Shown piece by piece: positions 1 to 64,000 of a DNA stretch of 64,000 bases (its first letter is position 1; the number at the start of each line of letters is the position of its first letter). A program made the position numbers and the translations under genes. The stretch lies in sequence record OM386658.1. One strand, written 5' to 3'. The notes beneath the pieces were generated by a model. That model made no database searches and was not told where the DNA came from. It saw only the letters and a list, made by a program, of their open reading frames with translations. The DNA comes from Escherichia phage vB_EcoM_ESCO32.

Positions 1-450
1 GCACAGGGCGGTATCCGAAATAGTGTATTAGCAGCTATTGCTCCAAATGAGTCCAGTAGTCTTGTAAGTAATACGACTAACTCTGTGTATCCTGTACGTG
101 ATACTATAGTTTATAAACAAAGCCAAAAGGGTAATGTTCTGTTTATTGTGCCAGACTACGATAAACTAAAAGATATTTACCAATCGGCTTGGGATACACC
201 AGATAAAGATATGGCTGAAGCATATGGGCTGTTGACTAAATTCTTAGATCAAGGTGCATCATGTGATAAGTGGATTGACTATTCTAAGATGGAAGGTGGT
301 CGTTTATCCATTAAATCAGAAATGCAATATATTCTTCAGTTTGCAAAACTTGGTGGTAAATCTTTGTACTATCTAAATAGCAGAACAAAATCGGCAACCT
401 CACTCGCTCAAGAGGATGAAGAATCCGGTTGTGAGGCTTGTAAGATGTAA
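1..450 (+). CDS. nrdA: class Ia ribonucleotide reductase large subunit, C-terminal part (5' end lies outside window)
   Basis: Frame 1 is open from base 1; C-terminal tail ...EDEESGCEACKM carries the redox Cys pair typical of R1 C-termini; nrdB follows. Confidence 0.75.
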   Translation, partial: AQGGIRNSVLAAIAPNESSSLVSNTTNSVYPVRDTIVYKQSQKGNVLFIVPDYDKLKDIYQSAWDTPDKDMAEAYGLLTKFLDQGASCDKWIDYSKMEGGRLSIKSEMQYILQFAKLGGKSLYYLNSRTKSATSLAQEDEESGCEACKM

Positions 451-457
451 TGAAACT

Positions 458-480
458 AGGGGGCTTTGTCCCCCCTTTCT
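458..480 (+). terminator. rho-independent terminator-like hairpin after nrdA
   Basis: GGGGG-cttTgt-CCCCC stem-loop followed by T-rich run; approx coordinates. Confidence 0.45.
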
Positions 481-491
481 TAAGGAGGAAT

Positions 492-827
492 ATGCCTACA
501 TTAGTTGTATTACCTGGAGCAACACCACAAAGACGCTGGGGAAATTATACACTGGTAGATAGTAAAGATTTTACATTCGATTGGTGTTGTCATTATATTG
601 CAGGTTTTCAATTTTCCAGTGTTGAAATATGGGCTTCCAATGATCCCATAGCTACCTGGTATGCTTTAACCAGAGCAAGGTATGAGGGAGAGGTTACTAT
701 ACTACTCACAAAGAGTGTATGGGACGCATTAGAGAAGGCTTACCTAGATGATGGTATGGAGAGAGAACACATTGATACAATAAAAGCAATGTGTGATATT
801 GTGGAGGATTTAAATGGCAGCAATTAA
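492..827 (+). CDS. hypothetical protein
   Basis: Track ORF 450..827 trimmed to ATG 492 preceded by TAAGGAGG; overlaps nrdB start by 14 nt; no recognisable domain. Confidence 0.55.
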   Translation: MPTLVVLPGATPQRRWGNYTLVDSKDFTFDWCCHYIAGFQFSSVEIWASNDPIATWYALTRARYEGEVTILLTKSVWDALEKAYLDDGMEREHIDTIKAMCDIVEDLNGSN

Positions 828-1899
828 CTTATACAACGACACTTACAAAGAAGGTTTCTACCCTGTATTTTTGGGAGAACAGTTAGGTATTTTTGATTCT
901 ATTAATGTAACATACCCAGAAATGCATCGTCTGTACAAACTACAAAAACAGCAAGATTGGGATGAAAACGAAGTAAACTTAGATCAGACACGAAAAGATT
1001 TCGTAGCTTGTTCTAAAAGCAACTATGATGTTATGATCAAAAACCTATCTTTCCAATGGGAAAATGATTCACTTGCTAAATCAATCATCACTTTGTTTGC
1101 ACCATTTTTAAGCAACAACGAAGCATGTGCAATGATGATGAAGCAATCAGAAATGGAAGTTTTACACGCTTTGACATATTCTGAAATTATTCGTCAGTGT
1201 ATCCCTAATCCAAATGAAGTTATCGATCAGATTATGGAGAACGAAAGAATCTTCCAGAGGATGGGTATAGTTGAAGAGATAATGAGTGATCTGGCAGAGG
1301 CAGGACATAAATATGCTCTAGGTCTGATTGAGAAGGATGATAACCTTCGTCTACTGATTCTGAAAGGAATGATTGCACTTATCGGTCTGGAAGGTATTCA
1401 GTTCATCTCCTCTTTTGCTGCAACATTTGCCTTAGCAGAGCAGCAATTGTTTGTAGGTGCAGCTAAACTCATTCAAAAAATTATGTTGGATGAACTATTG
1501 CACGTTAAAATGGATTATGCTATTATTGATGCACTGCTGAAAGATCCTGTCTGGAGAAAAGTATACGAAGATAATATCGACGTTCTGACAGAAATTCTTG
1601 ACACAGTAGTTGGACAAGAGGAAGATTGGTGTGACTATCTGTTTAGTGAAGGAAGGATTATCGTTGGCGGTAACGCAGAGTTGTTCAAACTTTGGGTTTA
1701 CTTCAATGCCGCGCCTATCTATCGCAGACTGAAAATGAAACACAAATTCCGTGCACCTAAGAAAAGTCCACTGCCTTGGATGGATGTTTGGTTAAATCCA
1801 GATCAAATTCAAGCAGCAGCACAAGAGATCCAAATTACAGCTTACAAACTGAATTCAGCAAATAAAGATGTAAGTGATGACGAGGAGTTAGACTTTTAA
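814..1899 (+). CDS. nrdB: class Ia ribonucleotide reductase small subunit (R2)
   Basis: 361 aa; motif EGIQFISSFAATFALAEQQLF...DELLH matches R2 di-iron site pattern; acidic C-terminal tail DDEELDF; GGAGG SD before ATG. Confidence 0.9.
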   Translation: MAAINLYNDTYKEGFYPVFLGEQLGIFDSINVTYPEMHRLYKLQKQQDWDENEVNLDQTRKDFVACSKSNYDVMIKNLSFQWENDSLAKSIITLFAPFLSNNEACAMMMKQSEMEVLHALTYSEIIRQCIPNPNEVIDQIMENERIFQRMGIVEEIMSDLAEAGHKYALGLIEKDDNLRLLILKGMIALIGLEGIQFISSFAATFALAEQQLFVGAAKLIQKIMLDELLHVKMDYAIIDALLKDPVWRKVYEDNIDVLTEILDTVVGQEEDWCDYLFSEGRIIVGGNAELFKLWVYFNAAPIYRRLKMKHKFRAPKKSPLPWMDVWLNPDQIQAAAQEIQITAYKLNSANKDVSDDEELDF

Positions 1900-2117
1900 T
1901 GAAACTACTTTGTGTTGGATTAATTTCTGACTTCAAAGACGTTTTCGAAAAGGGAGCCTCTTACGAGGCTTCCGAATTACAGAATGGTTTCTGTGATGTT
2001 TACGGCAAACGTTTAAAAAAGAATGGTGATCATTGGCTAGGAGTTATGTCTTGCGGTCACATTATAGTTAATGGTGTAGCCAAGTTTGAAATTATCAAAG
2101 GAGAAAAAGATGATTGA
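1899..2117 (+). CDS. hypothetical protein
   Basis: Track ORF; TAATG overlap with nrdB stop. Confidence 0.5.
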   Translation: MKLLCVGLISDFKDVFEKGASYEASELQNGFCDVYGKRLKKNGDHWLGVMSCGHIIVNGVAKFEIIKGEKDD

Positions 2118-2292
2118 TTTTGTTGATGTAGATATTAATTCTGACTTAACAGAAGATGAAGGTGGCGCTTTTGTGTGTTCAGATGGAGAAAAATGTTTTA
2201 CTCTGATGGTAGAAACTTATGACGGTATCACAGAAATTCTATTAACAGAGAATGAGTTAAAACAGATGTTAGAAAAGATTGAGGAGCTTTAA
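2110..2292 (+). CDS. hypothetical acidic protein
   Basis: Track ORF 2086..2292 trimmed to ATG 2110 preceded by AAGGAG. Confidence 0.5.
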   Translation: MIDFVDVDINSDLTEDEGGAFVCSDGEKCFTLMVETYDGITEILLTENELKQMLEKIEEL

Positions 2293-2294
2293 TA

Positions 2295-2441
2295 ATGGAT
2301 GATGTAAGTATTTGTCCTATCTGCGGGGGTACTGGGAATTTTATTGTTAGTATGGAACAATTTATTCCTTGTTGGAATTGTAACGGTTTAGGTTTCGTTC
2401 ATACAGAAGAAAAAGAAGAGGAGGAAGATAGTGGGAGTTGA
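2295..2441 (+). CDS. small Cys-rich (CxxC...CxxC) zinc-ribbon-like protein, 48 aa
   Basis: ORF below track threshold: MDDVSICPICGGTGN...CWNCNG...; starts 3 nt after upstream stop. Confidence 0.4.
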   Translation: MDDVSICPICGGTGNFIVSMEQFIPCWNCNGLGFVHTEEKEEEEDSGS

Positions 2442-2757
2442 TATTGCATGGCGTATGTTACAGGGTGCACCTTTTAATAAATGGGAAGAGGCTGTAGGAG
2501 AAGATCCTAAAATTGAAGAAGAATTTGATGGAGATTTGAACTGGTTCTTACAAGAAGGTCTTGATTTAAGTCGTATCTCTCCTTTCTATGATGCTGATGA
2601 ATCTTATTGCATATATGGCATTTATTTAGAAGGTGGCGAAGGAAGTATAGCTGTAGATCTTGAGCAACTAAATAAGAATGCAAAAGAAGCCTATGCACAA
2701 CTTCTTGAAAAATATAACATTGAAACGGAAACTATTATTTCTCAACACGTTTGGTAA
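2431..2757 (+). CDS. hypothetical protein
   Basis: Track ORF with GTG start 6 nt after GAGGAGG; in-frame ATG at 2455 is an alternative start. Confidence 0.5.
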   Translation: MGVDIAWRMLQGAPFNKWEEAVGEDPKIEEEFDGDLNWFLQEGLDLSRISPFYDADESYCIYGIYLEGGEGSIAVDLEQLNKNAKEAYAQLLEKYNIETETIISQHVW

Positions 2758-2770
2758 GGAGGATAGTAGA

Positions 2771-2968
2771 ATGATGCTAGATCAACTGATCAATGCTCCT
2801 CGCGTAACAGTAAGTCCAAAAACATTTGCATCACTTTTAGAAGATGCTAAAGAGGTTTATAACTTTACTGAAGAAGAGCTTCCTGTTCCTGTTGAAAAAG
2901 GTTCCAGATGGTTGTTTTATGAAGGTATTATTTTTACTGAAGGGAATAATTGGAAGGAGACTAAATGA
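2771..2968 (+). CDS. hypothetical protein
   Basis: Track ORF 2678..2968 trimmed to ATG 2771 preceded by AAGGAGG. Confidence 0.5.
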   Translation: MMLDQLINAPRVTVSPKTFASLLEDAKEVYNFTEEELPVPVEKGSRWLFYEGIIFTEGNNWKETK

Positions 2969-3954
2969 AATACTTAGTAACAGGTGGTTTAGGCTTTATT
3001 GGAAGTGCGGTAGTTCGTTTCCTGGCTAAAAATACTAAGAACGATATTTACGTTATAGATAAATGGGGTTACGCTTCAGATCCTAGAAATTTAGCAGAAA
3101 CACCTAATGTAAAGTTTTGTCGTGTTGACTTGACAAATGCGCAGGTAACTGCTAAGATTGTGGCAGATGTTAATCCAGATTATATAATGCATCTTGCAGC
3201 AGAAAGTCACGTAGATAATTCAATAGCATCACCGAGTGTTTTTATAAATTCAAATATTGTTGGGACATTTAATCTTCTAGAAGCTGTTCGTTTAATGGGA
3301 GATAAATCAAATCTTAAAATGTTCCATCATATTTCAACAGATGAAGTGTATGGTGATCTGGAAGAAGGGGATTATCCGTTTACAGAACAGAATCCTTATA
3401 AGCCAAGTAGTCCATATGCTGCATCTAAGGCAGCAAGCGATCATTTGGTAAGAGCGTGGCATCGTACTTATGGTATTCCGACAGTTATAACAAATTGTTC
3501 AAATAATTTTGGAGCATATCATCATCCAGAAAAACTAATACCTAAAACGATAACAAATATCTTGATGCATAAACCAATCCCTGTTTATGGCAATGGTCTT
3601 CAAGTAAGAGATTGGTTATACGTTGACGATCACGCAGAAGCATTACACCTAGTAGTAACTAAAGGCAAATCTGGAGAAACATATAATATTGGGAGCAGAA
3701 ACCCTAGAACTAATATTGATGTAATCTATATGATTTGTGATTATATGGATGCGGTGTATCCATCTGAAACAGATGCTTGTAGCCTCATTGAGATGGTTAC
3801 AGATAGACCTGGACATGATTTAAGATATGAAGTGAATCCTTATAAGATTGAAAAGGAATTAGGGTGGAAAGCTAAAGGCACATTTGAAGAAAAACTTTAT
3901 TCAACCATTGATTGGTATGTAGATAACAAAGAGTGGTGGGAAAATAAAGTTTAA
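2965..3954 (+). CDS. rmlB: dTDP-glucose 4,6-dehydratase
   Basis: 329 aa; N-terminal TGGLGFIGS Rossmann motif, YxxxK ([10 protein letters not shown]) catalytic motif, overall RfbB/RmlB-like. Confidence 0.9.
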
Positions 3955-3962
3955 GGAGGAGT

Positions 3963-4832
3963 ATGAAAGGTATTATCTTAGCAGGTGGTAGTGGAACAAG
4001 ACTTTACCCAGTTACTAAAGGGGTTAGTAAACAACTATTACCAATTTATGATAAGCCTATGATTTATTATCCGCTCTCTGTCCTAATGCTTTCTGGAATT
4101 AGGGAAATACTAATAATTACAACACCAGAAGATCAAATTAATTTTGTAAATCTTCTAGGTGATGGTTCTTCTTTTGGTATTTCCCTACAGTATGCAATAC
4201 AGGATAGCCCAAAAGGTTTAGCAGAAGCGTTTATTATTGGTGAGAACTTTATTGGTGAAGATTCTGTAGCACTTGTGCTAGGTGATAATTTATTCTTTGG
4301 TCAGAGTTTTGGTAGCATTTTAGATTCTGCTAAAGAACATATTGAAAAGAATGGTGGAGCTAATATTTTTGGGTATCACGTAAATGATCCTGAAAGATTT
4401 GGTGTTGTTGAGTTTGATTCTGAAGGTACAGTGGTGAGTATTGAAGAAAAACCAAAAGCACCAAAAAGCAACTACGCAATCACAGGCTTGTACTTTTACG
4501 ATAATTCTGTTATACAGAAAGCTAAGAGCGTTAAACCTTCTGCTAGAGGGGAGTTAGAGATTACAGATATAAATGAGATGTACTGGAAAGAAAAGACTTT
4601 ACGTGTCTGTAAACTAGGAAGAGGTTTCACTTGGCTGGATACAGGAACACATGAAAGTCTTATGGAAGCATCTCAATTTGTTCATGCAATAGAAAAGCAA
4701 CAAGGTATGAAGGTTGCATGCCTGGAAGAGATTGCTTTTAAAAATGAATGGATTACTTTAGACTCTGTAAAAAGTTCTGGAGAGGTTTTAAGTAAAACAG
4801 ACTACGGTAAGTATTTACTTAAATTAAAATAA
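3963..4832 (+). CDS. rmlA: glucose-1-phosphate thymidylyltransferase
   Basis: 289 aa; N-terminus [18 protein letters not shown]...[17 protein letters not shown] is the RmlA signature. Confidence 0.9.
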
Positions 4833-4844
4833 AGGGGGAATTAA

Positions 4845-5399
4845 ATGATTCAAGCAACAAAAATCGAAGATTTGTTGATCATTCAACCTGACGTTTACGG
4901 AGATGAACGTGGCTTTTTCTTAGAAAGTTTTAATCAGGCTTTATATGATCAATACATAGGTAAACAAAACTTTGTCCAAGATAACCATTCACGTTCTATT
5001 CGAGGAGTTCTACGTGGGCTTCATTTTCAAAAGAAAAACCCACAAGGGAAGTTAGTACGTTGTGTTCGTGGTGAAGTTTATGATGTTGCTGTAGATATTA
5101 GGGTTGGTAGTCCAACATTTGGAGAATGGGTAGGTGTTCTCTTATCTGAAAAGAATAAAACACAATTTTGGATTCCTCCTGGTTTCGCTCATGGCTTTGT
5201 TGTGATTAGTGACATTGCTGATTTTGAATATAAATGTACAGAATATTACGATCCGACTTCAGAGTGTAGTCTTGCGTGGAATGATCCAGATATCAATATT
5301 GATTGGGGTTTTGATTTAATCTTTAATGATATTAATTTTAAACCTATCTTGTCACAAAAAGATCAGGAAGCCAAAACACTAAAGGAGATCATATTTTGA
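4845..5399 (+). CDS. rmlC: dTDP-4-dehydrorhamnose 3,5-epimerase
   Basis: 184 aa cupin-type; RGFFLESF and RGLHFQ motifs typical of RmlC. Confidence 0.9.
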   Translation: MIQATKIEDLLIIQPDVYGDERGFFLESFNQALYDQYIGKQNFVQDNHSRSIRGVLRGLHFQKKNPQGKLVRCVRGEVYDVAVDIRVGSPTFGEWVGVLLSEKNKTQFWIPPGFAHGFVVISDIADFEYKCTEYYDPTSECSLAWNDPDINIDWGFDLIFNDINFKPILSQKDQEAKTLKEIIF

Positions 5400-6226
5400 C
5401 AAAATTTTTAATCTTTGGTTCAAAAGGTCAATTAGGACAATCTTTGGCAAAAGTTGCACCAGAAGATGTTATTTTGATTGAAGCAAGTGATATAGACATT
5501 ACCAACTTTAAAGATGTTATGAATAGTCTTGTACAGCACGTGCCTGATGTTGTTGTGAATTGTGCGGCTTACACGGCAGTAGATAAAGCTGAAGAAGATG
5601 TTAACACCTGTATAAATGTTAATGCATACGGTGCAACAAACATTGCCAAAGCATGTAATGATTTACTGATACAGTTTGTACATATTTCAACAGACTATGT
5701 TTTTGATGGGCATGTTGCTGGCACAGAAGATAGTAAAACAAACCCCTTGAACACCTACGGTTACAGTAAACAATTAGGTGAAACTTTAGTACAAACAGTT
5801 TGTCCTACAGCACTTACTATCAGAACAGCTTCTGTTTATAGTGAATTTGGACATAACTTTTTGAAAACTATGTTGGAACGCTACAACGGTGGTCAAAAAG
5901 AATTTAATGTAGTATGTGATCATTTGTCGTGTCCTACTTATGCACCTGATCTTGCAGAAACAATTTTTAAACTTGTAAAAGATGGTGTAAATAGTAAAAT
6001 TGTACACTATGCAGGTGCAGATTATATTTCTTGGTATGATTTTGCACGAAAGATATTTCTTGTTATAGATTTATCTGTTACAGTTAATCCTGTATCTGCT
6101 TCAACCTATAATTCCAAAGCAGTCAGACCAGCAACATCTTATTTAAAAACAGATCCTACTTTAAATCCGCGAAGTGTTGATAGCGGTATTGTAAGAACTT
6201 TAACTATACTTTTAAACAAGGAGTGA
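5396..6226 (+). CDS. rmlD: dTDP-4-dehydrorhamnose reductase
   Basis: 276 aa; TTG start overlapping rmlC stop, AAGGAG upstream; FGSKGQLGQ Rossmann motif, STDYVFDG motif as in RmlD. Confidence 0.85.
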   Translation: MTKFLIFGSKGQLGQSLAKVAPEDVILIEASDIDITNFKDVMNSLVQHVPDVVVNCAAYTAVDKAEEDVNTCINVNAYGATNIAKACNDLLIQFVHISTDYVFDGHVAGTEDSKTNPLNTYGYSKQLGETLVQTVCPTALTIRTASVYSEFGHNFLKTMLERYNGGQKEFNVVCDHLSCPTYAPDLAETIFKLVKDGVNSKIVHYAGADYISWYDFARKIFLVIDLSVTVNPVSASTYNSKAVRPATSYLKTDPTLNPRSVDSGIVRTLTILLNKE

Positions 6227-6228
6227 AA

Positions 6229-6489
6229 ATGAATTTTATTATCTACGGTAAACCAAATTGTCCTTTCTGCACTAACGCTAAGATTCTACTAGAACAGCGT
6301 GAACAGGATTTTAAATACCTTACCTTAGATGAAGACTATTCTTTAGATCAGATTCAGAATCTGGTTTTAGAGAAAACAGGTGTTCTACCACGCACATTTC
6401 CTCAGATTTTTGTGGAAGATGGTGAACAGCTAACCCACGTAGGAGGTTTTTCTGAACTACGTGAATTCATGGCTCAGATTGCGGAGTAA
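6229..6489 (+). CDS. nrdC: glutaredoxin-like thioredoxin (T4 NrdC-type)
   Basis: Track ORF trimmed to ATG 6229 after AAGGAG; CPFC active site near N-terminus, about 87 aa. Confidence 0.8.
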   Translation: MNFIIYGKPNCPFCTNAKILLEQREQDFKYLTLDEDYSLDQIQNLVLEKTGVLPRTFPQIFVEDGEQLTHVGGFSELREFMAQIAE

Positions 6490-6493
6490 CAAT

Positions 6494-6637
6494 ATGAAAG
6501 GTAAACAGAAACGTAAGATCTTTTCTCGTGCTTTGGCAACAGAGCTTAAGTCCCAAACTAAAAAGACGAAGCCTAAACGTGAAATGTCTCCTGAACACCT
6601 ACTGTTTCAAGAGCTAGATCATGGGGAGGGCGACTAA
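6494..6637 (+). CDS. small basic protein, 47 aa
   Basis: ORF below track threshold with GGAG SD; fills the nrdC-e gap. Confidence 0.35.
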   Translation: MKGKQKRKIFSRALATELKSQTKKTKPKREMSPEHLLFQELDHGEGD

Positions 6638-6649
6638 TATAAGGAAAAC

Positions 6650-7150
6650 ATGGCTAAAGTAGTTGATGTGTTTGATATGTTACGTTTTGATGAAGGACTA
6701 AAGCTAACTGTATATCCTGATACCGAAGGGTATTGGACAGTTGGTATTGGACACCTTCTGACAAAACTCAAAGATAAAGCAGAAGCTATACGCATTCTTG
6801 ATAACTTAGTAGGTAGAAAAACCAATGGAGTTATTACTGAAGCGGAAGCTAGAAGAATCTTTGAAAGTGACGTAAAGAAAGCGATACAACAAATCCATTC
6901 AAGTACCATATTATCTCCTATTTACGATAAAGTAAGTCCTAATCGTAAAATGGCTATTATTAATATGGTATTTCAAATGGGGTTGAAAGGTGCAGAATCT
7001 TTCAAAAATAGCTTGACTTTAGTGAGTAATTCATATTATACTCAAGCCTCTATAAATTTACGTAAAAGTAAATGGTATCGCCAAACGCCTAATCGCGCAG
7101 AGCGTGTAATTCAGGTGCTTAAAACTGGAACATTAGACGCTTATAACTAA
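6650..7150 (+). CDS. e: T4-type lysozyme (endolysin, muramidase)
   Basis: 166 aa; near-collinear with T4 lysozyme: MLRFDEGLKLTVYPDTEGYWTVGIGHLLTK...NMVFQMG...SKWYRQTPNRAERVIQVLKTGTLDAY. Confidence 0.9.
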   Translation: MAKVVDVFDMLRFDEGLKLTVYPDTEGYWTVGIGHLLTKLKDKAEAIRILDNLVGRKTNGVITEAEARRIFESDVKKAIQQIHSSTILSPIYDKVSPNRKMAIINMVFQMGLKGAESFKNSLTLVSNSYYTQASINLRKSKWYRQTPNRAERVIQVLKTGTLDAYN

Positions 7151-7152
7151 AC

Positions 7153-7174
7153 AAAGGGGCGAAAGCCCCTTTTA
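7153..7174 (+). terminator. rho-independent terminator
   Basis: GGGGC-GAAA-GCCCC hairpin plus TTTT directly after lysozyme stop. Confidence 0.6.
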
Positions 7175-7188
7175 TAAGGAGTGCAAAC

Positions 7189-7941
7189 ATGGGAAATAAA
7201 ACCGCAAAGGCTCGTCGTCAATCAGCAGCCAATGATGACAAACGTGCCAGTCGTTATGCGGCTAAAGCAGTAGGAAATGATGATTACCGTCTTGATGAAT
7301 TTACCCCTGTTGGGAATCAAGAAGCTATTGTAAGAAGCATGGTTTGGAATGATTTAACCATTGTTAACGCCCCAGCAGGAACAGGAAAAACGACAACAGC
7401 ACTATGGAAAGCATTGCAAATGCTTAAAGCTGGTGATTTCAGAAAGTTGATTTTCCTTAAAAACCCGACAGAAGTAGGTGATGACCAGATTGGTTTCTTA
7501 TCTGGAGATAAAACTGATAAACTAGCAGCACACTACGAATCAACTAAACGAATTTTCCAACAGTTTATGACTGCAAATAAATTGGAAAACGATATTGCAA
7601 GTGGCAAAATTGAACTTAATATTCCAAACTATGCACTAGGTGCTACGTGGGATAACAGCATTATTCTTATTGATGAAGTTCAACTTATGTCACCAAACAC
7701 AGTAAAACTTCTTCTTGAGCGAGCAGGTCTTAATACACGAATTGTCATTATGGGCGATGTTAATCAAACATATGCAATTAAACGAAGAGCTAACGGGTTA
7801 GGTGATTTGTTAGATCGTGTTGTTCCTATTAACGAAGAAGGAGAAAGGGAAGCTATTGTAGATTTTATTGGTTATGTTGAAATGACAACTGCTGATAACC
7901 AACGTTCCCGTTTGTCTCAGTTCATCACGGAAGTATATTAA
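7189..7941 (+). CDS. phoH: PhoH-like ATPase
   Basis: 250 aa; Walker A GTGKTT and Walker B ILIDEVQ, overall PhoH-like. Confidence 0.85.
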   Translation: MGNKTAKARRQSAANDDKRASRYAAKAVGNDDYRLDEFTPVGNQEAIVRSMVWNDLTIVNAPAGTGKTTTALWKALQMLKAGDFRKLIFLKNPTEVGDDQIGFLSGDKTDKLAAHYESTKRIFQQFMTANKLENDIASGKIELNIPNYALGATWDNSIILIDEVQLMSPNTVKLLLERAGLNTRIVIMGDVNQTYAIKRRANGLGDLLDRVVPINEEGEREAIVDFIGYVEMTTADNQRSRLSQFITEVY

Positions 7942-7977
7942 TAATTACAAGGCAAGGATGCCTGTTATGGAGGTTAA

Positions 7978-8472
7978 ATGACGCTAATTGAGATTGATCG
8001 CAATGGTATTGATGAATGCTATCAAGCTGGCTTAGTTAAGCCGAATGAGTTTAGACAGATTTATATTGACAAGATTGAAAAAGAGATATCTCTTCGTTTA
8101 GAGAACATGACAACTTTGCAAAAAGTTCAGATGTTTTTTAGTTGGTTAAAAGGCGAGGATTGGCTAACTAAATATTACCAGGAATTATCTGATAGTCAAG
8201 AAGGCTTGTTTGAGTGTATAATAAATATAGCTGGGTCTAATTCAGAATTACTCCTGATTGATGAAGAAGATTCTAAACTTCTTTTTCTTAGCAGTATCTT
8301 TCACAAGAAATCTATGTTAGTAAGAAATTGCAGTGATTTACTAAATCATCCACTAACAAGAACTAATAAAATTCTTGTGGATAAAGAAACACTAAGAGCT
8401 ATTGATTACCTCCGTAAATATGTAAGCGGTGGTAAAGCAGTCCTTAAAACACTACAGGAGGAAGTACAATGA
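7978..8472 (+). CDS. hypothetical protein
   Basis: Track ORF; GGAGG SD. Confidence 0.6.
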   Translation: MTLIEIDRNGIDECYQAGLVKPNEFRQIYIDKIEKEISLRLENMTTLQKVQMFFSWLKGEDWLTKYYQELSDSQEGLFECIINIAGSNSELLLIDEEDSKLLFLSSIFHKKSMLVRNCSDLLNHPLTRTNKILVDKETLRAIDYLRKYVSGGKAVLKTLQEEVQ

Positions 8473-9122
8473 CAACAATTATTGCAACACATAACAAAAT
8501 TCTATCTGATGGTAAAGTAACAGTAGGTAATCGAGTAGACACTTTAAATTTCAAGAAAGTGCGTAAAATTGGGGATTACCTTGTTGGTGGTGCAGGACGT
8601 CTGTCTTCTATCCTGACTTTCTTTTCTTGGTTCGAACAAAACTTACAGTGCCAGGCAGCACAAGAGACAATCCCAGGTTTGGTGATCCAGTCAGATCCTG
8701 ATAAAGAAGATGAAGAGTTTGTGGCATTAGTTGTTCACCCAGACGGTAAAATTTATATGCACGAGGGTAACAATCCAACGCGAGCATATCCTTTAACTGA
8801 AGATTATTATGCTGTTGGTAGTGGGGCAGATTTTGCTTTAGCAGCTTTAGACGCTGGGGCAACCCCAGAAGAAGCGATGGAAGTTGCAAAACTGCGAGAT
8901 GCTTTTTCAGGCGGTGAAACTTTTATCGAAGAGATCGAAGAACAACTGGAGTTAACAGCGGAAGATATTCTGAACTTCAGCAAGGAGCAACTAATTAGTA
9001 TGCTGTTGACTGGTGATCCTGATAGTGATGAAGCTGAAAGTATTTTAGCAGAAATGAAAGAATCACAAGAAAAAGTATTGACAGTCTCTGAAAAACTTGA
9101 TAAAGTGTCCTCTGATAATTAA
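8469..9122 (+). CDS. HslV / proteasome beta-like Ntn-hydrolase peptidase with acidic C-terminal extension
   Basis: 217 aa; MTTII N-terminus (Thr directly after Met), KKVRKI, GGAGRLSSILTFFSWFEQNL and YAVGSGADFALAALDAG align with HslV TTIV...KKVRRL...GFAGGTADAFTLFELFE...IAIGSGGPYAQAAA; about 70 extra acidic C-terminal residues. Confidence 0.6.
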   Translation: MTTIIATHNKILSDGKVTVGNRVDTLNFKKVRKIGDYLVGGAGRLSSILTFFSWFEQNLQCQAAQETIPGLVIQSDPDKEDEEFVALVVHPDGKIYMHEGNNPTRAYPLTEDYYAVGSGADFALAALDAGATPEEAMEVAKLRDAFSGGETFIEEIEEQLELTAEDILNFSKEQLISMLLTGDPDSDEAESILAEMKESQEKVLTVSEKLDKVSSDN

Positions 9123-9130
9123 TCTAGTAT

Positions 9131-9152
9131 AAACCCCCGCAAGGGGGTTATT
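9131..9152 (+). terminator. rho-independent terminator
   Basis: CCCCC-GCAA-GGGGG hairpin followed by TTATT. Confidence 0.55.
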
Positions 9153-9162
9153 AGGAGGAGAT

Positions 9163-9591
9163 ATGTTACCAGTACCTGTAATCTTTGTAGAAAAAGCCTA
9201 CTACTCTTTAGAACAAAATTGTAAAAGAGCTAAAAATTTTATTGAAAGTTTAGCAGAACAGCGTTACACTGTATCTAAAAAGGGATGGTTCAGAACTTCA
9301 CAATATTTAGTCAACCCTTTCGGAGAAGTTCGTGTGTTGTATGGCAACACAGAAAATATCTTAGAAAGAATGTTAGAACTAGACAGGATCTCCTCCTGTG
9401 ATTATCAACTGTTGAAATTTTACGATGTGTCAGAAAACGTTAAAAACTTTCTTGATGACTTATGTAAACGAAAAACAGAAGAAGATACAATACCAGTATC
9501 TATGGAAGAATTAACGTTCTTAAGAGATATTATGGTTTTTGAAGAAAACCCTGAAATCACAAAAGAGGAGATTTTAAGTAGTGGCAAATAA
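9163..9591 (+). CDS. hypothetical protein
   Basis: Track ORF; AGGAGGAG SD. Confidence 0.6.
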   Translation: MLPVPVIFVEKAYYSLEQNCKRAKNFIESLAEQRYTVSKKGWFRTSQYLVNPFGEVRVLYGNTENILERMLELDRISSCDYQLLKFYDVSENVKNFLDDLCKRKTEEDTIPVSMEELTFLRDIMVFEENPEITKEEILSSGK

Positions 9592-10090
9592 GTATGATCG
9601 TCCACCAACTGATTACTATCCTACTCCACAAAAATGTATAAATGCATTATTTAGTGTAATAGATTTTAATAACCTTAAAGAAGAAGGTTTTATTTTTGCA
9701 GAACCGTGTAAAGGCGCTGCTGCTGCAATTTATCAACATTTTCCAGAAGGATCAGAATATTGTGAGTTAGAAGAAGGGAAGGATTATTTTAACCACGAAT
9801 GGCATACTAAGCCGGATATTATAATCACAAATCCACCATTCAGACTTGCACTTGAGTTCTTGCAAAAGAGCTTAAAAGAAGCAGACGTTTGCATATACTT
9901 GTTGCGTCTTGGGTTCCTAGAGTCTATTAAACGAAGGGAATTCCATAAACAGAATCCACCAACAAATTTGATTGTTCTTTCTGAACGACCATCTTTTGTT
10001 GCAGGTGGTACTGATAAGACAGCATATGCTTGGTACGTCTACGACCCAAAAAACAGGCTGGGTTTAACTCAACCTTTCTATTTTGTTTAA
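9581..10090 (+). CDS. putative DNA N6-adenine (amino-) methyltransferase
   Basis: 169 aa, GTG start; NPPF catalytic tetrapeptide (motif IV) downstream of YYPTP and AEPCKGAAAA AdoMet-like segment. Confidence 0.55.
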   Translation: MANKYDRPPTDYYPTPQKCINALFSVIDFNNLKEEGFIFAEPCKGAAAAIYQHFPEGSEYCELEEGKDYFNHEWHTKPDIIITNPPFRLALEFLQKSLKEADVCIYLLRLGFLESIKRREFHKQNPPTNLIVLSERPSFVAGGTDKTAYAWYVYDPKNRLGLTQPFYFV

Positions 10091-10103
10091 GAGGAGCATT
10101 TTT

Positions 10104-10334
10104 ATGACCGAGAAATTTATTGTTACTATGGAACTCACCTTTGATGAAGAAGATTTTGATCTTCATGTATCAACTAAAGCAGATAACATTCACACAACAC
10201 AGAGTGTTGCAATCGCTATGTTCTTTAAGCAAGCAATTGCAAAACAAGCTGAAGTGTGTGCTGGTTTAGCTGTAGAGTACGCAGAAGTTGTCAAGGTTCT
10301 TGAAAGTGCTCGCAACAACGATTGGGATGAATAA
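10104..10334 (+). CDS. hypothetical protein
   Basis: Track ORF 10083..10334 trimmed to ATG 10104 after GAGGAG. Confidence 0.5.
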   Translation: MTEKFIVTMELTFDEEDFDLHVSTKADNIHTTQSVAIAMFFKQAIAKQAEVCAGLAVEYAEVVKVLESARNNDWDE

Positions 10335-10537
10335 TGGCATACAATTACTATCTGGTATATTTTAACGAAACTAAGAAAAAAGACACAGGAACTAATGTTT
10401 ATGCGGAATCCGAAGAACACGCAAAAGCTATTGGTTCAGTGCTTCTTTCTAGAATAGCAGGTGAAGAAATTCCTGTAGAGGCTATCTTTGCAGAAGTTGA
10501 CCCTGATATTCAAGAAGATGATATTACCACTACTTAA
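10334..10537 (+). CDS. hypothetical acidic protein
   Basis: Track ORF; TAATG overlap with upstream stop. Confidence 0.45.
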   Translation: MAYNYYLVYFNETKKKDTGTNVYAESEEHAKAIGSVLLSRIAGEEIPVEAIFAEVDPDIQEDDITTT

Positions 10538-10540
10538 CTG

Positions 10541-10569
10541 TTGACTTTAACATTAAGGTAGTGCATACT
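10541..10569 (+). promoter_or_regulatory. sigma70-like promoter upstream of recombinase gene
   Basis: TTGACT - 17 nt - CATACT; approx. Confidence 0.4.
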
Positions 10570-10594
10570 TCCTGCAACAGAACAGGAGGGTATT

Positions 10595-11257
10595 ATGAAG
10601 TTTGTACTGTATCATCGACTTTCTAAGAAGAAACAACAAGGCAACCAGTATGGTATAGAATCACAGGAAGCAGATATCCAACGCTTCCTGGATTCACAAG
10701 AAAATTATACTATTGTAGGTAGCTTTGCAGAGTTTTATTCTGGTAAAGGCGATTGGAAGCAACGTAGAGAGCTTGTAAAAGCTGTTAATCTTTGCAAAGA
10801 AACAGGTGCTACACTTGTTGTTGCTAAGGTTGACCGTCTGGGACGTAACACAGCTTCTGTTGCAACCTTGTTAGAGATGATTAATGTACGGATAGCAACT
10901 ATGCCCTCCGCTGAAAATATGATAATAAATATTTTAGCAGTTCTGGCAGAAGAAGAGGCTCGTGCAATATCTGATCGTGTTAAGAAGAGCCTTAAGGTAG
11001 CAAAAGCGAAGGGAACGCTTCTTGGTGCAGCAAACCCTAAATACAAAAGAACAGATTATACGAAAACGGAAGAAGCAAAACGCTCAAGAGAGTTTGCGCT
11101 TTCTTTAAAAGATTCTTTAGTTGCATACAGAGCTTGTAAAACGCCATATATGACGATTGCAAAGCATCTGAATGAATCAGGAAAGAGAACTATTCGTGGG
11201 AGTTTGTTCGATGCCAAAGCGGTACAACGTCTTTGTGCAAAATTGAATATTAAATAA
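10595..11257 (+). CDS. serine recombinase (resolvase/invertase family)
   Basis: 220 aa; N-terminal YHRLSKKKQ with catalytic Ser, VAKVDRLGRN matches the resolvase DRLGR motif, AVLAEEEARAISDRVKKSLKVAKAKG region, C-terminal HTH-like tail. Confidence 0.8.
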   Translation: MKFVLYHRLSKKKQQGNQYGIESQEADIQRFLDSQENYTIVGSFAEFYSGKGDWKQRRELVKAVNLCKETGATLVVAKVDRLGRNTASVATLLEMINVRIATMPSAENMIINILAVLAEEEARAISDRVKKSLKVAKAKGTLLGAANPKYKRTDYTKTEEAKRSREFALSLKDSLVAYRACKTPYMTIAKHLNESGKRTIRGSLFDAKAVQRLCAKLNIK

Positions 11258-11266
11258 GGAGGAAAC

Positions 11267-11470
11267 ATGGCAGTTCAATCTTTTGAGGAGACTGTTAAAA
11301 AACAATTCCTATCGAAGCGAGCGATGGTTGAATTTTTGCATTTTCTCGAAGTAGATAGGGTACTTATTGAGACTACACCAGATGGTAACTGGCAAGTCTC
11401 GTATATTGCCACCAGGCATATCGTAGACAGTACGAAAGAAGAAAGTTCGGAAGTTACGGTTGCTAGTTAA
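11267..11470 (+). CDS. hypothetical protein
   Basis: Track ORF; AAGGAGG SD. Confidence 0.55.
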   Translation: MAVQSFEETVKKQFLSKRAMVEFLHFLEVDRVLIETTPDGNWQVSYIATRHIVDSTKEESSEVTVAS

Positions 11471-11481
11471 AGGAGTTAAAT

Positions 11482-12054
11482 ATGCGTTTAGCTTTTAACG
11501 GGAAGATAAGCACAGCAAACATATTGTCAGCAGTAGGATTATTAGGTAAAAAATTCACACCTTTCAGTTTACCAGTTTGTGTAGATTTTGATCATGTGTT
11601 TGATATTAATAATCCTTCACGTTGTATCGCCAGAAGTAATATTGATAACCCAAGTGAAAATCTGTTTTATATTACTAAACCATCCCAAGCAATTTTGAAT
11701 CAATGGGAAGCAGGTCTGATTAAACCAGGTAAATATTTTGCATTACTACCTTGTAAATCATTGGCTATAGAGGACAGTCTAAACTATGCAAACAATCTTG
11801 TTGTTACAGCATTCATTGTCTCAGAAAAAGAAGAAACTGCGGCACTTGCAAACACTGTTAAATCTTTGTATGATGCTTTGGGTGTTACTTACACTACCTT
11901 CGTTTGTGAAGATATTCCACATTGCGTTGAATTCGTGGTGAATGGTGTAACTGTATGTCGTGTAGAAACAACTCAAGACGAAGACGTTTTTATTACTGTA
12001 GCCGATGTAATATCTGAACCTGTGTTTAGTTACGCAGTTTCATTAACACATTAA
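11482..12054 (+). CDS. hypothetical protein
   Basis: Track ORF; AAAGGAG SD. Confidence 0.6.
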   Translation: MRLAFNGKISTANILSAVGLLGKKFTPFSLPVCVDFDHVFDINNPSRCIARSNIDNPSENLFYITKPSQAILNQWEAGLIKPGKYFALLPCKSLAIEDSLNYANNLVVTAFIVSEKEETAALANTVKSLYDALGVTYTTFVCEDIPHCVEFVVNGVTVCRVETTQDEDVFITVADVISEPVFSYAVSLTH

Positions 12055-12064
12055 GGAGAAGGGG

Positions 12065-12391
12065 ATGAAAATAACGACAGAACAGGCTTTAATAGACAAA
12101 GGAAGGGAAATCTTAGAAAGTCATTTGGAGGATATTCAAAGGACTCCAGGGTATCTCGGCTGGCGTATACAAGAAGCCGTCGATTTTCTACCCCGTAAAA
12201 ATAAAGAGATTGAAGTAAGATCTCTATTCCTCCTTGTTAAAGTAGATGGTGACGCTATATACAAAGATGTAGCGTCTCACATTGAACAAATAGAAGAAAA
12301 AGCCTACAAAGAATTTGCAGATCTTGTTGTAGAACATAATATAGAAGGTAAAGTTAATATCTTTATACTTATGGATTTTGAGGAGAGTTGA
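12065..12391 (+). CDS. hypothetical protein
   Basis: Track ORF; AAGGAG SD. Confidence 0.6.
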   Translation: MKITTEQALIDKGREILESHLEDIQRTPGYLGWRIQEAVDFLPRKNKEIEVRSLFLLVKVDGDAIYKDVASHIEQIEEKAYKEFADLVVEHNIEGKVNIFILMDFEES

Positions 12392-13134
12392 TGTTAGTAT
12401 ATCAAGAAATTAGTGTAAAAGATGATCAAGACCTGTTTATTATTGGTGATTTACATGGTTGCTTTGATTTGTATCAGAAGGGTGTTAATACTTTAGGTAT
12501 CCGAGATCAAGATGTTGTTGTATCTTTAGGAGATCTTACAGATCGCGGCAAGCAGAATTTTCGTTGTGTTGTTGAATTCACCAGAAAGCTAAATCGTTAT
12601 GGTATTCGTGGAAATCATGAAGATATGATGATTAAAGGGTTGCTAGAAGGTGATAGACGATATTACGAATGTTGGTTTCAGAACGGAGGCCATACAGTTC
12701 TAGACGAGTGTGGAGAAGAGGGTGCAACTGCTCTTGCTTTGATGCTAGAAGATTTACCTGTTGTACTTGTTGTCAATTATCGTAATATGAAACTAGGCTT
12801 TATTCACGGTGGGTATCCTTCAGTTTTGGAACATTTACCAGTAACAGAAGTTTTGCCATTTTGTTTGAATATGAATAAAGAGCAAGTTTCTCGATTCACA
12901 GAATCTTTAATGTGGGATCGTGATATGATAGATTGCGCACTTGAAGGGATTCTTCTTCCTAGGGTTTCAGGAGTAGATTATGTATTTCACGGGCATTCTT
13001 ATGTTCCTAAACCTGTAATTAGCAGTAATAGGGTATATATGGACACAGGATCTTGCTTCAATGGTAATTTAACCTTTGCATATTTTGATGATTCAAATAC
13101 GTTACAATTTTATTCTACTTTAGAGGAGGATTAA
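12391..13134 (+). CDS. Ser/Thr protein phosphatase (calcineurin-like metallophosphoesterase, lambda-PPase type)
   Basis: Motifs GDLHGC, GDLTDRG, GNHE in canonical order; ATG 12391 after GAGGAG. Confidence 0.8.
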   Translation: MLVYQEISVKDDQDLFIIGDLHGCFDLYQKGVNTLGIRDQDVVVSLGDLTDRGKQNFRCVVEFTRKLNRYGIRGNHEDMMIKGLLEGDRRYYECWFQNGGHTVLDECGEEGATALALMLEDLPVVLVVNYRNMKLGFIHGGYPSVLEHLPVTEVLPFCLNMNKEQVSRFTESLMWDRDMIDCALEGILLPRVSGVDYVFHGHSYVPKPVISSNRVYMDTGSCFNGNLTFAYFDDSNTLQFYSTLEED

Positions 13135-13454
13135 TGTATAAAATCACAATTAAAGAAACAGTAGGAGAACTTACGAAAGAAACTACTATTGAGACGGAAG
13201 ATGTTGAGTTAGTCCAAGAGCTTTTATTTCCAAAACCAGAAATAAAAGACAATGATGAACAGTTGGATGAAGATAATGAGACAGCAAGGGATAAATGGAA
13301 GAAACAATTAGCGGAGATTTGGAAAAAGCCTGAAGTAACTCCTCCATACGATCCTCGTAGACCTTATTATCCTTGGGAAATTGGAAGCCCTTGGTTTACG
13401 TACCCTATTACTCCAATTGTTAATCCAATTGTTACTCCCAATATTACTTGTTAA
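13134..13454 (+). CDS. hypothetical Pro-rich protein
   Basis: Track ORF; GGAGG SD. Confidence 0.5.
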   Translation: MYKITIKETVGELTKETTIETEDVELVQELLFPKPEIKDNDEQLDEDNETARDKWKKQLAEIWKKPEVTPPYDPRRPYYPWEIGSPWFTYPITPIVNPIVTPNITC

Positions 13455-13464
13455 GGAGAAAACC

Positions 13465-14043
13465 ATGAGCGATTTATTCTACACAGGTGTTGGTAGCAGA
13501 GATATTACAGACGAAGAATGGGATACTATGGTATCTGTTGCAAAATGGTTATCTACATGGTTCATTTTGCGGTCTGGTAAAGCAGAAGGTGCAGATTCCG
13601 CATTTGAATGCGGGGTATATGATAGTGGGAACAATACGAAGAAAGAAATATACATCCCTTGGCTCTCGTTTAAAGGTAATGAGATAGAGGGAGAGGTTAT
13701 TGTTCTTGACAGACCAGATAGTGTAAACTATGCTTTAACCTTACAATATGCAAAAGAATTGCATCCAGCTTGGGACAGATTATCTCAAGGTGCTAAAAAA
13801 TTACATCAAAGAAATATCCACCAAGTTCTTGGAAGAGATCTTGAGAATCCAAAACCATCTTGTTTTCTTTTAGCTTGTGCAAATACAGATAAAAATGGAG
13901 ATCCTTTAGGTGGTACAAGAACAGCTTGGATGTTGGCTAAAAAGTTTAATGTCCCTTGTTTTAATATTCGAGGTAAAAGTAAAAAACAAATTTTCGAATT
14001 TATTAAGCCTATTTTAGAGGAGAATGGTCTTGTCCAGAAATAA
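13465..14043 (+). CDS. DprA/Smf-like (SLOG Rossmann) protein
   Basis: Track ORF trimmed to ATG 13465 after AAGGAG; GVGSRDITDEE...LRSGKAEGADSAFE fits the GSR...SG.A.G.D pattern of DprA/LOG-type Rossmann domains. Confidence 0.5.
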   Translation: MSDLFYTGVGSRDITDEEWDTMVSVAKWLSTWFILRSGKAEGADSAFECGVYDSGNNTKKEIYIPWLSFKGNEIEGEVIVLDRPDSVNYALTLQYAKELHPAWDRLSQGAKKLHQRNIHQVLGRDLENPKPSCFLLACANTDKNGDPLGGTRTAWMLAKKFNVPCFNIRGKSKKQIFEFIKPILEENGLVQK

Positions 14044-14548
14044 TATAAGCGTCATTAAAGATAGTTTTATTGATGTAACAAACGATATTGTACCTACAAT
14101 ACAATATATAGTTGAGGCACAAGGTTTAAACTTTATACGTGATAAAGTTAAGATTGTTTTTCATAACACTCCAGGTTTTGTAATAGTAGATTCAACAAAA
14201 ACGATGTATCCTACAGATCTGATTACTTTAGACAAAAACTTAACACAAGAAGAAGTAGAAATTCTTAACCTCTATTGGTTAGGTTTTAAAAGATACGAGG
14301 ATACAGCTTTATCCCGAATGTCAACTATTTTAGCTAACATTCTGGTTCGGAAAATTTCTAAACTATGGGATGAAGAAAACCCAGATGAAATAGTTTTACA
14401 CTTTGCTAAACCGGAAGACGGGGCATATGATATAGACACATCTGAAATGGCTTACGGGTTTATTATTTCTGGTAATGTATTACAGATGGAATCTTTATTG
14501 TATGTTGAGACAGTAAAACACAATAACAACTACGAGGAGGTTGTATGA
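14024..14548 (+). CDS. hypothetical protein
   Basis: Track ORF; SD is very close to ATG 14024, so in-frame TTG 14030 may be the true start. Confidence 0.5.
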   Translation: MVLSRNNISVIKDSFIDVTNDIVPTIQYIVEAQGLNFIRDKVKIVFHNTPGFVIVDSTKTMYPTDLITLDKNLTQEEVEILNLYWLGFKRYEDTALSRMSTILANILVRKISKLWDEENPDEIVLHFAKPEDGAYDIDTSEMAYGFIISGNVLQMESLLYVETVKHNNNYEEVV

Positions 14549-14802
14549 AAGGTTTAGAGTTTAACTTTGTAGATGCGTGGGAAGGATGGGATGAACTAGG
14601 AGTAGGGGATTTATGTTTTTATGATGTTACCTTGAAGGAAGAATACAAACATCTAGCTCCTAGTGAAGATTGCGATGTGATTCTATCTATCCTATTAAGT
14701 CAGTCTATAGTGCAATTTGATTTTCTAAAAGGTAGTGAGTGTATTGAAAGTAAAGCATTCCGTTTAGAAGTTTCTCTTGGTGAAGAAGTTCCTGTAGAAT
14801 AA
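14545..14802 (+). CDS. hypothetical protein
   Basis: Track ORF; GAGGAGG SD. Confidence 0.55.
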   Translation: MKGLEFNFVDAWEGWDELGVGDLCFYDVTLKEEYKHLAPSEDCDVILSILLSQSIVQFDFLKGSECIESKAFRLEVSLGEEVPVE

Positions 14803-14805
14803 TAT

Positions 14806-14829
14806 AAACCCGCTTCGGCGGGTTTTTTG
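14806..14829 (+). terminator. rho-independent terminator
   Basis: CCCGC-TTCG-GCGGG hairpin plus TTTTTT. Confidence 0.65.
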
Positions 14830-14858
14830 TTGACAACACCAGTTTTTTCGAATAAACT
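14830..14858 (+). promoter_or_regulatory. sigma70-like promoter
   Basis: TTGACA - 17 nt - TAAACT directly after the terminator, about 25 nt before gene 14885. Confidence 0.45.
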
Positions 14859-14884
14859 ACAGAAAAACAGAAGAGGAGATTAGC

Positions 14885-15295
14885 ATGTATTATAGTGATT
14901 ATTTTGTAAACCCAACAAAAGAACAACTTCAATCAGCAGTGGATAAGATGCAGATTGTAGTTAAAGAATGTGAGAAAATAAGAAAACAACTACAAGAAGA
15001 GACTGTTGTTGCTAATAAATGGTTTGGTCTTAAGAAGAAAGTTGTTAGTAAACACGATATCATCCTTGAAAAAGCAAAAACGACAGGAACTAGTTACGCC
15101 TTACAAGCCTTGTTACTAAATTACATTGATATAGAACAACATTCTCTTCTGCACTGTTGGCTTAACAGCCCTGGTATTGAGGATCTCTTGTTCTGGTTAT
15201 CGTGTGAATCTGTACTTTTAAATGAGAATGAGGCTTATCGTTTAAACTTCTGCCTCAAGGCAGAATTACCAGCTAGTGTTAAGGAGAAGAAGTAA
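14885..15295 (+). CDS. hypothetical protein
   Basis: Track ORF; AGAGGAG SD. Confidence 0.6.
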   Translation: MYYSDYFVNPTKEQLQSAVDKMQIVVKECEKIRKQLQEETVVANKWFGLKKKVVSKHDIILEKAKTTGTSYALQALLLNYIDIEQHSLLHCWLNSPGIEDLLFWLSCESVLLNENEAYRLNFCLKAELPASVKEKK

Positions 15296-15297
15296 TA

Positions 15298-16287
15298 ATG
15301 AAAGTTTTAAGTCTTTTTGATGGTATGTCAGGAGGAATGCTTGCGCTAAAAAGTGCAGGTATTGAAGTAGATACATATTATGCTTCAGAATTAGACAAAT
15401 TCGCCATAGCTGAAAGCCAAGCAAATTTTCCAGATATTATTCAGTTAGGTGATGTTACAAAATGGAGAGAATGGGATATTCCGTGGGGAGAAATTGATCT
15501 TTTGTTAGGTGGTAGTCCGTGTCAAGGCTTCTCTTCTTCTGGTAAGGGTTTGAACTTTCAAGATCCGCGATCTAAGCTATTCTTCGAATATGTTGAGATT
15601 CTTGAACATATTAAAAAGTTTAACCCTAATGTTAAGTTCATGCTTGAAAACGTTAAGATGAAAGTGGAGTGGGAAAACGTGATCACAAGTTACTTAGGTG
15701 TTGATCCCGTATTCATTAACTCCGCAGATTTCACGGCACAAAATAGACAACGTTTATACTGGTGCAACTGGGAAATAAAACCTTGGGATATTACCAATGA
15801 AGTGTTGCAAGATATCATTGAAGATGATAGTATCGTAGACAGAGATAAGGCTTATTGCATAGATGCAAATTATGCCAAAGGTGGTAATATAGAACAGTAT
15901 TTTGAAAAGAGTCGCAGACAACTGGTTTTTTATCCGGCAGCAATATATGGGCGTAGAATTAATGAAAATGGTAAACGTAGTACATCTAAAACTGATCGTT
16001 TGGTACATTGTTTGGAAGTTCAGGACAGTGAAAAAACTCGTTGCCTCACGACTGTGCCTAAAGACGTACTATTAGCCTACATTCCACCTGGAAGATATCT
16101 AGATGCCTTTGAAAAATTGAGTGAAGGCGTACATTATAGAAAGTTAACGGTTAAAGAGTGTTGCCGCTTGCAAGGTGTGCCAGATGATTACTTTAAAGTG
16201 AGTAGTAACACACAAGCATATAAGATGTTAGGCAATGGTTGGACTATACCTGTCATTGCACATATTCTTAAATGTATGGAGGAATAA
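15298..16287 (+). CDS. DNA (cytosine-5)-methyltransferase
   Basis: 329 aa; motif I LSLFDGMSGG, motif IV GGSPCQGFS, motif VI ENV, C-terminal RLQGVPDDY and GNGW. Confidence 0.85.
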   Translation: MKVLSLFDGMSGGMLALKSAGIEVDTYYASELDKFAIAESQANFPDIIQLGDVTKWREWDIPWGEIDLLLGGSPCQGFSSSGKGLNFQDPRSKLFFEYVEILEHIKKFNPNVKFMLENVKMKVEWENVITSYLGVDPVFINSADFTAQNRQRLYWCNWEIKPWDITNEVLQDIIEDDSIVDRDKAYCIDANYAKGGNIEQYFEKSRRQLVFYPAAIYGRRINENGKRSTSKTDRLVHCLEVQDSEKTRCLTTVPKDVLLAYIPPGRYLDAFEKLSEGVHYRKLTVKECCRLQGVPDDYFKVSSNTQAYKMLGNGWTIPVIAHILKCMEE

Positions 16288-16409
16288 TGGAAACATTGTG
16301 GAAAGGCTGGAAGACTGCTCTGATAGCTTTTATAATTCCATTAACTTTTCTTGGTTGGTGTTTTTGGGAATTTATCTTTTGGTTAATTTCCCATATACAT
16401 TGGGGGTAA
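16287..16409 (+). CDS. small hydrophobic peptide, 40 aa
   Basis: ORF below threshold, TAATG overlap with methyltransferase stop; predicted TM helix. Confidence 0.35.
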   Translation: METLWKGWKTALIAFIIPLTFLGWCFWEFIFWLISHIHWG

Positions 16410-16410
16410 T

Positions 16411-17019
16411 ATGACTCAAAAAGTTGCATATCAAGTAGATCGTGAAGATGGTGAAGGTAGTGTTGTAGTTTTTGATACACATGGCCTTGCAGCAAGACGC
16501 AAAGGAGCTTGTCTACTGGACATTGGTGGTGAAGATGAATACTGCACTGTACGTAGAGTAAAAGAATTTGATCAATATGCTGAAAAAGGTTTTGTACCTG
16601 TGAAAGCACTATTAGAAGCTGGATGGTGGATACCTAGTGCACATGATTATGATATTTTGGAAGATACAGATGAATTCAACAGCGAGGATTTTGTTTTTTC
16701 TCTGGATGAAAAATGCGTTTGGAAAGACTGGGATGAAATGGAACGCCATGCTTATTTTATAAACGAAGCATTAGATCGTAAAACTTGGTTTGAAAATACA
16801 GTTAAAGCAGCGTATCCTCAATTTACTTTTACACAGTTTTGGGGTGGCCCACATCATATTACTCATACAGCATATTTCGAGTTCCCAGGTTCACGTTATA
16901 AAGGTACTGTTTATTGGGATTGGGACGAGGACAAAGAACCTTCTGCTCAAGACTTCCGTTGCTATGTTTGTCAAGGTGATCAAGAAGCCCTTGACAAGTA
17001 CCTTAAAAGTCTGGTATAA
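16411..17019 (+). CDS. hypothetical protein
   Basis: Track ORF. Confidence 0.6.
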   Translation: MTQKVAYQVDREDGEGSVVVFDTHGLAARRKGACLLDIGGEDEYCTVRRVKEFDQYAEKGFVPVKALLEAGWWIPSAHDYDILEDTDEFNSEDFVFSLDEKCVWKDWDEMERHAYFINEALDRKTWFENTVKAAYPQFTFTQFWGGPHHITHTAYFEFPGSRYKGTVYWDWDEDKEPSAQDFRCYVCQGDQEALDKYLKSLV

Positions 17020-17035
17020 TCCGTAAAACTTAACC

Positions 17036-17061
17036 AAAGCCCCCAGGCAGGGGCTTTATTT
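17036..17061 (+). terminator. rho-independent terminator
   Basis: GCCCC-caggca-GGGGC hairpin plus TTTATTT. Confidence 0.55.
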
Positions 17062-17074
17062 GTCTGGAGAATAT

Positions 17075-17605
17075 ATGGGTTTTGATGACATGTTATTATA
17101 TGAGGAGGCTTGTGTGAAAGAAGCTATGGCTTTACCAGTTTTATCTATTGATATTACAACAGTAGACACTTTTTCAGATTGTGAAACGTGTGGATCGTAT
17201 TCGTCTATTGTACATGAGGTTAGTGGGGATTTAGGCACTTACGAAGATGGAGATTATGCAAGTTGTTTAGGTGATAATCGAGATGGTGAAGTGGCGAATG
17301 TTGCAAACTGGATTGCTTCTAAGTTAAAAGAAAGAAATCGTCCGTTCCCTAATCTTCTTACACCAGAAGCTATGCTTAAAGCTGAACAAGAGATGTATGA
17401 TTATGGTTATAAAGTAGATTATGACTATAATGATCCTAAATATAAAAAATTGAGTGACAAGTATTGGGAACTAGCTAATGCTTATGATAAATACTACTCT
17501 ACAGAAAACATTGTTAAATTGTTTTTAGATTTTGGAGTAGAAATTAATTGGGATTTCGAAGAGGAAGAGCGTTACGACGCATCTTCTTGGGATGATGATT
17601 ACTAA
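17075..17605 (+). CDS. hypothetical acidic protein
   Basis: Track ORF 17060..17605 trimmed to first ATG. Confidence 0.55.
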   Translation: MGFDDMLLYEEACVKEAMALPVLSIDITTVDTFSDCETCGSYSSIVHEVSGDLGTYEDGDYASCLGDNRDGEVANVANWIASKLKERNRPFPNLLTPEAMLKAEQEMYDYGYKVDYDYNDPKYKKLSDKYWELANAYDKYYSTENIVKLFLDFGVEINWDFEEEERYDASSWDDDY

Positions 17606-17616
17606 GAGGATATTGA

Positions 17617-18429
17617 ATGCGAAGAGTAATTTTTGTTAGTGGCGCAGGTTTAAGTGCAGACAGTGGGATTCGAACGTTCCGAACAGACACAGATAGTGGT
17701 CGTGCCTTATGGGAAGAATATGACTTAGAAGAGGTCTGCGATATTGGAGCTTTCCAAGCAGGTTATCGTGTGAGAACATCTCCAGATCTTCCAGTGGTCG
17801 GTGGTGTAGACGAGAACGGTATGGACTTGTATGCCAAAACACACGAATTTTATAACAAAAGACGTGTTGAGCTTAAAGATGTACAACCTAATGCTGCACA
17901 TATTCAAATAGCAAGGTGGTTTAAGGAATATCCTAACCAAGTAGTAAACTTGACAACAAACGTTGATGACCTACTAGAGCGAGCAGGTGTAGACAGGGAT
18001 TCTGTTATTCACGTGCACGGATATCTTCCTGAAGTAGTTTACCGTATGCATCCTGGAGATTACAAAACACTGGTAGACATTGGTTACAATAGTATAAACA
18101 TAGATGATTATAACTGGGTGAAGCCTAATGTTGTATTTTTTGGTGAGGCTGCACCTTTGTATGCAGATATGGCTCACTTGTTTGATACTTTGACCATGCA
18201 AGATTTGGTTGTTGTAGTAGGATGTTCAAACCAAGTTATCAATTTTAATTGGGAATTATTCCCTGCACTTAATATGGGTACAAAAATGATCGTTGTTAAC
18301 CCAGGAATTAATTACGAAGAAACTCTTCTTTACGAAGATAGAGGAGTCTTTGTTTATAGAGAAAAGGCAGCAGATGCTTTTAGCAATCCTGCTTTCATAA
18401 AAATGATAGAAGATCATTTGACTAAGTAA
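17617..18429 (+). CDS. Sir2-family (sirtuin-like) NAD-binding protein
   Basis: 270 aa; N-terminal VIFVSGAGLSADSGIRTFR matches the Sir2 GAGISxxxGIPxFR motif; GGAG SD. Confidence 0.7.
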   Translation: MRRVIFVSGAGLSADSGIRTFRTDTDSGRALWEEYDLEEVCDIGAFQAGYRVRTSPDLPVVGGVDENGMDLYAKTHEFYNKRRVELKDVQPNAAHIQIARWFKEYPNQVVNLTTNVDDLLERAGVDRDSVIHVHGYLPEVVYRMHPGDYKTLVDIGYNSINIDDYNWVKPNVVFFGEAAPLYADMAHLFDTLTMQDLVVVVGCSNQVINFNWELFPALNMGTKMIVVNPGINYEETLLYEDRGVFVYREKAADAFSNPAFIKMIEDHLTK

Positions 18430-18436
18430 CTTAACC

Positions 18437-18460
18437 AAGGGGGCGAAAGCCCCTTTTCTT
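18437..18460 (+). terminator. rho-independent terminator
   Basis: GGGGC-GAAA-GCCCC hairpin plus TTTT. Confidence 0.6.
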
Positions 18461-18473
18461 ATAGGAGAATATT

Positions 18474-18731
18474 ATGACCACAGAACAAATCGTTAAAGAC
18501 CATTTTATGATGCACTACGTTTATTACTTCAATAATAATCAACAGAAAGGTGAGGGATTTTGTTATCTATCTGCACAACAAGGTTTTGGTATCCGTCAAG
18601 CAGATATTAACGGGGCAGTGGCTGGGATTACAAAAGGCTTGGTTGCAAACCTTAAAGACAATGTTGTTGTTGTCCCAACATGCATCTCTTATCTCTCAAC
18701 CTGTCCTGAAGAAGATTTTATGCATTCCTAA
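18474..18731 (+). CDS. hypothetical protein
   Basis: Track ORF; AGGAG SD. Confidence 0.55.
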   Translation: MTTEQIVKDHFMMHYVYYFNNNQQKGEGFCYLSAQQGFGIRQADINGAVAGITKGLVANLKDNVVVVPTCISYLSTCPEEDFMHS

Positions 18732-18797
18732 AACCTCCTGTAACGCATTCTAACGCACTTTTTATTTTAGTAATACGTTTCCCTACCTTATGCAAAC

Positions 18798-18833
18798 AAA
18801 AGCCCCTAGAAGCGATTCTAGGGGCTTTATTTT
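18798..18833. terminator. bidirectional terminator at convergence of plus and minus transcription units
   Basis: 10-bp stem AGCCCCTAGA/TCTAGGGGCT flanked by A-run and T-run. Confidence 0.6.
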
Positions 18834-18906
18834 AGTCTTCTGTAAAATATCCTATGACAACAATGATAAAGATGATTAACACTACGATACTCTCTAGTAA
18901 AGTCAT

Positions 18907-19128
18907 CTATAAATCTCGTTCATATAGTTCAATTATCAATTCATCCTCTGCTGTTATCGTACCAATTTGCCAAGTGTGAAGATAAACCTCTGTGTAAGAG
19001 TGTATCTTACTATCTAACAAGCACAACCACGTATTGTTGCTTACCTTTTCTTGAATATGAACCTTAACCACGAAAGGGTGAGGGTTATCTACTAAGAAAC
19101 CAATACTACCTTCTACAACTACAGACAT
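18907..19128 (-). CDS. hypothetical protein
   Basis: Track ORF; AGGAGG SD. Confidence 0.55.
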   Translation of the reverse strand: MSVVVEGSIGFLVDNPHPFVVKVHIQEKVSNNTWLCLLDSKIHSYTEVYLHTWQIGTITAEDELIIELYERDL

Positions 19129-19184
19129 AATACCTCCTATTGTTTATGCTAAAAGTGTTTATAACATATAAAGAGCATATATAC

Positions 19185-19210
19185 AAGAAAACCCGCCGAA
19201 GCGGGTTTAT
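19185..19210 (-). terminator. rho-independent terminator (minus strand)
   Basis: ACCCGC-TTCG-GCGGGT hairpin with T-run on minus strand, just downstream of gene 19214..19537. Confidence 0.55.
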
Positions 19211-19213
19211 GCG

Positions 19214-19537
19214 TTATACAATGTGTTTTGTTTTAACGTGCGAAGATTTAAAAATCTTATTATGTAATGAAATACGATTATCACGGAACACATAATAGTT
19301 AGCAACATCTGGCTTATCAACACAGAGTGTAGCCACAACTTTCATAGGTATAGATACATTCTCACGAAGAGTAACACTACCTTTCAAACGTTCAGATGAA
19401 ATGTGAATCAAACCTTCTTTTTCATCAATGACAACTTCTTTAACATTTTTGAAATTATAACAAGAGTTGTCAATATAAGATACCCTTGCCTTTGTTTGCT
19501 TCTGTTTAGGACGAGAACCAGTGTTTATTTTTTGCAT
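19214..19537 (-). CDS. hypothetical protein
   Basis: Track ORF; AAGGA SD. Confidence 0.55.
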   Translation of the reverse strand: MQKINTGSRPKQKQTKARVSYIDNSCYNFKNVKEVVIDEKEGLIHISSERLKGSVTLRENVSIPMKVVATLCVDKPDVANYYVFRDNRISLHNKIFKSSHVKTKHIV

Positions 19538-19545
19538 AGTTTTCC

Positions 19546-19833
19546 TTATTTGCTTTCACGAGCAAAATAATAATTTTCATATTCATTACGTGTAACGATT
19601 TCTGGATGATCAGGTTCACCGTAACTAAGTTTAACTTCAGGATACACTTTGGTGTTGAACAGACACGTAACACCTCTCATATAATATCCTGTAGGACTTA
19701 AAACAACATCATCTTCACTTACACTTGAGAATTTTATTTCACCATTAGTATCTTTGACGACAATAAGAGCATGTTCAGGCCAATCAAGATTTTCTTCTTT
19801 TAGTTTTTCATAAACTTCTTGTACTAGTTCCAT
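19546..19833 (-). CDS. hypothetical protein
   Basis: Track ORF; GAGGAGG SD. Confidence 0.6.
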   Translation of the reverse strand: MELVQEVYEKLKEENLDWPEHALIVVKDTNGEIKFSSVSEDDVVLSPTGYYMRGVTCLFNTKVYPEVKLSYGEPDHPEIVTRNEYENYYFARESK

Positions 19834-19842
19834 ATTGCCTCC

Positions 19843-20016
19843 TCAGATTACAAATTTTTCTTCTTCTGGTTTCTCGTAGTTGGGAGAATAAACGTGGGAT
19901 GGATTAAAACCTTTAAAGCTACCTCGCCCTTTTCGTGGACAATTGAACGTCTTAGCTTGGTGATCACCAAAAGATTTACCACAATGTACACATTTATAAT
20001 TGGTATCTTTGAACAT
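19843..20016 (-). CDS. small Cys-rich zinc-finger-like protein, 57 aa
   Basis: MFKDTNYKCVHCGKSF...FNCPRKG; strong AAGGAG SD; better supported than the overlapping track ORF 19848..20045 in another frame. Confidence 0.45.
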   Translation of the reverse strand: MFKDTNYKCVHCGKSFGDHQAKTFNCPRKGRGSFKGFNPSHVYSPNYEKPEEEKFVI

Positions 20017-20172
20017 TTTACTCTCCTTTGAAAGATAGGCTGCACAATAGTACAGCCTTTTAGAAAATTAGTGTTTAAATTTTTCGATTACTTCGTCAAC
20101 TTTAGCGATGATAACATCCTGATACTTGTGACCAAAATAACCAACAACAACACCAACAATAAACGTCATCAT

Positions 20173-20772
20173 TTACTTCTCCTTTTTAACTATAATGGCT
20201 TCTTCATTCAGAGTAAACAGCAAGGAAGATGTATCACCAACACACCTTGCACCTGGAATGAGTTCTAAAATTTTAGAGGATATAGCAATAGTAGTGTCAT
20301 CCAGTACGTATTCCCCAGGTAACAATCTTAATGTTATTGGAAAATCTACAGATGCCAGACCAGAGAACATCCCATCATTCAGAAGAATAACTTCTAAACC
20401 GCTATCTTCTTGTTGTGCATTATGCACTTTTTCAGGTAAGAAGTCAATACATTGATTTAAAATTTCTACATCTAATTCTACACCAGTCCTAGCCTTATAA
20501 ACTCTAGCCAAATCTATGATCCGAGAATCAATGCTGGCGTAAGGAGATTCCAAGTGTTTTGGGTCAATAGGAGCAACGCGTAATTTACTATCGAGAGATA
20601 CCCACGTTACAATCCACATTTCACCAACCCCAGGTTGATCTCGCGCAGTAAGGAATTCTACTAATGCTCCAGGATTAGGCATTATGTAATCTTGTGTGAT
20701 CAACATGTTCTTCACTCGCAAAAGCATTCCTGGCTTTAGTAAGCCCTTCTCACCACTCCAATATTCTTTCAT
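20173..20772 (-). CDS. hypothetical protein
   Basis: Track ORF 20173..20817 trimmed to ATG with CAGGAGTG SD. Confidence 0.55.
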   Translation of the reverse strand: MKEYWSGEKGLLKPGMLLRVKNMLITQDYIMPNPGALVEFLTARDQPGVGEMWIVTWVSLDSKLRVAPIDPKHLESPYASIDSRIIDLARVYKARTGVELDVEILNQCIDFLPEKVHNAQQEDSGLEVILLNDGMFSGLASVDFPITLRLLPGEYVLDDTTIAISSKILELIPGARCVGDTSSLLFTLNEEAIIVKKEK

Positions 20773-20785
20773 TTTCACTCCTGAT

Positions 20786-21058
20786 TTAATGTCGTAGTTC
20801 ACTAAACTTACAAACAAAGTGAACGTTAAGAAAAGTTAGTTTTCGATCTGGTGTAAACTCTGTTACTGTTTTATACACCTGTGCAATACCGAACCTGTTG
20901 ACAGCAGGTACTGACAATTGGCTTATACACTTTATAGCTGATAGTTTTGCCTCTTCTTCAGATGCAAAATAGGTAAACATACCTTCTTCGTCAACTATAA
21001 TCTCTTGTGTAACACAGTCTACAAAACAAAAGAAGACGTTAGGTAATTTTTCCGACAT
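20786..21058 (-). CDS. hypothetical protein
   Basis: Track ORF 20786..21175 trimmed to internal ATG (the 5' part overlaps next gene in another frame). Confidence 0.45.
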   Translation of the reverse strand: MSEKLPNVFFCFVDCVTQEIIVDEEGMFTYFASEEEAKLSAIKCISQLSVPAVNRFGIAQVYKTVTEFTPDRKLTFLNVHFVCKFSELRH

Positions 21059-21059
21059 A

Positions 21060-21272
21060 TTAGTTGTTCCTGTACTTAGAGAACAAAGTATTGACCAACC
21101 AATCAGCAAACAGTAGTCCAAGTGTACCAATACCGTAACCAATAAGCATAATGTAAGGCACGGCTTTATTTTCATTACCTGTCATTACTTCGGGAAAAAT
21201 CAAAAATACGATACCGTTACCAACGATAATCCAAAACATAAGAAACACAAAAACACGAAGCAACATTCCCAT
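21060..21272 (-). CDS. small membrane protein (two predicted TM helices)
   Basis: Track ORF; AGGAGG SD; hydrophobic. Confidence 0.55.
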   Translation of the reverse strand: MGMLLRVFVFLMFWIIVGNGIVFLIFPEVMTGNENKAVPYIMLIGYGIGTLGLLFADWLVNTLFSKYRNN

Positions 21273-21273
21273 A

Positions 21274-21456
21274 TTATTCTTCCTCCTTCACTTCTTCAAC
21301 TTTACGAAGCATACGTTTATCAAATGTAGCTTTCTGTAGTTGCTCATTAACATCAAACCACACTACTTCGCAAGTATCATAAGTAGATACCATTACAGTC
21401 ATTAACATTTCTTCACTGGCAAGACGTACAATATCACCTGTTTTAATATTTACCAT
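21274..21456 (-). CDS. hypothetical protein
   Basis: Track ORF; GGAGG SD. Confidence 0.5.
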   Translation of the reverse strand: MVNIKTGDIVRLASEEMLMTVMVSTYDTCEVVWFDVNEQLQKATFDKRMLRKVEEVKEEE

Positions 21457-21860
21457 AACTCCTCCAGAAGTTTACCAAGTTTAGTTTTAAATTCATTATC
21501 CCACGCTATACGAACTATGTCAAGATCACCTTGTGCATTACGTTTTGTATCTAAGTAGTAACCACCATGCTCATAGCGGTGTTTTATATGCTCGATCAGA
21601 CGTTCTTTATCACTCTTAGATAAATAATCATCAAACTCCCCATTGAAAAGATCTAAGATTGTTTGTCTATTATCTCCTAATTGAGTGATTCTAAAGCTAA
21701 TCAGACACCCCTGTAAACCTATATCTGTTTGTTTAAGAGAAAACCCATGACCAAAGCCGCCTGTAACTATAACAAGCGGTTTTCCTGTGATAGAGCTTTT
21801 AATAACATCTTGCTTAGGTTCTGCCAAAGATGTTAGAAACCCTTTTAACCATTTGAACAT
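21450..21860 (-). CDS. hypothetical protein
   Basis: Track ORF; AGGAGGG SD. Confidence 0.55.
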   Translation of the reverse strand: MFKWLKGFLTSLAEPKQDVIKSSITGKPLVIVTGGFGHGFSLKQTDIGLQGCLISFRITQLGDNRQTILDLFNGEFDDYLSKSDKERLIEHIKHRYEHGGYYLDTKRNAQGDLDIVRIAWDNEFKTKLGKLLEELW

Positions 21861-21965
21861 AAACCCTCCTGTGTGGCGTGGCTTTGCCTAAGCGCCGAAG
21901 GCGCGGATCAAATATAAGCTGAATTTATTACGCCCAGGTAGCCAGGGCGCATAAATATCAGAAAT

Positions 21966-22214
21966 TTACCATCGAATAACTATTCGAGTAAAGTTTTCAT
22001 CGTAATGAGATGTTTCTGTATCAATAAAAGTTGAAAAACCTTCAGCATCCAAGCTAACTTTTACGAAAGTTGGATAAAGCGTGTATATAGCAGCTTCTCT
22101 GTCCCCATCTTTAGCTGCTCTTTCAATATACGCGTAGATGCTTTGTAAACTCTCTTTTGCTTTGTTAAGTTCTGCGTTTTCTGCCAGTTCTCTCATTTTA
22201 TCTGCTACAGTCAT
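21966..22214 (-). CDS. hypothetical protein
   Basis: Track ORF. Confidence 0.5.
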   Translation of the reverse strand: MTVADKMRELAENAELNKAKESLQSIYAYIERAAKDGDREAAIYTLYPTFVKVSLDAEGFSTFIDTETSHYDENFTRIVIRW

Positions 22215-22483
22215 TTGTCAGTATCCTTTTCAATAAAGCCTGTGGTTTTACAAGGTACACATTCATACATTTGTCCAACATCTGCAACCACCCAACCCAT
22301 TCCATTGCAATAAGGACAGATTGTTTTGTTCTCTTTAGCATACACAGCCAGAAGTCTTTCTTCTAGCTTGTTGTAATCAGCAAGAAGAACATAGTCTCCT
22401 TCTGGATCTGGTACAATATCACATTGACCAGCAGCACCTTGGCTGTACACCTCTAAATCATATCGTGTAACCATTATTCCCAC
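22211..22483 (-). CDS. hypothetical Cys-containing protein
   Basis: Track ORF; CPYCNG...CVPCK pairs. Confidence 0.5.
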   Translation of the reverse strand: MGIMVTRYDLEVYSQGAAGQCDIVPDPEGDYVLLADYNKLEERLLAVYAKENKTICPYCNGMGWVVADVGQMYECVPCKTTGFIEKDTDK

Positions 22484-22692
22484 TCCGCAATCAGTTTTGG
22501 ATTTTCTGCACGAGAATAGAATGTTGTAATGTCACCGTAAGTGTACTCTTGTTCCGACAGTTTTACAAGAGAGATCATTTCACGATCTGGAGTACCAGGA
22601 ATCCAGTCAAATACAGCAACGCCACGTGGTGTTACATAGAAACCAGATGTATTACCCGTAAACTTATCTTTTCCTTTATATAATTTGTACAC
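22474..22692 (-). CDS. hypothetical protein
   Basis: Track ORF, GTG start after GAGGAG. Confidence 0.5.
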   Translation of the reverse strand: MYKLYKGKDKFTGNTSGFYVTPRGVAVFDWIPGTPDREMISLVKLSEQEYTYGDITTFYSRAENPKLIAEWE

Positions 22693-22751
22693 TTTCTACT
22701 CCTCATAGATAGAATCTATTAAAAACCTGCTATCAATCGGTATAAACAGTT

Positions 22752-22818
22752 TTACTTTTCGTAAAAAACATGCTACCCTAATCTTATATACCGAGCGATA
22801 GCGAGGTAGAGAATATTC
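22752..22818 (+). repeat. conserved intergenic element, copy A (promoter-like)
   Basis: 18-nt core AAAAACATGCTACCCTAA plus GAGCGA.AGCGAG.TAG shared with copy B at 51214..51280; reads as TTTACT - 17 nt - TGcTACCCT extended -10. Confidence 0.45.
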
Positions 22819-22899
22819 CATGTTATACATGGAAAGAGTATATGTAATGTTACTAACTCTATAACTAACTATATACTCTTTATACCTTACTTACTACTC

Positions 22900-23142
22900 T
22901 TATTGAAGTTCAAAGATATCCCCATCTCCATCATATCCATACTCTAACTCTCCTGTATCATATAATACAATAAAGTCTGTATCATCTTCAATAAAAGATT
23001 TAGCATAATCTACTAACTCTTCATTATCTTCATACCCTTCCAGGTACTCAATACGACCATTGATACATTTAGCTGCAACAACTCCTGGGCCATTGCTTGG
23101 AGTCCACTCACTGTATACTCGCATACCTAATTCTTTAATCAT
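22900..23142 (-). CDS. hypothetical acidic protein
   Basis: Track ORF 22900..23163 trimmed to ATG after AGGAGA. Confidence 0.5.
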   Translation of the reverse strand: MIKELGMRVYSEWTPSNGPGVVAAKCINGRIEYLEGYEDNEELVDYAKSFIEDDTDFIVLYDTGELEYGYDGDGDIFELQ

Positions 23143-23359
23143 TGTTTGTCTCCTCATAATCAATGTAGTTGTAACACTTATTCTTTAAGAAATCTTCTGC
23201 TTGTTTCTTGTGTTTTAGAATGATGCACTTCTCTTTATTCTGTTCTACATCATTATGTAGATTGTATAAGTTAGATGCACCATACAGAATACCAATTAAC
23301 AAAAGCAAAAAGATTGCGGTTGATAACAAAAATTGTTGCAACTTGTTTACAGACTTCAT
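23135..23359 (-). CDS. membrane protein, paralogue of 27853..28071
   Basis: Track ORF; N-terminal TM helix; C-terminal KEKCIILKHKKQAEDFL shared with paralogue. Confidence 0.55.
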   Translation of the reverse strand: MKSVNKLQQFLLSTAIFLLLLIGILYGASNLYNLHNDVEQNKEKCIILKHKKQAEDFLKNKCYNYIDYEETNND

Positions 23360-23412
23360 AAACCCTCCTTATCGTTAGTACACATTGATACTAACAAGAA
23401 GTTAAGATCGTG

Positions 23413-23586
23413 TCAACATCTTTGTGTTAATTTTATCCACTGTTCACATTCTTCTTTTGTGTCGTACTCTACAGGCTTTCCTGTATCATTTCCACAACCA
23501 TCTCCGAACGTAGCCCACCAGGAGAATAGAAAACAAGTTTCTCTTACTCTCCACTTATTGGCATAAGGTACAACATAATAACTCAT
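23413..23586 (-). CDS. small Cys-rich protein, 57 aa
   Basis: ORF below threshold; ATGA overlap with upstream stop; fills gap. Confidence 0.3.
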   Translation of the reverse strand: MSYYVVPYANKWRVRETCFLFSWWATFGDGCGNDTGKPVEYDTKEECEQWIKLTQRC

Positions 23587-23834
23587 AAGATTGTGATCCT
23601 TAGCTCATTTTCTAAGGTATGTCTCACACATTCTTTGAAATTGTTATCAATATAAACCACACGTACTCCATGAGGTGTTTCTTTACATTCAAACACATTA
23701 TATACAGTGTCAGATAAGACATGTTGTACGTTTACTTGTCCAATACCATCTTTAACCACAACCATTACTTTCAGTAAACTTGTATGGTTTTTAACTTCAT
23801 CTTCTACGTATGCTACAACATCTTTGATATTCAT
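23583..23834 (-). CDS. hypothetical protein
   Basis: Track ORF. Confidence 0.55.
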   Translation of the reverse strand: MNIKDVVAYVEDEVKNHTSLLKVMVVVKDGIGQVNVQHVLSDTVYNVFECKETPHGVRVVYIDNNFKECVRHTLENELRITIL

Positions 23835-24130
23835 CGTTTCTCCTGTTTAAGTACGATATAAGATTGACGAGATTTCCATCGTCCTATCTTAACAAGGCAA
23901 ATAATGCCTCTCTTTAACAGATATTTCATATCTTCGTCATAAGCTGTTTGCAATTGCCACTTACTGTTAACAGGAAGAGAACCATGTACCCTTAAATGAG
24001 CTAACAAATACTTTCTTCGCTCCTTCCCATAAGGCAGATATTGCCATTCTTTCTTTGATACAGGTTCATGTACTTTACGATGCCAGTAAGTAAGGTGTCT
24101 TCTTTTATGTAAACCCCTATTCCTTACCAT
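23831..24130 (-). CDS. hypothetical basic protein
   Basis: Track ORF. Confidence 0.5.
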   Translation of the reverse strand: MVRNRGLHKRRHLTYWHRKVHEPVSKKEWQYLPYGKERRKYLLAHLRVHGSLPVNSKWQLQTAYDEDMKYLLKRGIICLVKIGRWKSRQSYIVLKQEKR

Positions 24131-24369
24131 TATACCTCTACCTCCGTTACCCCAGGATCTCTAGTCCAGGTGTAGTAGAGCATACCATCTTCTTTCAGTG
24201 CAATGCGATCACTTTCGTCTCGAAGATATAGGTCACATACTACGCGCAGTTGCGGATCTGATCCGAGTAGTTCTGAAACAATAAGGTCATCACCGCTCAT
24301 ACGAGCAACAATCACTGCATATTGACCAGTATCTGCATCAAAAATTGGTTGTCCGATGTTTAATTGCAT
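24130..24369 (-). CDS. hypothetical protein
   Basis: Track ORF. Confidence 0.5.
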   Translation of the reverse strand: MQLNIGQPIFDADTGQYAVIVARMSGDDLIVSELLGSDPQLRVVCDLYLRDESDRIALKEDGMLYYTWTRDPGVTEVEV

Positions 24370-24554
24370 TGTGTTGTCTCCTTATTCAGTACGTTGTTTT
24401 GTGCTGCGCACCAGCACTCATAAAAACCTTGGGTTAATGGCATAGTGTAATTTCCAGAAGGATCTCTTTCGAGATCCCCATCTGCATAACAACCACTACC
24501 TAAGAACCATTTTTCAAAATCGGATAAATCATACCAATCTACACTATTTTTCAT
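24360..24554 (-). CDS. hypothetical protein
   Basis: Track ORF 24360..24641 trimmed to ATG adjacent to upstream stop. Confidence 0.4.
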   Translation of the reverse strand: MKNSVDWYDLSDFEKWFLGSGCYADGDLERDPSGNYTMPLTQGFYECWCAAQNNVLNKETTQCN

Positions 24555-24555
24555 A

Positions 24556-25014
24556 TTATACTGTCTTATACCCGACAATGGCAACCTGATTCGTAGGCTT
24601 CCAACGACCAATAATCTCACCAGAAATCTCTGTGCTACCATTTATGTATTGGTAATGGGTATCATCATGATTAACCCACGCCATAACGTCAAGAGTAGGG
24701 GTTTTGACGTGTACCAGTAGTGTAGCCCATTCTGGGGCTTCTTTAATATCTACAGAATCTTGCCAATCTTCTTCGATGTGCCAAGTAGGTTCACCATCAA
24801 CATCTGTAATGAAGAAACGAGCTTTCATACGTTTAAAGAACATTGGTGTATACCCGTGATCGCACTCTGGGATAAAATCATCCATTGTCTCGTCATAGGT
24901 GAAATATTGTCCATCTTTGTAATGAAAAGATGCACAAAATAGTTCATTACGAGCAGGAACATGCCATACAGCTACAAAACTACGACCATGTGGATAATGT
25001 TTAACCTCTTGCAT
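24556..25014 (-). CDS. hypothetical protein
   Basis: Track ORF trimmed to ATG after AAGGAG. Confidence 0.55.
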   Translation of the reverse strand: MQEVKHYPHGRSFVAVWHVPARNELFCASFHYKDGQYFTYDETMDDFIPECDHGYTPMFFKRMKARFFITDVDGEPTWHIEEDWQDSVDIKEAPEWATLLVHVKTPTLDVMAWVNHDDTHYQYINGSTEISGEIIGRWKPTNQVAIVGYKTV

Positions 25015-25030
25015 AGTTTTCTCCTTATTT

Positions 25031-25375
25031 TTATTCAAAAGAATCAATTCGATTTTGTTCTATGTCAATTGCAGCATCTAAGATAAGTTTTAATGCTTCA
25101 AATTGCAAGTGTTCTTCTAAAGAGAAGACGTATAAAACAACGGATTCCAAGTAAGACAGCACCCCAAGACTAAGAGTTGCAATTTCTACTCCTGCATCGG
25201 AGAAGCCTGTTTGCAAAACTTCTTTGAAGAAACGTTGTTTATCAACAATAGCAGATAAAATAAGCGTTTTACACTCGTCTGCTGATCGTACTGTGCAGTA
25301 TATGTTGCTAAAAGAATCTAGCCACATTTTGATCATACCCTGTCGGTACATAAGGATTTCAATATCAGCCAACAT
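25031..25375 (-). CDS. hypothetical protein
   Basis: Track ORF 25031..25474 trimmed to ATG after GAGGAG. Confidence 0.5.
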   Translation of the reverse strand: MLADIEILMYRQGMIKMWLDSFSNIYCTVRSADECKTLILSAIVDKQRFFKEVLQTGFSDAGVEIATLSLGVLSYLESVVLYVFSLEEHLQFEALKLILDAAIDIEQNRIDSFE

Positions 25376-25376
25376 A

Positions 25377-25544
25377 TTATTTCTCCTCTGGAGAGAGATT
25401 AGGATTGATTTGATAGTAAAAATCAAAATCCTTGTGTTGATCGCACCATTCTTGAGCTTCTTTAAATGACGCAAATTGCATAGTGAATGTTGCCATCCAC
25501 GTGTTCATACTTTTATTGAACTTGTCGATAAAAAATGTTTGCAT
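25377..25544 (-). CDS. hypothetical protein
   Basis: Track ORF 25377..25565 trimmed to ATG after GGGAGG. Confidence 0.45.
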   Translation of the reverse strand: MQTFFIDKFNKSMNTWMATFTMQFASFKEAQEWCDQHKDFDFYYQINPNLSPEEK

Positions 25545-25762
25545 TATTCCTCCCATTTTATCCAAAGGCAGTATTCTGGAACATAAACCTCCTTCCCTTT
25601 GTTATTTACAAAGGTGTACTCCACAAATTCTGCTTTATATGTTTTGTTATATTCCTCTGCTGCTGGCACAGGACATTTTGTAATGCGCGTTTCAGTCCAA
25701 CGGCGGTGTATAACCGCCTTGTTCTTTGGATCAAATGGATGTATAAAGTGCGTTTTACTCAT
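25544..25762 (-). CDS. hypothetical protein
   Basis: Track ORF. Confidence 0.5.
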   Translation of the reverse strand: MSKTHFIHPFDPKNKAVIHRRWTETRITKCPVPAAEEYNKTYKAEFVEYTFVNNKGKEVYVPEYCLWIKWEE

Positions 25763-26159
25763 GCGCCATTTCCACCAGATTTTTAATCATAGTCTCTCGA
25801 CAGAGATTCCACATATCTGAAGCAACCATAGAGGCATATTCATCGGGGTTGGATTCTGGTAAAATCTCTTTAACGGCTTCTGGTGTCGGGTTGCACATAG
25901 CGGGTAGTGCTTTAAGTGCATCTTCAATAGAGAGCTTCTTACCTTCACTGTAAATAACTTCGTAATCATAGTCATTTACATCTTCTGGAATATCTCGATC
26001 CAGGAAACGTACAGTAGAGTTATGCATTTTGTTCATAGCTTCACTAACACCAGCGCCACAAAGCTGTGCAACTTCTTTAGAGATACAGTCACAAATAACA
26101 ACTTCGTAAGGCTTTCCACCATAATACTGCGCATTATATTTGATTTTAACAGACCACAT
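25755..26159 (-). CDS. hypothetical protein
   Basis: Track ORF; AAGGAG SD. Confidence 0.55.
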   Translation of the reverse strand: MWSVKIKYNAQYYGGKPYEVVICDCISKEVAQLCGAGVSEAMNKMHNSTVRFLDRDIPEDVNDYDYEVIYSEGKKLSIEDALKALPAMCNPTPEAVKEILPESNPDEYASMVASDMWNLCRETMIKNLVEMAHE

Positions 26160-26169
26160 ATTACTCTCC

Positions 26170-26856
26170 TTATTTAACGTGTTTTAGCAATTCAATGTTG
26201 GCAGAATAGTTTTCACCACAATTAGTAACGCTCAACAGTGACCATTTACAAGAGAATACACCTTTTAGATGATCTGGAACACACATCAGCGGAACATAAA
26301 CTGTTTCTGAATCTTCTGTTTGCTCTGTTTTGTTAACATTGCAACAAAATGGCAATACATCATCATGAATCATTTTACATTCACTCAAATTATCTAACAT
26401 ATGTGAAACTTGTTCTGAAGTTTCAAACATTTGTGCTTCACAAGCCAGCGCACCAACCACTTGATAAGCCTCTCCACACAAATCTTCTAGTTCTAAAATA
26501 CGTTCAGACATAGCTTCGATGATTGCTGATCGTGCTTCCACCTTAGTTTCTGCTTCTTTAATTTTCTTCTCAAGTTCTGCAATGTACTTCAGTAGCGCAC
26601 TAACAACATCTTGAGTATTTTCTTGGTCATCTTGGGAAATTTTTACCAAAGAAGAAGCTGCTTTGCAACGTACTTTAGGTTCTACATAACCAAAAGTCAT
26701 ATTTTCCGAAGAAGATTGTTGTGAAAACCAGTGTTTGTTCGAAGAAAACACAGGTTCATCTTCAAACCAGAACACATCTCCAGTGATATCACGAGCCATG
26801 AAATTTGCATTGTCTGGAACTTCGTAACGATGCCCTTCAAACATAATCTCTTTCAT
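26170..26856 (-). CDS. hypothetical protein with central coiled-coil-like segment
   Basis: Track ORF; GGAGG SD. Confidence 0.55.
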   Translation of the reverse strand: MKEIMFEGHRYEVPDNANFMARDITGDVFWFEDEPVFSSNKHWFSQQSSSENMTFGYVEPKVRCKAASSLVKISQDDQENTQDVVSALLKYIAELEKKIKEAETKVEARSAIIEAMSERILELEDLCGEAYQVVGALACEAQMFETSEQVSHMLDNLSECKMIHDDVLPFCCNVNKTEQTEDSETVYVPLMCVPDHLKGVFSCKWSLLSVTNCGENYSANIELLKHVK

Positions 26857-27440
26857 TACACATCCTCCATTTGGAACATCTCTTTGTGGTTAGAATAGAT
26901 CTGTTTGAAAATCTTGTCAAGGCGTTCATATGATTCTTTATGCTCTTGTTTCCATCCATGATTTCGGATTTTATCTGCCAAATCATAAGCCTCGCATAAA
27001 ACTTTGGCAAAGTTGGTATTATCTATAGCACAAGCCTCAAAACCTTGAACTAAACCCTCTACATCATACCATGTATAGTCAGAGTCACTAGGAGTCTTTC
27101 CTGCATCGGCTAAACGTTGCCTCACCCATTCGATACGTTTTTCATTCAAATGGCACTTACCTTCTCTACACTCTTGTTCTAATTCTTCTTTAGATTCATT
27201 GAATGGGTGAAGGACAGGTAGCTCTGCTTTTTGCAATTGCTCCAGATATTCTCCTACAATGCGCATAGCTTCACTGTGTGTACACTTTCTACCTGTGTGC
27301 CAGTAACGGAAGATACTTTCTGTTAAACAGATGTTTTTACTAAACATCGCATTATCTTTAACATTCGATCTATTAACCCAGTCTATATAATATACATAAA
27401 ACTGCAATAATTCATAACTGCTTGGTATAATTTTACTCAT
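26856..27440 (-). CDS. member of 4-gene paralogue family (LxFY...PFN...H.N..R..WV..R)
   Basis: Track ORF; AAGGAG SD; shares motifs with 28064..28432, 30356..30724, 30714..31091. Confidence 0.6.
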   Translation of the reverse strand: MSKIIPSSYELLQFYVYYIDWVNRSNVKDNAMFSKNICLTESIFRYWHTGRKCTHSEAMRIVGEYLEQLQKAELPVLHPFNESKEELEQECREGKCHLNEKRIEWVRQRLADAGKTPSDSDYTWYDVEGLVQGFEACAIDNTNFAKVLCEAYDLADKIRNHGWKQEHKESYERLDKIFKQIYSNHKEMFQMEDV

Positions 27441-27449
27441 AACCTCTCC

Positions 27450-27617
27450 TTAATTGTGAAAAATGTTATCGATCAGTATGACTAGTAGTACGAGGACAGA
27501 AGGGAGCAGGAATAGAAATCTTAACATTATGTGATGCGTGTGAGAAGCGGCTTTAGCGCCAGCCGCCAATAAGCCTACTAATCCTACAATAAAGAGCAGT
27601 TGTTCAGGGACACCCAT
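27450..27617 (-). CDS. small membrane protein, about 55 aa
   Basis: ORF below threshold; hydrophobic; approx coordinates. Confidence 0.3.
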   Translation of the reverse strand: MGVPEQLLFIVGLVGLLAAGAKAASHTHHIMLRFLFLLPSVLVLLVILIDNIFHN

Positions 27618-27618
27618 A

Positions 27619-27843
27619 TTATGGAACACTTGGATACTCCGTAAGTTTGGCTAATAGTTGGATATGTGGACACGTAAACTGTTGTCCTGGATAGCGTGAG
27701 CTAATGTCATCCAGTAAAGCAATCACAGCATTGTGCAATGCTTCGTAATCCTCATAATACACCATCTCTCCATTAGGATCTTCAACAATATCACAGTGAC
27801 AAGCGTGAGCAGTACACGCATCCCATTCCAGACGTTTTACCAT
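27619..27843 (-). CDS. hypothetical Cys/His-rich protein
   Basis: Track ORF; AAGGAGGG SD. Confidence 0.55.
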   Translation of the reverse strand: MVKRLEWDACTAHACHCDIVEDPNGEMVYYEDYEALHNAVIALLDDISSRYPGQQFTCPHIQLLAKLTEYPSVP

Positions 27844-27852
27844 AAACCCTCC

Positions 27853-28071
27853 TTACTCATACATTTGATAAGATACATAACGATTGCAATCAAGTGCGAG
27901 AAACTTTTCAGCATCTCTTTGATGCTTGAACACAATACACTGTTCTTTTTTAGCTGCACTTTCACGAGCTTCTCTTGCCATATACTCACCTAAACGAATG
28001 ATACTAGAGAATAACACGTATGCAAGAATAAGACAAATAGTGATTGCACAGAAAGTTTTAAACTTAACCAT
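27853..28071 (-). CDS. membrane protein, paralogue of 23135..23359
   Basis: Track ORF 27853..28101 trimmed to ATG after GGAGG; KEQCIVFKHQRDAEKFL shared with paralogue. Confidence 0.5.
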   Translation of the reverse strand: MVKFKTFCAITICLILAYVLFSSIIRLGEYMAREARESAAKKEQCIVFKHQRDAEKFLALDCNRYVSYQMYE

Positions 28072-28432
28072 TGTATTCCTCCATATCACGAATACGATCA
28101 ATCACCCATTGTACACGTTCTTTATTAAGGTGTGCAATGCCTAACTCTGTTTCCGTAAAGTAATGTGAGAAATCTGTATTAAATGGGTGTAAATGGTTCA
28201 AACCCGCTTTCTTAAACTGTTCCTTCATTTCCTCTCGTACAGAGGACTGGAGGTTTGCTACATTCTCAACATCTTTTATCCAAGCAATATTGTACAAGAA
28301 GTCTACAAGACACGTGCAAAGACCATAATGCTTTTTGCTAAAGTTTGTATCTTCTTGTTCTAACCACCACTCATAAAATTGTAGCAAATAGGGGCTGCTT
28401 TTCATGTTACACACTTTATTATTTTCTTGCAT
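28064..28432 (-). CDS. paralogue family member
   Basis: Track ORF; AAGGAG SD; LLQFYEWW...GLCTCL...HPFN...HLNKERVQWVIDRI. Confidence 0.6.
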   Translation of the reverse strand: MQENNKVCNMKSSPYLLQFYEWWLEQEDTNFSKKHYGLCTCLVDFLYNIAWIKDVENVANLQSSVREEMKEQFKKAGLNHLHPFNTDFSHYFTETELGIAHLNKERVQWVIDRIRDMEEYNG

Positions 28433-28441
28433 GGCTTCTCC

Positions 28442-28741
28442 TTAATGCCAATCTACGATCACTGAATCTACAAAACCCTCTTTGGTGTTTAAAGCATACA
28501 CCTTACTAAGCCCACGCTCTCGTAGTGCTTCCATAGCAAGATCAATCAAATCAACTTGGCGTTTCCTTGCTTGTTCATTTGTCGGATAGTCATCCAAACC
28601 GAAAACAGATGGTTTAAATGCTTTGGAGTATTTACCAGTTTTAGCCTGATCATAACAGTCCTGAATAACTTCATCAATAGGAAACCATAAACCTTCCCCG
28701 CTTTGCTTTGCAATACAGCGCAGTTTTTCTGTAACAGTCAT
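28442..28741 (-). CDS. hypothetical protein
   Basis: Track ORF; AAAGGAGAGG SD. Confidence 0.55.
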   Translation of the reverse strand: MTVTEKLRCIAKQSGEGLWFPIDEVIQDCYDQAKTGKYSKAFKPSVFGLDDYPTNEQARKRQVDLIDLAMEALRERGLSKVYALNTKEGFVDSVIVDWH

Positions 28742-28950
28742 TCTTCCTCTCCTTTCAATTTATACTCAAAGATACCATTCTTAATGTTATCTGTCAAATA
28801 AAGGTTATCTTCTATCTCTTCTTTTGTATACACATAAGCCTCCTTTTCCACGTCTGTCAGACCTTGCATCGGAGCTAGTAGCCACCAGCCCCGCCAGTCA
28901 AACATAGGAGACTTATCAGATACACGAAGAATGTATCTGGCATTACACAT
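28738..28950 (-). CDS. hypothetical protein
   Basis: Track ORF; start uncertain. Confidence 0.45.
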   Translation of the reverse strand: MCNARYILRVSDKSPMFDWRGWWLLAPMQGLTDVEKEAYVYTKEEIEDNLYLTDNIKNGIFEYKLKGEEE

Positions 28951-28953
28951 ATA

Positions 28954-29406
28954 TTATACGATGTTCACACTAATATCTGCAACACCAACAAGAGAATAGA
29001 CTTCAACTACACTCTGTGTACGATCCAGCTTGTAACGTTTCGCCTCTTTTTCAACTTCCTCACGGGAGATGGTTTCCATGATCGGAACTCCATCCACTAC
29101 AAGCAGGTATTTCTCTTCGTGTTTACTTTTTGGTGCTTCCTCTAAGACTTCTACAAAATACTCAAACTCACTTTTTGCAAGCAACGTGTAACACTGAAGA
29201 AAGTCTCCTTCATTTTGAGCGATAATTTCTTGTTCTCCTGCTAAGGATTGCAAAGCAGTGACACCATACCAATCATCCACATCTAATACACGAAAATAGG
29301 AATCACCTAAAAAAGAAGCAATCCTGCTATTACACTCAGACATGTTAGCAAACTTACGGATATAAGATGGGTTTTTAAAACGATACACTTTACCAATTTC
29401 AAACAT
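28954..29406 (-). CDS. hypothetical protein
   Basis: Track ORF; AAGGA SD. Confidence 0.55.
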   Translation of the reverse strand: MFEIGKVYRFKNPSYIRKFANMSECNSRIASFLGDSYFRVLDVDDWYGVTALQSLAGEQEIIAQNEGDFLQCYTLLAKSEFEYFVEVLEEAPKSKHEEKYLLVVDGVPIMETISREEVEKEAKRYKLDRTQSVVEVYSLVGVADISVNIV

Positions 29407-29417
29407 TACACAAATCC

Positions 29418-29594
29418 TTATTGTTCAAGAGTAAAAGGAATGATTTCACTATAGCTGTATTGCATGGCATTCACTTCTGCTTCTGCACGTTGTGCTAGTT
29501 CTAATGTTGCACAGATCTTGTAAGGTACAGTGCTGCATTGGCTCCAGCCTGGGGTATTCTTTGTTACTAAGTACACAGTAGTTTGTTTATCCAT
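29418..29594 (-). CDS. small protein, 58 aa
   Basis: ORF below threshold; GAGAGGAAAAG SD; fills gap. Confidence 0.35.
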   Translation of the reverse strand: MDKQTTVYLVTKNTPGWSQCSTVPYKICATLELAQRAEAEVNAMQYSYSEIIPFTLEQ

Positions 29595-29609
29595 CTTCTT
29601 TTCCTCTCT

Positions 29610-29825
29610 TTAAACAGTATATTCGTGTGGAAGGAAAACATAATCTTCTCCTTCAACAACATCAACTACTTCCCACTTCCAGCCAGGTACTTGGCTCATT
29701 GTCTTGAATGACACATAAGCAACTCCGCTGTAAGCGATATCGGCATCTAATATAAGAGGGAAAGCAACGTGTGTCAACCCCAGATAACCACAATTATTTT
29801 CAATACACACCTGAATGCTTTTCAT
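29610..29825 (-). CDS. hypothetical protein
   Basis: Track ORF 29610..29870 trimmed to ATG overlapping upstream stop. Confidence 0.45.
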   Translation of the reverse strand: MKSIQVCIENNCGYLGLTHVAFPLILDADIAYSGVAYVSFKTMSQVPGWKWEVVDVVEGEDYVFLPHEYTV

Positions 29826-29826
29826 G

Positions 29827-30285
29827 TTATGCTCCATTAAAGACGGGGCGTGTAGCATTACGTTCATCATTCACTGTAATAAGGTTTTTCATAACCATAA
29901 CACCCTGAATATAGCCTAGCCAACGATGGCGTTTGGTTTCAGACATACCATTACTCCCATCCTGAATTTCACTCAACATCCACAGTAAGTGGGGAACACC
30001 TGTTTCACTGGTATCTGGATCTTCTACAGAACTAAGAATCGTTTCATAGCGTTCACAAATTTCTGGGTAGAATTCATAATCCTGTTGTACATCTCGCATT
30101 TCTCGAATGAAGTGACGAGCAATAGGCTTCCCACGAAAATATTCATTGATGAAATCAATAACACACATCTCGCTGCCTGTCACCACGGAAGGCGTTCCTA
30201 TGTTAAATTGAACACTCACACCGCATTCTTTTACAAGATTATGTACACGCTCCGTGTTAGCAAGATACAAAGATACAGTTTTCAT
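29827..30285 (-). CDS. hypothetical protein
   Basis: Track ORF; GAGAGGTG SD. Confidence 0.55.
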   Translation of the reverse strand: MKTVSLYLANTERVHNLVKECGVSVQFNIGTPSVVTGSEMCVIDFINEYFRGKPIARHFIREMRDVQQDYEFYPEICERYETILSSVEDPDTSETGVPHLLWMLSEIQDGSNGMSETKRHRWLGYIQGVMVMKNLITVNDERNATRPVFNGA

Positions 30286-30355
30286 TTACACCTCTCATTA
30301 GTAGTTTGTTATGCGCGATATTGCATATTTTATGGAACACAGTGTACAGGCATTT

Positions 30356-30724
30356 CTATTCAATGCAAGCATTATTTGCATCTTCGATTCTGTCTTTCAC
30401 CCATTGAAGACGTAACGTGTTGGTATGACACGCCAAGTCTATACACTCTGAAAGGTAATCCATGCAATCTGCATTGAACGGAAGATTGTAGTCCAGTCCT
30501 GCACATGTAAATTGTTTCCTCATTTCGTATTTCAAACTATCCAACAAACGATCACGCCATCTTTTATCTTCTTCTCTAGTTACCTCACCAACAAAATCAT
30601 CTACATAATCTACCAGACAACCACATAAGCCACTCGTTGTGCGATTCATTGCAGGATGGTTGGCAATCCATGCTTTATAGAATCGTATTAAAGCTGCACT
30701 ACTCAACGGAATATTACTTTTCAT
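30356..30724 (-). CDS. paralogue family member
   Basis: Track ORF; LIRFYKAW...GLCGCL...LPFN...HTNTLRLQWVKDRI. Confidence 0.6.
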   Translation of the reverse strand: MKSNIPLSSAALIRFYKAWIANHPAMNRTTSGLCGCLVDYVDDFVGEVTREEDKRWRDRLLDSLKYEMRKQFTCAGLDYNLPFNADCMDYLSECIDLACHTNTLRLQWVKDRIEDANNACIE

Positions 30725-31091
30725 TATTACCCCCTAACACCAAACATGAATCGGCAATACGATCTTTCACCCACTGCAATCTCCCTGGGTTAGTATGGCA
30801 AGAATGTTTCTTACCTTCATCTTCATAACACAGAAGGTCATCATTAAAGGGCAGGAAGGAGGATAGCCCAGCACACGTGAATTGCAATTTCATCTCTTCT
30901 AGCGTTTTACTACGAACCATCTTGAAATGTTCTATATCTTCTTGCGTAGGTTTTTTCTTTGACATAGTGGTTGCCAGATAATCCATAAGGCAAATACACA
31001 AACCAACATTCTCACGATGCATTGAGGAATGATCTTCCATCCATGCTTTGTAAAATTCTAACAGCAGTGGACTGCTAAGAGGAACACACAT
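30714..31091 (-). CDS. paralogue family member
   Basis: Track ORF 30714..31148 trimmed to ATG after AAGGAG (matches paralogue N-termini); LLEFYKAW...GLCICL...LPFN...HTNPGRLQWVKDRI. Confidence 0.55.
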   Translation of the reverse strand: MCVPLSSPLLLEFYKAWMEDHSSMHRENVGLCICLMDYLATTMSKKKPTQEDIEHFKMVRSKTLEEMKLQFTCAGLSSFLPFNDDLLCYEDEGKKHSCHTNPGRLQWVKDRIADSCLVLGGNNEK

Positions 31092-31461
31092 ATCAGACTC
31101 CTTTATAAATTTACGTTTCATGCCACACATCATACAGCATCTTTTCATCTATTACAAGAACAGCAACATAGAAACATCATTAATGGAGGGCTTAGTATAG
31201 GAATTAGTATAGGTATTCCCTATCAATTATTCTATATATACCTATTATTTTTAACACACCCCTTTGTACATAATATAGACAAATAAATATCTATGCCACA
31301 AAAATTTTCCGGTATACCCGATTTATTTCGACACACCCTTTTTCATAAGCGTAAAGTCAATAATATCAATAACTTGCCGCAAAATACTGCTCGCTTGCGA
31401 GAGGTGCTTAACGCGATTTTCAGCGCCCCCCGATTTCTGCCGACCGTCCCCCTCAAATATC

Positions 31462-31480
31462 AATGAGAATAATTATCATT
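31462..31480. promoter_or_regulatory. Fur-box-like palindrome
   Basis: AATGAGAATAATTATCATT, followed by TTGCAT; approx. Confidence 0.4.
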
Positions 31481-31658
31481 TGCATTATCATTCAATGACT
31501 TATAAGACTTTTGATTATTTTCTGAGCAAGAAAGGTACTACTCACAACAAAACAGATAAATTCTAAGTAAATCAATGGCTTGGCAAGTCTAAACATCTAT
31601 ATACACCTTGCCAAATGAAATGATCTGGCGTGAAATAGTGCCACCCGTGGAAGATAAC

Positions 31659-31675
31659 TGATAATGATTATCATT
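31659..31675. promoter_or_regulatory. Fur-box-like palindrome (best copy)
   Basis: ctGATAATGATTATCATTtgc matches 16 of 19 positions of Fur consensus GATAATGATAATCATTATC; preceded by GATAAC hexamer. Confidence 0.45.
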
Positions 31676-32542
31676 TGCATACTTTCTGTACTATAAAACC
31701 GACTAAAAATCAAGATAATTCTGATTTATTGCGCTTTTAAGAAAGTAGGCTCAACAAATAGGGGAATACATTGCAACAAATGAGGTATGTTATAGGGGCA
31801 ATAGTATGAAAAATCATCTATTCAGATAAAATAATTTTGCGCAATAGTGGCAATATTTTTCTTGACAAGAAAGATTTCTTTGTGTTCACATAGCGCCCCC
31901 TGGAGGGTGGCGCATTATGATCATCAGTGTCATTATTCATTTCAGTGTTATTATTCACCATGTTTATTATATGCAGCTTATATTATAGCCAATGTTCTAA
32001 ACATTAGCTAATAATAACGCACCGCAACAATGTAAGGGAATACAATATACTCGTATATTGTTGCGCTTGCAATTGTTGCAAGCTACATAAGCACAAATAA
32101 TAACTATCGGTGATGGTTATTATGTGGGGTGTGTAGTTGCGTTATTATTAGCCGCCTATGTGTCCGGCATAGGCTGCTAATGATACGCTTGCGAATTATA
32201 TTTCTTGTTATAGTTATTGTATGAAATGATTACTACATGAAATGGTTATTTAGGTAATAGATAGGGAGGTAAAGATTAGATCATAAATAGATAGGATATT
32301 AATTATTTAGCAATGTTACTAACAATTTAATAGTTACTTTGTGCAACAATTCGATAGATTATAGTTATAGTTTTAAGGGTTAGATAGATTATAGTTAGCT
32401 TAGTAATGATTTACATTGATTATTGTTGTTTAATATAAGGTTATCAATAAGATAGTAACAGTATGTTATAAATAAAAGTAAGATAATTAGCTTTAATTTA
32501 GTTAGATAACTTATTATTTTATAAGTTAGATGGTCTTAAGTT

Positions 32543-32561
32543 AAGAATGATTATCATTATT
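32543..32561. promoter_or_regulatory. Fur-box-like palindrome
   Basis: AAGAATGATTATCATTATT. Confidence 0.4.
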
Positions 32562-32597
32562 GCATTATGCAGTTTATTGCATAAATAATCAGCTATA

Positions 32598-32618
32598 AAT
32601 GAAAATGATTATCACTTA
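32598..32618. promoter_or_regulatory. Fur-box-like palindrome
   Basis: AAATGAAAATGATTATCACTT; the segment AATGATTATCACTTA recurs at about 44268. Confidence 0.4.
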
Positions 32619-32821
32619 AGAGGAAAGACAAGAAAAAGGCTGTTTTTGCCAGATAGTTACATTGAGAAATTAAAAATAAGCGGTCTAAAACACGTTGTAA
32701 GCGCCTTATGATCTTCATGGTATGGTTGTTCATCTGCTCCTTGATTAGCTCGATACCGCGATCTATTCACTTTTTTCGGTGAACGTTTTTGATAGGTAAA
32801 AGCTATCATCTTTATTTAGGT

Positions 32822-32850
32822 AAAAAGAAAGGGCGCTTTGTGCGCCCTGG
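32822..32850 (-). terminator. rho-independent terminator (minus strand)
   Basis: GGGCGC-TTTGT-GCGCCC hairpin with T-run on minus strand after gene 32864..33247; same hairpin family at 34304 and 38518. Confidence 0.6.
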
Positions 32851-32863
32851 TGTGAAATGTTAT

Positions 32864-33247
32864 TTACTTATAAGCCGGATCGTTTGTTATATCAATCCAA
32901 TGAGCTAAATTAATTTTATTTTTTGCTTTCATTTTCTCGATCAAACGTTCGGCTAATGTCTCGGAACGAATATAAACATGCTCGCTAAAATCTTGCCCGG
33001 TTTCTTCGTCGATCATCTCGCGATATTCAATTTTCCCGATAAACGCATGATTCAGCGCATAAGTTTTACCCGTGTACCAGTTATGTAAATGGATCTCGCA
33101 TTTATAATCATCGCTATACCCTTCGGTTGTTCTAACTTCAACCAGATCGCCTTTAAACACTGATAAGCACCACATAGGATCACGATCTACAGCGCCGTTA
33201 AAATCTTTACCGTTTACAGTAGCCGCCAGGTTGATGATATTGCTCAT
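32864..33247 (-). CDS. hypothetical protein
   Basis: Track ORF; GAGGA SD. Confidence 0.6.
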   Translation of the reverse strand: MSNIINLAATVNGKDFNGAVDRDPMWCLSVFKGDLVEVRTTEGYSDDYKCEIHLHNWYTGKTYALNHAFIGKIEYREMIDEETGQDFSEHVYIRSETLAERLIEKMKAKNKINLAHWIDITNDPAYK

Positions 33248-33322
33248 GGTGATTCCTCGTTTACCGTTTAAAATTGCTTGCCCTACACGATAACTATAAG
33301 TTAACAGAGGCTATAAAGCAAG

Positions 33323-33553
33323 TTATTTTTCAAAAAATTTTTCTGCTGTGATATTCTTCCCAGTGGGGTTAGCTACTTTCAAAATTTTATCATGTACTGG
33401 ACGCCCGAAAGAATAAGATCCGTATACAGTAAACCAATAATCGCCGTCAGGCTGTACTATTACCGCCGCATAGGGTACGCCTTTTTCGTTATTGCTGACA
33501 AAATAGATCACATTGCCGTTAATAGCCTCAGCGCGTTTAATTTGTTCGATCAT
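33323..33553 (-). CDS. hypothetical protein
   Basis: Track ORF; preceded by PeSL-like cassette. Confidence 0.55.
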   Translation of the reverse strand: MIEQIKRAEAINGNVIYFVSNNEKGVPYAAVIVQPDGDYWFTVYGSYSFGRPVHDKILKVANPTGKNITAEKFFEK

Positions 33554-33571
33554 GATATGATTCCTATATTG

Positions 33572-33632
33572 GGCGGGAAACCATTTCCCGCCTTACGTGA
33601 TACATCTTAGTATAAGGGCGATCCGGTGTCAA
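33572..33632 (-). promoter_or_regulatory. PeSL-like cassette (early promoter + 5' stem-loop)
   Basis: Minus strand TTGACA - 17 nt - TAAGAT, then perfect 9-bp hairpin GGCGGGAAA-cca-TTTCCCGCC, then SD and ATG. Confidence 0.55.
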
Positions 33633-33645
33633 TAGATAAAGTTAA

Positions 33646-33882
33646 TTATTTTGCATAATCAATAACAGCGCATATTTTATCATTTACATCTTGTAAATCA
33701 AAGGCATAGGCGATCTTGCCTTGTAATTTTCCACGGGTGAAACAGATACGATAAACGCCGTTTTTACTGTCATCTTCTGATTTTAGTATTTTTGCAACTG
33801 TTGCAATTAACAGATCATCAGAGTAAGCGATAAAACCGCCACGTAAAATAGGTGATTTTTTGAGGATCATGACTTCTTTCAT
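33646..33882 (-). CDS. hypothetical protein
   Basis: Track ORF 33646..33930 trimmed to ATG after AGGAAAAG. Confidence 0.5.
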   Translation of the reverse strand: MKEVMILKKSPILRGGFIAYSDDLLIATVAKILKSEDDSKNGVYRICFTRGKLQGKIAYAFDLQDVNDKICAVIDYAK

Positions 33883-34303
33883 TTTCTTTTCCTGTTTTCG
33901 TTTTGGGTATGTTCTACCCTCTAAAAACAATATTAAACTGTTGTGATTTATCGGTCAATAGATGAGATTGTAAAGATTTGATAGTTTATTCCTTTGATGT
34001 TTTGTTATTTAATAGATATTAGCTATCAATATATAGCGGGATCTTCCGGTGATTATCTTCCCCTGTCCCCAGGTGCCGCCCGTTCCATAATAATAATCAA
34101 AAGCAGGATAAAAGGCAAGATAAAAGGCAAATTATTCCCTATGTGCTTTAAACGCTCTAAACAGCTTTCTAACAGCTTTTTCATCCTGGCAAGGTGATTA
34201 GTCATTGTTACCTTGTTTAAGCGGTTATAATCGGTTTTAGGCTGTTTTACGCCACCTTTTACGTTTATTCTTTACGTGTTACTTCCATCGTGAAAAAAGA
34301 ATA

Positions 34304-34335
34304 CAAAAAAGGGCGCTTAGTGCGCCCCTTTCTTT
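34304..34335 (-). terminator. rho-independent terminator
   Basis: GGGCGC-TTAGT-GCGCCC hairpin flanked by A and T runs. Confidence 0.6.
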
Positions 34336-34344
34336 TACCGTGTA

Positions 34345-34734
34345 TTAATATTCGTTATAATACATCGCTAACTTTTCATCAAAAGCCGATTGACGATCTG
34401 CATACTCCCAAAACATTTCTTGATCCTGTTGTTCGTCATCATCCATCATGTTGAATTGCGCAACCTCCTGGTAAGTGATCGCCATATTATAACGATAGGT
34501 GATCTCTTCTGCGATGTTTTCCGGTAAAGATGATTCTACACTGTCTAACAGCATATTTAACATCATTTCAGCCGCTTTTTCATCATTATCAAAGCAGTAA
34601 GCAGACCATGCCGCATGATGTTTATTTTTCATCTTTGCAATCAAGCCGTTGACTAAAAAAGGCGCTACGTTGTTAACGATACCCTGTAAAGATTGGAATT
34701 TTTCAACGTTAGAAACAGAAACCAGGTTGCGCAT
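34345..34734 (-). CDS. hypothetical acidic protein
   Basis: Track ORF 34345..34770 trimmed to ATG (longer form would run through the hairpin). Confidence 0.5.
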   Translation of the reverse strand: MRNLVSVSNVEKFQSLQGIVNNVAPFLVNGLIAKMKNKHHAAWSAYCFDNDEKAAEMMLNMLLDSVESSLPENIAEEITYRYNMAITYQEVAQFNMMDDDEQQDQEMFWEYADRQSAFDEKLAMYYNEY

Positions 34735-34757
34735 AGTATTTACCTTTTTGATTACCT

Positions 34758-34816
34758 GGCGGGAAACCATTTCCCGCCTACGTGGTAAATAATACCATAT
34801 TGGGGATCGGTGTCAA
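34758..34816 (-). promoter_or_regulatory. PeSL-like cassette
   Basis: TTGACA - 16 nt - TATTAT then GGCGGGAAA-cca-TTTCCCGCC hairpin. Confidence 0.55.
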
Positions 34817-34822
34817 TACTTT

Positions 34823-35209
34823 TTATTCAATATAAATCAAATTATCTTCACCAATGTAAGCATGCACCGATGGCATTAATTTAGCTGCATTTGTTAGGCG
34901 GTTGGCGGTGTTAGTAGTGTATATTTCAGGGCGATCCCAAAAGCCTACGCCGTGACCGTTACGGGTGAAATGTAAGTCATTCCCGATCTGGTTTGCTGTT
35001 GCGCCGTCGCTCATTGCCTCAGAGATAGCAGCATCATTGGCATCACAATAAGCCGCTACGTCATGAATGATCCGCTGATGGGCTTGATCTGAAAAATCAT
35101 AATCGTCTAAGTTATCAATAAAATAGCCTTCATGATCCCTGGCGGATTCAGCAAAAATAAAGGCTTCTTTATAACCGTTGATGATTTCAATAATGATTTC
35201 AGTTTTCAT
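34823..35209 (-). CDS. hypothetical protein
   Basis: Track ORF. Confidence 0.55.
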   Translation of the reverse strand: MKTEIIIEIINGYKEAFIFAESARDHEGYFIDNLDDYDFSDQAHQRIIHDVAAYCDANDAAISEAMSDGATANQIGNDLHFTRNGHGVGFWDRPEIYTTNTANRLTNAAKLMPSVHAYIGEDNLIYIE

Positions 35210-35421
35210 GCTGTACGCTCGACAATAATAATGGTTTGCGGTATCTCGTTTTCTACTACTAACAAGGCTTTTTTCTGTGTGATAGATATTTTAACACGTT
35301 GTAAAGTAGCGGTAAAATCTTTCATTTCATTATGCGCGGATTTAGTGCAATGCCATATTTCAGGTTTACCAATTTGCAAGCCGCGTAAAAATTCTGTTTT
35401 ACCTGTCTTATTCGTGATCAT
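35206..35421 (-). CDS. hypothetical protein
   Basis: Track ORF 35206..35439 trimmed to ATG after AAGGTG. Confidence 0.5.
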   Translation of the reverse strand: MITNKTGKTEFLRGLQIGKPEIWHCTKSAHNEMKDFTATLQRVKISITQKKALLVVENEIPQTIIIVERTA

Positions 35422-35431
35422 TTGATTCACC

Positions 35432-35536
35432 TTATCCAATACCGTGGGAAGATAGGATCATGTTAGCCATAGTTGCAACCAATCCAACCGATAACACCAG
35501 GCCAACTACTACAACCGTGAAAATTTTCTCTAACAT
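35432..35536 (-). CDS. small hydrophobic peptide, 34 aa
   Basis: MLEKIFTVVVVGLVLSVGLVATMANMILSSHGIG; GAGGGTAG SD; sits behind a PeSL-like cassette. Confidence 0.35.
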   Translation of the reverse strand: MLEKIFTVVVVGLVLSVGLVATMANMILSSHGIG

Positions 35537-35554
35537 GATTCTACCCTCATTAAT

Positions 35555-35616
35555 GGGCGTTGCCTTATTGCCCCGCCCTATGTCGTACACTTTACCAGAT
35601 AACTGAATATTGTCAA
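35555..35616 (-). promoter_or_regulatory. PeSL-like cassette (variant hairpin)
   Basis: TTGACA - 16 nt - TAAAGT then GGGCG...CGCCC hairpin; approx. Confidence 0.45.
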
Positions 35617-35617
35617 A

Positions 35618-35812
35618 CTATTTTTTACAAGGGATCAGTAAACTTCTTGCTACCGCTTCACGTAAACCTTTACTTTTTATTAAATCTATTGTTGCAGGGT
35701 GGCAAGTAAAAGCCTTTGACCATTTTTGATCACCTGGTTTACGGGCGAAAATGTAAACTTCTCCGTCGATTTCATCCCAACGAGTATTGCTTGTTAGTTT
35801 TTTAAGCGCCAT
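35618..35812 (-). CDS. hypothetical protein
   Basis: Track ORF 35618..35842 trimmed to ATG downstream of hairpin. Confidence 0.5.
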   Translation of the reverse strand: MALKKLTSNTRWDEIDGEVYIFARKPGDQKWSKAFTCHPATIDLIKSKGLREAVARSLLIPCKK

Positions 35813-35835
35813 GCTGATTTCTCTTTTAGTTATGA

Positions 35836-35891
35836 GCGGCACTATTGCCGCCCTACGAAATACATTCTACCCGATTTATAATTGTTGTCAA
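35836..35891 (-). promoter_or_regulatory. PeSL-like cassette
   Basis: TTGACA - 16 nt - TAGAAT then GCGGCA-ctat-TGCCGC hairpin. Confidence 0.5.
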
Positions 35892-35892
35892 A

Positions 35893-36162
35893 CTATTTTT
35901 TCAAGCTCGACCAGTCAAAACACGGGGCGATCTCGTTAAAACTTGTGCCCTGTAAAGCACATAATTTTTTAGCAATAGCCGCCGTGACCTGGCGCTGTAC
36001 GCGCGGATCTGCTACTGATTGGAGAAAGTAGGCGGCTTTATATGTGATCATGCTTTCGCCTGTTTCCTTGTTAACGTGGTGCACGGTTTTAGCCTTATCA
36101 TCTTTTACCAGGGTGTAACCGGATTCGATGGCCTTGATTGCAACGTCCAATGATATTTTCAT
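35893..36162 (-). CDS. hypothetical protein
   Basis: Track ORF. Confidence 0.55.
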   Translation of the reverse strand: MKISLDVAIKAIESGYTLVKDDKAKTVHHVNKETGESMITYKAAYFLQSVADPRVQRQVTAAIAKKLCALQGTSFNEIAPCFDWSSLKK

Positions 36163-36181
36163 GATTTATCTCTTTATTGAT

Positions 36182-36203
36182 GGCGGGGAATACTCCCCCC
36201 GCC
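36182..36203 (-). promoter_or_regulatory. leader stem-loop (PeSL-type hairpin without adjacent -35/-10)
   Basis: GGCGGGGAA-tact-CCCCCCGCC, about 20 nt upstream of gene 35893..36162 start. Confidence 0.4.
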
Positions 36204-36210
36204 TTATTAA

Positions 36211-36381
36211 TTACTCTTCATCGTCGCCGTTGTAGTATTCAATGCCGTTTTCATCGGTTACGGTAATATTAACGCCACCGATAGCAACACGATCACGGGC
36301 AAACGTCATGGCTTCATTTAAATCTTCAGACCAAAAAATATTGTGACCTTTGCGCGATACATAAAACATAGTCGGGATCAT
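36211..36381 (-). CDS. small protein, 56 aa
   Basis: ORF below threshold; AGAAGAGAAAC SD; behind a PeSL-like cassette. Confidence 0.4.
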   Translation of the reverse strand: MIPTMFYVSRKGHNIFWSEDLNEAMTFARDRVAIGGVNITVTDENGIEYYNGDDEE

Positions 36382-36404
36382 GATTTGTTTCTCTTCTGTT
36401 GTGA

Positions 36405-36464
36405 GCGGGAAACCACTTCCCGCCCTATGTGATAAACTTTACTACGTTGTTTTTCTGCTGTCAA
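36405..36464 (-). promoter_or_regulatory. PeSL-like cassette
   Basis: TTGACA - 17 nt - TAAAGT then GCGGGAA-accac-TTCCCGC hairpin. Confidence 0.5.
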
Positions 36465-36465
36465 A

Positions 36466-36750
36466 TTATTTTTTAATGTTTTGCCCTACAAAATTGATCA
36501 CTTCCTTAAGCTGTTTCTCAGTCATGATCGTGCCTGGTAATTCTTCTTTGATTTCTTCCGGTAAATAGATATTACCGCGCCAAGTTAATAAACAACAGTT
36601 TTGATCTTCGCAGATGGAATAAGAGAAGATCCACTCATTATCATTCTCAAGCTCCCAAAAGCACAAAAAATCTTCTTTCCCTAAGTTTTCAACGGTTAAG
36701 CATAATCCGCGACGTGCTGCATAGTTGGAAAGTGCTTTTGTGATCTTCAT
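36466..36750 (-). CDS. hypothetical Cys-rich protein
   Basis: Track ORF. Confidence 0.55.
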   Translation of the reverse strand: MKITKALSNYAARRGLCLTVENLGKEDFLCFWELENDNEWIFSYSICEDQNCCLLTWRGNIYLPEEIKEELPGTIMTEKQLKEVINFVGQNIKK

Positions 36751-36769
36751 AGCTTATCTCTTCTTTTAA

Positions 36770-36832
36770 GGCGGGGAAACCATTTCCCCGCTCTATGAGA
36801 TACAATATACTACCCGTTCGGTGTGCTGTCAA
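36770..36832 (-). promoter_or_regulatory. PeSL-like cassette
   Basis: TTGACA - 17 nt - TATATT then GCGGGGAAA-cca-TTTCCCCGC hairpin. Confidence 0.55.
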
Positions 36833-37156
36833 TCAATAATCTTCAATATTTTCTACATTGACAAAAGCATGTTTATTTTCTAAGTTTTCGCCGTACCATT
36901 GCCCCATGTTGATTTCTGCGGTGCGCAACCAGGACATGCCGCGTTGTATCTTTTTACTTGCAATCTCGATCCGGCTTTTGCATAGTGCTTTCGCTTGCAA
37001 TGTAAAAACACTATTGCCCTGTAATGCTTCCAGGTCATCATGTGCAAGGCGATACTCTTTAAAGCCTGATTCTATCATTTCAATAGCATCAAGTAAACGC
37101 GCGCGATGATAGAAAAAATCAGAGTTATCCAAATAAACACCGATCACAGATTTCAT
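36833..37156 (-). CDS. hypothetical protein
   Basis: Track ORF 36833..37216 trimmed to ATG after AAAAGGG. Confidence 0.5.
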   Translation of the reverse strand: MKSVIGVYLDNSDFFYHRARLLDAIEMIESGFKEYRLAHDDLEALQGNSVFTLQAKALCKSRIEIASKKIQRGMSWLRTAEINMGQWYGENLENKHAFVNVENIEDY

Positions 37157-37256
37157 AATTTTACCCTTTTGTTTGCGGCCTTTGCCGTTTTCAAGATATA
37201 TTTTAAAGCATAACAAAAAATTGTCAAACCTTTAAAGCGTACAACTATAAAACCTA

Positions 37257-37376
37257 TTAAAACACAATATATAACAACATGGCTATAGTAGCAATATAAC
37301 ATAAAACCATGCTTGTTTTCCTTCCTTCCTCATATGCTGGATTTATTACGCTATACTGTACGGGAATAACTTTCAT
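37257..37376 (-). CDS. small protein with hydrophobic C-terminus, 39 aa
   Basis: ORF below threshold; AAGGAAAC SD; approx. Confidence 0.3.
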   Translation of the reverse strand: MKVIPVQYSVINPAYEEGRKTSMVLCYIATIAMLLYIVF

Positions 37377-37385
37377 GTTGTTTCC

Positions 37386-37481
37386 TTAATGTCTTAAAAC
37401 GTGGTTTACAATAGAAACAAGTATACAGAAGAAAAAAGATCCTGACAATAAGATCCCGAAAAATAAATGTAAATAGGGCAT
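37386..37481 (-). CDS. small hydrophobic peptide, 31 aa
   Basis: MPYLHLFFGILLSGSFFFCILVSIVNHVLRH; strong TAAGGAG SD. Confidence 0.35.
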   Translation of the reverse strand: MPYLHLFFGILLSGSFFFCILVSIVNHVLRH

Positions 37482-37485
37482 GGTT

Positions 37486-37788
37486 TTACTCCTTAAAAAA
37501 ATCATTGACAATTAAACTGATAACGCCCAGCACCAGATCACCAGGTAGCGCCGCGCTTTCGTTGTTGCTTATTTGCACTTCCTCACTAGTACCAGCATGA
37601 TAAATCGCATGGTAAGCAATAGTATAATAACCTTTCGTTATTTCTTTAAGATTAATGATTAGCACGTTATTTGTTTCATCTTGAAACAATTTAGCGGTGA
37701 TAGTATTGTTTTCTTTTACACTATCGACTTTTATTGATGGATCAGTTACACCAGAAAAAAGAAAAAACGTTTTAGCTATGCCGTTCAT
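37486..37788 (-). CDS. hypothetical protein
   Basis: Track ORF; AAAGGAG SD. Confidence 0.6.
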   Translation of the reverse strand: MNGIAKTFFLFSGVTDPSIKVDSVKENNTITAKLFQDETNNVLIINLKEITKGYYTIAYHAIYHAGTSEEVQISNNESAALPGDLVLGVISLIVNDFFKE

Positions 37789-37835
37789 GTAGTTCTCCTT
37801 TGTTGTGTGTATCTTATAACGTGCTTTCTATGTTG

Positions 37836-38237
37836 TCAATCTTTTATCTCGGTGCATTTTGCTAGGGTATACGTTGCAAGTGCTGACACTAGTTTTTCAT
37901 TGCTACGATCTGCGGCTGTACTGTGTACTTTTTGAATACTTTTTAGCCACGGCGTAAAGTTTTGAGTAGTAAGCACACTAGTAATAATTTCACATGGCAC
38001 GTTTTCATTTAAACCGTTAGCTATAGATTTATCTATTTTTGCCGTTAGTTGTGTAACAGCACCATAAGCGATCATGTGTGAATCCTCCATGATTTCATCG
38101 GGGATCGCATTATTAATGATCATCACGTTTTCCATTGCATCAACGGCGCTTAATTCTGCTACTGTGGAGGATATTGCCGCGTGAGATGTTCCAACCATGC
38201 CAAAAGAGATTAAACCAGCGATCAATAATTTTTTCAT
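37836..38237 (-). CDS. predicted secreted/periplasmic protein (signal peptide)
   Basis: Track ORF trimmed to MKKLLIAGLISFGMVGTSHA-AISS: n/h/c regions with AxA-type cleavage site. Confidence 0.55.
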   Translation of the reverse strand: MKKLLIAGLISFGMVGTSHAAISSTVAELSAVDAMENVMIINNAIPDEIMEDSHMIAYGAVTQLTAKIDKSIANGLNENVPCEIITSVLTTQNFTPWLKSIQKVHSTAADRSNEKLVSALATYTLAKCTEIKD

Positions 38238-38245
38238 TTCTTGCC

Positions 38246-38428
38246 TCATATATGTTTTATTGAGATTATATTGTCACTATATACAACGTTTTTCAACGTG
38301 TCAATAAAAATCTTATTGCCTTCAATCCCCAGGATCACGCCGCTAGTTATGAAGCCATATTGATCACGGTATCGGGCGCATAACCTTTGCCCCTGGGCTA
38401 GTGCCTTGCTTATTTCTTCTAATCTCAT
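38246..38428 (-). CDS. hypothetical protein
   Basis: Track ORF; AGGAG SD. Confidence 0.55.
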   Translation of the reverse strand: MRLEEISKALAQGQRLCARYRDQYGFITSGVILGIEGNKIFIDTLKNVVYSDNIISIKHI

Positions 38429-38517
38429 TTTAAAGCTCCTGTAAAGCCGTCTAACGTTGATTTATAGGCTTGCCCTGGCGTTACCATTGCCTATGGGTAA
38501 CAAGCCTCTATATAAGC

Positions 38518-38546
38518 TAAAAGGGCGCTTATTGCGCCCTTTTTTG
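38518..38546 (-). terminator. rho-independent terminator
   Basis: GGGCGC-TTATT-GCGCCC hairpin plus T-run. Confidence 0.6.
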
Positions 38547-38684
38547 TTATTCGTTCCAGTATCTTTTTGTGCTGCGATCTCTTTTTGTTTTGTTCCGCTT
38601 ATCGCCTTTCTTGGTGATCTCTTCGTTCCAATTTTTACGCGCCTTGCTGCGGTTGAATTTTTCGATCTGCTGTGATGCGTTCAT
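38547..38684 (-). CDS. small basic protein, 45 aa
   Basis: ORF below threshold; AGAGGAAAAAAC SD and own terminator. Confidence 0.4.
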   Translation of the reverse strand: MNASQQIEKFNRSKARKNWNEEITKKGDKRNKTKRDRSTKRYWNE

Positions 38685-38699
38685 GTTTTTTCCTCTTAA

Positions 38700-39059
38700 T
38701 TACGCCACGTTATGCTGTTTTGCCAGGATTACGATCATGCTTGCAATATATAACCAATAATTTTCCCGCTCACGGGTAACGGTTGTTTCTTTGCTTGTTT
38801 CTTTTATGTACTTCCATTCAATTAACAAGTGATCGATCTCGTTATAATCAAAAGCAATATTGACTTCTGACGGTAAACCTTGTAACCATGAGGCTATTGC
38901 CTTGATCACGTTATAATTGTAACGTTTTTGATTATCGGGATACCAGTATTCAGAGTTAAAACGGCGCATCAGTTCGGTGATCTTTTCTTTTTCGGTTGTA
39001 GTACCATCAAAAGAAATAGCCGACACAATGTAAGTTTTAATTGCTTTTACTGATTTCAT
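38700..39059 (-). CDS. hypothetical protein
   Basis: Track ORF; behind PeSL-like cassette. Confidence 0.6.
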   Translation of the reverse strand: MKSVKAIKTYIVSAISFDGTTTEKEKITELMRRFNSEYWYPDNQKRYNYNVIKAIASWLQGLPSEVNIAFDYNEIDHLLIEWKYIKETSKETTVTRERENYWLYIASMIVILAKQHNVA

Positions 39060-39079
39060 AATCTTATCTCTTTATTGAT

Positions 39080-39139
39080 GGCGGGAAACCATTTCCCGCC
39101 GTTGTTGTTACTTTACTTATAAATGATGCTACTGTCAAA
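39080..39139 (-). promoter_or_regulatory. PeSL-like cassette
   Basis: TTGACA - 17 nt - TAAAGT then GGCGGGAAA-cca-TTTCCCGCC hairpin then conserved leader ATCAATAAAGAGATAA. Confidence 0.55.
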
Positions 39140-39145
39140 CGGATA

Positions 39146-39316
39146 TTATTTGTTTTTTAACGTTAATGTTCCCAGCTTATCAGCGTGACGCAGACCAGGA
39201 AAGATCCATTTTCCTGATTCATCTTTTACCGGGGCTTTAAGCGTAGCGCCCAGATTGGCGGCATTAACTTTACGTGCAACGTTGCGAGCGGCTTCACGGG
39301 TGGCGAAAGTGATCAT
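39146..39316 (-). CDS. small protein, 56 aa
   Basis: ORF below threshold; AGAGGAAAACACC SD; behind PeSL-like cassette. Confidence 0.4.
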   Translation of the reverse strand: MITFATREAARNVARKVNAANLGATLKAPVKDESGKWIFPGLRHADKLGTLTLKNK

Positions 39317-39340
39317 GGTGTTTTCCTCTTCTCTTTGTTA

Positions 39341-39401
39341 GGCGGTGGGCTATTCCACCGCCTTGATGAATATAGTTTACTTTATTTTGTTAAGATTGCA
39401 A
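39341..39401 (-). promoter_or_regulatory. PeSL-like cassette (variant)
   Basis: TTGCAA - 16 nt - TAAACT then GGCGGTGG-gctatt-CCACCGCC hairpin. Confidence 0.45.
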
Positions 39402-39407
39402 GCGGTT

Positions 39408-39623
39408 TTATGAAATAATTGTCAAAGTAAAATCATAATCTTTTGACAGTTTATATTGTACCTTGTTCCCGTAATAGTCACCTTTACGTAAAGATCCGCG
39501 AATACCTATTACATCCTTTACATCTTTAAGATTTTTCACGCCTGTAATGTCTTTATTGAAATGATCGTGATCAGAAAATAAAACCTGCTTTGCATTTTTT
39601 AACAATGTGCGGATATTAGCCAT
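39408..39623 (-). CDS. hypothetical protein
   Basis: Track ORF. Confidence 0.55.
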   Translation of the reverse strand: MANIRTLLKNAKQVLFSDHDHFNKDITGVKNLKDVKDVIGIRGSLRKGDYYGNKVQYKLSKDYDFTLTIIS

Positions 39624-39645
39624 TTGATAATCTCTCTCACTATGA

Positions 39646-39701
39646 GCGGCACTATTGCCGCCCTATGAATTACATTTTACTAATTTTAGTTATCTTGTCA
39701 A
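39646..39701 (-). promoter_or_regulatory. PeSL-like cassette
   Basis: TTGACA - 16 nt - TAAAAT then GCGGCA-ctat-TGCCGC hairpin. Confidence 0.5.
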
Positions 39702-39709
39702 TATTATTT

Positions 39710-39937
39710 TTAGTTTAATGCATCCAGGCACAACAAGCGATCAACATTTAGATCGGTTAGGCTAATCGTTGGCACCTGGTAGGATTCGATATATTCGACG
39801 CTCGACCACTGACCAAAATTAGCGACCGCCCAGCTATTCAAGGAAGAGTGAAGATCATCCCCTTTCTTCTCTGTGATGACTGCTACTACCTGGGAGCTTC
39901 CAACCGTACCGGATACGCGAACAATAACGATAGCCAT
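39710..39937 (-). CDS. hypothetical protein
   Basis: Track ORF. Confidence 0.55.
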   Translation of the reverse strand: MAIVIVRVSGTVGSSQVVAVITEKKGDDLHSSLNSWAVANFGQWSSVEYIESYQVPTISLTDLNVDRLLCLDALN

Positions 39938-39959
39938 AATTATAACCTTTCTTTGATTT

Positions 39960-40019
39960 GGCGGGAAACCATTTCCCGCCCTATGTGATAAACTATACCA
40001 GAATATAAAACGTTGTCAA
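39960..40019 (-). promoter_or_regulatory. PeSL-like cassette
   Basis: TTGACA - 16 nt - TATAGT then GGCGGGAAA-cca-TTTCCCGCC hairpin. Confidence 0.55.
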
Positions 40020-40028
40020 CTGTTTTTA

Positions 40029-40268
40029 TTACATTCCAACCATAGCGGCACGGATTGCAGTTTTACTATACTTGAATCCGTCCGGTGTTTTATCTTGTCC
40101 AGTTTGCTCCAGGAATAACATCATATCACGCGCGGCATCATTCTTATTTGTATTAGCTGCGATAAATTCACGCGCAAGATTATAAAAACCTTCATCGTTG
40201 TTGATCCAAAGGCTTACATTCCAATGAGTTTTGTTTTTGTGACCGTTGTACATTTTAGATTTAGCCAT
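40029..40268 (-). CDS. hypothetical protein
   Basis: Track ORF 40029..40325 trimmed to ATG downstream of hairpin. Confidence 0.5.
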   Translation of the reverse strand: MAKSKMYNGHKNKTHWNVSLWINNDEGFYNLAREFIAANTNKNDAARDMMLFLEQTGQDKTPDGFKYSKTAIRAAMVGM

Positions 40269-40292
40269 GATGTTAATCTCTTTTTCAGTGAG

Positions 40293-40351
40293 GCGGGAAC
40301 TATTCCCGCTCTCTATGCAAAACATTATACGCCTTTAAACCTAGTTTGCAA
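40293..40351 (-). promoter_or_regulatory. PeSL-like cassette
   Basis: TTGCAA - 16 nt - TATAAT then GCGGGAA-ctat-TCCCGC hairpin. Confidence 0.5.
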
Positions 40352-40370
40352 GTGCTTTTTAAAAATATGC

Positions 40371-40601
40371 TTAGATTGCAATCGCGTCTAGGCTATAATA
40401 ATAATAAGTGCCGTATTGGTGTACTTTATTACCTTTTATTTCAGTGCTGAATGAATCCGAACGATTAGCATATGATGTTAATTTATAATACTTTGCTTTA
40501 CTAATACGTTGCCATACACCGCAGATCCGCTGTAAGTAAGTAGTTTTATTAGTAGTAGTATCTTTTACGGTTTTAACTTCGGTCATATACATATTAGCCA
40601 T
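40371..40601 (-). CDS. hypothetical protein
   Basis: Track ORF 40371..40634 trimmed to ATG downstream of hairpin. Confidence 0.5.
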   Translation of the reverse strand: MANMYMTEVKTVKDTTTNKTTYLQRICGVWQRISKAKYYKLTSYANRSDSFSTEIKGNKVHQYGTYYYYSLDAIAI

Positions 40602-40621
40602 TTTATTATACCTAGTTATAG

Positions 40622-40683
40622 GCGGGGGAACCATTCCCCCGTCCTGATATGAAACATTTTACGCTTTTTATTCGTGCTGTCAA
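40622..40683 (-). promoter_or_regulatory. PeSL-like cassette
   Basis: TTGACA - 16 nt - TAAAAT then GCGGGGGAA-cca-TTCCCCCG hairpin. Confidence 0.5.
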
Positions 40684-40689
40684 TGCTTT

Positions 40690-41055
40690 TTATAAATCTT
40701 TTTTACGTTTAACATCGCTTGCATGACTGTATACAGCGATCCCATTGTCACGGCAAAAACGGGAAAGGTAAGCATAATTTGAAAAGTCTTTGCCTTCCAG
40801 GTTGATGACCTTGCTAAACTCTTCCAGGGCAACGGTATCAAAATGATCCCCGTAACCATAGTGAAACGGAACGTTAACGACTTCAATCAGTTTACCGCCG
40901 ATCTCAACGTCAACCATCAAAGAGAAATAAGTATTACCATAAGACTTTTGAAACCAGCGACGGGCGCTAATATGTACCGCTTCAATGCTGGATAGTTCAA
41001 TTTTAGCAGTGTTAGCCAGGGTAGCATAAGCAGAAACATTGATATTTTTAGCCAT
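40690..41055 (-). CDS. hypothetical protein
   Basis: Track ORF. Confidence 0.55.
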   Translation of the reverse strand: MAKNINVSAYATLANTAKIELSSIEAVHISARRWFQKSYGNTYFSLMVDVEIGGKLIEVVNVPFHYGYGDHFDTVALEEFSKVINLEGKDFSNYAYLSRFCRDNGIAVYSHASDVKRKKDL

Positions 41056-41150
41056 AGTCTTTAATCTCTTTTGATTAGTTAGGAGTATTCCCGATAAAAG
41101 TTATTATGCTTGTACTATCGTTCGTTGTCAATAGCACAAGACTAAAACTT

Positions 41151-41330
41151 TTAACGATAATCATCATATGCTTTATTGACCTGGCGAATATAGCATTCAA
41201 AAGCTAGATCAATAGATTTATATTCACGGATATAATTACCATAGGAAACCACATACATTTCTATAGCTTCCTCATATGCCAGGAGGATAGAATCTAAACC
41301 TACGATCTCAGTCTTCGCAATAATAGCCAT
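41151..41330 (-). CDS. hypothetical protein, 59 aa
   Basis: ORF just below track threshold; TAAGGAATAAAAGC SD; own TTGACA-16-TATAAT promoter. Confidence 0.45.
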   Translation of the reverse strand: MAIIAKTEIVGLDSILLAYEEAIEMYVVSYGNYIREYKSIDLAFECYIRQVNKAYDDYR

Positions 41331-41389
41331 GCTTTTATTCCTTAGTAATGTTTCAATCTATATAAGCATTATAGCTTACTGATTTTAGG

Positions 41390-41472
41390 TGTCAACTGAT
41401 TTTTTATTTCACCTTTGAGAAGTTGCCCCGCTCTATGTGGTACATATTACGGGGCTTGTTTGCATATGTCAA
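41390..41472 (-). promoter_or_regulatory. tandem sigma70-like promoters with variant leader hairpin
   Basis: Two TTGACA boxes about 77 nt apart with TATAAT / TAATAT -10 elements and GCCCCG...CGGGGC hairpin between them; approx. Confidence 0.4.
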
Positions 41473-41475
41473 CCC

Positions 41476-42030
41476 TTACACAATGCAATTTTCATAATTT
41501 TTTAAGGCTTGTATTTTTTCCTCTTCTGTCGGCGTGTATGGCTGGATCTCTTCCTCTTCCATGTTAGGCATGATTTCTTCCTCTTCCTCCTGGTCGTCCT
41601 GGTCTTCCTCTTGCGCTATGGTAACAAGTTTATTGATCTTCTCCTGGGCTTTAATCAATTTTGCATCTAGCACCATTTTAGCGGTGTTGTATACAGTCCA
41701 TGCCATGCGCTTTTCTTCGTATGCCTTATCTAGTGCGGCTAATTTAGCGGGATACTCTTCTAACACCTTAAAAGCCGGATCAATGCTATATAAGGGATTA
41801 TTTTTAGCGTCATCGCTTGGATCTGCGGCGCTTGCAATGTCAGCGTTACCGTTTGCCAGCCAACCAGGGCGAACGGATCGCGTCTTTGTGTGACCGTTGC
41901 TCTTTGCCGCTCGATTCCCTATCTGCTCCCCGCTGTACCCTACCATGTGATCGATCATGTCATCTGGTATTATGCGCGGATCATTAGCGTCATGCTTTAC
42001 CCATGACTGGATCACATATTCACGCCCCAT
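41476..42030 (-). CDS. hypothetical protein with acidic coiled-coil C-terminus
   Basis: Track ORF. Confidence 0.6.
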   Translation of the reverse strand: MGREYVIQSWVKHDANDPRIIPDDMIDHMVGYSGEQIGNRAAKSNGHTKTRSVRPGWLANGNADIASAADPSDDAKNNPLYSIDPAFKVLEEYPAKLAALDKAYEEKRMAWTVYNTAKMVLDAKLIKAQEKINKLVTIAQEEDQDDQEEEEEIMPNMEEEEIQPYTPTEEEKIQALKNYENCIV

Positions 42031-42292
42031 GTTCGTTCGCCTCTTCTGTTAGTAGTTTACACACCTTAAACATGCTTGCCGCGTCTTTTGACGGTAGCCA
42101 GCCTATGCGATACACTCCAGGATCTGGATTCGTTATATCCGTTAGTTGGGCATTACGATGATTAAAAATAGTGTAACCGCCGCCAGCACGGGGATAAACA
42201 TTATCTTTAAACCTGATAGCGTATCTCGCCAGGTTGAACGTCGTAGCATGTTCAAAAGCGATCACATTATCAAAAACTTTTAGAAAAAACAA
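42020..42292 (-). CDS. hypothetical protein
   Basis: Track ORF, TTG start 7 nt after GGAGGA. Confidence 0.5.
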   Translation of the reverse strand: MFFLKVFDNVIAFEHATTFNLARYAIRFKDNVYPRAGGGYTIFNHRNAQLTDITNPDPGVYRIGWLPSKDAASMFKVCKLLTEEANEHGA

Positions 42293-42294
42293 GA

Positions 42295-42441
42295 TTATCC
42301 TCCCCAGCGTTTAAAGCCCGTTGCACGGTTATTTTTTAACTCTCGTTTTAGTCTCTTGCAACGGTTTACAAGTGCAAACCGTGCCGGAGTGGTAACAGTA
42401 GCGCCGTTTTTGGTGTGAATACTCATTACATATTGTTTCAT
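42295..42441 (-). CDS. small basic protein, 48 aa
   Basis: ORF below threshold; AGGATAAAA SD; behind PeSL-like cassette. Confidence 0.35.
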   Translation of the reverse strand: MKQYVMSIHTKNGATVTTPARFALVNRCKRLKRELKNNRATGFKRWGG

Positions 42442-42460
42442 AAAGTTTTATCCTATGTAA

Positions 42461-42513
42461 GCGGGAACTATTCCCGCTTTAAGATAGCTTATCAGGTTTT
42501 AGTGCAATGTCAA
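42461..42513 (-). promoter_or_regulatory. PeSL-like cassette
   Basis: TTGACA - 16 nt - TAAGCT then GCGGGAA-ctat-TCCCGC hairpin. Confidence 0.5.
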
Positions 42514-42519
42514 CCGTTT

Positions 42520-42882
42520 TTATTCGTAAATTTTACCGCTTTCCACCCATACCATAACACGGCGCATGTTATCCCATGCATCTTGTCGCAGATTTAAGGC
42601 ATGCAATTCTTCCGTGGTGCTCATACCTGGAACGGGCTTATTATACGTTACAAAGAGATCGCCAGCATATTCATAAGCCAGGGTAAGATCACATTGAATC
42701 ATCTTTTTAATCATAGCATCAAGCATCATATTAGCGGCATGTTGATCACGTTTTAACGGTAATGTCGCGATCTGTGTGCGATAGCTTTCGATCCGTGCAT
42801 CCACTGCATCACGCGAAAGATTTTTCACGTCATCGCGGAAAGATACCAGGTTTAACATGATAGTATTGATTTGCTTGCTCAT
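42520..42882 (-). CDS. hypothetical protein
   Basis: Track ORF. Confidence 0.6.
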   Translation of the reverse strand: MSKQINTIMLNLVSFRDDVKNLSRDAVDARIESYRTQIATLPLKRDQHAANMMLDAMIKKMIQCDLTLAYEYAGDLFVTYNKPVPGMSTTEELHALNLRQDAWDNMRRVMVWVESGKIYE

Positions 42883-42904
42883 TGTGTTACCCTTTCTTTG
42901 ATTT

Positions 42905-42964
42905 GGCGGGAAACCATTTCCCGCCCTATGTGGTATATATTACTAAATTATTTTTCAGTGTCAA
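42905..42964 (-). promoter_or_regulatory. PeSL-like cassette
   Basis: TTGACA - 16 nt - TAATAT then GGCGGGAAA-cca-TTTCCCGCC hairpin. Confidence 0.55.
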
Positions 42965-42967
42965 GCC

Positions 42968-43240
42968 TTAAAGCAAAAATGCTACATCTTGCGCTTTTAG
43001 TGTAGTGTCGATCATTTTCGGGCTTTTATAATCAACAAAGCGCGCGGTTTTTTCAATAGCGAAACCTAAATAATCTTGCTTATTGAAATTACATTCTTTT
43101 TTAAATGTTTCCCGTGCCACGGTGATCGCTGCATCCAGGGATAAACGCCCATCAATATTAATATTAGCGAAAGATCCGCCACCGCGCATAGGTTTACCAG
43201 TGATACCCATTACGATCATTGATGCGCTATATGATGCCAT
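42968..43240 (-). CDS. hypothetical protein
   Basis: Track ORF. Confidence 0.55.
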   Translation of the reverse strand: MASYSASMIVMGITGKPMRGGGSFANINIDGRLSLDAAITVARETFKKECNFNKQDYLGFAIEKTARFVDYKSPKMIDTTLKAQDVAFLL

Positions 43241-43254
43241 GATTATTTCTCTCT

Positions 43255-43310
43255 TCTGTTATGAGCGGCACTATTGCCGCCCTATGTGATACATCTTATC
43301 AGATTAAAAA
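43255..43310 (-). promoter_or_regulatory. PeSL-like cassette
   Basis: TTGATA - 16 nt - TAAGAT then GCGGCA-ctat-TGCCGC hairpin. Confidence 0.5.
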
Positions 43311-43328
43311 ACGTTATCAAGAATATTT

Positions 43329-43424
43329 TTAAAAAATAATAACCGCTACTACAACCCAAAATGGAACGGCGAGAATGATAGCGTTAATCGTTCCAACCGC
43401 CAAGCTGTTTTCTTTCTTGATCAT
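43329..43424 (-). CDS. small hydrophobic peptide, 31 aa
   Basis: MIKKENSLAVGTINAIILAVPFWVVVAVIIF; weak SD; approx. Confidence 0.3.
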   Translation of the reverse strand: MIKKENSLAVGTINAIILAVPFWVVVAVIIF

Positions 43425-43692
43425 CGTTATCAACCTTTTATAAGTAATGTTATTGTGACGGTGGATTGTGGAGATCCTCACCTTTGCCCGTCCTGCATTG
43501 CGCCCTCCTTTTGTTTATTGTCGTTGTGCCTCGCCCCCCTCGACAAGATGAATAATACGCTACCAGGTGAGGAACGTCAACCCCTTTTTTAATCTTTTTT
43601 TCATTTCTTTTTTGCTTGCTATCTATAAAGGAAAGGGGCTATTATCTTTCTACCGCGCCAACCAGGGCGCACATCAAAGAAAGGGCGATACC

Positions 43693-43959
43693 ATGACAAA
43701 TACTACTTTACACCTCATGCACTCATTAGGCTGGCAAGGCGGCACGGTGCACCAGGTAGCAAGCGCAACGGGCTTAAAGGTTGAAACCGTTCTCAACCTG
43801 GGCGATCATAAGGTGGAAGAAATAGATCATTTTGATACGTTCGCAAATGGTTATCTATGGGCTTGCAGTGGCGGCGGGGAAAGCAAGATCCCACCAGGGG
43901 CGCGGGGTGATATGTATTTTTGGTTAGGTGTCCTATCCTGGCAAGAAAACAAAAAATAA
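43693..43959 (+). CDS. hypothetical protein (lone plus-strand gene at edge of minus-strand block)
   Basis: Track ORF 43567..43959 trimmed to ATG 43693; upstream TTGCTA-18-TATTAT and small hairpin. Confidence 0.45.
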   Translation: MTNTTLHLMHSLGWQGGTVHQVASATGLKVETVLNLGDHKVEEIDHFDTFANGYLWACSGGGESKIPPGARGDMYFWLGVLSWQENKK

Positions 43960-43961
43960 TA

Positions 43962-43990
43962 TTGACAAGCCCAGGGATCGGGCTTATACT
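43962..43990 (+). promoter_or_regulatory. near-consensus sigma70 promoter with no ORF downstream
   Basis: TTGACA - 17 nt - TATACT; downstream about 200 nt are GC-rich with inverted repeats and no SD-ATG ORF. Confidence 0.5.
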
Positions 43991-44221
43991 GTCTTACATA
44001 CAGAAGAGGAAGCGCCACCCCCACGGCGTAAAGGCGGGGCTAACATACCAGGGCACTACTGGTTGGAAGGTTGATCGCCGGTAGCTCGTCTAAAATAAAT
44101 TTGTAAAGAAATGTAAAGATAAAAATAATTGCTTGCTTTTGTTGTTGGTTATGCTATTCTTATTGTATGGCGAGGGGACACGGGAGCGCGAGACAAACAC
44201 CGCCCCTGCGCGTTATTCTCT

Positions 44222-44332
44222 AAATGAGAAAATTCTCATTTGCTAATGATTCTCATTCTCTTACTGAGAATGATTATCACTTACATAGTTAAATGATAAT
44301 GATTCTCATTTACAAATGAGAATCATTATCAT
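44222..44332. promoter_or_regulatory. cluster of five Fur-box-like palindromes
   Basis: AAATGAGAAAATTCTCATTT; TAATGATTCTCATT; GAGAATGATTATCACTT; GATAATGATTCTCATTTAC (15 of 19 to Fur consensus); AATGAGAATCATTATCAT. Confidence 0.45.
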
Positions 44333-44354
44333 ACGCACACCTATAAAAACACGA

Positions 44355-44557
44355 AATTGAACTTTTCATTTTTGATTTTTCTACGGAAAAAGGCAAAAAA
44401 ACTTTAAATAAACTGGGGAATTTTTAAAAAATTGAAGTTTTCATTTTCTAAACCTGGATAGAAATACGTACAAAAACTTTAAATAATTTTGACCAAACTT
44501 GAACTTTTCATTTTCTAAATTTGTACCCAAAAATCTGTAAAAACTTTAAATAATTTT
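44355..44557. repeat. three tandem direct repeats of a 66-76 bp unit
   Basis: Each unit has TTGAA(C/G)TTTTCATTTT and AAAAACTTTAAATAA boxes separated by about 22 variable nt; approx. Confidence 0.55.
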
Positions 44558-44772
44558 GTCCTTTTTATAAAAATGATTTTACTGTTCTGTTATAAATAGT
44601 AGCTAAGAGATAATGTGTCTTTTAAAAACCAAATAGCATAGTCCAACAAACAAATTAAATAATTTATTAACAGAGTACAAAATAATACTTACTCTGGATA
44701 TATTATTCAGAGGGTGAATTTCCGTACATGAAACCCACACCCCTTTTTATAAAAATAAAAATTTTCAAAATA

Positions 44773-45324
44773 TCAGGAAATATCAGATTGTGCTTTTAGA
44801 TAAACAGCAAGGTCTGTATGCCATTTTCCTAAAAGATTTTGTCCTTTCCAACAGTCCTTATTTTCCACATCACGATCCCACATCCCCATTTTGATACCAT
44901 AAATAGAATCATAAGGGCTTGCCTCTACGAACTCCTTATCGGCGTAAGCAATAAGTTTATTTTTGAGATCTTCATTTTGTGTGTATTTAAGATACAAACC
45001 ACGCTTGACAATCTTCTCTCGTAAAGAAGTCCAGGTATCTTCATCATAATCTTTAACTAATCTGCCTAGTCGCTTATAATATGCTTGTTCTTTTTCTCCT
45101 GTATATCTTAGACCTCCGGTTAAAATAGAAGATGCAATGTTGTAATCATAAAATAAACATGCTTTTCTCCACATCATATATTGTTCCACACAAGTAAATT
45201 CAACAGAACTTGTAATAGAATTATTATACTTGGGAGCTAAAGGTTCAATAAAAGATGATAGATACCAGTTGCTAAATTCATCTTTTGCCGAGAAGAAGAA
45301 CACATACTTATCAGTAATCCGCAT
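44773..45324 (-). CDS. NADAR-domain protein (YbiA/DUF1768-like)
   Basis: 183 aa; FSNWY...VEQYMMWRKACLF...GQNLLGKWHTDL resemble YbiA/NADAR motifs FSNF...SEHYFQAQKF...N.LG; AAGGAGG SD. Confidence 0.55.
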   Translation of the reverse strand: MRITDKYVFFFSAKDEFSNWYLSSFIEPLAPKYNNSITSSVEFTCVEQYMMWRKACLFYDYNIASSILTGGLRYTGEKEQAYYKRLGRLVKDYDEDTWTSLREKIVKRGLYLKYTQNEDLKNKLIAYADKEFVEASPYDSIYGIKMGMWDRDVENKDCWKGQNLLGKWHTDLAVYLKAQSDIS

Positions 45325-46503
45325 TTACACCTCCTTACTGTATACTAACTTGCCACCATGTTGTGTAATAATTTTTTGAAGATTTTCCAAATCAGAAGCA
45401 CTTACTGTTTCTGTATGACCATCTTTCAACTCTCTTGCTGTTAAAATACCAGTTTTTAGTTTTTTCTTTATAGCTCTTTCAGCAGCCTTACACTGTTTCA
45501 CTGTACTAAAATCATATAAACAAATACGCTCCATAAAAAACATATTATGCCTATTTTGATTGTTTAATCGCCTGTCACTATCTTTAGCTATGCCAAACTT
45601 AAGAGCAACTATAATATCATTATCTTTAACAATATTAATATATAATTGCTGTTGACTATGACCTGCACATTGTGGACAACCTTGACCGTGGCTTAATAAG
45701 TTATTAACACGCCCTATCTGCTCCCCATGCACAAGACAAAGATATTTAAACTTACCTGTAGAAGATGGTTTGGTAATCCAATCTACCCAGACATACCCTT
45801 TCCCTTCTACTTCCTTTTTTACCCTATAGGTGATCTGGTCTTCTGTATACTGATAGTTCCCACAACGACACGGAATGTACCCTTGTTTAAGGCGATTTCC
45901 TTTAGAGTAAAATTTACCATCACAAACACCTGCTTGAACATATTCATCATGAGAGCAAACAGGACATTCAACCATCCAGGTAATATGCCTACATCCTTTA
46001 CCCCGTGTTCCTGTGTTAGTGAAGATAGTGCCTTCCTTAAATTTCCCTGTAGAAAAGAAACCTGCAATATGTTGATCGTCGGACATTGTTTGTTTCTCCC
46101 TCCTACATTGTGGACAACCTCGACCGACTTTAAATTGATCAATTGCTGTACTTTGCCATCTATTCCCACAATGGCACAACAAATCAAGTTTTGTGTAACA
46201 CCCTTTCCATTCTCCAACGTACCCTAATACTTGATACTCCTTCTTCTGTGCTATCTCTTCCAAGATCGGTAATTCTGCTTCCCATGTTAACGGCTTATTC
46301 CTTGCACATGTCGGACAACCACGTCCATTCTTAAAATCATTAATGCTCGTGGTGTTCCATTCTCCATGATCAGAGCAAGATAGCTTAAGTTTAGTCTTGT
46401 TCCCTTTCCATTCTCCCGTCCATCCTAAGATTTGGATTTGCTTACTCTCTGCTATTGGTTGACACTCTTCTTTATATTGTTCCCATGATTTTGGTGCTAC
46501 CAT
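45325..46503 (-). CDS. putative nuclease: triplicated Zn-ribbon repeats plus C-terminal GIY-YIG-like (T5orf172-type) domain
   Basis: 392 aa; three repeats of G(W/Y)xGEWKG..TKLxLxC...GRGCPxC; C-terminal LYINIVKDNDIIVALKFGIAKDSDRRL resembles the T5orf172 pattern. Confidence 0.5.
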   Translation of the reverse strand: MVAPKSWEQYKEECQPIAESKQIQILGWTGEWKGNKTKLKLSCSDHGEWNTTSINDFKNGRGCPTCARNKPLTWEAELPILEEIAQKKEYQVLGYVGEWKGCYTKLDLLCHCGNRWQSTAIDQFKVGRGCPQCRREKQTMSDDQHIAGFFSTGKFKEGTIFTNTGTRGKGCRHITWMVECPVCSHDEYVQAGVCDGKFYSKGNRLKQGYIPCRCGNYQYTEDQITYRVKKEVEGKGYVWVDWITKPSSTGKFKYLCLVHGEQIGRVNNLLSHGQGCPQCAGHSQQQLYINIVKDNDIIVALKFGIAKDSDRRLNNQNRHNMFFMERICLYDFSTVKQCKAAERAIKKKLKTGILTARELKDGHTETVSASDLENLQKIITQHGGKLVYSKEV

Positions 46504-46540
46504 CTACTACTCCTTTTATTAAATCTGGCATCAATACAAG

Positions 46541-46566
46541 AAAACCCGCCGGAGCGGGTTTTTATT
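46541..46566. terminator. bidirectional rho-independent terminator
   Basis: AACCCGC-cgga-GCGGGTT hairpin flanked by A and T runs, downstream of gene 46578..47705. Confidence 0.6.
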
Positions 46567-46577
46567 TGCTGGCTTAC

Positions 46578-47705
46578 TTAAAACACGCTTGCCAAAGTTG
46601 CACCATTGGTGATAGTTGGTTCCAGAACAATACGGAAAGAATCTTCTGGATCATCACTAAACACAACGATTTTACCACCTGTAATAAGATCTGCTTTCAT
46701 TTTTGTCGCATTCAATGGAATTCGAGCATCGCCTTCATCATCAAAAACCACGTAAGAGCTATTAGCAAGGGCTTCTTTAGAGTCTGCATCACTTGGAGAT
46801 GACAAGTACACGTCTAGTGTGCACGAGCCACCTAAAAAGATTGCAGGTGTAAAGTTATGCCAACTAGATACCCAGCTAACTTTCTGAAGTTTTCCATTAA
46901 TAACAACGCTACTGATATCCCATTTATTACCCCCACCCAAAGAAACGCCCATCATAGAGATACATTCTTTAAAGGATAAATCAGGGTAGAAATTAAGTTC
47001 TTCTACTATACCTTGGATCACATCAAAGGACAACTCTAAACTTACATCCCAAAGTCTTTGGAAATTATCAAAGTGTGCTTTGTTATCCAGGTTTTTATCT
47101 AAATAGTCAATCATAGTTTCTAGTGAGATTTTATCATAATTAAAATTATAAAACACACGACTAGGACGATTTAAAAAGAATTCAGAGATAAAACCACTGT
47201 TTTTAGTCAGAATAAACAGTTTATTACCACTGCCAGTACCATCTAACAAAGTGAGAAGTGCTTCTTGATCTTGTTTCTTCTCATACACTTTATCAAACTC
47301 GTCAAAAATAATCACTGCTTTGTCGGTGATCTTGCTAATAAGTTCAATGAAATTAGCATCACTGTAGGCTTGAGTAACCATAATAGTAGGAATACCTTCT
47401 TCTACAAGGTCACGACTAATGAGTTTGGCTAACATAGTTTTACCACTACCCTTAGTTCCTGTCAGAAGCAATCCTGTATTTTTACCTTGTGCACTCCGGC
47501 GATGGAATGTACGGATAACGTGATTTGCTCGTTTTTCTGTTTCACCATACAGAACATCCGGTACACCTGTCAGATTACCACGGCTTAAAAAATAATTGCC
47601 AAGGGGATCACGACTAACAGTATAGAATCCAGGTGGAAGATAGTTAGATTCCACGCCCATATCTTTATTTACACTTACAATATCACCATAAATCGTGTAT
47701 TTCAT
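46578..47705 (-). CDS. P-loop (AAA-like) ATPase, paralogue of 62467..63627
   Basis: 375 aa; Walker A GTKGSGKT, Walker B IIFDEFD; collinear similarity to the 62467..63627 product. Confidence 0.65.
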   Translation of the reverse strand: MKYTIYGDIVSVNKDMGVESNYLPPGFYTVSRDPLGNYFLSRGNLTGVPDVLYGETEKRANHVIRTFHRRSAQGKNTGLLLTGTKGSGKTMLAKLISRDLVEEGIPTIMVTQAYSDANFIELISKITDKAVIIFDEFDKVYEKKQDQEALLTLLDGTGSGNKLFILTKNSGFISEFFLNRPSRVFYNFNYDKISLETMIDYLDKNLDNKAHFDNFQRLWDVSLELSFDVIQGIVEELNFYPDLSFKECISMMGVSLGGGNKWDISSVVINGKLQKVSWVSSWHNFTPAIFLGGSCTLDVYLSSPSDADSKEALANSSYVVFDDEGDARIPLNATKMKADLITGGKIVVFSDDPEDSFRIVLEPTITNGATLASVF

Positions 47706-47716
47706 TTTAACCCCTT

Positions 47717-48154
47717 TTATTTTTGTTGAGATGAACGAATTAAATCAGCAGCAAATTCAATCAGATACACTTTTGGTGCAATAATGATTTTTAGCCAATC
47801 AAAATTCGAAAAGAAAATAACAAATCCTAAAAAGAAAAAGAAAGCACAGACAACAAGGCCAACAATAGGTAAAGCAGATACTTCACCATAGCGATCTCGT
47901 GACCACAGGCATTCTTTATCTTTAATTGCTTTTACGAGGTTCCGCACAGCAATAAAAGTAATAAACATAAAGCAAATACTAAAAAGTTGCCATAAACCTG
48001 CGGATACTGCTTTCCACACTAATAGTTGATGGATTACTTCTGGAATTTGTTGTTTTCCAAACTCTACAACATCACTCATTGTTTGAATAGTGACGTTAAC
48101 CATGTTCAGAAGTACATCCGTTGCTTTATCTGCGATTGCGTTTGTTTTACTCAT
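47717..48154 (-). CDS. membrane protein (multiple TM helices)
   Basis: Track ORF; hydrophobic segments. Confidence 0.55.
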   Translation of the reverse strand: MSKTNAIADKATDVLLNMVNVTIQTMSDVVEFGKQQIPEVIHQLLVWKAVSAGLWQLFSICFMFITFIAVRNLVKAIKDKECLWSRDRYGEVSALPIVGLVVCAFFFFLGFVIFFSNFDWLKIIIAPKVYLIEFAADLIRSSQQK

Positions 48155-48168
48155 TCTTTATTCCTCAC

Positions 48169-48342
48169 TTACCTTTTAAGGAAACCAATCATAATGAAGA
48201 ACCACATCCAGGCAGGAGAGATAATAAAGCCAAAGAAACCGCAAATAACCGCTTTCTTAATCTCTTCCAGACAACCCACCAGGAAAAGAACGAGTGAGAC
48301 TACAATCCAAATAGCCATAAATACTGTAACAAAGAAACTCAT
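48169..48342 (-). CDS. small membrane protein, 57 aa
   Basis: ORF below threshold; GGAGAAAGG SD; two hydrophobic segments. Confidence 0.4.
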   Translation of the reverse strand: MSFFVTVFMAIWIVVSLVLFLVGCLEEIKKAVICGFFGFIISPAWMWFFIMIGFLKR

Positions 48343-48362
48343 ACCTTTCTCCCGTCTGTATT

Positions 48363-48614
48363 TTAAAATTCAACCACCACTTTATCGAGGTGCTCTGCTT
48401 CAACTTGATCTAATGTTAACACCTCAACTAAACCCTTGTCAATACCTAATTTAATAACATCAACATATTGTCCAAACAGATCCTGGATAGATATCTTGTG
48501 TTCGACAACAACAACCACTTCATTCCCTTTTGTGAATTCTCTCCATACACGTCCACATTTGAAAATAAAGTCTGCTTCATCTGCTGTTATCATTTTAGGT
48601 TTGATACTTAACAT
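48363..48614 (-). CDS. hypothetical protein
   Basis: Track ORF. Confidence 0.55.
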   Translation of the reverse strand: MLSIKPKMITADEADFIFKCGRVWREFTKGNEVVVVVEHKISIQDLFGQYVDVIKLGIDKGLVEVLTLDQVEAEHLDKVVVEF

Positions 48615-48952
48615 TATAAAACTCCGTACTCTGGTTCAATATTATGCTTACGACAAATGGCATCCCAACGCTCATTACCAAAACTTCTTCCATGTAGTGC
48701 ATCGTATGCGAAATGTTCTGCCAACCACATTACTACACCATCTGGTTCAGTGTCAAGCGGAATTCGAAACTCTCGATCATAACGCATACGGAGAACAAAC
48801 TCATTACCGTCTTCCAGCAGGTGCATATGACTTTTAGCTCGTGATGCCAAATCGAAGAAAGGAGGTTCATCGTTCCAAACGTGACGCTCAACTTCAACAC
48901 CATGATCAACTACCAAAGTGGCAATTACTTCTCTCATTTCTTTACTAAACAT
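48614..48952 (-). CDS. hypothetical protein
   Basis: Track ORF; AGGAGGG SD. Confidence 0.55.
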   Translation of the reverse strand: MFSKEMREVIATLVVDHGVEVERHVWNDEPPFFDLASRAKSHMHLLEDGNEFVLRMRYDREFRIPLDTEPDGVVMWLAEHFAYDALHGRSFGNERWDAICRKHNIEPEYGVL

Positions 48953-49050
48953 ATTAAAGCCCTCCTAATTTAATAGTCCACTCAACACCTGTTAGATAAC
49001 TTCTTTACACAAGTATACTAAGAACATATAAGTGATTTTACCAGATATGT

Positions 49051-49404
49051 TTAGCTCCACAAATTATGGAAATACTTAGCAAACAAAATACGACCTTCTA
49101 AACGCTTTTGCCGTTGTTTTTCATTAACTTCTTCAGGTGGAGTTGAATCCTTAAAAGAGGACTCCATTTTTTCAAGAATTTCTAACCAGTGTTCTGCTGC
49201 TCGTTCTTCCATATAAGGTAGATAGTCACCTTTAGCGTGTGGGTACATCCGACGAAGTAACCCGCTAGGAATTTTAACATTGTTTGTGGCTATCACTTTT
49301 GCACGATATGCAGAAAGTGCGTTGTAGATCAGTTTACTTAGTGTCACATCCAGATCAAGAAGATCACTCTCTTCAAATTGAATTTTATCGTGTACAATTT
49401 TCAT
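49051..49404 (-). CDS. hypothetical protein
   Basis: Track ORF; AAGGAG SD. Confidence 0.55.
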   Translation of the reverse strand: MKIVHDKIQFEESDLLDLDVTLSKLIYNALSAYRAKVIATNNVKIPSGLLRRMYPHAKGDYLPYMEERAAEHWLEILEKMESSFKDSTPPEEVNEKQRQKRLEGRILFAKYFHNLWS

Positions 49405-49415
49405 ATCACTCTCCT

Positions 49416-49706
49416 TTATAGTAAAACACGTTTTGCACTGCTTGGTGCATTGTCGAACATGTTTATCACTTTGTCAAGTTTGTGTATTAACTCGTTCGTA
49501 ATGTTCCACTCTTTGTATGATCTCCATTGTTTCTTATTCTCACCTACCTGGTGTAAAACTTTGATTGGTGCATTCAAACGTACATTGCGTTCTTTGTCCT
49601 CTTCAAAAGAGGCTAACCATTTTTCGTTATGCCCATGAACAGCAATAATAATGCCAAAACCATCAAAAGTTTCTGTAATATTCTTAGTTGCTAGTGTGAT
49701 GTTCAT
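49416..49706 (-). CDS. hypothetical protein
   Basis: Track ORF; AGAGG SD. Confidence 0.55.
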   Translation of the reverse strand: MNITLATKNITETFDGFGIIIAVHGHNEKWLASFEEDKERNVRLNAPIKVLHQVGENKKQWRSYKEWNITNELIHKLDKVINMFDNAPSSAKRVLL

Positions 49707-49765
49707 ATCTAACCTCTTTTGTTACGATACCCACAGAGTACCAGAAACTAATTTCAAATCAAGTA

Positions 49766-49793
49766 TTGACATACATTTTTATTTTGTTAAGAT
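49766..49793 (+). promoter_or_regulatory. sigma70-like promoter at strand switch
   Basis: TTGACA - 16 nt - TAAGAT, about 30 nt before gene 49825. Confidence 0.45.
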
Positions 49794-49824
49794 TAGCGCA
49801 TACCAAATGAAAGGAGAAAAACAA

Positions 49825-50004
49825 ATGCAAAACATCGAACTAACTTCTATCGAAGCTAAAGAAGCAATGAAGGAAGATAGACGTGTTGAACATAACCGTT
49901 TTTGCGGTGGTGAGTGGTTTGAGATGGAATTCAGATCGGAAGTTTGGCAAGGGAGTGATGGGGCTGTAATCAAAAAGGAAAGAAGAAATGATCTACAAAA
50001 ATAA
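49825..50004 (+). CDS. hypothetical protein, 59 aa
   Basis: Track ORF 49651..50004 trimmed to ATG after AAAGGAG. Confidence 0.5.
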   Translation: MQNIELTSIEAKEAMKEDRRVEHNRFCGGEWFEMEFRSEVWQGSDGAVIKKERRNDLQK

Positions 50005-50140
50005 GTTCACTGGCTGTCTGCGTAAATTTATTGACAAAAAAGGGTATGTTTCTGTTGACAATGGTGTTACGTGGGTGCAAAATGGCACTTCAGAACAACT
50101 GGTCAAGGCTTTACCTTACTACGAGGAGTTTACAAAATGA
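49988..50140 (+). CDS. small protein, 50 aa
   Basis: ORF below threshold; AAAGGAAAG SD; ATGA overlap with next gene. Confidence 0.35.
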   Translation: MIYKNKFTGCLRKFIDKKGYVSVDNGVTWVQNGTSEQLVKALPYYEEFTK

Positions 50141-50337
50141 CAGAATGGGTAAAAGTAGAAGATCCATACGATATCCCACTAGGTGAGTATGTGGTGGTAA
50201 TGGAAGATGGTGAAAAAGGGTATTGTGAAGTGCATAAAAGTATGTCTGGTAAGATTATTGTGGTGAACCATCATTTTCACTTTGATTACCCTCCTATTGT
50301 GGCATATATGCCTTTACCTAAATATGAAGGGGATTAA
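50137..50337 (+). CDS. hypothetical protein
   Basis: Track ORF 50071..50337 trimmed to ATG 50137 after GAGGAG. Confidence 0.5.
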   Translation: MTEWVKVEDPYDIPLGEYVVVMEDGEKGYCEVHKSMSGKIIVVNHHFHFDYPPIVAYMPLPKYEGD

Positions 50338-50484
50338 ATGTTATTCTTTAAACTTAATATTGCTTTTTGTTTGTTTGCAAACATTGCATTCTGGGTACTA
50401 GGTAGTGTAAAATTAGGCTACTTCTTTACTGTACTACAAGCTATTTGTTTAGCTGGTCAAATAATCACTAAGGGGCGAGTATGA
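50338..50484 (+). CDS. small membrane peptide, 48 aa
   Basis: ORF below threshold; hydrophobic; ATGA overlap with next gene. Confidence 0.3.
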   Translation: MLFFKLNIAFCLFANIAFWVLGSVKLGYFFTVLQAICLAGQIITKGRV

Positions 50485-50909
50485 CACAACAAATTCAAGA
50501 CAAATTTAATGAACTCTATCCAGCAAGTGAAAGCGGCACTCATAACGTGCGTAAATCGCTCTATAACGTCTTTAAAGCAGGATGGGAGGCTTGCCTTCAG
50601 GCTCAAGAAAAACCAGCGTCAGAGACGCGTAACGGCTTTTATATCCCGATTGTTGAAAGTGAGGAAGGATGGGGTAGCAAACATGATGGTTATATGGTAG
50701 GATTCACCATAGAAGATCTTGAAGAACGCCGTAAAGTCTTTGAGGCAGCTAATACAGAAAAGTATGGCTACTATTATGAACGACCTGTTCGTTACATTCC
50801 TGTTGTGCTTAGTCCTAAAGCTGTTGAAACAATGTCTGCAACAGAAAAAGAAAGGACGCGCCATTGTGTATGGTTTGATGATATTGACGACTTTCGATTT
50901 GGAGAATAA
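50481..50909 (+). CDS. hypothetical protein
   Basis: Track ORF. Confidence 0.55.
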   Translation: MTQQIQDKFNELYPASESGTHNVRKSLYNVFKAGWEACLQAQEKPASETRNGFYIPIVESEEGWGSKHDGYMVGFTIEDLEERRKVFEAANTEKYGYYYERPVRYIPVVLSPKAVETMSATEKERTRHCVWFDDIDDFRFGE

Positions 50910-50912
50910 TTT

Positions 50913-51185
50913 ATGAAAAATAAACACCCTTACTATCAACTATTGCATGTACTGCGCCGATTGCGCAATAAGCAGATTGAAGATTTCCGTCACTTCAAGC
51001 GTGATCGTGTGAATCGTCAATGGATGGATCATCGTTTCTTCTCTTTAACTGTACGTAAGTTCCGTGAAGAGATTAAGAAGACAGACCAGGTAATTGCAGG
51101 TGCTAAACGTGCAATCTCTATGTCAAAAATCACAGGTGTAAATCATATGTACGACTTCAAAACAGACTCTGTTGTACCTATGTAA
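50913..51185 (+). CDS. hypothetical basic protein
   Basis: Track ORF. Confidence 0.55.
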   Translation: MKNKHPYYQLLHVLRRLRNKQIEDFRHFKRDRVNRQWMDHRFFSLTVRKFREEIKKTDQVIAGAKRAISMSKITGVNHMYDFKTDSVVPM

Positions 51186-51213
51186 AGTATTTTGTAAAGT
51201 TTTGTGGAGAGTA

Positions 51214-51280
51214 TTGACTTTTTCAGAAAAACATGCTACCCTAAACCTGAAAGGTGACGAGCGAAGCGAGTTAGTATTCT
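51214..51280 (+). repeat. conserved intergenic element, copy B (promoter-like)
   Basis: TTGACT - 17 nt - TGcTACCCT with the same 18-nt core AAAAACATGCTACCCTAA and GAGCGAAGCGAGTTAG as copy A; followed by hairpin GTTCCTG...CAGGAAC and gene 51349. Confidence 0.5.
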
Positions 51281-51348
51281 CTATAGATATTGTTCCTGTC
51301 ACTCATGGAGGGGCAGGAACAGAGTATATTACTGTATAGGAGAATGCT

Positions 51349-51555
51349 ATGGATATTACTACACTAAAGTTTATACTTCTCTTCTTACTTATAGTTATAG
51401 GATTAATTGTTATACCCTATCTATATGTCTACATGTTATCTCGTAAGTATGGTTATGAGCGTATACCATTTTACTATTTAATACCTGTCTTAGTTATCTA
51501 TCTATTTCTCTTTTGTAGATATTGTCCTGAACTAGTCCTGAACATTGGAAGTTAG
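51349..51555 (+). CDS. small membrane protein
   Basis: Track ORF; AGGAGAA SD; two hydrophobic helices. Confidence 0.55.
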   Translation: MDITTLKFILLFLLIVIGLIVIPYLYVYMLSRKYGYERIPFYYLIPVLVIYLFLFCRYCPELVLNIGS

Positions 51556-51674
51556 AACCTGTTGAAGTTTACCATCGTGTATGGAAGACAAAATACAGAT
51601 CTAACAGTAATTAGTTATTGACTCTATCTACTAAATAATCTAGACTCTATGTAAAGTTTACTAAGGAGATTACT

Positions 51675-51839
51675 ATGCAAAACATTTCTATCACTAAAAC
51701 AAAAAGATCTGTACCTAAACTTACTCACTCTACCTACCCTGTTATCATCCGAAAAGGAAAAGAATGGATTAAAGATGATCATGGTGGTTATGTAGAAGTG
51801 TCAAAGCTGAAAGAAGCAGAAGTTAACTTTGTACGCTAA
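51675..51839 (+). CDS. small protein, 54 aa
   Basis: ORF below threshold; AAGGAG SD; N-terminus MQNI like gene 49825. Confidence 0.4.
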   Translation: MQNISITKTKRSVPKLTHSTYPVIIRKGKEWIKDDHGGYVEVSKLKEAEVNFVR

Positions 51840-51849
51840 GGAGTAGATT

Positions 51850-52131
51850 ATGACTGAAGAGTTTAAGCAATGGTTTGATAAAAACTTTCTACCCCATCTG
51901 TGGCCTAATGAAGAAGAACGTCAAGAGATGATGATCTACACTTGGCTTGCCTGGCGGGATGGCATCCGTAGCAAAGAAGCACAGGAAGAGGAACCTATTG
52001 CTTACATCTTTAAACATCCGGCAGGTAAGTTGTTTTGGGCTTTAACAGACGAAAGTAATAAAGATCACCATGATGTTATTCCTGTGTATGCCAAGAACAA
52101 TGTGAAGGATCAATCAGATGACAATGTATAG
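51850..52131 (+). CDS. hypothetical protein
   Basis: Track ORF; AAGGAG SD. Confidence 0.55.
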   Translation: MTEEFKQWFDKNFLPHLWPNEEERQEMMIYTWLAWRDGIRSKEAQEEEPIAYIFKHPAGKLFWALTDESNKDHHDVIPVYAKNNVKDQSDDNV

Positions 52132-52600
52132 CATATGGGGTAGAATGGGTGAAGACCATGACTACTATTGCTTGAAAAGTAACGTTGAACAGGCAGATGT
52201 TGATCAAATTATAAAGCACTACCTGAAAACATGGCGTGAGGTGGAGTTTAGAGAGTTCGCTATCCTCCATAGTCAAGAAGGAGAAAAGGAGATAGACATG
52301 AGTACACTAACTAAAGCAGTACAAACGCATAAGGAATACGAGGAAGCAGTTAAAGACGAAGTGAACCCTACTTCACTGACGTTCGAAAACCTTACTCCTT
52401 TATTTTGGTCATATGATGGTAATGAAATTTTTACACATGATACACCAGAGGCTGTTAAAAATTGGGAAGGCTGTTGTAATTCCTATGAGGTATTATATGT
52501 CGTAGAAGAAGATGATACGTACATTATGTTCCGCATAGATAACGGTTGTGGTGATCAGTGGGATATTGTTCTTTCTAAACATTTGCAATTGGGTGGTTAA
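52118..52600 (+). CDS. hypothetical protein
   Basis: Track ORF. Confidence 0.55.
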   Translation: MTMYSIWGRMGEDHDYYCLKSNVEQADVDQIIKHYLKTWREVEFREFAILHSQEGEKEIDMSTLTKAVQTHKEYEEAVKDEVNPTSLTFENLTPLFWSYDGNEIFTHDTPEAVKNWEGCCNSYEVLYVVEEDDTYIMFRIDNGCGDQWDIVLSKHLQLGG

Positions 52601-52601
52601 A

Positions 52602-52964
52602 ATGCTAAAGTACCTGATGATCACTTGGTTATGTTTACTTTCATTTGCGGGACATGCAACAGAGGGTTTTAAACTTGGTGCTGACGGTACTAAATTCTTT
52701 ACATATTGGGGTGGGAAAGCCTTATACCAAGAAGAAAAGAATAGCATAGAGTGTACGGTTAGTAAGAAGATTAAATCAGTAGATCAATATGGGGATGCCT
52801 ATACTGGTGTAGGTTTTAACTGTGGAAAAGATTTATTTCTATTTGTTAAGAAGTATTTAGATGTTAACCTTGTATTGCTTATTGTTGTAGATCCTGCTAA
52901 GTTTGAAGAGCGTAAAGCATATCGTGCAGATATGTTCCTAGAATATGATGATAAGGAGAAATAA
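52602..52964 (+). CDS. predicted secreted protein (signal peptide)
   Basis: Track ORF 52548..52964 trimmed to ATG 52602; MLKYLMITWLCLLSFAGHA-TEG signal-peptide-like N-terminus. Confidence 0.5.
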   Translation: MLKYLMITWLCLLSFAGHATEGFKLGADGTKFFTYWGGKALYQEEKNSIECTVSKKIKSVDQYGDAYTGVGFNCGKDLFLFVKKYLDVNLVLLIVVDPAKFEERKAYRADMFLEYDDKEK

Positions 52965-53315
52965 ATGCTTGATGTAATTATTAATGGTGTTAAATATATT
53001 CCTTATGTAGAGAAAAGCAATCCTGATGCCTTGGATGTTATGTTTGAGGATTCAGATCTTGGTACTGTCACTGTACGGGAATATTTCCGACAACTACTCT
53101 CTACGTTATGGAGAGAAGAAGAGTGTTTTAATGGTAAACGTCCATTTGGTAACTCATGCTGGCAATTTGATATGATCCGCGCCTTAATTGAGGCAGGGTA
53201 TATTGAAGGTACAGTTGTGTACGATGAAGATGGATATCCAGAAGAGACTGACTACGACAGCAAAGAAGCTAATAAATTTATACAGGGCTTGATTGCACAG
53301 ATGTGTTTGGGTTAA
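52965..53315 (+). CDS. hypothetical protein
   Basis: Track ORF; AAGGAG SD. Confidence 0.55.
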   Translation: MLDVIINGVKYIPYVEKSNPDALDVMFEDSDLGTVTVREYFRQLLSTLWREEECFNGKRPFGNSCWQFDMIRALIEAGYIEGTVVYDEDGYPEETDYDSKEANKFIQGLIAQMCLG

Positions 53316-53316
53316 T

Positions 53317-53703
53317 ATGAAAGTATTAAATTTTTACCACTTAGGTAAAGTAATACCTGAAGGTGCAGTTTACATTGGCAGAGCTATGCCTCATATGGGG
53401 TTAAAAGCCTCAAAGTTTGCAAATCCTTTTAAGTTAAAGGATGATGAACCACGAGGGTCAACTATACAAAGATATAAAGAGTGGTTGTGGGAACAAATTC
53501 GTTGTGGTAAAATCACTCTTGAGGATTTGTTAGAATTAGAAGGGAAAGACTTAGTTTGCTTCTGCGCACCTCAACCTTGTCATGGTGATGTGTTGGTAGC
53601 AGCGGTTGCTTGGGCTAGAACAGAGTGGGATAAAAGGCATCCTACTTACACAGATGATTATTGGATTTGGGAGGATATTTATGAAGACTACACAAGAAAT
53701 TAA
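53317..53703 (+). CDS. DUF4326-like protein
   Basis: Track ORF trimmed to ATG 53317; YIGRAMP...FANPF...CFCAPQPCHGDVL motif pattern recalled for DUF4326. Confidence 0.45.
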   Translation: MKVLNFYHLGKVIPEGAVYIGRAMPHMGLKASKFANPFKLKDDEPRGSTIQRYKEWLWEQIRCGKITLEDLLELEGKDLVCFCAPQPCHGDVLVAAVAWARTEWDKRHPTYTDDYWIWEDIYEDYTRN

Positions 53704-54046
53704 GGTATTTGATCTGTCAGGCTTAGATATGGAAAAAGCAACCCTGTATCATCACGATAAAGATAATATTACGTACATCTACATCGGAGCAGATAAATAT
53801 AACATTCCTGAAAACTCCCTAGCGGTAATGAAGGAAGGGGATATGCCTTTGCAAGAGAAGATGATTGGTTTTTCCTTTCGTCAAGATGTTAAGATGGATG
53901 GTGTTATTGCTATCTTCCAGGTAGACGAGTTTTATATGGTTACTTTTGTCACACCAAATTTCACCAATATCAATGGGGAAGAGGCAGCAAACGATGTTAT
54001 TGTTCTAACGTTGGGTAATGCCTTAAAAGATTTAGAAAACGTTTAA
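53681..54046 (+). CDS. hypothetical protein
   Basis: Track ORF 53606..54046 trimmed to ATG 53681. Confidence 0.5.
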   Translation: MKTTQEIKVFDLSGLDMEKATLYHHDKDNITYIYIGADKYNIPENSLAVMKEGDMPLQEKMIGFSFRQDVKMDGVIAIFQVDEFYMVTFVTPNFTNINGEEAANDVIVLTLGNALKDLENV

Positions 54047-54067
54047 CAAACCAATAAGGAAAATATA

Positions 54068-54583
54068 ATGTTTTTTGATGCTCAATCTCCACTTGTTGAC
54101 TCTGTAAGCAGGGCGGTAATATATCCAGACTTTGATGAAAGAGAAATATGGCTTAAGGAACACCACTATGATCCAGAAAATGTCAACTGGTGCAATCTGG
54201 ATGTTGGTAAGTATCCGCGAGATAAGGGCATCTTGAAATATTATGCTTGCTATACGGTGGATAACATCTATGAATACTACGTGTTTCGTAGTTTGATTAT
54301 CCATTTAAATAAATTGGGTGCTCTAACAGGGGATTCTCAATTCACTCTAGGCCACTATAAACCATTTAAGAAAGGTGGAGAGCACTTTCCAAGCAATTGG
54401 ATTATACAAACATTAAAAGATAATTCTCGTGCTAGTGATGTTATCCCAGACAAAAAAGAAAAGTGGACATGGCATGAGCAAATGGAGTATATTATACAAC
54501 ATATGCCACAACGTGTATTGTATGAGGAAAAGTTGGTCAACCGTTGTGCCGAGTTAATACAGATTGTTAAAGGGTTTTACTAG
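54068..54583 (+). CDS. hypothetical protein
   Basis: Track ORF; AAGGAAAA SD. Confidence 0.55.
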   Translation: MFFDAQSPLVDSVSRAVIYPDFDEREIWLKEHHYDPENVNWCNLDVGKYPRDKGILKYYACYTVDNIYEYYVFRSLIIHLNKLGALTGDSQFTLGHYKPFKKGGEHFPSNWIIQTLKDNSRASDVIPDKKEKWTWHEQMEYIIQHMPQRVLYEEKLVNRCAELIQIVKGFY

Positions 54584-54591
54584 GGGGAAAT

Positions 54592-55068
54592 ATGTCTAAA
54601 CGTTTTGGTCGTAATCAAAAAAGAAAGTTAAGTGCTCAACTAGCAGCTTTGCAAAAAGAGGTTAACACTTTACAAAAAAGTGTTTGTGAACTTAAGGAAC
54701 AAAACCAACTTGAAAAAGAGTGTATCCAGCTTACACAGGAAGTTATTGGTGAGTATTTTCCTTCACTAGTTCCTAAGAAGGTGGCTCTTAGGGAAAATCT
54801 ACCTTTTACCTTGTCCTTAATGCAAGCAAATGATAGATTCCAAACTGAAACTGATGATTTGATGTTTGCAATGCATCAATTACATGGTTTAGAATATACA
54901 GCACAAGTGGATAAACTTCGTAACATGTTATATGTGCGGGTAGAAACACCTAAAGGTGAGACAGTAGCTTTTAATTATAATTTCCAACAGCTACCTGATC
55001 ATATTATTGAACAAATTTTAAAACGAGATTTTGTTCCTATGCTTGTTAAACAAATTAAGAGAGGTTGA
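54592..55068 (+). CDS. hypothetical protein
   Basis: Track ORF; AGGGGGAAA SD. Confidence 0.55.
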   Translation: MSKRFGRNQKRKLSAQLAALQKEVNTLQKSVCELKEQNQLEKECIQLTQEVIGEYFPSLVPKKVALRENLPFTLSLMQANDRFQTETDDLMFAMHQLHGLEYTAQVDKLRNMLYVRVETPKGETVAFNYNFQQLPDHIIEQILKRDFVPMLVKQIKRG

Positions 55069-55069
55069 A

Positions 55070-57844
55070 ATGGCTAAGAAAGAGTTGAGCTTCACTCCGA
55101 CAGAAGAGCAAACAGCTATTAAGGAGGCTTTTCCAGACCATCGCTTTTTAACTATCCAAGCTAAATCTGGGTCAGGCAAAACGTCAACACTTTATTTGCT
55201 GGCTAACAGTACAGAAGATCGCATTCTTTACTTAGCTTTCAATAAAAGCATGGCAGAAGAAGCACGACGTAAGATGCCACTAAATGTAGAATGCCGTACA
55301 TTGCATTCTATTTGCTATCAATTCCTGGATCATCGTTTACGTGCAAAACTGTCACGACCAGAAGGACAGTATGTTAACGTTGCAGGTACAGGTAGTGAGA
55401 TAGCAAAGAAATTTAAGATTAATAATCTTATTGATAAACGAGGGAAAACACTTTTAACTCGTGCTATGATCGGTTTAATGATCAAGCAAACCGTAGGTAA
55501 GTTTGAATTTTCGGATGATCCTTTTATCAGCCGTAAACATTTTCCTAGTGTACATCTTGCAGATATTAAAAGAAAAGGTATTAACGAACACAAACTAATT
55601 ACAGAAGTAGTTAAGTATGCAAAACAATTGTGGCGAGAGCGCATCGATCCTAACACAGACACTTTGATGACGCATGACACCTATGTAAAATTGTTTGAAT
55701 TATCTGGTGCTGATCTTGGTTATGATATTATTTTTGGTGATGAATTCCAGGATGTTAACCCTGCATTCTTATCTATTCTGCGAAATGCTAAATCTGCAAA
55801 ACAAATTGTGGTAGTGGGCGATGAATTCCAATGTGTGTCGGAAAACACGGTACTTAATACCGAGAATGGTCAGGTTACAATGAAAGACCTGCAAATCGGT
55901 GATAAGGTAGAGTCTTATTCTAATGGTAAAGTTACATTTAGAAAAGTAACAAATAAGACTTTATCTACACGTACAAAAGGTAGGAATATTATTACTGCCA
56001 CAGGTAAAACTTTAGATATGACACATAACCATCGTATTTGGGCTTCATCCTATGTTCTGAAAGATGATCAGATGGTGGTATACCTAATGTGGAGGAAAGA
56101 TTTAGGTTTCCGAGTAGGGATCACTAACAAATTCGATGATAAAGAAGGTTTTTCTAAACTGGGGCAACGTACACGTTCTGAAAAAGCACAGAAATTGTGG
56201 GTGTTGGATATTGTTGAAAACCGTGAAGCTGCTATGGAAAAAGAAATGGCATACAGTTTACAATATGGCATTCCTACTTGTGTATTTGAAGCAAGTTCAC
56301 GCGGCATTAATCAAGAAAGGATCAATAACATTTTTGAACAATTCGGACAAAACGGTTTTAAACTTTTAGAGGATAAAGATTATCATTTTGCTTATCCACA
56401 TTGGCACAGCATCAATTGTGCAGTAGATGAAAGAAAAATGTTAACAGTGACTTTGCGAGCACAAGGTTGTAAAGGAACACAAGTTAGTTTTGAGTGGACA
56501 GAAAGTGAAATGTCAATCTATGCTTCACTCATTGAAGCAGGTGTAAGCGTAAGTGTTGCTAAGTTGGAAGGTCGTTACCGTGTACGTAAATATTTCAATT
56601 CTTATCGTGAAGCATTGAGTTTTGCACAAAAGATCCTTGAAATAGTGCCGTTTGCATCTTTAAAAGAATGCATGTCCTCTGTGAACACCGCCAAATATAC
56701 TTTAATTCCGGCGGCGGGTTTGTTTAAAGGCATGTCTGTGTTGGTAAAAGATGGTGATACTGTAACGGCAGAAGAAATTGTGGACATTGTAGATAGTGAA
56801 GGTATCTATTATGATATTGAAGTAGAGGATACTGCTAACTTCTTTGGCAATGAAATTCTTAGCCACAACTGCATTTATCAATTTAGAGGTAGCTCTAATA
56901 TGATGATTGAAACAGCTAAGTATGGGGCAGAGCTTCCATTAACTGCTTGCTTCCGTTTTGGCCCCAAAGTGGCAAACATTGCCAATATGATTTTAAGCGA
57001 TAAAGAACCTTTGCGTCATCCTTTGGTTGGTAAAGGCTTTGATACTGTAGTAGGTAGCTACAAATCAGATGTTGTAGACTATACAAAACCTTACACTATC
57101 ATCTTTCGCAAGAATTTAACCTTGCTTATGGAGGCAATGGATCGTATTGCAGATGGGGAAGAAATTATTATTAACGTAGACACCAGGGATTTTATCTCTA
57201 TGGTAGATAGTGTTAATGCTCTTCGGAGAGGAGATATTGAGAAAGTAAAACATGAAACTGTATTACCTTACGCAGACTGGGATGAATTTGTTGAGTGTGC
57301 AGAGGCTGATCCAGATGCTAAACGCTTGTTAAACATTGTAGTTTCTGGTAAGGCAAACACTATAGCACATACACTTAGAACGCATAGAAATTCTCCTACA
57401 GCAAAAGTCACACTGACTACAGCACATAAGTCTAAAGGTTTGGAGTGGGATCAGGTTATTGTTGCTAATGATTTTCCTTCCAATTATGATAAAAAGACTG
57501 GTGAGTGGGTAGGACTAGAAGAGGCAGAGCGAAACCTACTGTATGTAGCGCATACCCGTTGTGTTAAATGCTTACAATGGAACACAACCGTACAGGAGAT
57601 TATAGATATCAACCGTGTTGCAACAGAGAAAGTACCAACAAGCACCACTTTACCGATCAATGGTATTAAACTTGGTGTATTTGGCGCTGGCACATCTCGA
57701 AAAGCTGTAGAAAAATTTGTTGCAGATTCTTTTGATGGTAACTATAATCATGCACAAGCATATGAGAGTTGGCTAGAGGAAGGTGAAGGTGATTTTTTAG
57801 GTGAAATAAATCTTTTACCAGACATAAATAAACTGGTAAACTAA
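55070..57844 (+). CDS. UvrD/PcrA-like superfamily 1 helicase containing an intein
   Basis: Track ORF trimmed to ATG 55070; Walker A AKSGSGKTST, motif II IIFGDEFQD; motif III is split (VVVGDEFQ / CIYQFRGSS) by a 346-aa insertion. Confidence 0.8.
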   Translation: MAKKELSFTPTEEQTAIKEAFPDHRFLTIQAKSGSGKTSTLYLLANSTEDRILYLAFNKSMAEEARRKMPLNVECRTLHSICYQFLDHRLRAKLSRPEGQYVNVAGTGSEIAKKFKINNLIDKRGKTLLTRAMIGLMIKQTVGKFEFSDDPFISRKHFPSVHLADIKRKGINEHKLITEVVKYAKQLWRERIDPNTDTLMTHDTYVKLFELSGADLGYDIIFGDEFQDVNPAFLSILRNAKSAKQIVVVGDEFQCVSENTVLNTENGQVTMKDLQIGDKVESYSNGKVTFRKVTNKTLSTRTKGRNIITATGKTLDMTHNHRIWASSYVLKDDQMVVYLMWRKDLGFRVGITNKFDDKEGFSKLGQRTRSEKAQKLWVLDIVENREAAMEKEMAYSLQYGIPTCVFEASSRGINQERINNIFEQFGQNGFKLLEDKDYHFAYPHWHSINCAVDERKMLTVTLRAQGCKGTQVSFEWTESEMSIYASLIEAGVSVSVAKLEGRYRVRKYFNSYREALSFAQKILEIVPFASLKECMSSVNTAKYTLIPAAGLFKGMSVLVKDGDTVTAEEIVDIVDSEGIYYDIEVEDTANFFGNEILSHNCIYQFRGSSNMMIETAKYGAELPLTACFRFGPKVANIANMILSDKEPLRHPLVGKGFDTVVGSYKSDVVDYTKPYTIIFRKNLTLLMEAMDRIADGEEIIINVDTRDFISMVDSVNALRRGDIEKVKHETVLPYADWDEFVECAEADPDAKRLLNIVVSGKANTIAHTLRTHRNSPTAKVTLTTAHKSKGLEWDQVIVANDFPSNYDKKTGEWVGLEEAERNLLYVAHTRCVKCLQWNTTVQEIIDINRVATEKVPTSTTLPINGIKLGVFGAGTSRKAVEKFVADSFDGNYNHAQAYESWLEEGEGDFLGEINLLPDINKLVN
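55832..56869 (+). mobile_element. intein (346 aa) inserted in helicase motif III
   Basis: Starts with Cys (CVSENTVLN, block A), block B LDMTHNHRIW, C-terminal blocks YYDIEVEDTANFFGNEILSHN ending His-Asn, followed by +1 Cys; size implies an internal endonuclease-like domain. Confidence 0.75.
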
Positions 57845-57854
57845 GGGGGTTAAA

Positions 57855-58106
57855 GTGGCAGGGTATCATTTGAAGGAGATTAGCAAAGAGGAATATGGTT
57901 CTGTTGCTAAGATTCAAGAAGAGCTTTATGAACTTCAAGATGCTATTGATCAAGATTGCAAGCTGATGCAACTTATTGAGTTATCAGATATTGTAGGCGC
58001 TGTTGAAGGTGTTCTTGAACAGCATTTTCCTGGTATGACGCTTCAAGATTTGATCACTATGTCAAACATTACTAAACGTGCATTCCGCAATGGAGGTCGA
58101 TCATGA
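57855..58106 (+). CDS. possible MazG-like nucleotide pyrophosphohydrolase
   Basis: 83 aa, GTG start after AAGGGGG; EExxEL...ELSDIVGAVEGVLE pattern weakly like MazG-family helices. Confidence 0.35.
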   Translation: MAGYHLKEISKEEYGSVAKIQEELYELQDAIDQDCKLMQLIELSDIVGAVEGVLEQHFPGMTLQDLITMSNITKRAFRNGGRS

Positions 58107-58675
58107 ATGTTGCAGTAATAGCTCAAGCTATTGATTACTATGGTCGATTTGCACAAATGTTAGAAGTTCCATATCTCGTGGATGCTGATATACTGGCGTA
58201 TACACTACCAGAAAATAAAGAGGATCGCCCATTAGGGCATCCTAACGGTAAATACTATGTAGCTAGTGCAGAACAATCTTTCCTGCAAATGGAGAAGGAT
58301 GGTTTTGAATTTGCAGTAGGTAATCCGTATATGGCACTAACACCATGTTACCGCACAGAAGAAAATTTAGATGATACCCATTTTAATATTTTCTTGAAAT
58401 TGGAGTTGATTGAGTTCTACCCTGATGCTACAATTGAAGAGTATGCTAACTCTATACGCTGTTTCTTCTCTACTTATTATGGAGTTAAAACATATTTAGT
58501 ACCCACTAATATTGGGGTTGACGTAGAGGATGAATATGGTTTAGAATTAGGTTCATTCGGTATGAGGGAGTCTCCAAGAGGTCATCCTTATATCTATGCA
58601 ACAGGTATTGCGGAGCCTAGGGCTTCACTGGCAATAAACCGTGTTGTAAATAACATTCAAAGCATTAGCAAATAA
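58103..58675 (+). CDS. hypothetical protein
   Basis: Track ORF. Confidence 0.55.
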   Translation: MNVAVIAQAIDYYGRFAQMLEVPYLVDADILAYTLPENKEDRPLGHPNGKYYVASAEQSFLQMEKDGFEFAVGNPYMALTPCYRTEENLDDTHFNIFLKLELIEFYPDATIEEYANSIRCFFSTYYGVKTYLVPTNIGVDVEDEYGLELGSFGMRESPRGHPYIYATGIAEPRASLAINRVVNNIQSISK

Positions 58676-58687
58676 AAGGAGAATAGA

Positions 58688-59122
58688 ATGTCTATTGTGA
58701 CACAAATGAAAGCAGATCGTATCTTAGCACGTACAACCGATAAGGGTGCTTTTGCTTTGTTAACTAATATTATTGGTGAGTTTGACCTTGCTCGTACTCA
58801 AAAGGCAAATCTAAACAAATCAGAAGACGATATTATGATTAACATTGTTAAGATTGGTATTGCACACGCTAAAGAGGAACTAGACTCACTTAAGAAAGTT
58901 AATGCCTCCATTAGCAAATGTGAGCGAGCTATGCGTGATATCACCACTCTGGAAAAATATTTGCCAGAAATGCTATCTGAAGATGATCTTCGAGCTATTG
59001 CTGAAGAATTTGCCTTGACAGGCAAGAAAATGCCAGATATGATGAAACACCTTAAAGCAGAGTATCCGAATCAATATGATGGAAAACTTGCTTCTACCAT
59101 TGCAAAAGAAATTTTAAACTAA
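58688..59122 (+). CDS. GatB/YqeY-domain protein
   Basis: 144 aa; EKYLPEMLSEDDLRAIAEEF matches the YqeY motif EEYLPEQLSEEEL; AAAGGAG SD. Confidence 0.6.
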   Translation: MSIVTQMKADRILARTTDKGAFALLTNIIGEFDLARTQKANLNKSEDDIMINIVKIGIAHAKEELDSLKKVNASISKCERAMRDITTLEKYLPEMLSEDDLRAIAEEFALTGKKMPDMMKHLKAEYPNQYDGKLASTIAKEILN

Positions 59123-59139
59123 TTTAGAAGGAGAACATA

Positions 59140-60090
59140 ATGATTGCATTTTACGCTAATAAACTGGAAGTTAAAAAAGCAGCAGAAGAGATGGGTATCC
59201 TGCATATTCTTAACGAAGCAATTCACAAGAGTTTTGGTTACACAACTGAAGCAGAAATCAATGATCTGATTCACAGTGTTAATGATTTGTTCTTCTACCC
59301 TAACTTTCTACAGCAGTTAGATGGTTGTGGATTTGAATATATGGAGCTTCATCCTGAATATACATTTATGGAAGTAACACCTGAAGGTTTTCTGGAGATT
59401 ATTCGTACTGAATATCTTGCTAAAGAGGATAAAGAAAAAGATATGGCTGAAAAAGTACAACTGACTGTGCATAATACGTGTTTCCTGGATACTGAGGCCA
59501 CGGAAGAAAATATTAATTATCTGCTTTCCGTTTGTAATCCTCGTTGTCCACAACCACATTGGAAAAATGCAGATCATTATCTAATGTATTCAACTGAAGA
59601 AAACATTACTTTCTTCGATGAAAACAGTGGTATTAATGGTGCACATAAGAATTCTCCATATAGGAAAGATCGGTTTGTAGTTGATGTAAAAACATTTACT
59701 AAACTGTTTGATGAGTATTATTCAAAAAATGAAAGTAAGACTGAATCTTCACCAAAACCACGTTTTCGCCGACCGCGTAAACCTGTGCCTACTCGTTCTG
59801 TAAGTTATGTTCGTATCATTTACACTACACAGCAGGTATATACTCTTAAGAACGTAAGTGCTCTTACTGTACAAGAAGATGCAATTAATATTGTGCGCAA
59901 TAATGTTATTACAGAGGGTATTGAGGAAAAGATTATGTCTGTTATCGATCCTAAACTTGTTATGGCAATCATTATTAATGAACCAAAAGGTGTAACAACA
60001 TTGTTCCGAAATATTCACGGTACTTGGGAAACTCAAGTTGACGGTTTGACTTCTGACGGTTGTACACGTATTACCAAAAACCTTGACTAA
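59140..60090 (+). CDS. hypothetical protein
   Basis: Track ORF; GAAGGAG SD. Confidence 0.6.
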   Translation: MIAFYANKLEVKKAAEEMGILHILNEAIHKSFGYTTEAEINDLIHSVNDLFFYPNFLQQLDGCGFEYMELHPEYTFMEVTPEGFLEIIRTEYLAKEDKEKDMAEKVQLTVHNTCFLDTEATEENINYLLSVCNPRCPQPHWKNADHYLMYSTEENITFFDENSGINGAHKNSPYRKDRFVVDVKTFTKLFDEYYSKNESKTESSPKPRFRRPRKPVPTRSVSYVRIIYTTQQVYTLKNVSALTVQEDAINIVRNNVITEGIEEKIMSVIDPKLVMAIIINEPKGVTTLFRNIHGTWETQVDGLTSDGCTRITKNLD

Positions 60091-60137
60091 GATCAAGGAC
60101 AATCTTACGAAAAAGATTTAAAATAAAGATCCACCCT

Positions 60138-60166
60138 AAAGCCAGCTTAATGCTGGCTTTTATTTT
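60138..60166 (+). terminator. rho-independent terminator
   Basis: GCCAGC-ttaat-GCTGGC hairpin plus TTTTATTTT. Confidence 0.55.
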
Positions 60167-60179
60167 CCACGGAGGATTA

Positions 60180-61979
60180 ATGACCCAAAAACTATATGAG
60201 GATGTAATCGGATTCCTCGAACAAACATCCGAAGAATTTACTCGTGAAAATGCAAACAAACCTGCAATGATTGTTAATACTCACCGAGACTTACTAGCAG
60301 GTATCCTAAGCAAGCACATGGCAATGACCCATATTTTACCGGAAGATCTGGCAGAATGGCATAAGAGTGGGTATGGTCACATTCACGATTTAGATTATTT
60401 ACTCTCACCTCTAACTAATTGTTGCCTGGTAAATTACCAAGATATGCTTGAGAACGGTTTCCGTATTGGTAATGCGCATATTGAAAAACCAAAATCTATT
60501 GGCGTAGCAACTACTGTCCTAACTCAAATTATTCAAGCAGTAGCTTCTAGCCAATATGGTGGACAAACTTGTGCACATGTTGATACTGGGCTTAGTCAAT
60601 ACGTTAAAGCAAGTTTTAATAAAATATATGCCGATGTTGGCGATTATGATATTGCTATGCGTATGGTAGATAAACAGGTCTATGATGCAATGCAAACTTT
60701 AATCTACCAGGTGAACACTCTAATGAGTGTAAATGGTCAGTCACCTTTTATAACAATTAGTTTAGGTTTGGATACCTCTGCTTTTGGTAGAATGATCACT
60801 AAAAACTACCTAATGGTGCACAAACAAGGATTGGGAAAAGATAGGGTAACTCCTGTGTTTCCTAAAGTTATCTTCTTCTTGGAAGATGGTGTTAACATGA
60901 AAGCTGGCGATCCAAATTATGATTTGAAGCAACTGGCAATGGAGTGTTGTGCTGAACGCATTTATCCTGATTTTATCTCTGTACCTTTAAACAAAGAAGT
61001 TACAGGATCTTCAGATGGTCGCGTTACAAGCATGGGTTGCCGTAGCTTCTTGTCATACTATGCAACAGAGCAAGGTGAAAAATATGATGGTCGTTTCAAC
61101 TTAGGCGTAGTTTCTTTAAACTTACCTATCATTGCAGCAGAGTCCCGTGAAAAGGGCATCTTATTTACTGAACTGTTGGAACAACATATGGAGATGGCGT
61201 ATAAGGCACATATGCTACGTGTTAACCGTATTAGACATACCAAAGCATCTCAAAACCCTACATTGTTTATGGAAGGGGCTTTAGCTCGACTAGAAGCTAA
61301 TGAAGAGATTGGTAAACTATTCGAAGGTGGTTATGCCTCTATTAGTATCGGTTATGTAGGTTTAGCAGAAGCTATGGAGATTTTATACCCAGGTAACACC
61401 AATCCAAAAGCAATGGGTAAAAACATCCTTCAATATATGAAGGATATCTGTGGCACATTTAAAGAACGTTCTGGTTTAGCTTTTAGTTTGTATGGAACAC
61501 CAGCAGAATCCTTGTGCTATAAATTTGCCAAAGCATTAAATGATCGCTATCCTGGTTCTATTGATCGTGACTACTTGACAAACTCTTTCCATCAACCTGT
61601 GTGGATGCACACTACCCCGTTCCAAAAGTGGGATTATGAGGAAGGTTTTGCACAAATCAGTAATGGTGGGAACATAGGTTATGTAGAAACACCAAACCTT
61701 AAAAATAACTTGCAAGCACTGGAAACTCTTGTAGATTATGCCTACAACAAAATTCCTTATTTTGGCGTGAACCAACCTGTAGATCAGTGTTTCAAATGTG
61801 GTTTTCATGGTGAATTTAAGGCAACAGCTAAAGGCTTCGAGTGTCCAAGTTGTGGCAATCATGAGGAAGAATCTATATCTGTAATCAGAAGAGTGTCAGG
61901 ATATCTTTCTGCCCCTAACTCTCGCCCTTATAATAAAGGTAAAATGCAAGAGGTATTAGAAAGGGAGAAACATTTTTGA
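60180..61979 (+). CDS. nrdD: anaerobic ribonucleoside-triphosphate reductase (class III)
   Basis: Track ORF trimmed to ATG 60180 after GGAGG; about 599 aa; C-terminal Cys cluster CFKCGFHG...CPSCG and glycyl-radical-type RRVSGYL motif. Confidence 0.85.
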   Translation: MTQKLYEDVIGFLEQTSEEFTRENANKPAMIVNTHRDLLAGILSKHMAMTHILPEDLAEWHKSGYGHIHDLDYLLSPLTNCCLVNYQDMLENGFRIGNAHIEKPKSIGVATTVLTQIIQAVASSQYGGQTCAHVDTGLSQYVKASFNKIYADVGDYDIAMRMVDKQVYDAMQTLIYQVNTLMSVNGQSPFITISLGLDTSAFGRMITKNYLMVHKQGLGKDRVTPVFPKVIFFLEDGVNMKAGDPNYDLKQLAMECCAERIYPDFISVPLNKEVTGSSDGRVTSMGCRSFLSYYATEQGEKYDGRFNLGVVSLNLPIIAAESREKGILFTELLEQHMEMAYKAHMLRVNRIRHTKASQNPTLFMEGALARLEANEEIGKLFEGGYASISIGYVGLAEAMEILYPGNTNPKAMGKNILQYMKDICGTFKERSGLAFSLYGTPAESLCYKFAKALNDRYPGSIDRDYLTNSFHQPVWMHTTPFQKWDYEEGFAQISNGGNIGYVETPNLKNNLQALETLVDYAYNKIPYFGVNQPVDQCFKCGFHGEFKATAKGFECPSCGNHEEESISVIRRVSGYLSAPNSRPYNKGKMQEVLEREKHF

Positions 61980-62446
61980 ATTACGCCGGATATGAACCTG
62001 TTGACATGCTCAACGGTGACGGTGTAAGATGCTCTTTGTGGGTGAGCGGTTGTAGCCACGGTTGCCGTGGCTGCTTTAACCAGAAAGCCTGGTCGTATAA
62101 CTACGGACAAGAGTTCACTACTGAAACATTAGATCTTATCTTGAAAGATTTATCTCGACCTTTCATTAAAGGATTAACAGTTTTAGGTGGTGAACCTCTT
62201 GACAAAGAGAACATTGACACTGTAGCGTATGTTCTTGAGAAGGTAAGAGATTGTTTTGGAAACAAAAAAGATATTGTCTTATACACAGGATATCTTTTTG
62301 AAGAAATTCCAGAGAAAATTAAAAAACTGGTTGACATAGTGATAGATGGTAAGTATGATATGAATCAACCAACAACGAAACGTTATAGAGGCTCAGATAA
62401 TCAACGAATGTGGGTTAAGAAAGACAACATTTGGGAATCTGACTAA
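61976..62446 (+). CDS. nrdG: anaerobic RNR activating protein (radical SAM)
   Basis: 156 aa; TTG start overlapping nrdD stop; N-terminus NYAGYEPVDMLNGDGVRCSLWVSGCSHGCRGC parallels T4 NrdG MNYHQYYPVDIVNGPGTRCTLFVSGC...C..C. Confidence 0.85.
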   Translation: MNYAGYEPVDMLNGDGVRCSLWVSGCSHGCRGCFNQKAWSYNYGQEFTTETLDLILKDLSRPFIKGLTVLGGEPLDKENIDTVAYVLEKVRDCFGNKKDIVLYTGYLFEEIPEKIKKLVDIVIDGKYDMNQPTTKRYRGSDNQRMWVKKDNIWESD

Positions 62447-62466
62447 ATTAAATAGAGGAGAAAACT

Positions 62467-63627
62467 ATGTTTACAGTATTCGGCAATCAAATCTTCCTGC
62501 GTCAGAAATCTGGTACAGATATTGAAGAAATTCCAGCAGGAACTTTTGGTGTAGGTGTTACTCAAAGTGGTGAGTTCTTCCTGTATCCTAAAAACGATAT
62601 GGAAGTGCCTTCAGTAACATACGGTGATACTGATGATAAATCAGAACGTATTATCAAAACGTTCCTTAGCCGCAAAGGTAAAAACACAGGTGTTCTCCTT
62701 GAGGGTACGAAAGGTAGCGGTAAAACTTTGCAAGCTAAAATGCTGTCTTCTGCTCTTCGTGAAATGGGTATTCCTACTATTTCTATCGGCAGTGCTTTTA
62801 ATGGCGAAGGTTTTATCAATTTTATGTCTAAAATCACACAACCTGTGATGATTATGATCGATGAATTTGATAAACTGTATGCTGAAAAAGATGCACAAGA
62901 TGGTTTGCTTACCCTGTTGGATGGTGTTGGTGGCTACGACAAACTGTTTGTATTGACTAAAAATGATGGTTATGTATCAGAATTTTTGCGTAATCGTCCT
63001 AGCCGTATTTTCTACAGTTTTAGCTATAAGAAACTACCTAAAGCTACTATGGATGATTATCTGGCTAAAAATCTGGAGAACAAAGCCTTCTTACCAGATT
63101 TTGAAACGCTTTATAATCTCTCCGTGGATTTGAACTTTGATATTGTTCAGTCATTAGTAGAAGAACTTAACCGTTACCCTAATGACAAATTCTCTGATGC
63201 ACTTGCATTGATGGGTATCAGTATTACTGAACACCGCTATGCTGCAAAAGAGGTTAAACTTCTGAAAGTTAACGGTGTAGATCGTACAGGAGATGTTTCG
63301 TCAGATACCGATATTGACGGTATGACAGCACAAGGTTTGTTTAGCGGTAATCGTTATGTTGTAGCTGTAGACCATAAACTAGGTGAAGAGCATCTTCCTG
63401 AAATGGAAGGGATTGTTACCGTAGAAGATAAAGATGAAGAAGGTGACTACTACTGGGGTGTAGACCGTATCTTGCTAACGTATGATGAAAAACACATTCG
63501 TACAATGGGTGGTGACGGTTATCACTTTATGTTCACCGATGATAAAGGTAACAACATTGAAGTTGTTATTAAAAACAAAGAACGTAAAAACTACACAGAG
63601 TATGTGTTTGGTGGTCGTTCTTACTAA
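62467..63627 (+). CDS. P-loop (AAA-like) ATPase, paralogue of 46578..47705
   Basis: 386 aa; Walker A GTKGSGKT, Walker B IMIDEFD; AGGAG SD. Confidence 0.7.
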   Translation: MFTVFGNQIFLRQKSGTDIEEIPAGTFGVGVTQSGEFFLYPKNDMEVPSVTYGDTDDKSERIIKTFLSRKGKNTGVLLEGTKGSGKTLQAKMLSSALREMGIPTISIGSAFNGEGFINFMSKITQPVMIMIDEFDKLYAEKDAQDGLLTLLDGVGGYDKLFVLTKNDGYVSEFLRNRPSRIFYSFSYKKLPKATMDDYLAKNLENKAFLPDFETLYNLSVDLNFDIVQSLVEELNRYPNDKFSDALALMGISITEHRYAAKEVKLLKVNGVDRTGDVSSDTDIDGMTAQGLFSGNRYVVAVDHKLGEEHLPEMEGIVTVEDKDEEGDYYWGVDRILLTYDEKHIRTMGGDGYHFMFTDDKGNNIEVVIKNKERKNYTEYVFGGRSY

Positions 63628-63633
63628 GTGATA

Positions 63634-63660
63634 AAAGGAGGCGAAAGCCTCCTTTATTTA
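63634..63660 (+). terminator. rho-independent terminator
   Basis: GGAGGC-GAAA-GCCTCC hairpin plus TTTATTT. Confidence 0.6.
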
Positions 63661-63673
63661 TATGGAGGGTATT

Positions 63674-63865
63674 ATGGATCATTATTTTGTTTTTAAAGAT
63701 AAAGTTGATACCGCAGGTGGTCACGTTGCTAAAAATGATCGTGACATTAAAGAAGTATTAGGAGATCTGATTAACATTTTAGAACAAAAAGAGTTGCTTT
63801 TAGATAAGGATATTGCTAGACTTCTGGGTGTGGGGATAAGTGACATACAAAGATTACCATTCTAA
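63674..63865 (+). CDS. hypothetical protein
   Basis: Track ORF 63662..63865 trimmed to ATG after GGAGGG. Confidence 0.5.
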   Translation: MDHYFVFKDKVDTAGGHVAKNDRDIKEVLGDLINILEQKELLLDKDIARLLGVGISDIQRLPF

Positions 63866-63876
63866 AGGGGAAGAAA

Positions 63877-64000
63877 ATGCTTACAGATGATGAATATAAA
63901 GCTATCCAGGAAAAACTAACGGAGCTTGAAATTCTTGCTGTCAATATTAAAGATCAATCACATGCTGGAAAGTTACTACAGCAAGAGATCAATAAAATTA
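63877..64000 (+). CDS. hypothetical protein, N-terminal part (3' end outside window)
   Basis: ATG after AAGGGGAAGAAA; open to end of window. Confidence 0.4.
   Translation, partial: MLTDDEYKAIQEKLTELEILAVNIKDQSHAGKLLQQEINKI

What the first reader, a model, noticed from the sequence alone, without database searches (positions are those of the whole stretch)
45325..46503. Nuclease-like protein with three internal zinc-ribbon repeats
Three consecutive 60-70-residue repeats each carry G(W/Y)xGEWKG..TKL.L.C...GRGCPxC, giving six CxxC-type pairs. They are followed by a C-terminal segment (LYINIVKDNDIIVALKFGIAKDSDRRL) resembling GIY-YIG / T5orf172 nuclease cores. The architecture suggests a sequence-specific endonuclease (homing-endonuclease-like or anti-host), but I do not recognise it as a named T4 protein.
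Basis: partly seen in the sequence, partly recalled or inferred. Interest (0 to 1): 0.6.

Follow-up and report, generated by a model that had tools for sequence, protein, structure and literature searches.

The report
Zinc-finger-array phage homing-type endonuclease
This gene of an rV5-like E. coli phage (not T4) encodes a member of a described class of putative phage homing endonucleases: four CapR-type zinc-finger DNA-binding modules in front of a T5orf172 (GIY-YIG-fold) nuclease domain, so it is ordinary in kind, with a clear record of module shuffling.

Summary

The window is a Justusliebigvirus (rV5-like E. coli myovirus), not T4. This architecture was described for phage T5orf172 putative homing endonucleases (Netter 2021; Barth 2023). 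RefSeq already calls the orthologue "endonuclease".

The gene appears fixed between an AAA ATPase gene and a NADAR gene in about 55 related genomes. The ATPase is at least 99% identical in 54 of them; the endonuclease reaches 95% in only one. Divergence is confined to the zinc-module segment and is mosaic. Homologues carry 0-4 N-terminal modules. The closest relative shares the module block with 0/846 differences while the flanks differ by 1.3-3%.

Most likely it is an active sequence-specific DNA endonuclease. Target and role (homing or allele exclusion versus an anti-competitor function) are untested. Verdict: new member of a known kind, low interest.

The parts
45325..46503 (-). Complete gene, 392 codons plus stop (stop codon 45325-45327): a CapR-array + T5orf172 putative endonuclease
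   Evidence: ORF list; Pfam CapR E = 1.4e-38 with 4 stretches, plus T5orf172; PHROG 681 'endonuclease' E = 6.7e-85
46303..46476 (-). Zn module M1 (res 10-67); ligands C43, H46, C63, C66
   Evidence: Hits CapR PF21817 on its own, E = 3.1e-14; 52% identical to M2
46105..46263 (-). Zn module M2 (res 81-133); ligands C110, C112, C130, C133; tandem duplicate of M1 with a 201-nt period
   Evidence: CapR on its own, E = 7.6e-13; alleles with a single M1/M2-type module exist, e.g. Antha and P0010
45859..46041 (-). Zn module M3 (res 155-215), long-spacer type; ligands C180, C183, C212, C214; the most conserved module of the family
   Evidence: CapR on its own, E = 1e-10; D186, G208, C212 and C214 invariant, C180 and C183 conserved in 56 of 57 sequences
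45664..45837 (-). Zn module M4 (res 223-280); ligands C256, H259, C276, C279
   Evidence: CapR on its own, E = 4.3e-5, 24.0 bits against a 24.2 cutoff (borderline); C256, C276 and C279 invariant, H259 in 55 of 57
45328..45663 (-). T5orf172 / GIY-YIG-fold nuclease domain (res 281-392); invariant Y288, K302, G304, R312, E342, E365
46541..46562 (-). Terminator-like hairpin (AAAACCCGCTCCGGCGGGTTTT) between the ATPase stop codon and the endonuclease start
   Evidence: Consensus scan; a terminator is annotated at the same place in phage PATM. Function is inferred only.
46510..46516 (-). Shine-Dalgarno sequence AAAGGAG, 6 nt before the ATG at 46503
   Evidence: Read directly from the sequence
45667..45688 (.). 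22-nt nucleotide repeat at the GxGCPxC knuckle of M4. The copy in M2 (46105-46126) is 21/22 identical; the copy in M1 (46306-46327) is 68% identical. Candidate recombination substrate for module loss or gain.
   Evidence: the repeat finder family D1; homologue P0025 is joined exactly at this motif, from the M2 knuckle into the M4 tail
44773..45324 (-). Abutting downstream NADAR (YbiA-like) gene. Its ribosome-binding site lies inside the last codons of the endonuclease gene (AAG GAG GTG TAA ATG). This is context, not part of the nuclease.
   Evidence: Pfam NADAR E = 3.2e-36; sequence
46578..47705 (-). Upstream AAA-type ATPase gene (context). At least 99% aa identical in 54 phage records, in contrast with the endonuclease.
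   Evidence: Pfam AAA and PHROG 2376; tblastn identity bands

Best explanation
The gene encodes a free-standing, homing-type, sequence-specific DNA endonuclease of the CapR-array/T5orf172 class.

Shown by computation: four independently folding Cys/His zinc modules of the CapR family (M1-M4) are strung N-terminal to a T5orf172 domain. That domain has a GIY-YIG fold and a conserved Tyr/Lys-x-Gly/Arg/Glu/Glu constellation.

Inferred from the studied relatives: the zinc modules each contact a few base pairs and together read a long DNA site, as the CapR zinc finger of the Vibrio satellite PLE binds DNA. The tethered T5orf172 domain then cuts nearby in a metal-dependent reaction that needs the conserved Glu (here E365), as shown for ICP1 Odn E180.

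Inferred biological role: during co-infection with related phages, the enzyme cuts genomes that carry a sensitive site. Repair from the nuclease-encoding genome then drives local gene conversion (homing or marker exclusion). Target range is retuned by gain, loss and swapping of zinc modules through recombination at short nucleotide repeats. This would explain a gene that is fixed in the genus yet carries a mosaic, cassette-like DNA-binding region.
For: Domain identity: Pfam CapR E = 1.4e-38 with 4 stretches. Each module hits on its own, M4 borderline at 24.0 against 24.2 bits. T5orf172 is above its gathering score. PHROG 681 'endonuclease' E = 6.7e-85.

Conservation: G304, E342, E365 and the ligands C212, C214, C256, C276 and C279 are invariant in 57 homologues down to 26% identity. 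Y288, K302, R312 and the other M2-M4 ligands are at least 90% conserved, except the C110xC112 knuckle, whose second position varies in the alignment. Y288, K302, G304, R312, E342 and E365 are all invariant in the 24-sequence domain alignment. dN/dS is 0.1-0.5, so the gene is not decaying.

Precedent: the T5orf172 nuclease Odn cuts DNA in vitro and E180A abolishes cutting (PMC8263062). The CapR Cys pairs are required for DNA binding (PMC8096241). Repeated CapR/DUF723 modules in T5orf172 putative homing endonuclease genes, and in-frame module deletions, are already described (PMC10448857).

Exchange signatures: the flanks are 95-100% nt identical among 6 relatives, but the Zn-module segment is 54-90% identical in different patches. 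Module dS of 0.3 to >1.7 compares with 0.06-0.10 in the ATPase. Homologues carry 0-4 N-terminal modules. Nucleotide repeats sit at the observed junctions. There are 0/846 differences in the module block against the closest relative, whose flanks differ by 1.3-3%, P about 8e-8.
Against: There is no experimental data for this protein or for any close homologue.

Homing of CapR-T5orf172 genes has never been demonstrated; the authors say so.

The classical hallmark of a homing endonuclease gene, patchy presence and absence with an identifiable empty target site, is not seen. The gene sits in the same slot in all relatives inspected and, by matching counts, in all ~55 Justusliebigvirus records. The only absence found (EP57) is a larger deletion.

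No target site could be inferred.

Foldseek matches to GIY-YIG structures are individually non-significant, and sequence-profile searches of the PDB found nothing.

The second Tyr of the canonical GIY-YIG motif is replaced (K-F-G), as is usual in T5orf172. Its effect on chemistry is unknown.
Confidence: 0.65

Rival explanations
1. It is an Odn-like weapon rather than a selfish homing gene. On this reading the phage keeps the nuclease because it destroys a competitor: a satellite, a prophage, a co-infecting unrelated phage or a host element. The zinc array diversifies in an arms race with the target's sequence.
For: The gene is fixed rather than sporadic in the genus. Variation is concentrated in the DNA-binding array while the nuclease domain is conserved. 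ICP1 Odn is a T5orf172 nuclease with exactly this role. [quoted passage not shown]
Against: The DNA-binding part is CapR-type, not a domain copied from a known satellite. No related DNA was found in 5,426 complete E. coli genomes. No PADLOC family matches. No candidate target is known. Deep allelic divergence combined with recent block exchange fits phage-to-phage exchange at least as well.
Confidence: 0.15
2. It is mainly a DNA-binding regulator, a domesticated homing endonuclease like PLE CapR or the autorepressor activity of I-TevI. It would use the zinc array to repress or tune transcription of neighbouring phage genes, with cleavage secondary or lost.
For: CapR itself is such a domesticated repressor. 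The gene is embedded in an operon-like run and supplies the ribosome-binding site of the NADAR gene. It is fixed in the lineage.
Against: CapR lacks the nuclease domain, whereas here the T5orf172 domain is complete. Its putative catalytic Arg and Glu and four other residues are invariant across distant homologues. A conserved regulator would not be expected to swap its DNA-binding modules among near-identical genomes whose putative operator regions are 95-100% identical.
Confidence: 0.1
3. It is an inactive, decaying remnant of a homing endonuclease gene that reached fixation and no longer has targets.
For: The standard life cycle of a homing endonuclease gene predicts degeneration after fixation, and the gene is fixed here. 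Truncated or fused variants exist among homologues, such as P0025, P0048 and P0026.
Against: The reading frame is intact in all inspected relatives (one search checked that each allele has a single terminal stop). dN/dS is well below 1. All Zn ligands of M2-M4 and the active-site residues are conserved, apart from the variable second position of the C110xC112 knuckle. The AlphaFold model is confident.
Confidence: 0.05

Closest known systems
ICP1 (Vibrio phage) T5orf172 putative homing endonucleases with CapR domains, e.g. Gp165 and Gp174 (Netter et al. 2021, PMC8096241; Barth et al. 2023, PMC10448857)
   Same: Same two-part architecture: N-terminal repeated CapR-type Zn-finger modules and a C-terminal T5orf172 domain. 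tblastn gives 29% identity over 77-81% of the protein to ICP1 Gp165. The same evolutionary behaviour is seen: in-frame loss or gain of one module through recombination between degenerate internal repeats (ICP1 gp174 loses 228 bp; here the module period is 201 nt).
   Different: Different host and phage lineage (rV5-like E. coli myovirus). There are four modules, including a distinct long-spacer module M3 that is the most conserved part of the array. There is a single copy in the 64-kb window rather than a multi-copy family. The gene is fixed at one locus across a genus rather than variably present. No satellite-encoded CapR counterpart was found in E. coli.
PLE CapR (capsid repressor of the Vibrio cholerae phage satellite)
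   Same: Same Zn-finger family (Pfam PF21817 is named after it), with two Cys pairs required for DNA binding.
   Different: CapR is a 15.5-kDa single-domain repressor without a nuclease domain. This protein has four such modules plus a complete T5orf172 domain.
ICP1 Odn (Gp88), origin-directed nuclease
   Same: Same T5orf172 nuclease domain family. Odn is the only member with demonstrated in vitro DNA cleavage, and it depends on the Glu that corresponds by motif to E365 here.
   Different: Odn's DNA-binding domain is RepA_N, copied from its satellite target, not a CapR array. Odn is an anti-satellite effector, whereas the role here is unknown.
T4-type GIY-YIG homing endonucleases (I-TevI, Seg proteins)
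   Different: No detectable sequence similarity (hhalign failed). The domain order is reversed: in I-TevI the nuclease is N-terminal. I-TevI uses a linker Zn finger, a minor-groove helix and a helix-turn-helix rather than a tandem Zn-module array. The T5orf172 motif has K-(F/I)-G in place of Y-I-G.
Slx1 / HIGLE structure-specific GIY-YIG nucleases
   Different: 13-15% sequence identity only. These are eukaryotic structure-specific nucleases with RING/PHD partner domains, so the match shows shared fold, not shared function.

Membership tests
CapR homology domain (Pfam PF21817) | Profile match above the curated gathering score | tested here: met
   Whole protein 131.3 bits against a 24.2 cutoff, with 4 stretches. 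On their own, M1 scores 53.4, M2 48.9 and M3 42.0 bits. M4 scores 24.0 bits, just under the cutoff when isolated.
CapR homology domain (Pfam PF21817) | Two pairs of Zn-ligand residues (CxxC ... CxC in CapR) spaced about 16-28 residues apart | tested here: met
   M3 has the canonical C180xxC183...C212xC214. M1, M2 and M4 have the variants CxxH/CxxC, CxC/CxxC and CxxH/CxxC. The ligands of M2-M4 are at least 90% conserved, except that the second position of the C110xC112 knuckle is variable in the alignment.
CapR homology domain (Pfam PF21817) | Zinc-dependent sequence-specific DNA binding | not testable with these tools
   Shown only for PLE CapR, by EMSA and Cys-to-Ser mutants (PMC8096241).
T5orf172 (Pfam PF10544; GIY-YIG superfamily) | Profile match above the gathering score | tested here: met
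   23.8 bits against a cutoff of 20 for the whole protein; 25.8 bits for the isolated domain, profile positions 10-97 of 101.
T5orf172 (Pfam PF10544; GIY-YIG superfamily) | GIY-YIG alpha/beta fold (beta-beta-alpha-beta-alpha core) | tested here: met
T5orf172 (Pfam PF10544; GIY-YIG superfamily) | Conserved first-motif Tyr, motif-2 Gly, catalytic Arg and metal-binding Glu | tested here: met
   Y288, G304, R312 and E365 (plus K302 and E342) are invariant in the domain alignment. In the 57-sequence alignment G304, E342 and E365 are invariant and Y288, K302 and R312 are at least 90% conserved. Assigning E365 to the Odn E180 / I-TevI E75 position rests on motif position, not on a verified structural superposition.
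T5orf172 (Pfam PF10544; GIY-YIG superfamily) | Metal-dependent DNA cleavage | not testable with these tools
   Demonstrated only for Odn.
Homing endonuclease gene (functional class) | Sporadic presence or absence among close relatives, with an identifiable empty (target) site | tested here: not met
   The gene is present at the same locus in all inspected Justusliebigvirus and Phapecoctavirus genomes. The counts of records with the ATPase at 95% or more and the endonuclease at 60% or more are both 55. The only absence found is a larger deletion in EP57.
Homing endonuclease gene (functional class) | Local signatures of gene conversion or recombination centred on the gene | tested here: met
   Mosaic divergence is confined to the gene. 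dS in the modules is far above that of the flanks. A block with no differences against the closest relative sits inside flanks that differ by 1.3-3%.
Homing endonuclease gene (functional class) | Cleavage of the cognate allele and biased inheritance in crosses | not testable with these tools
   Needs biochemistry and phage crosses. It is unverified for the whole CapR-T5orf172 class.
T4 Seg / I-TevI GIY-YIG homing endonucleases | Sequence-level membership: canonical GIY...YIG motifs with an N-terminal catalytic domain | tested here: not met
   hhalign of the domain profile against I-TevI residues 1-97 (sequence recalled from memory) gave no alignment. There was no Pfam GIY-YIG hit at E <= 1, only T5orf172 and MUG113. 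The nuclease domain here is C-terminal.

The most novel reading that the evidence does not exclude
The gene may not be a classical selfish homing element. It may instead be a permanently resident, cassette-programmable nuclease, in effect a natural zinc-finger nuclease. On this reading co-circulating rV5-like phages continually re-assort the number and identity of their CapR modules to retarget the nuclease against each other or against an unknown parasite. The conserved M3-M4-T5orf172 core would act as the cutting unit and the variable N-terminal modules (0-4 copies) as add-on specificity readers. If module-to-DNA recognition were additive, the array would be a new modular DNA-recognition code.
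Probability: 0.15. Interest if true: 0.55.

Novelty: new member of a known kind. Interest (0 to 1): 0.2.

Why it matters
For annotation, the gene should be labelled a CapR-domain/T5orf172 (GIY-YIG superfamily) putative homing endonuclease, not a hypothetical protein and not a T4-like gene.

For biology, it extends to a well-sampled genus of E. coli phages the pattern reported for ICP1. The nuclease domain stays constant while a tandem zinc-finger array is duplicated, deleted and exchanged. In this genus the neighbouring genes are nearly identical, so the exchange tracts can be read base by base.

That makes these phages a convenient system for three open tests: whether T5orf172 genes actually home, what each CapR module recognises, and why such a gene stays fixed. 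None of this is surprising to a specialist.

Tried and rejected
- T4 origin: rejected. The best DNA matches are Justusliebigvirus genomes.
- "Three repeats, six CxxC": replaced by four CapR modules with eight knuckles.
- Paralogues in the window: tblastn with the whole protein and with each module found none.
- Sequence-profile searches of the PDB with the full alignment and with the domain alignment found only noise: bL31 at E = 0.06 and RF1 at E = 3.5.
- hhalign of the nuclease-domain profile against the I-TevI catalytic domain gave no alignment.
- Search for an empty site: relatives from both genera all carry the gene, and EP57's absence is a deletion that also removes part of the NADAR gene.
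- Satellite or prophage counterpart in E. coli: no DNA match in 5,426 complete genomes. Protein-level search of bacterial genomes was not done.
- PADLOC defence families: no hit for the nuclease.
- The Barth 2023 supplementary tables list genomes of related phages (Inny, Muut, Mt1B1_P17), but I could not confirm that this exact gene is in their T5orf172 set.
- Side check of the non-coding stretch downstream: no tRNA and no credible Rfam family.

Full report
**1. The observation**

An uninterrupted ORF of 392 codons lies at 45325..46503 on the minus strand. It starts with an ATG six bases after an AAAGGAG Shine-Dalgarno sequence. Its stop codon TAA is followed at once by the ATG of the next gene, so the last codons of this gene (AAG GAG GTG) serve as that gene's ribosome-binding site.

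The internal repeats are real. The segments I call M1 (res 10-67) and M2 (res 81-133) are 52% identical over 56 residues at 68 bits. M4 (res 223-280) is 43% identical to M1 over its C-terminal 30 residues.

Cutting the protein into five pieces and scanning each alone against Pfam gave a CapR-domain (PF21817) hit for four separate pieces: E = 3e-14, 8e-13, 1e-10 and 4e-5. The last is borderline at 24.0 bits against a 24.2 cutoff. The fifth piece gave a T5orf172 (PF10544) hit at 25.8 bits against a cutoff of 20 (whole-protein values).

It has a longer spacer between its knuckles. Each module has four candidate zinc ligands:
- M1: C43xxH46 ... C63xxC66
- M2: C110xC112 ... C130xxC133
- M3: C180xxC183 ... 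C212xC214
- M4: C256xxH259 ... C276xxC279

That makes eight knuckles, of which four are strict CxxC, not "six CxxC-type pairs".

**2. Genome context**

The window is not T4. The locus is 98.7% nt identical to Escherichia phage pEC-M2929-1AR.1 and 93-96% identical to some 50 other Justusliebigvirus genomes (Stephanstirmvirinae, rV5/phi92-like myoviruses of about 146 kb).

- Upstream lies an AAA-type ATPase gene (46578..47705), followed by a strong terminator-like hairpin at 46541-46562. A terminator is annotated at the same spot in phage PATM.
- Downstream lies a NADAR/YbiA-like gene (44773..45324).
- RefSeq annotates the orthologue as "endonuclease" in phages PHB05, alia and ukendt. UniRef calls it a "CapR homology domain-containing protein", and in phi92 it is gp222.
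- PHROGs places it in phrog_681, "endonuclease", at E = 7e-85.

**3. What the parts are**

*The nuclease domain.* An alignment of 57 homologues down to 26% identity shows that G304, E342 and E365 are invariant and that Y288, K302 and R312 are at least 90% conserved. In a 24-sequence alignment of the C-terminal domain alone, all six are invariant. The most distant members show the textbook T5orf172 pattern, LY(V/I)L ... K(I/F)GIT.

AlphaFold2 with this alignment gave a confident model: pLDDT 90.9 for the whole chain, with a low pTM of 0.53 as expected for beads on a string. The nuclease domain alone gave pLDDT 95.3 and pTM 0.88 with the topology beta-beta-alpha-beta-alpha ... alpha-beta.

*The zinc modules.* The ligands of M2, M3 and M4 are invariant or at least 90% conserved, except the second position of the C110xC112 knuckle, which varies in the alignment.

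**4. What is known about this class**

- CapR is the capsid-operon repressor of the Vibrio cholerae phage satellite PLE. Its two Cys pairs (CxxC ... CxC) are required for DNA binding. It was recognised as a domesticated copy of the N-terminal domain of ICP1 phage proteins that end in a T5orf172 domain (Netter et al. 2021, PMC8096241).
- T5orf172 is a branch of the GIY-YIG superfamily. The ICP1 T5orf172 protein Odn cuts DNA in vitro, and a Glu-to-Ala change (E180A) abolishes cutting (Barth et al. 2021, PMC8263062).
- Barth et al. 2023 (PMC10448857) surveyed 229 phage T5orf172 putative homing endonuclease genes. They found that 87% carry CapR, DUF723 or DUF4397 zinc-finger domains, frequently in multiple copies. 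They also showed in-frame deletion of one repeat in ICP1 gp174 by recombination between degenerate repeats.
- The same authors state that homing by these genes has not been verified experimentally.
- The closest studied relative of the window protein is ICP1 Gp165, at 29% identity over about 80% of the length.

**5. How the gene behaves in this phage group**

(a) *It is fixed, not sporadic.* It sits just downstream of the ATPase gene in every Justusliebigvirus and Phapecoctavirus locus I inspected. The number of phage records with the ATPase at 95% identity or more (55) equals the number with this protein at 60% or more (55). The single absence, in EP57, is a deletion that also removes part of the NADAR gene.

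(b) *It evolves quite differently from its neighbours.* The ATPase is at least 99% identical in 54 records, whereas the endonuclease reaches 95% in only one.

(c) *The divergence is confined to the zinc-module coding part and is mosaic.* In 150-nt bins against six relatives, NADAR, ATPase and the T5orf172 part stay at 94-100%. Bins in the zinc-module part fall to 54-90%, and different modules are affected in different phages: PATM in M3/M4, ESCO8 in M1, alia and KKP_3264 in several.

(d) *Synonymous divergence in the modules far exceeds that of the flanks.* dS is 0.3 to >1.7 in the modules against 0.06-0.10 in the ATPase, while dN/dS is 0.1-0.5. These are old allelic segments moved by recombination and kept functional, not a gene decaying in place.

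(e) *Module number varies.* Homologue lengths fall into steps. A local HMM count gives the scheme [M1-type]n - M3 - M4 - T5orf172, with n = 0 (P0048), 1 (325-342 aa, e.g. Antha), 2 (390-408 aa, this window), 3 (465-486 aa, e.g. alia) and 4 (P0021). P0025 jumps from the M2 knuckle directly into the M4 tail, and P0026 is a tandem fusion of two complete units.

(f) *Short nucleotide repeats sit at these junctions.* A 22-mer at the GxGCPxC knuckle is 21/22 identical between M2 and M4. A 14-mer lies at GEWKG, and the M1-M2 period is 201 nt.

(g) *The closest relative shares the module block exactly.* Against pEC-M2929-1AR.1 the 846-nt module block has no differences while the flanks differ by 1.3-3% (P about 8e-8 for a uniform rate). 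This allele was therefore shared as a block recently.

**6. Interpretation**

The most likely reading is an active, sequence-specific DNA endonuclease. An array of four zinc modules reads a long site, and the tethered T5orf172 domain cuts nearby.

Domain identities, fold, conservation and the recombination pattern are shown computationally. DNA binding, cleavage, the catalytic roles of R312 and E365, and the biological role are inferred from CapR, Odn and the GIY-YIG literature.

The role I favour is homing-type drive or allele exclusion in mixed infections, retuned by module shuffling. Against it, no empty target site exists among sequenced relatives.

The main rival is an Odn-like weapon against a satellite or competitor. 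It is compatible with fixation and a diversifying DNA-binding array. However, I found no related DNA in 5,426 complete E. coli genomes, no PADLOC family and no paralogue in the window.

A purely regulatory (CapR-like) role or an inactive remnant is unlikely, given the invariant active-site residues and purifying selection.

**7. Novelty and score**

This is a new member of a known kind. The family, the repeated CapR modules, the T5orf172 nuclease and the module indels are all published, and the orthologue is already labelled "endonuclease" in RefSeq.

The only mildly notable points are the fixation of the gene in a whole genus, the conserved M3-M4-nuclease core with 0-4 add-on modules, and the very clean exchange tracts. 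Interest is 0.2.

Noticed in passing
window 44215-44345 (also 31660-31678, 32543-32561, 56372-56390): A cluster of four iterated 24-29-nt palindromic units lies in the non-coding gap downstream of the NADAR gene. It includes a perfect 19-nt inverted repeat (44293-44311 / 44314-44332). The units resemble the E. coli Fur-box consensus GATAATGATAATCATTATC: there are 6 matches with at most 3 mismatches in the window against 0.04 expected by chance. Possible readings are an iron/Fur-regulated promoter, a Fur decoy or origin-like iterons.
   Followed up: partly
window 43960-44210: A GC-rich (about 46%) stretch with no convincing ORF is conserved at 72-87% nt as unannotated DNA in many other phage genera (Klebsiella, Cronobacter, Salmonella PVP-SE1-like, Pectobacterium, Erwinia). 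ARAGORN finds no tRNA and there is no credible Rfam family. It may be an undescribed conserved non-coding RNA or a cis element.
   Followed up: partly
window 44250-44750: A very AT-rich segment (GC 0.26-0.29) lies next to the iterated palindromes. Iterons next to an AT-rich tract is the classic layout of a replication origin. This was not tested.
   Followed up: no
window 44773-45324 (-): A NADAR/YbiA-like gene (Pfam E = 3e-36) also matches the PADLOC candidate family PDC-M42C at E = 1.6e-34. It appears translationally coupled to the endonuclease gene, with its Shine-Dalgarno sequence inside the endonuclease's last codons. From my own knowledge, NADAR enzymes can reverse ADP-ribosylation of DNA bases, so this could be a counter-defence gene.
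   Followed up: no
window about 48550-48900 and beyond: A second hypervariable patch: nucleotide identity to phages alia and KKP_3264 drops to 51-82% while four other relatives stay at 95-100%. In alia and KKP_3264 the annotated gene at this position is longer (552 nt against 339 nt).
   Followed up: no
related records MG065639, MG065656, MG065645, MG065650 ('Campylobacter phage' A150, C3, A145, B15): Records labelled as Campylobacter jejuni phages are about 95% nt identical to these E. coli Justusliebigvirus and Phapecoctavirus genomes, and their ATPase is 100% or 64.5% identical. The host label looks doubtful; contamination or mis-assignment is possible.
   Followed up: no
homologue P0026 (669 aa, metagenomic): A single ORF contains two complete zinc-array + T5orf172 units in tandem, that is two nuclease domains. 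It is either a fusion of adjacent homing endonuclease genes or a sequencing or gene-calling artefact.
   Followed up: no
window 46578-47705 (-): The AAA ATPase upstream (PHROG 2376) is annotated variously as 'ATPase or Zn metalloprotease' and 'FtsH-like protease', but only the P-loop region (res about 60-170) matches known families. The C-terminal 200 residues have no Pfam match.
   Followed up: no

What the first reader, a model, noticed from the sequence alone, without database searches (positions are those of the whole stretch)
62467..63627. Two divergent copies of a P-loop ATPase on opposite strands
The products of 46578..47705 (minus) and 62467..63627 (plus) are collinear paralogues: both have GTKGSGKT, (I/M)IDEFDK, LLTLLDG, LTKN and NRPSR(V/I)FY segments, then diverge in the C-terminal third. 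One lies after nrdG, the other beside the nuclease/NADAR pair. I could not assign them to a named T4 gene product.
Basis: seen in the sequence. Interest (0 to 1): 0.45.

Follow-up and report, generated by a model that had tools for sequence, protein, structure and literature searches.

The report
Two paralogous phage AAA ATPase genes
A phi92-like coliphage carries two intact, diverged copies of a widespread phage ATPase that looks like a ring-shaped protein-remodelling motor; both genes are already annotated as 'ATPase' in public genomes and no target is known.

Summary
62467..63627(+) (copy A, 386 aa) and 46578..47705(-) (copy B, 375 aa) are intact ORFs, 47% identical over about 254 aa (E 2e-81). 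Pairwise similarity is lost in the last 120-130 aa.

The window is not T4-like. It is a Justusliebigvirus (phi92-like, Stephanstirmvirinae); copy A is 100% identical to phage muut.

Both proteins are full-length members of PHROG 2376 ('ATPase'), a large phage family with more than 3,200 50%-identity clusters. They carry every tested sequence hallmark of the classical AAA clade: Walker A and B, LLTxxDG, sensor-1 Asn and an RP(S/G)R arginine-finger motif. MoxR, clamp-loader and FtsH-protease membership are not supported.

The C-terminal domains are still homologous through intermediate sequences, but they evolve about 3-4 times faster than the rest and have no PDB analogue. Both copies are under strong purifying selection.

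Copy B is the ancestral, syntenic copy, since Phapecoctavirus has only B. Copy A is a lineage-specific extra gene, precisely absent after nrdG in phage ESCO5.

The most likely mechanism, which is inferred, is a hexameric ATP-driven protein remodeller with the two copies specialised for different partners. The target is unknown. This is an ordinary, already annotated feature of modest interest.

The parts
62467..63627 (+). Copy A: 386-aa AAA ATPase of PHROG 2376. This is the lineage-specific extra copy, located directly after nrdG.
   Evidence: ORF. phrog_2376 E 5.8e-104 over the full length. PF00004 scores 29.4 bits against a cut-off of 21.2. 100% identical to muut gp071, annotated 'ATPase'. 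AF2 model has pLDDT 89.3.
62467..62631 (+). Copy A N-terminal small five-stranded beta domain (residues 1-55). It ends in the family-invariant Y52-G53.
   Evidence: Secondary structure of the AF2 model. Y52 is invariant in 141/141 and G53 in 137/141 distant cluster representatives. This domain is 31% identical to copy B.
62632..63231 (+). Copy A AAA alpha/beta module and lid (residues 56-255). Motifs: Walker A G80-T87 (62704..62727), pore-loop-1 F111-N-G113, Walker B D132-E133 (62860..62865), LLTLLDG 147-153, sensor-1 N166, arginine-finger motif R177-P-S-R180 (62995..63006), and lid motif F224-D225...E232-E233.
63232..63624 (+). Copy A C-terminal beta-rich domain (residues 256-386), with a short terminal helix and an aromatic C-terminus. 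This is the fast-evolving part.
46578..47705 (-). Copy B: 375-aa AAA ATPase of PHROG 2376. This is the ancestral copy, syntenic across Stephanstirmvirinae. It has the same domain order as A. Its pore-loop-1 reads Y114-S-D116, so the glycine is replaced.
   Evidence: ORF. phrog_2376 E 6.6e-108. PF00004 scores 38.9 bits. The same ATPase-endonuclease-NADAR order is seen in Phapecoctavirus ESCO5, which has only this copy. dN/dS is 0.01 against muut.
62455..62460 (+). Shine-Dalgarno-like GAGGAG, 6 nt upstream of the copy A start codon.
   Evidence: Sequence read.
62331..62359 (+). Sigma-70-like promoter match (TTGACA-17-TATGAT, 11 of 12) inside the 3' end of nrdG, about 108 nt upstream of copy A. 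It may be a promoter for A; function is unproven.
   Evidence: The number of such sites in the region is not above shuffles, so this is only a lead.
63634..63655 (+). Terminator-like 9-bp GC-rich hairpin plus a T-rich tail, 7 nt after the copy A stop codon.
46541..46562 (-). Terminator-like 9-bp hairpin, 16 nt after the copy B stop codon. It separates B from the endonuclease-like gene.

Best explanation
The two genes are functional paralogues of one phage-specific subfamily (PHROG 2376) of the classical AAA clade.

Each protein has four parts:
1. A small N-terminal beta domain.
2. A complete AAA motor.
3. A helical lid.
4. A fast-evolving beta-rich C-terminal domain that ends in a hydrophobic tail.

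By analogy with every characterised classical AAA protein (Cdc48/p97, FtsH, NSF, katanin/spastin, Msp1, BCS1), each most likely assembles into a hexameric ring. ATP bound at a subunit interface would be hydrolysed with the help of the neighbour's arginine fingers (R177/R180). The energy would be used to pull on, unfold or disassemble a protein substrate through the central pore (aromatic F111 or Y114). The N- and C-terminal domains would choose the substrate or adaptor.

Copy B is the ancestral gene of the subfamily Stephanstirmvirinae. Copy A is an additional, old paralogue kept only in Justusliebigvirus and its Klebsiella relatives. The two have kept the motor but diverged in the recognition domains, so they probably act on different host or phage proteins during the early or middle phase of infection.

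Shown here: paralogy, intactness, purifying selection, clade assignment, the gain/loss pattern, and the fold of the motor.

Inferred, not shown: hexamer formation, protein (rather than DNA) substrate, the timing of expression, and sub-functionalisation of the two copies.
For: Paralogy and intactness.

Same family over the full length: phrog_2376 at E 1e-104 and 1e-108.

Classical AAA clade:
- PF00004 scores above its gathering cut-off for both copies.
- A profile of 59 family members against the PDB returns only classical-clade proteins in the top 60 (Cdc48/p97, VAT, NSF, NVL, Rix7, Drg1/AFG2, Pex1, Msp1). E-values go down to 3e-12. The alignments run from Walker A through LLTxxDG and sensor 1 to RPsR aligned on RPGR.
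- In 141 distant cluster representatives the following are 100% conserved: GxxGxGK, DE, T164, N166 and R177-P-[GS]-R180. G113 of the pore loop is conserved in 128/141 and an aromatic at position 111 in 107/141.

No protease or membrane features: no HExxH, no hydrophobic segment, no IGF loop.

Selection:
- Window against Klebsiella phage KP13-26: pN 0.17 with pS 0.72-0.85 for both copies.
- Copy B against muut: dN/dS 0.01.
- The C-domain has pN 0.29-0.36, against 0.08-0.12 for the N-domain plus AAA module.

C-domains are homologous through an intermediate clade: 95.7%, 92% and 67%.

Evolutionary history:
- Records carry two places in Justusliebigvirus and KP13-26, and one place in Phapecoctavirus and all other phages.
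- The single ESCO5 copy sits in the B-type locus.
- In ESCO5, nrdG is followed after 13 bp by the same 192-bp gene that follows copy A here.
- KP13-26 has both copies intact.

Gene organisation: each gene has its own RBS and a terminator-like hairpin, and A and B share the base composition of the genome.
Against: No member of the family has been characterised. Literature searches found nothing, so the substrate and even the substrate class are inferred.

The region between Walker B and LLTLLDG, which forms pore-loop 2 in classical AAA proteins, is about 10-16 residues shorter than in Cdc48/p97.

Copy B and its clade have lost the pore-loop-1 glycine (Y-S-D), which could weaken a threading mechanism.

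There are weak profile hits to clamp loaders, DnaC-like loaders and Hda.

In Staphylococcus phage 6ec and a crAss-like phage the distant homologue sits inside a replication/recombination module, next to a Holliday-junction resolvase. Copy A itself lies in a nucleotide-metabolism and replication gene block.

No conserved neighbour gene points to a partner.
Confidence: 0.6

Rival explanations
1. The proteins are DNA-replication or recombination accessory AAA+ factors, such as a clamp loader, helicase loader or initiator. On this reading they act on DNA or on replisome proteins rather than as general protein unfoldases.
Against: All these profile hits are far below the family cut-offs; for example Hda scores 30 bits against a cut-off of 195. 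The LLTxxDG and RP[GS]R motifs, with classical spacing after sensor 1, are invariant. The top 60 PDB profile hits are all classical AAA. The lid motif position has I/V and Q/K and no sensor-2 arginine. No DNA-binding domain was detected. In most other phages the gene context is unrelated to replication.
Confidence: 0.15
2. A and B are obligate partners that form one hetero-hexameric motor, as Pex1/Pex6, Yta10/Yta12 or Rpt1-6 do, rather than two independent machines.
For: Both copies co-occur in every Justusliebigvirus record and in KP13-26. Both keep all catalytic and arginine-finger residues. The AAA core is the best-conserved part between them at 55%. Copy B has a degenerate pore-loop glycine that copy A could complement.
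Against: Almost all other phages, including the sister genus Phapecoctavirus, have a single copy, which must therefore work alone. The two genes lie 15 kb apart on opposite strands in different transcription units, each with its own terminator-like hairpin. No co-evolution test could be run.
Confidence: 0.15
3. The proteins are FtsH-like ATP-dependent Zn metalloproteases, as several GenBank records annotate them.
For: Annotations read 'putative ATPase or Zn metalloprotease' or 'FtsH-like protease'. The AAA module resembles those of FtsH and FtsHi.
Against: There is no HExxH or M41 peptidase domain and no transmembrane segment; the maximum 19-residue Kyte-Doolittle hydropathy is 1.0. No Pfam peptidase hit was found. 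The C-terminal domain is a beta domain with no PDB analogue.
Confidence: 0.02
4. One copy is a decaying or inactive duplicate, that is, a pseudogene or pseudo-enzyme.
For: Copy B lacks the pore-loop glycine. The C-terminal thirds no longer align pairwise.
Against: Both ORFs are intact here and in relatives that are 71-75% identical. pN is much lower than pS for both, and dN/dS is 0.01 for B against muut. All ATP-binding, hydrolysis and arginine-finger residues are retained in both. The Y-S-D pore loop is shared by the whole B clade, including phages in which it is the only copy.
Confidence: 0.02

Closest known systems
Classical AAA clade ATPases (Cdc48/p97/VAT, NSF, FtsH AAA module, katanin/spastin/Vps4, Msp1, BCS1)
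   Different: Sequence identity is only 15-21%. The pore-loop-2 region is shorter. The roughly 55-residue N-terminal beta domain is unique, and the roughly 130-residue C-terminal beta domain has no PDB analogue. There is a single AAA module, no protease, MIT or double-psi-barrel domain, and no membrane anchor. The family is encoded by phages.
PHROG 2376 'ATPase' (for example muut gp071 and gp102, phi92 gp190, ESCO5 gp153, Serratia phage BF gp545, GAP32, Agrobacterium phage Atu_ph07, Lactobacillus phage Lpa804)
   Same: Both copies are full-length members (E 1e-104 and 1e-108). The same architecture appears in BFVD models. Copy A is 100% identical to muut gp071.
   Different: Nothing differs in kind. 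The particular point here is that two diverged members sit in one genome; in the public phage records this is seen only in Justusliebigvirus and close Klebsiella relatives (and possibly Lactobacillus phage SAC12B, which was not examined).
Bacterial Trip13/Pch2-like ATPase of CBASS (6p8v) and mitochondrial BCS1 (6u1y)
Clamp-loader and DnaC/Hda-type AAA+ proteins (T4 gp44, RFC, DnaC)
   Different: The motif set is classical AAA (RPGR and LLTxxDG) rather than SRC plus a sensor-2 arginine or an initiator-specific insertion. Scores are far below family thresholds.

Membership tests
Classical AAA clade (Pfam PF00004-type) | Pfam PF00004 score above the gathering cut-off | tested here: met
   A scores 29.4 bits and B 38.9 bits against a cut-off of 21.2.
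Classical AAA clade (Pfam PF00004-type) | Walker A GxxGxGK[ST] and Walker B hhhhDE | tested here: met
   G80, G83, G85, K86, T87, D132 and E133 are invariant in 59 close and 141 distant members and are present in both A and B.
Classical AAA clade (Pfam PF00004-type) | Sensor-1 Asn followed by a second region of homology with two arginines (R-P-G-R type), 11 and 14 residues later | tested here: met
   N166, R177, P178 and R180 are invariant. Position 179 is G in 132/141 distant members and S in A and B. HMMER aligns this stretch on the RPGR of p97 D2.
Classical AAA clade (Pfam PF00004-type) | Pore-loop 1 with an aromatic-x-Gly motif | tested here: inconclusive
   A has F111-N-G113. B has Y114-S-D116, so the Gly is lost. 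Across the family the aromatic is present in 107/141 and the Gly in 128/141.
Classical AAA clade (Pfam PF00004-type) | Nearest solved relatives are classical-clade proteins rather than other AAA+ clades | tested here: met
Classical AAA clade (Pfam PF00004-type) | Hexameric ring with ATP-dependent substrate threading | not testable with these tools
   Only monomer models could be made. This needs biochemistry or cryo-EM.
PHROG 2376 (phage 'ATPase') | Full-length match to the family profile | tested here: met
   A matches residues 1-376 to profile positions 2-359 of 363, E 5.8e-104. B matches residues 1-367 to positions 1-357 of 363, E 6.6e-108.
FtsH-like Zn metalloprotease | M41 peptidase domain with HExxH and N-terminal transmembrane segments | tested here: not met
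   No HExxH, maximum 19-residue hydropathy 1.0, and no peptidase Pfam hit.
MoxR / AAA_5 (PF07728) | Score above the AAA_5 cut-off, and MoxR-type insertions (helix-2 insert, pre-sensor-1 hairpin) | tested here: not met
Clamp loader / DnaC / Hda AAA+ | Family-level profile score; SRC or sensor-2 arginine motifs | tested here: not met
   Hda scores 16-30 bits against a cut-off of 195, and DnaC-like families score 17-28 bits against a cut-off of 189. The PHROG clamp-loader hits have E 1e-8 and 4e-5, compared with 1e-104 for phrog_2376. The lid position has I/V and Q/K, not Arg.
STAND NTPases (nSTAND3 PF20720, nSTAND5 PF25199) | Score above the cut-off, with STAND-type domains after the P-loop core | tested here: inconclusive
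   For nSTAND3, B scores 29.3 bits (cut-off 27.2) and A scores 19 bits, below it. For nSTAND5, both are below the cut-off of 34. The matches cover only the P-loop core and are weaker than PF00004. The arginine-finger motif and lid are those of AAA proteins.
Known anti-phage defence proteins (PADLOC) | Significant match to a defence-system protein model | tested here: not met
   Only P-loop-level hits were found, with E of 8.5e-4 or weaker.

The most novel reading that the evidence does not exclude
PHROG 2376 may be a phage-specific family of classical-AAA protein unfoldases that large lytic phages use to dismantle particular host protein complexes, for example oligomeric defence or stress-response assemblies. 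The variable C-terminal domain would act as the targeting module. On this reading Justusliebigvirus keeps two copies because they neutralise two different host targets, which would make them an ATP-driven counter-defence or host-takeover device of a kind not yet described for phages.
Probability: 0.12. Interest if true: 0.7.

Novelty: new member of a known kind. Interest (0 to 1): 0.3.

Why it matters
Classical-clade AAA motors are few in bacteria, FtsH being the main one (background knowledge). This family is nevertheless spread over thousands of sequence clusters in large lytic phages of both Gram-negative and Gram-positive hosts, and also in crAss-like phages. No member has a known function.

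The pair in this genome is a natural experiment: the same motor with diverged N- and C-terminal recognition domains. It could be used to identify substrates through Walker-B trap pull-downs in a tractable E. coli K-12 phage.

The finding itself, two annotated ATPase paralogues, is ordinary. It does not change any current view.

Tried and rejected
1. T4 framing: rejected. The DNA is 98-100% identical to phi92-like Justusliebigvirus genomes.

2. FtsH-like protease or Zn metalloprotease annotation: rejected.

3. MoxR/AAA_5: rejected.

4. NCBIfam and PADLOC gave no family membership.

5. Search for a conserved neighbour that might be a partner: contexts in ESCO5, Serratia phage BF, Deep Blue, 6ec, cr115_1, AM2, A9, Privateer and a 154-kb metagenomic contig share no common adjacent gene. 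The only recurrence is a Holliday-junction resolvase next to the distant homologues in 6ec and cr115_1.

7. Fold search against AFDB50: that library was unavailable. BFVD returned only uncharacterised phage homologues, followed by giant-virus AAA proteins.

8. Literature: six full-text searches found no functional study of this family.

9. Foreign-origin test for copy A by composition: its GC and GC3 are the same as the genome's, so this was uninformative.

10. The promoter scan is not enriched over shuffles, so the 11-of-12 site upstream of A is only a lead.

Full report
OBSERVATION

The two ORFs are real and lie exactly where stated. Copy A is 62467..63627 on the + strand (386 aa) and copy B is 46578..47705 on the - strand (375 aa). 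Both start with ATG and are uninterrupted.

BLASTP of A against B gives 47% identity and 70% positives over 254 collinear residues with only 2 gaps (E 2e-81). Nothing significant follows in the last 120-130 residues.

Identity by domain:
- N-terminal domain: 31%
- AAA alpha/beta domain: 55%
- Lid: 45%
- C-terminal domain: 19%, where the local alignment score is no better than shuffles (54 of 500)

The one exception is the Walker B string, which reads IMIDEFDK in A and IIFDEFDK in B. The neighbours are as described: nrdD and nrdG lie upstream of A, and a CapR x4 + T5orf172 endonuclease-like gene and a NADAR gene lie next to B.

WHERE THE WINDOW COMES FROM

The window is not from a T4-like phage. 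Copy A is 100% identical at the DNA level to Escherichia phage muut and 98-99% identical to about 50 other Justusliebigvirus genomes (phi92-like, Stephanstirmvirinae). Copy B is 98-99% identical to the same set.

In those records the genes are annotated 'ATPase', 'hypothetical protein', 'putative ATPase or Zn metalloprotease' or 'FtsH-like protease'. The window is a mosaic relative of muut. Between the two copies there are two roughly 1-kb segments absent from muut and one inverted segment.

WHAT THE PROTEINS ARE

Both are full-length members of PHROG 2376 'ATPase' (E 5.8e-104 and 6.6e-108). Both pass the Pfam PF00004 (AAA) gathering threshold. All other P-loop families score lower.

The family is very large. 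A profile of 59 members finds 3,235 clusters (at 50% identity) with E of 1e-30 or better among 1.84 billion representatives. The conserved part is usually positions 2 to about 280, and the C-terminus is variable.

tblastn against the phage collection finds the family in many groups:
- Stephanstirmvirinae
- 350-370 kb jumbo phages (GAP32, Serratia phage BF, Yersinia phage fHe-Yen9)
- 85-100 kb phages of Salmonella, Proteus and Aeromonas
- Herelleviridae
- Lactococcus 949-like phages
- Staphylococcus 6ec-like phages
- crAss-like phages

CLADE ASSIGNMENT

Against the PDB, single sequences hit only classical AAA proteins, and weakly: fidgetin-like 1, spastin, katanin, Msp1, PAN and p97 D2. With the family profile, all top 60 hits are classical-clade proteins (Cdc48/p97, VAT, NSF, NVL, Rix7, AFG2/Drg1, Pex1, Msp1), with E-values down to 3e-12. 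The alignments run from Walker A through Walker B and the LLTxxDG helix to sensor 1, and then to 'RPsR' aligned on 'RPGR'.

In 141 distant cluster representatives the following are invariant or nearly so:
- the Walker A glycines and lysine
- D132 and E133
- T164 and N166
- R177-P178-[G/S]179-R180
- Y183
- the lid residues F224, D225, E232, E233 and N235

The pore-loop-1 position is aromatic in 107/141 and is followed by Gly in 128/141. Copy A has F-N-G. Copy B has Y-S-D.

Features of other candidate families are missing:
- There is no HExxH, no transmembrane segment and no ClpP-docking IGF loop.
- NCBIfam and PADLOC give only P-loop-level hits far below their thresholds.

The 'FtsH-like protease', MoxR/AAA_5 and clamp-loader labels are therefore not supported. 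'Classical-clade AAA ATPase of an uncharacterised phage family' is supported.

THE DIVERGED C-TERMINAL THIRD

The C-terminal third is the same domain in both copies, not a domain swap. Profile-profile comparison of the C-terminal parts gives the following:
- A-clade against an intermediate clade (P0041-46, from about 154-kb phage contigs): 95.7% probability, E 1e-8
- B-clade against the intermediate clade: 92%, E 6.5e-7
- A-clade against B-clade: 67%, E 5e-5, collinear over about 100 residues

Across the family the extreme C-terminus is hydrophobic. 109 of 141 distant representatives end in F, L, V, Y, I, M or W, against a background frequency of 35%. The tail often follows the pattern [FY][DN][FY]xx[AL][FL]. 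In A this tail forms a short helix followed by GGRSY. I read it as a docking or packing element, but that is inference.

ARE BOTH COPIES FUNCTIONAL?

Yes, as far as sequence can tell. Both retain every catalytic residue.

Against Klebsiella phage KP13-26, where both copies are intact at 71% and 75% protein identity, non-synonymous differences are 0.17 per site while synonymous sites are saturated (0.72-0.85). Copy B against muut has dS 0.116 and dN 0.001. The C-terminal domains accumulate replacements 3-4 times faster than the N-domain plus AAA module, but still far below the synonymous rate.

Each gene has a good RBS and is followed within 7-16 nt by a 9-bp GC-rich hairpin. An 11-of-12 sigma-70-like site lies about 108 nt upstream of A, inside nrdG. 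It is a lead only, because such sites are not enriched over shuffles.

EVOLUTIONARY HISTORY

In an NJ tree the B clade includes the single copy of Phapecoctavirus phages. The A clade groups with the intermediate clade, and the jumbo-phage proteins fall outside both.

In Phapecoctavirus ESCO5 the only copy sits in the B-type locus, with the same ATPase-endonuclease-NADAR order. At the A-type locus in ESCO5, nrdG is followed after 13 bp by the same 192-bp gene that follows copy A here, so A is precisely absent. In KP13-26, A is present at the syntenic place but nrdD and nrdG are not, so A is not functionally tied to the nrd genes.

B is therefore the ancestral gene of the subfamily. A is an old extra paralogue, either a duplication or an acquisition from a related phage, retained in Justusliebigvirus and its Klebsiella relatives. 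Its base composition matches the genome.

MECHANISM

Every characterised classical-clade AAA protein is a ring-shaped, usually hexameric, ATP-driven remodeller or unfoldase of proteins. In these, inter-subunit arginine fingers drive hydrolysis and pore-loop aromatics grip the polypeptide (established knowledge of the clade). All sequence determinants of that mechanism are conserved here.

My best explanation, at about 0.6 confidence, is that A and B are two such motors with different recognition domains. They would act on different host or phage proteins during the early or middle phase of infection. Timing is inferred from their position among early-type small genes and DNA-metabolism genes.

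The main rival, at about 0.15, is a replication or recombination accessory role. It is suggested by weak clamp-loader and DnaC profile hits and by the replication-module context of distant homologues in 6ec and a crAss-like phage.

An obligate A/B hetero-hexamer is possible, also at about 0.15. It is not favoured, because nearly all other phages manage with one copy and because the two genes lie in separate transcription units.

The pseudogene and protease readings are effectively excluded.

NOVELTY AND INTEREST

The genes are already in public databases, annotated as ATPases and grouped in a PHROG. Paralogous accessory genes are common in large phages. Six literature searches found no functional work on the family.

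The finding is therefore an ordinary, correctly observed feature. It is a new, duplicated member of a known kind of enzyme, from an uncharacterised but very widespread phage subfamily with an orphan C-terminal fold. I score interest at 0.3.

The most novel reading not excluded is a targeted host-complex or defence-dismantling unfoldase with an exchangeable targeting domain. I give it a probability of about 0.12. It would be considerably more interesting if shown.

Noticed in passing
window 45325..46503 (-) and 44773..45324 (-): The gene next to copy B has four CapR-homology zinc-finger repeats plus a T5orf172 (GIY-YIG-like) domain, so it looks like a homing endonuclease. The next gene is a NADAR-domain protein. 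The same ATPase-endonuclease-NADAR order occurs in Phapecoctavirus ESCO5, where the NADAR gene is labelled 'GTP cyclohydrolase II'.
   Followed up: partly
window 63634..63655 (+) and 46541..46562 (-): Both ATPase genes are followed within 7-16 nt by a strong 9-bp GC-rich hairpin with a T-rich tail. Each gene therefore appears to end a transcription unit.
   Followed up: partly
window 62331..62359 (+): A near-consensus sigma-70-type promoter match (TTGACA-17-TATGAT, 11 of 12) lies inside the 3' end of nrdG, about 108 nt upstream of copy A. Promoter-like sites are not enriched in the region overall.
   Followed up: no
window 42521..43573, 48861..50123 and 52367..53432: The window is mosaic relative to phage muut. 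Two roughly 1-kb segments carrying small hypothetical ORFs are absent from muut. The segment 49056..49926 is inverted relative to muut. Copy A is 100% identical to muut, while the copy B region is only about 94-99% identical.
   Followed up: partly
last 7-12 residues of copy A (window ~63589..63624) and of copy B (window ~46581..46601); P0121-P0261: The family has a conserved hydrophobic C-terminal tail despite its variable C-terminal domain. 109 of 141 distant cluster representatives end in a hydrophobic residue (background 35%), often following the pattern [FY][DN][FY]xx[AL][FL]-COOH. This may be a docking or packing element.
   Followed up: partly
L011/L012 (Klebsiella phage KP13-26, OP617743.1, record ~144319..144419 joined to 1..1024): The copy-B orthologue runs across the origin of the circular record and is annotated only as a truncated 855-bp CDS (170..1024). 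Joined across the origin, it is intact and 75% identical to the window's copy B.
   Followed up: yes
L013 (ESCO5 NC_047776.2, record 122372..123047) compared with window 61976..63865: In Phapecoctavirus ESCO5, nrdG is followed after 13 bp by the 192-bp gene that follows copy A in the window. This is a clean presence/absence of the A gene together with its terminator.
   Followed up: yes
hits H61 and others (Campylobacter phage A110a, MG065689.1): Four records named 'Campylobacter phage' are about 146-kb genomes carrying both ATPase genes at 98-99% identity to coliphages of the genus Justusliebigvirus. The host assignment looks doubtful.
   Followed up: no
L006 (Staphylococcus phage 6ec) 4974..6922 and L007 (crAss cr115_1) 4590..5903: In two very distant phages the homologous ATPase lies directly beside a Holliday-junction resolvase within a replication/recombination module. 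This is the only recurring neighbour seen.
   Followed up: no
window 60150..61979 (+): The longest nrdD ORF in the window (609 aa, starting at 60150) begins 30 nt upstream of the start implied by the muut annotation (1800 bp). A terminator-like hairpin at 60138..60160 overlaps that upstream start, so the annotated shorter start is more plausible.
   Followed up: no
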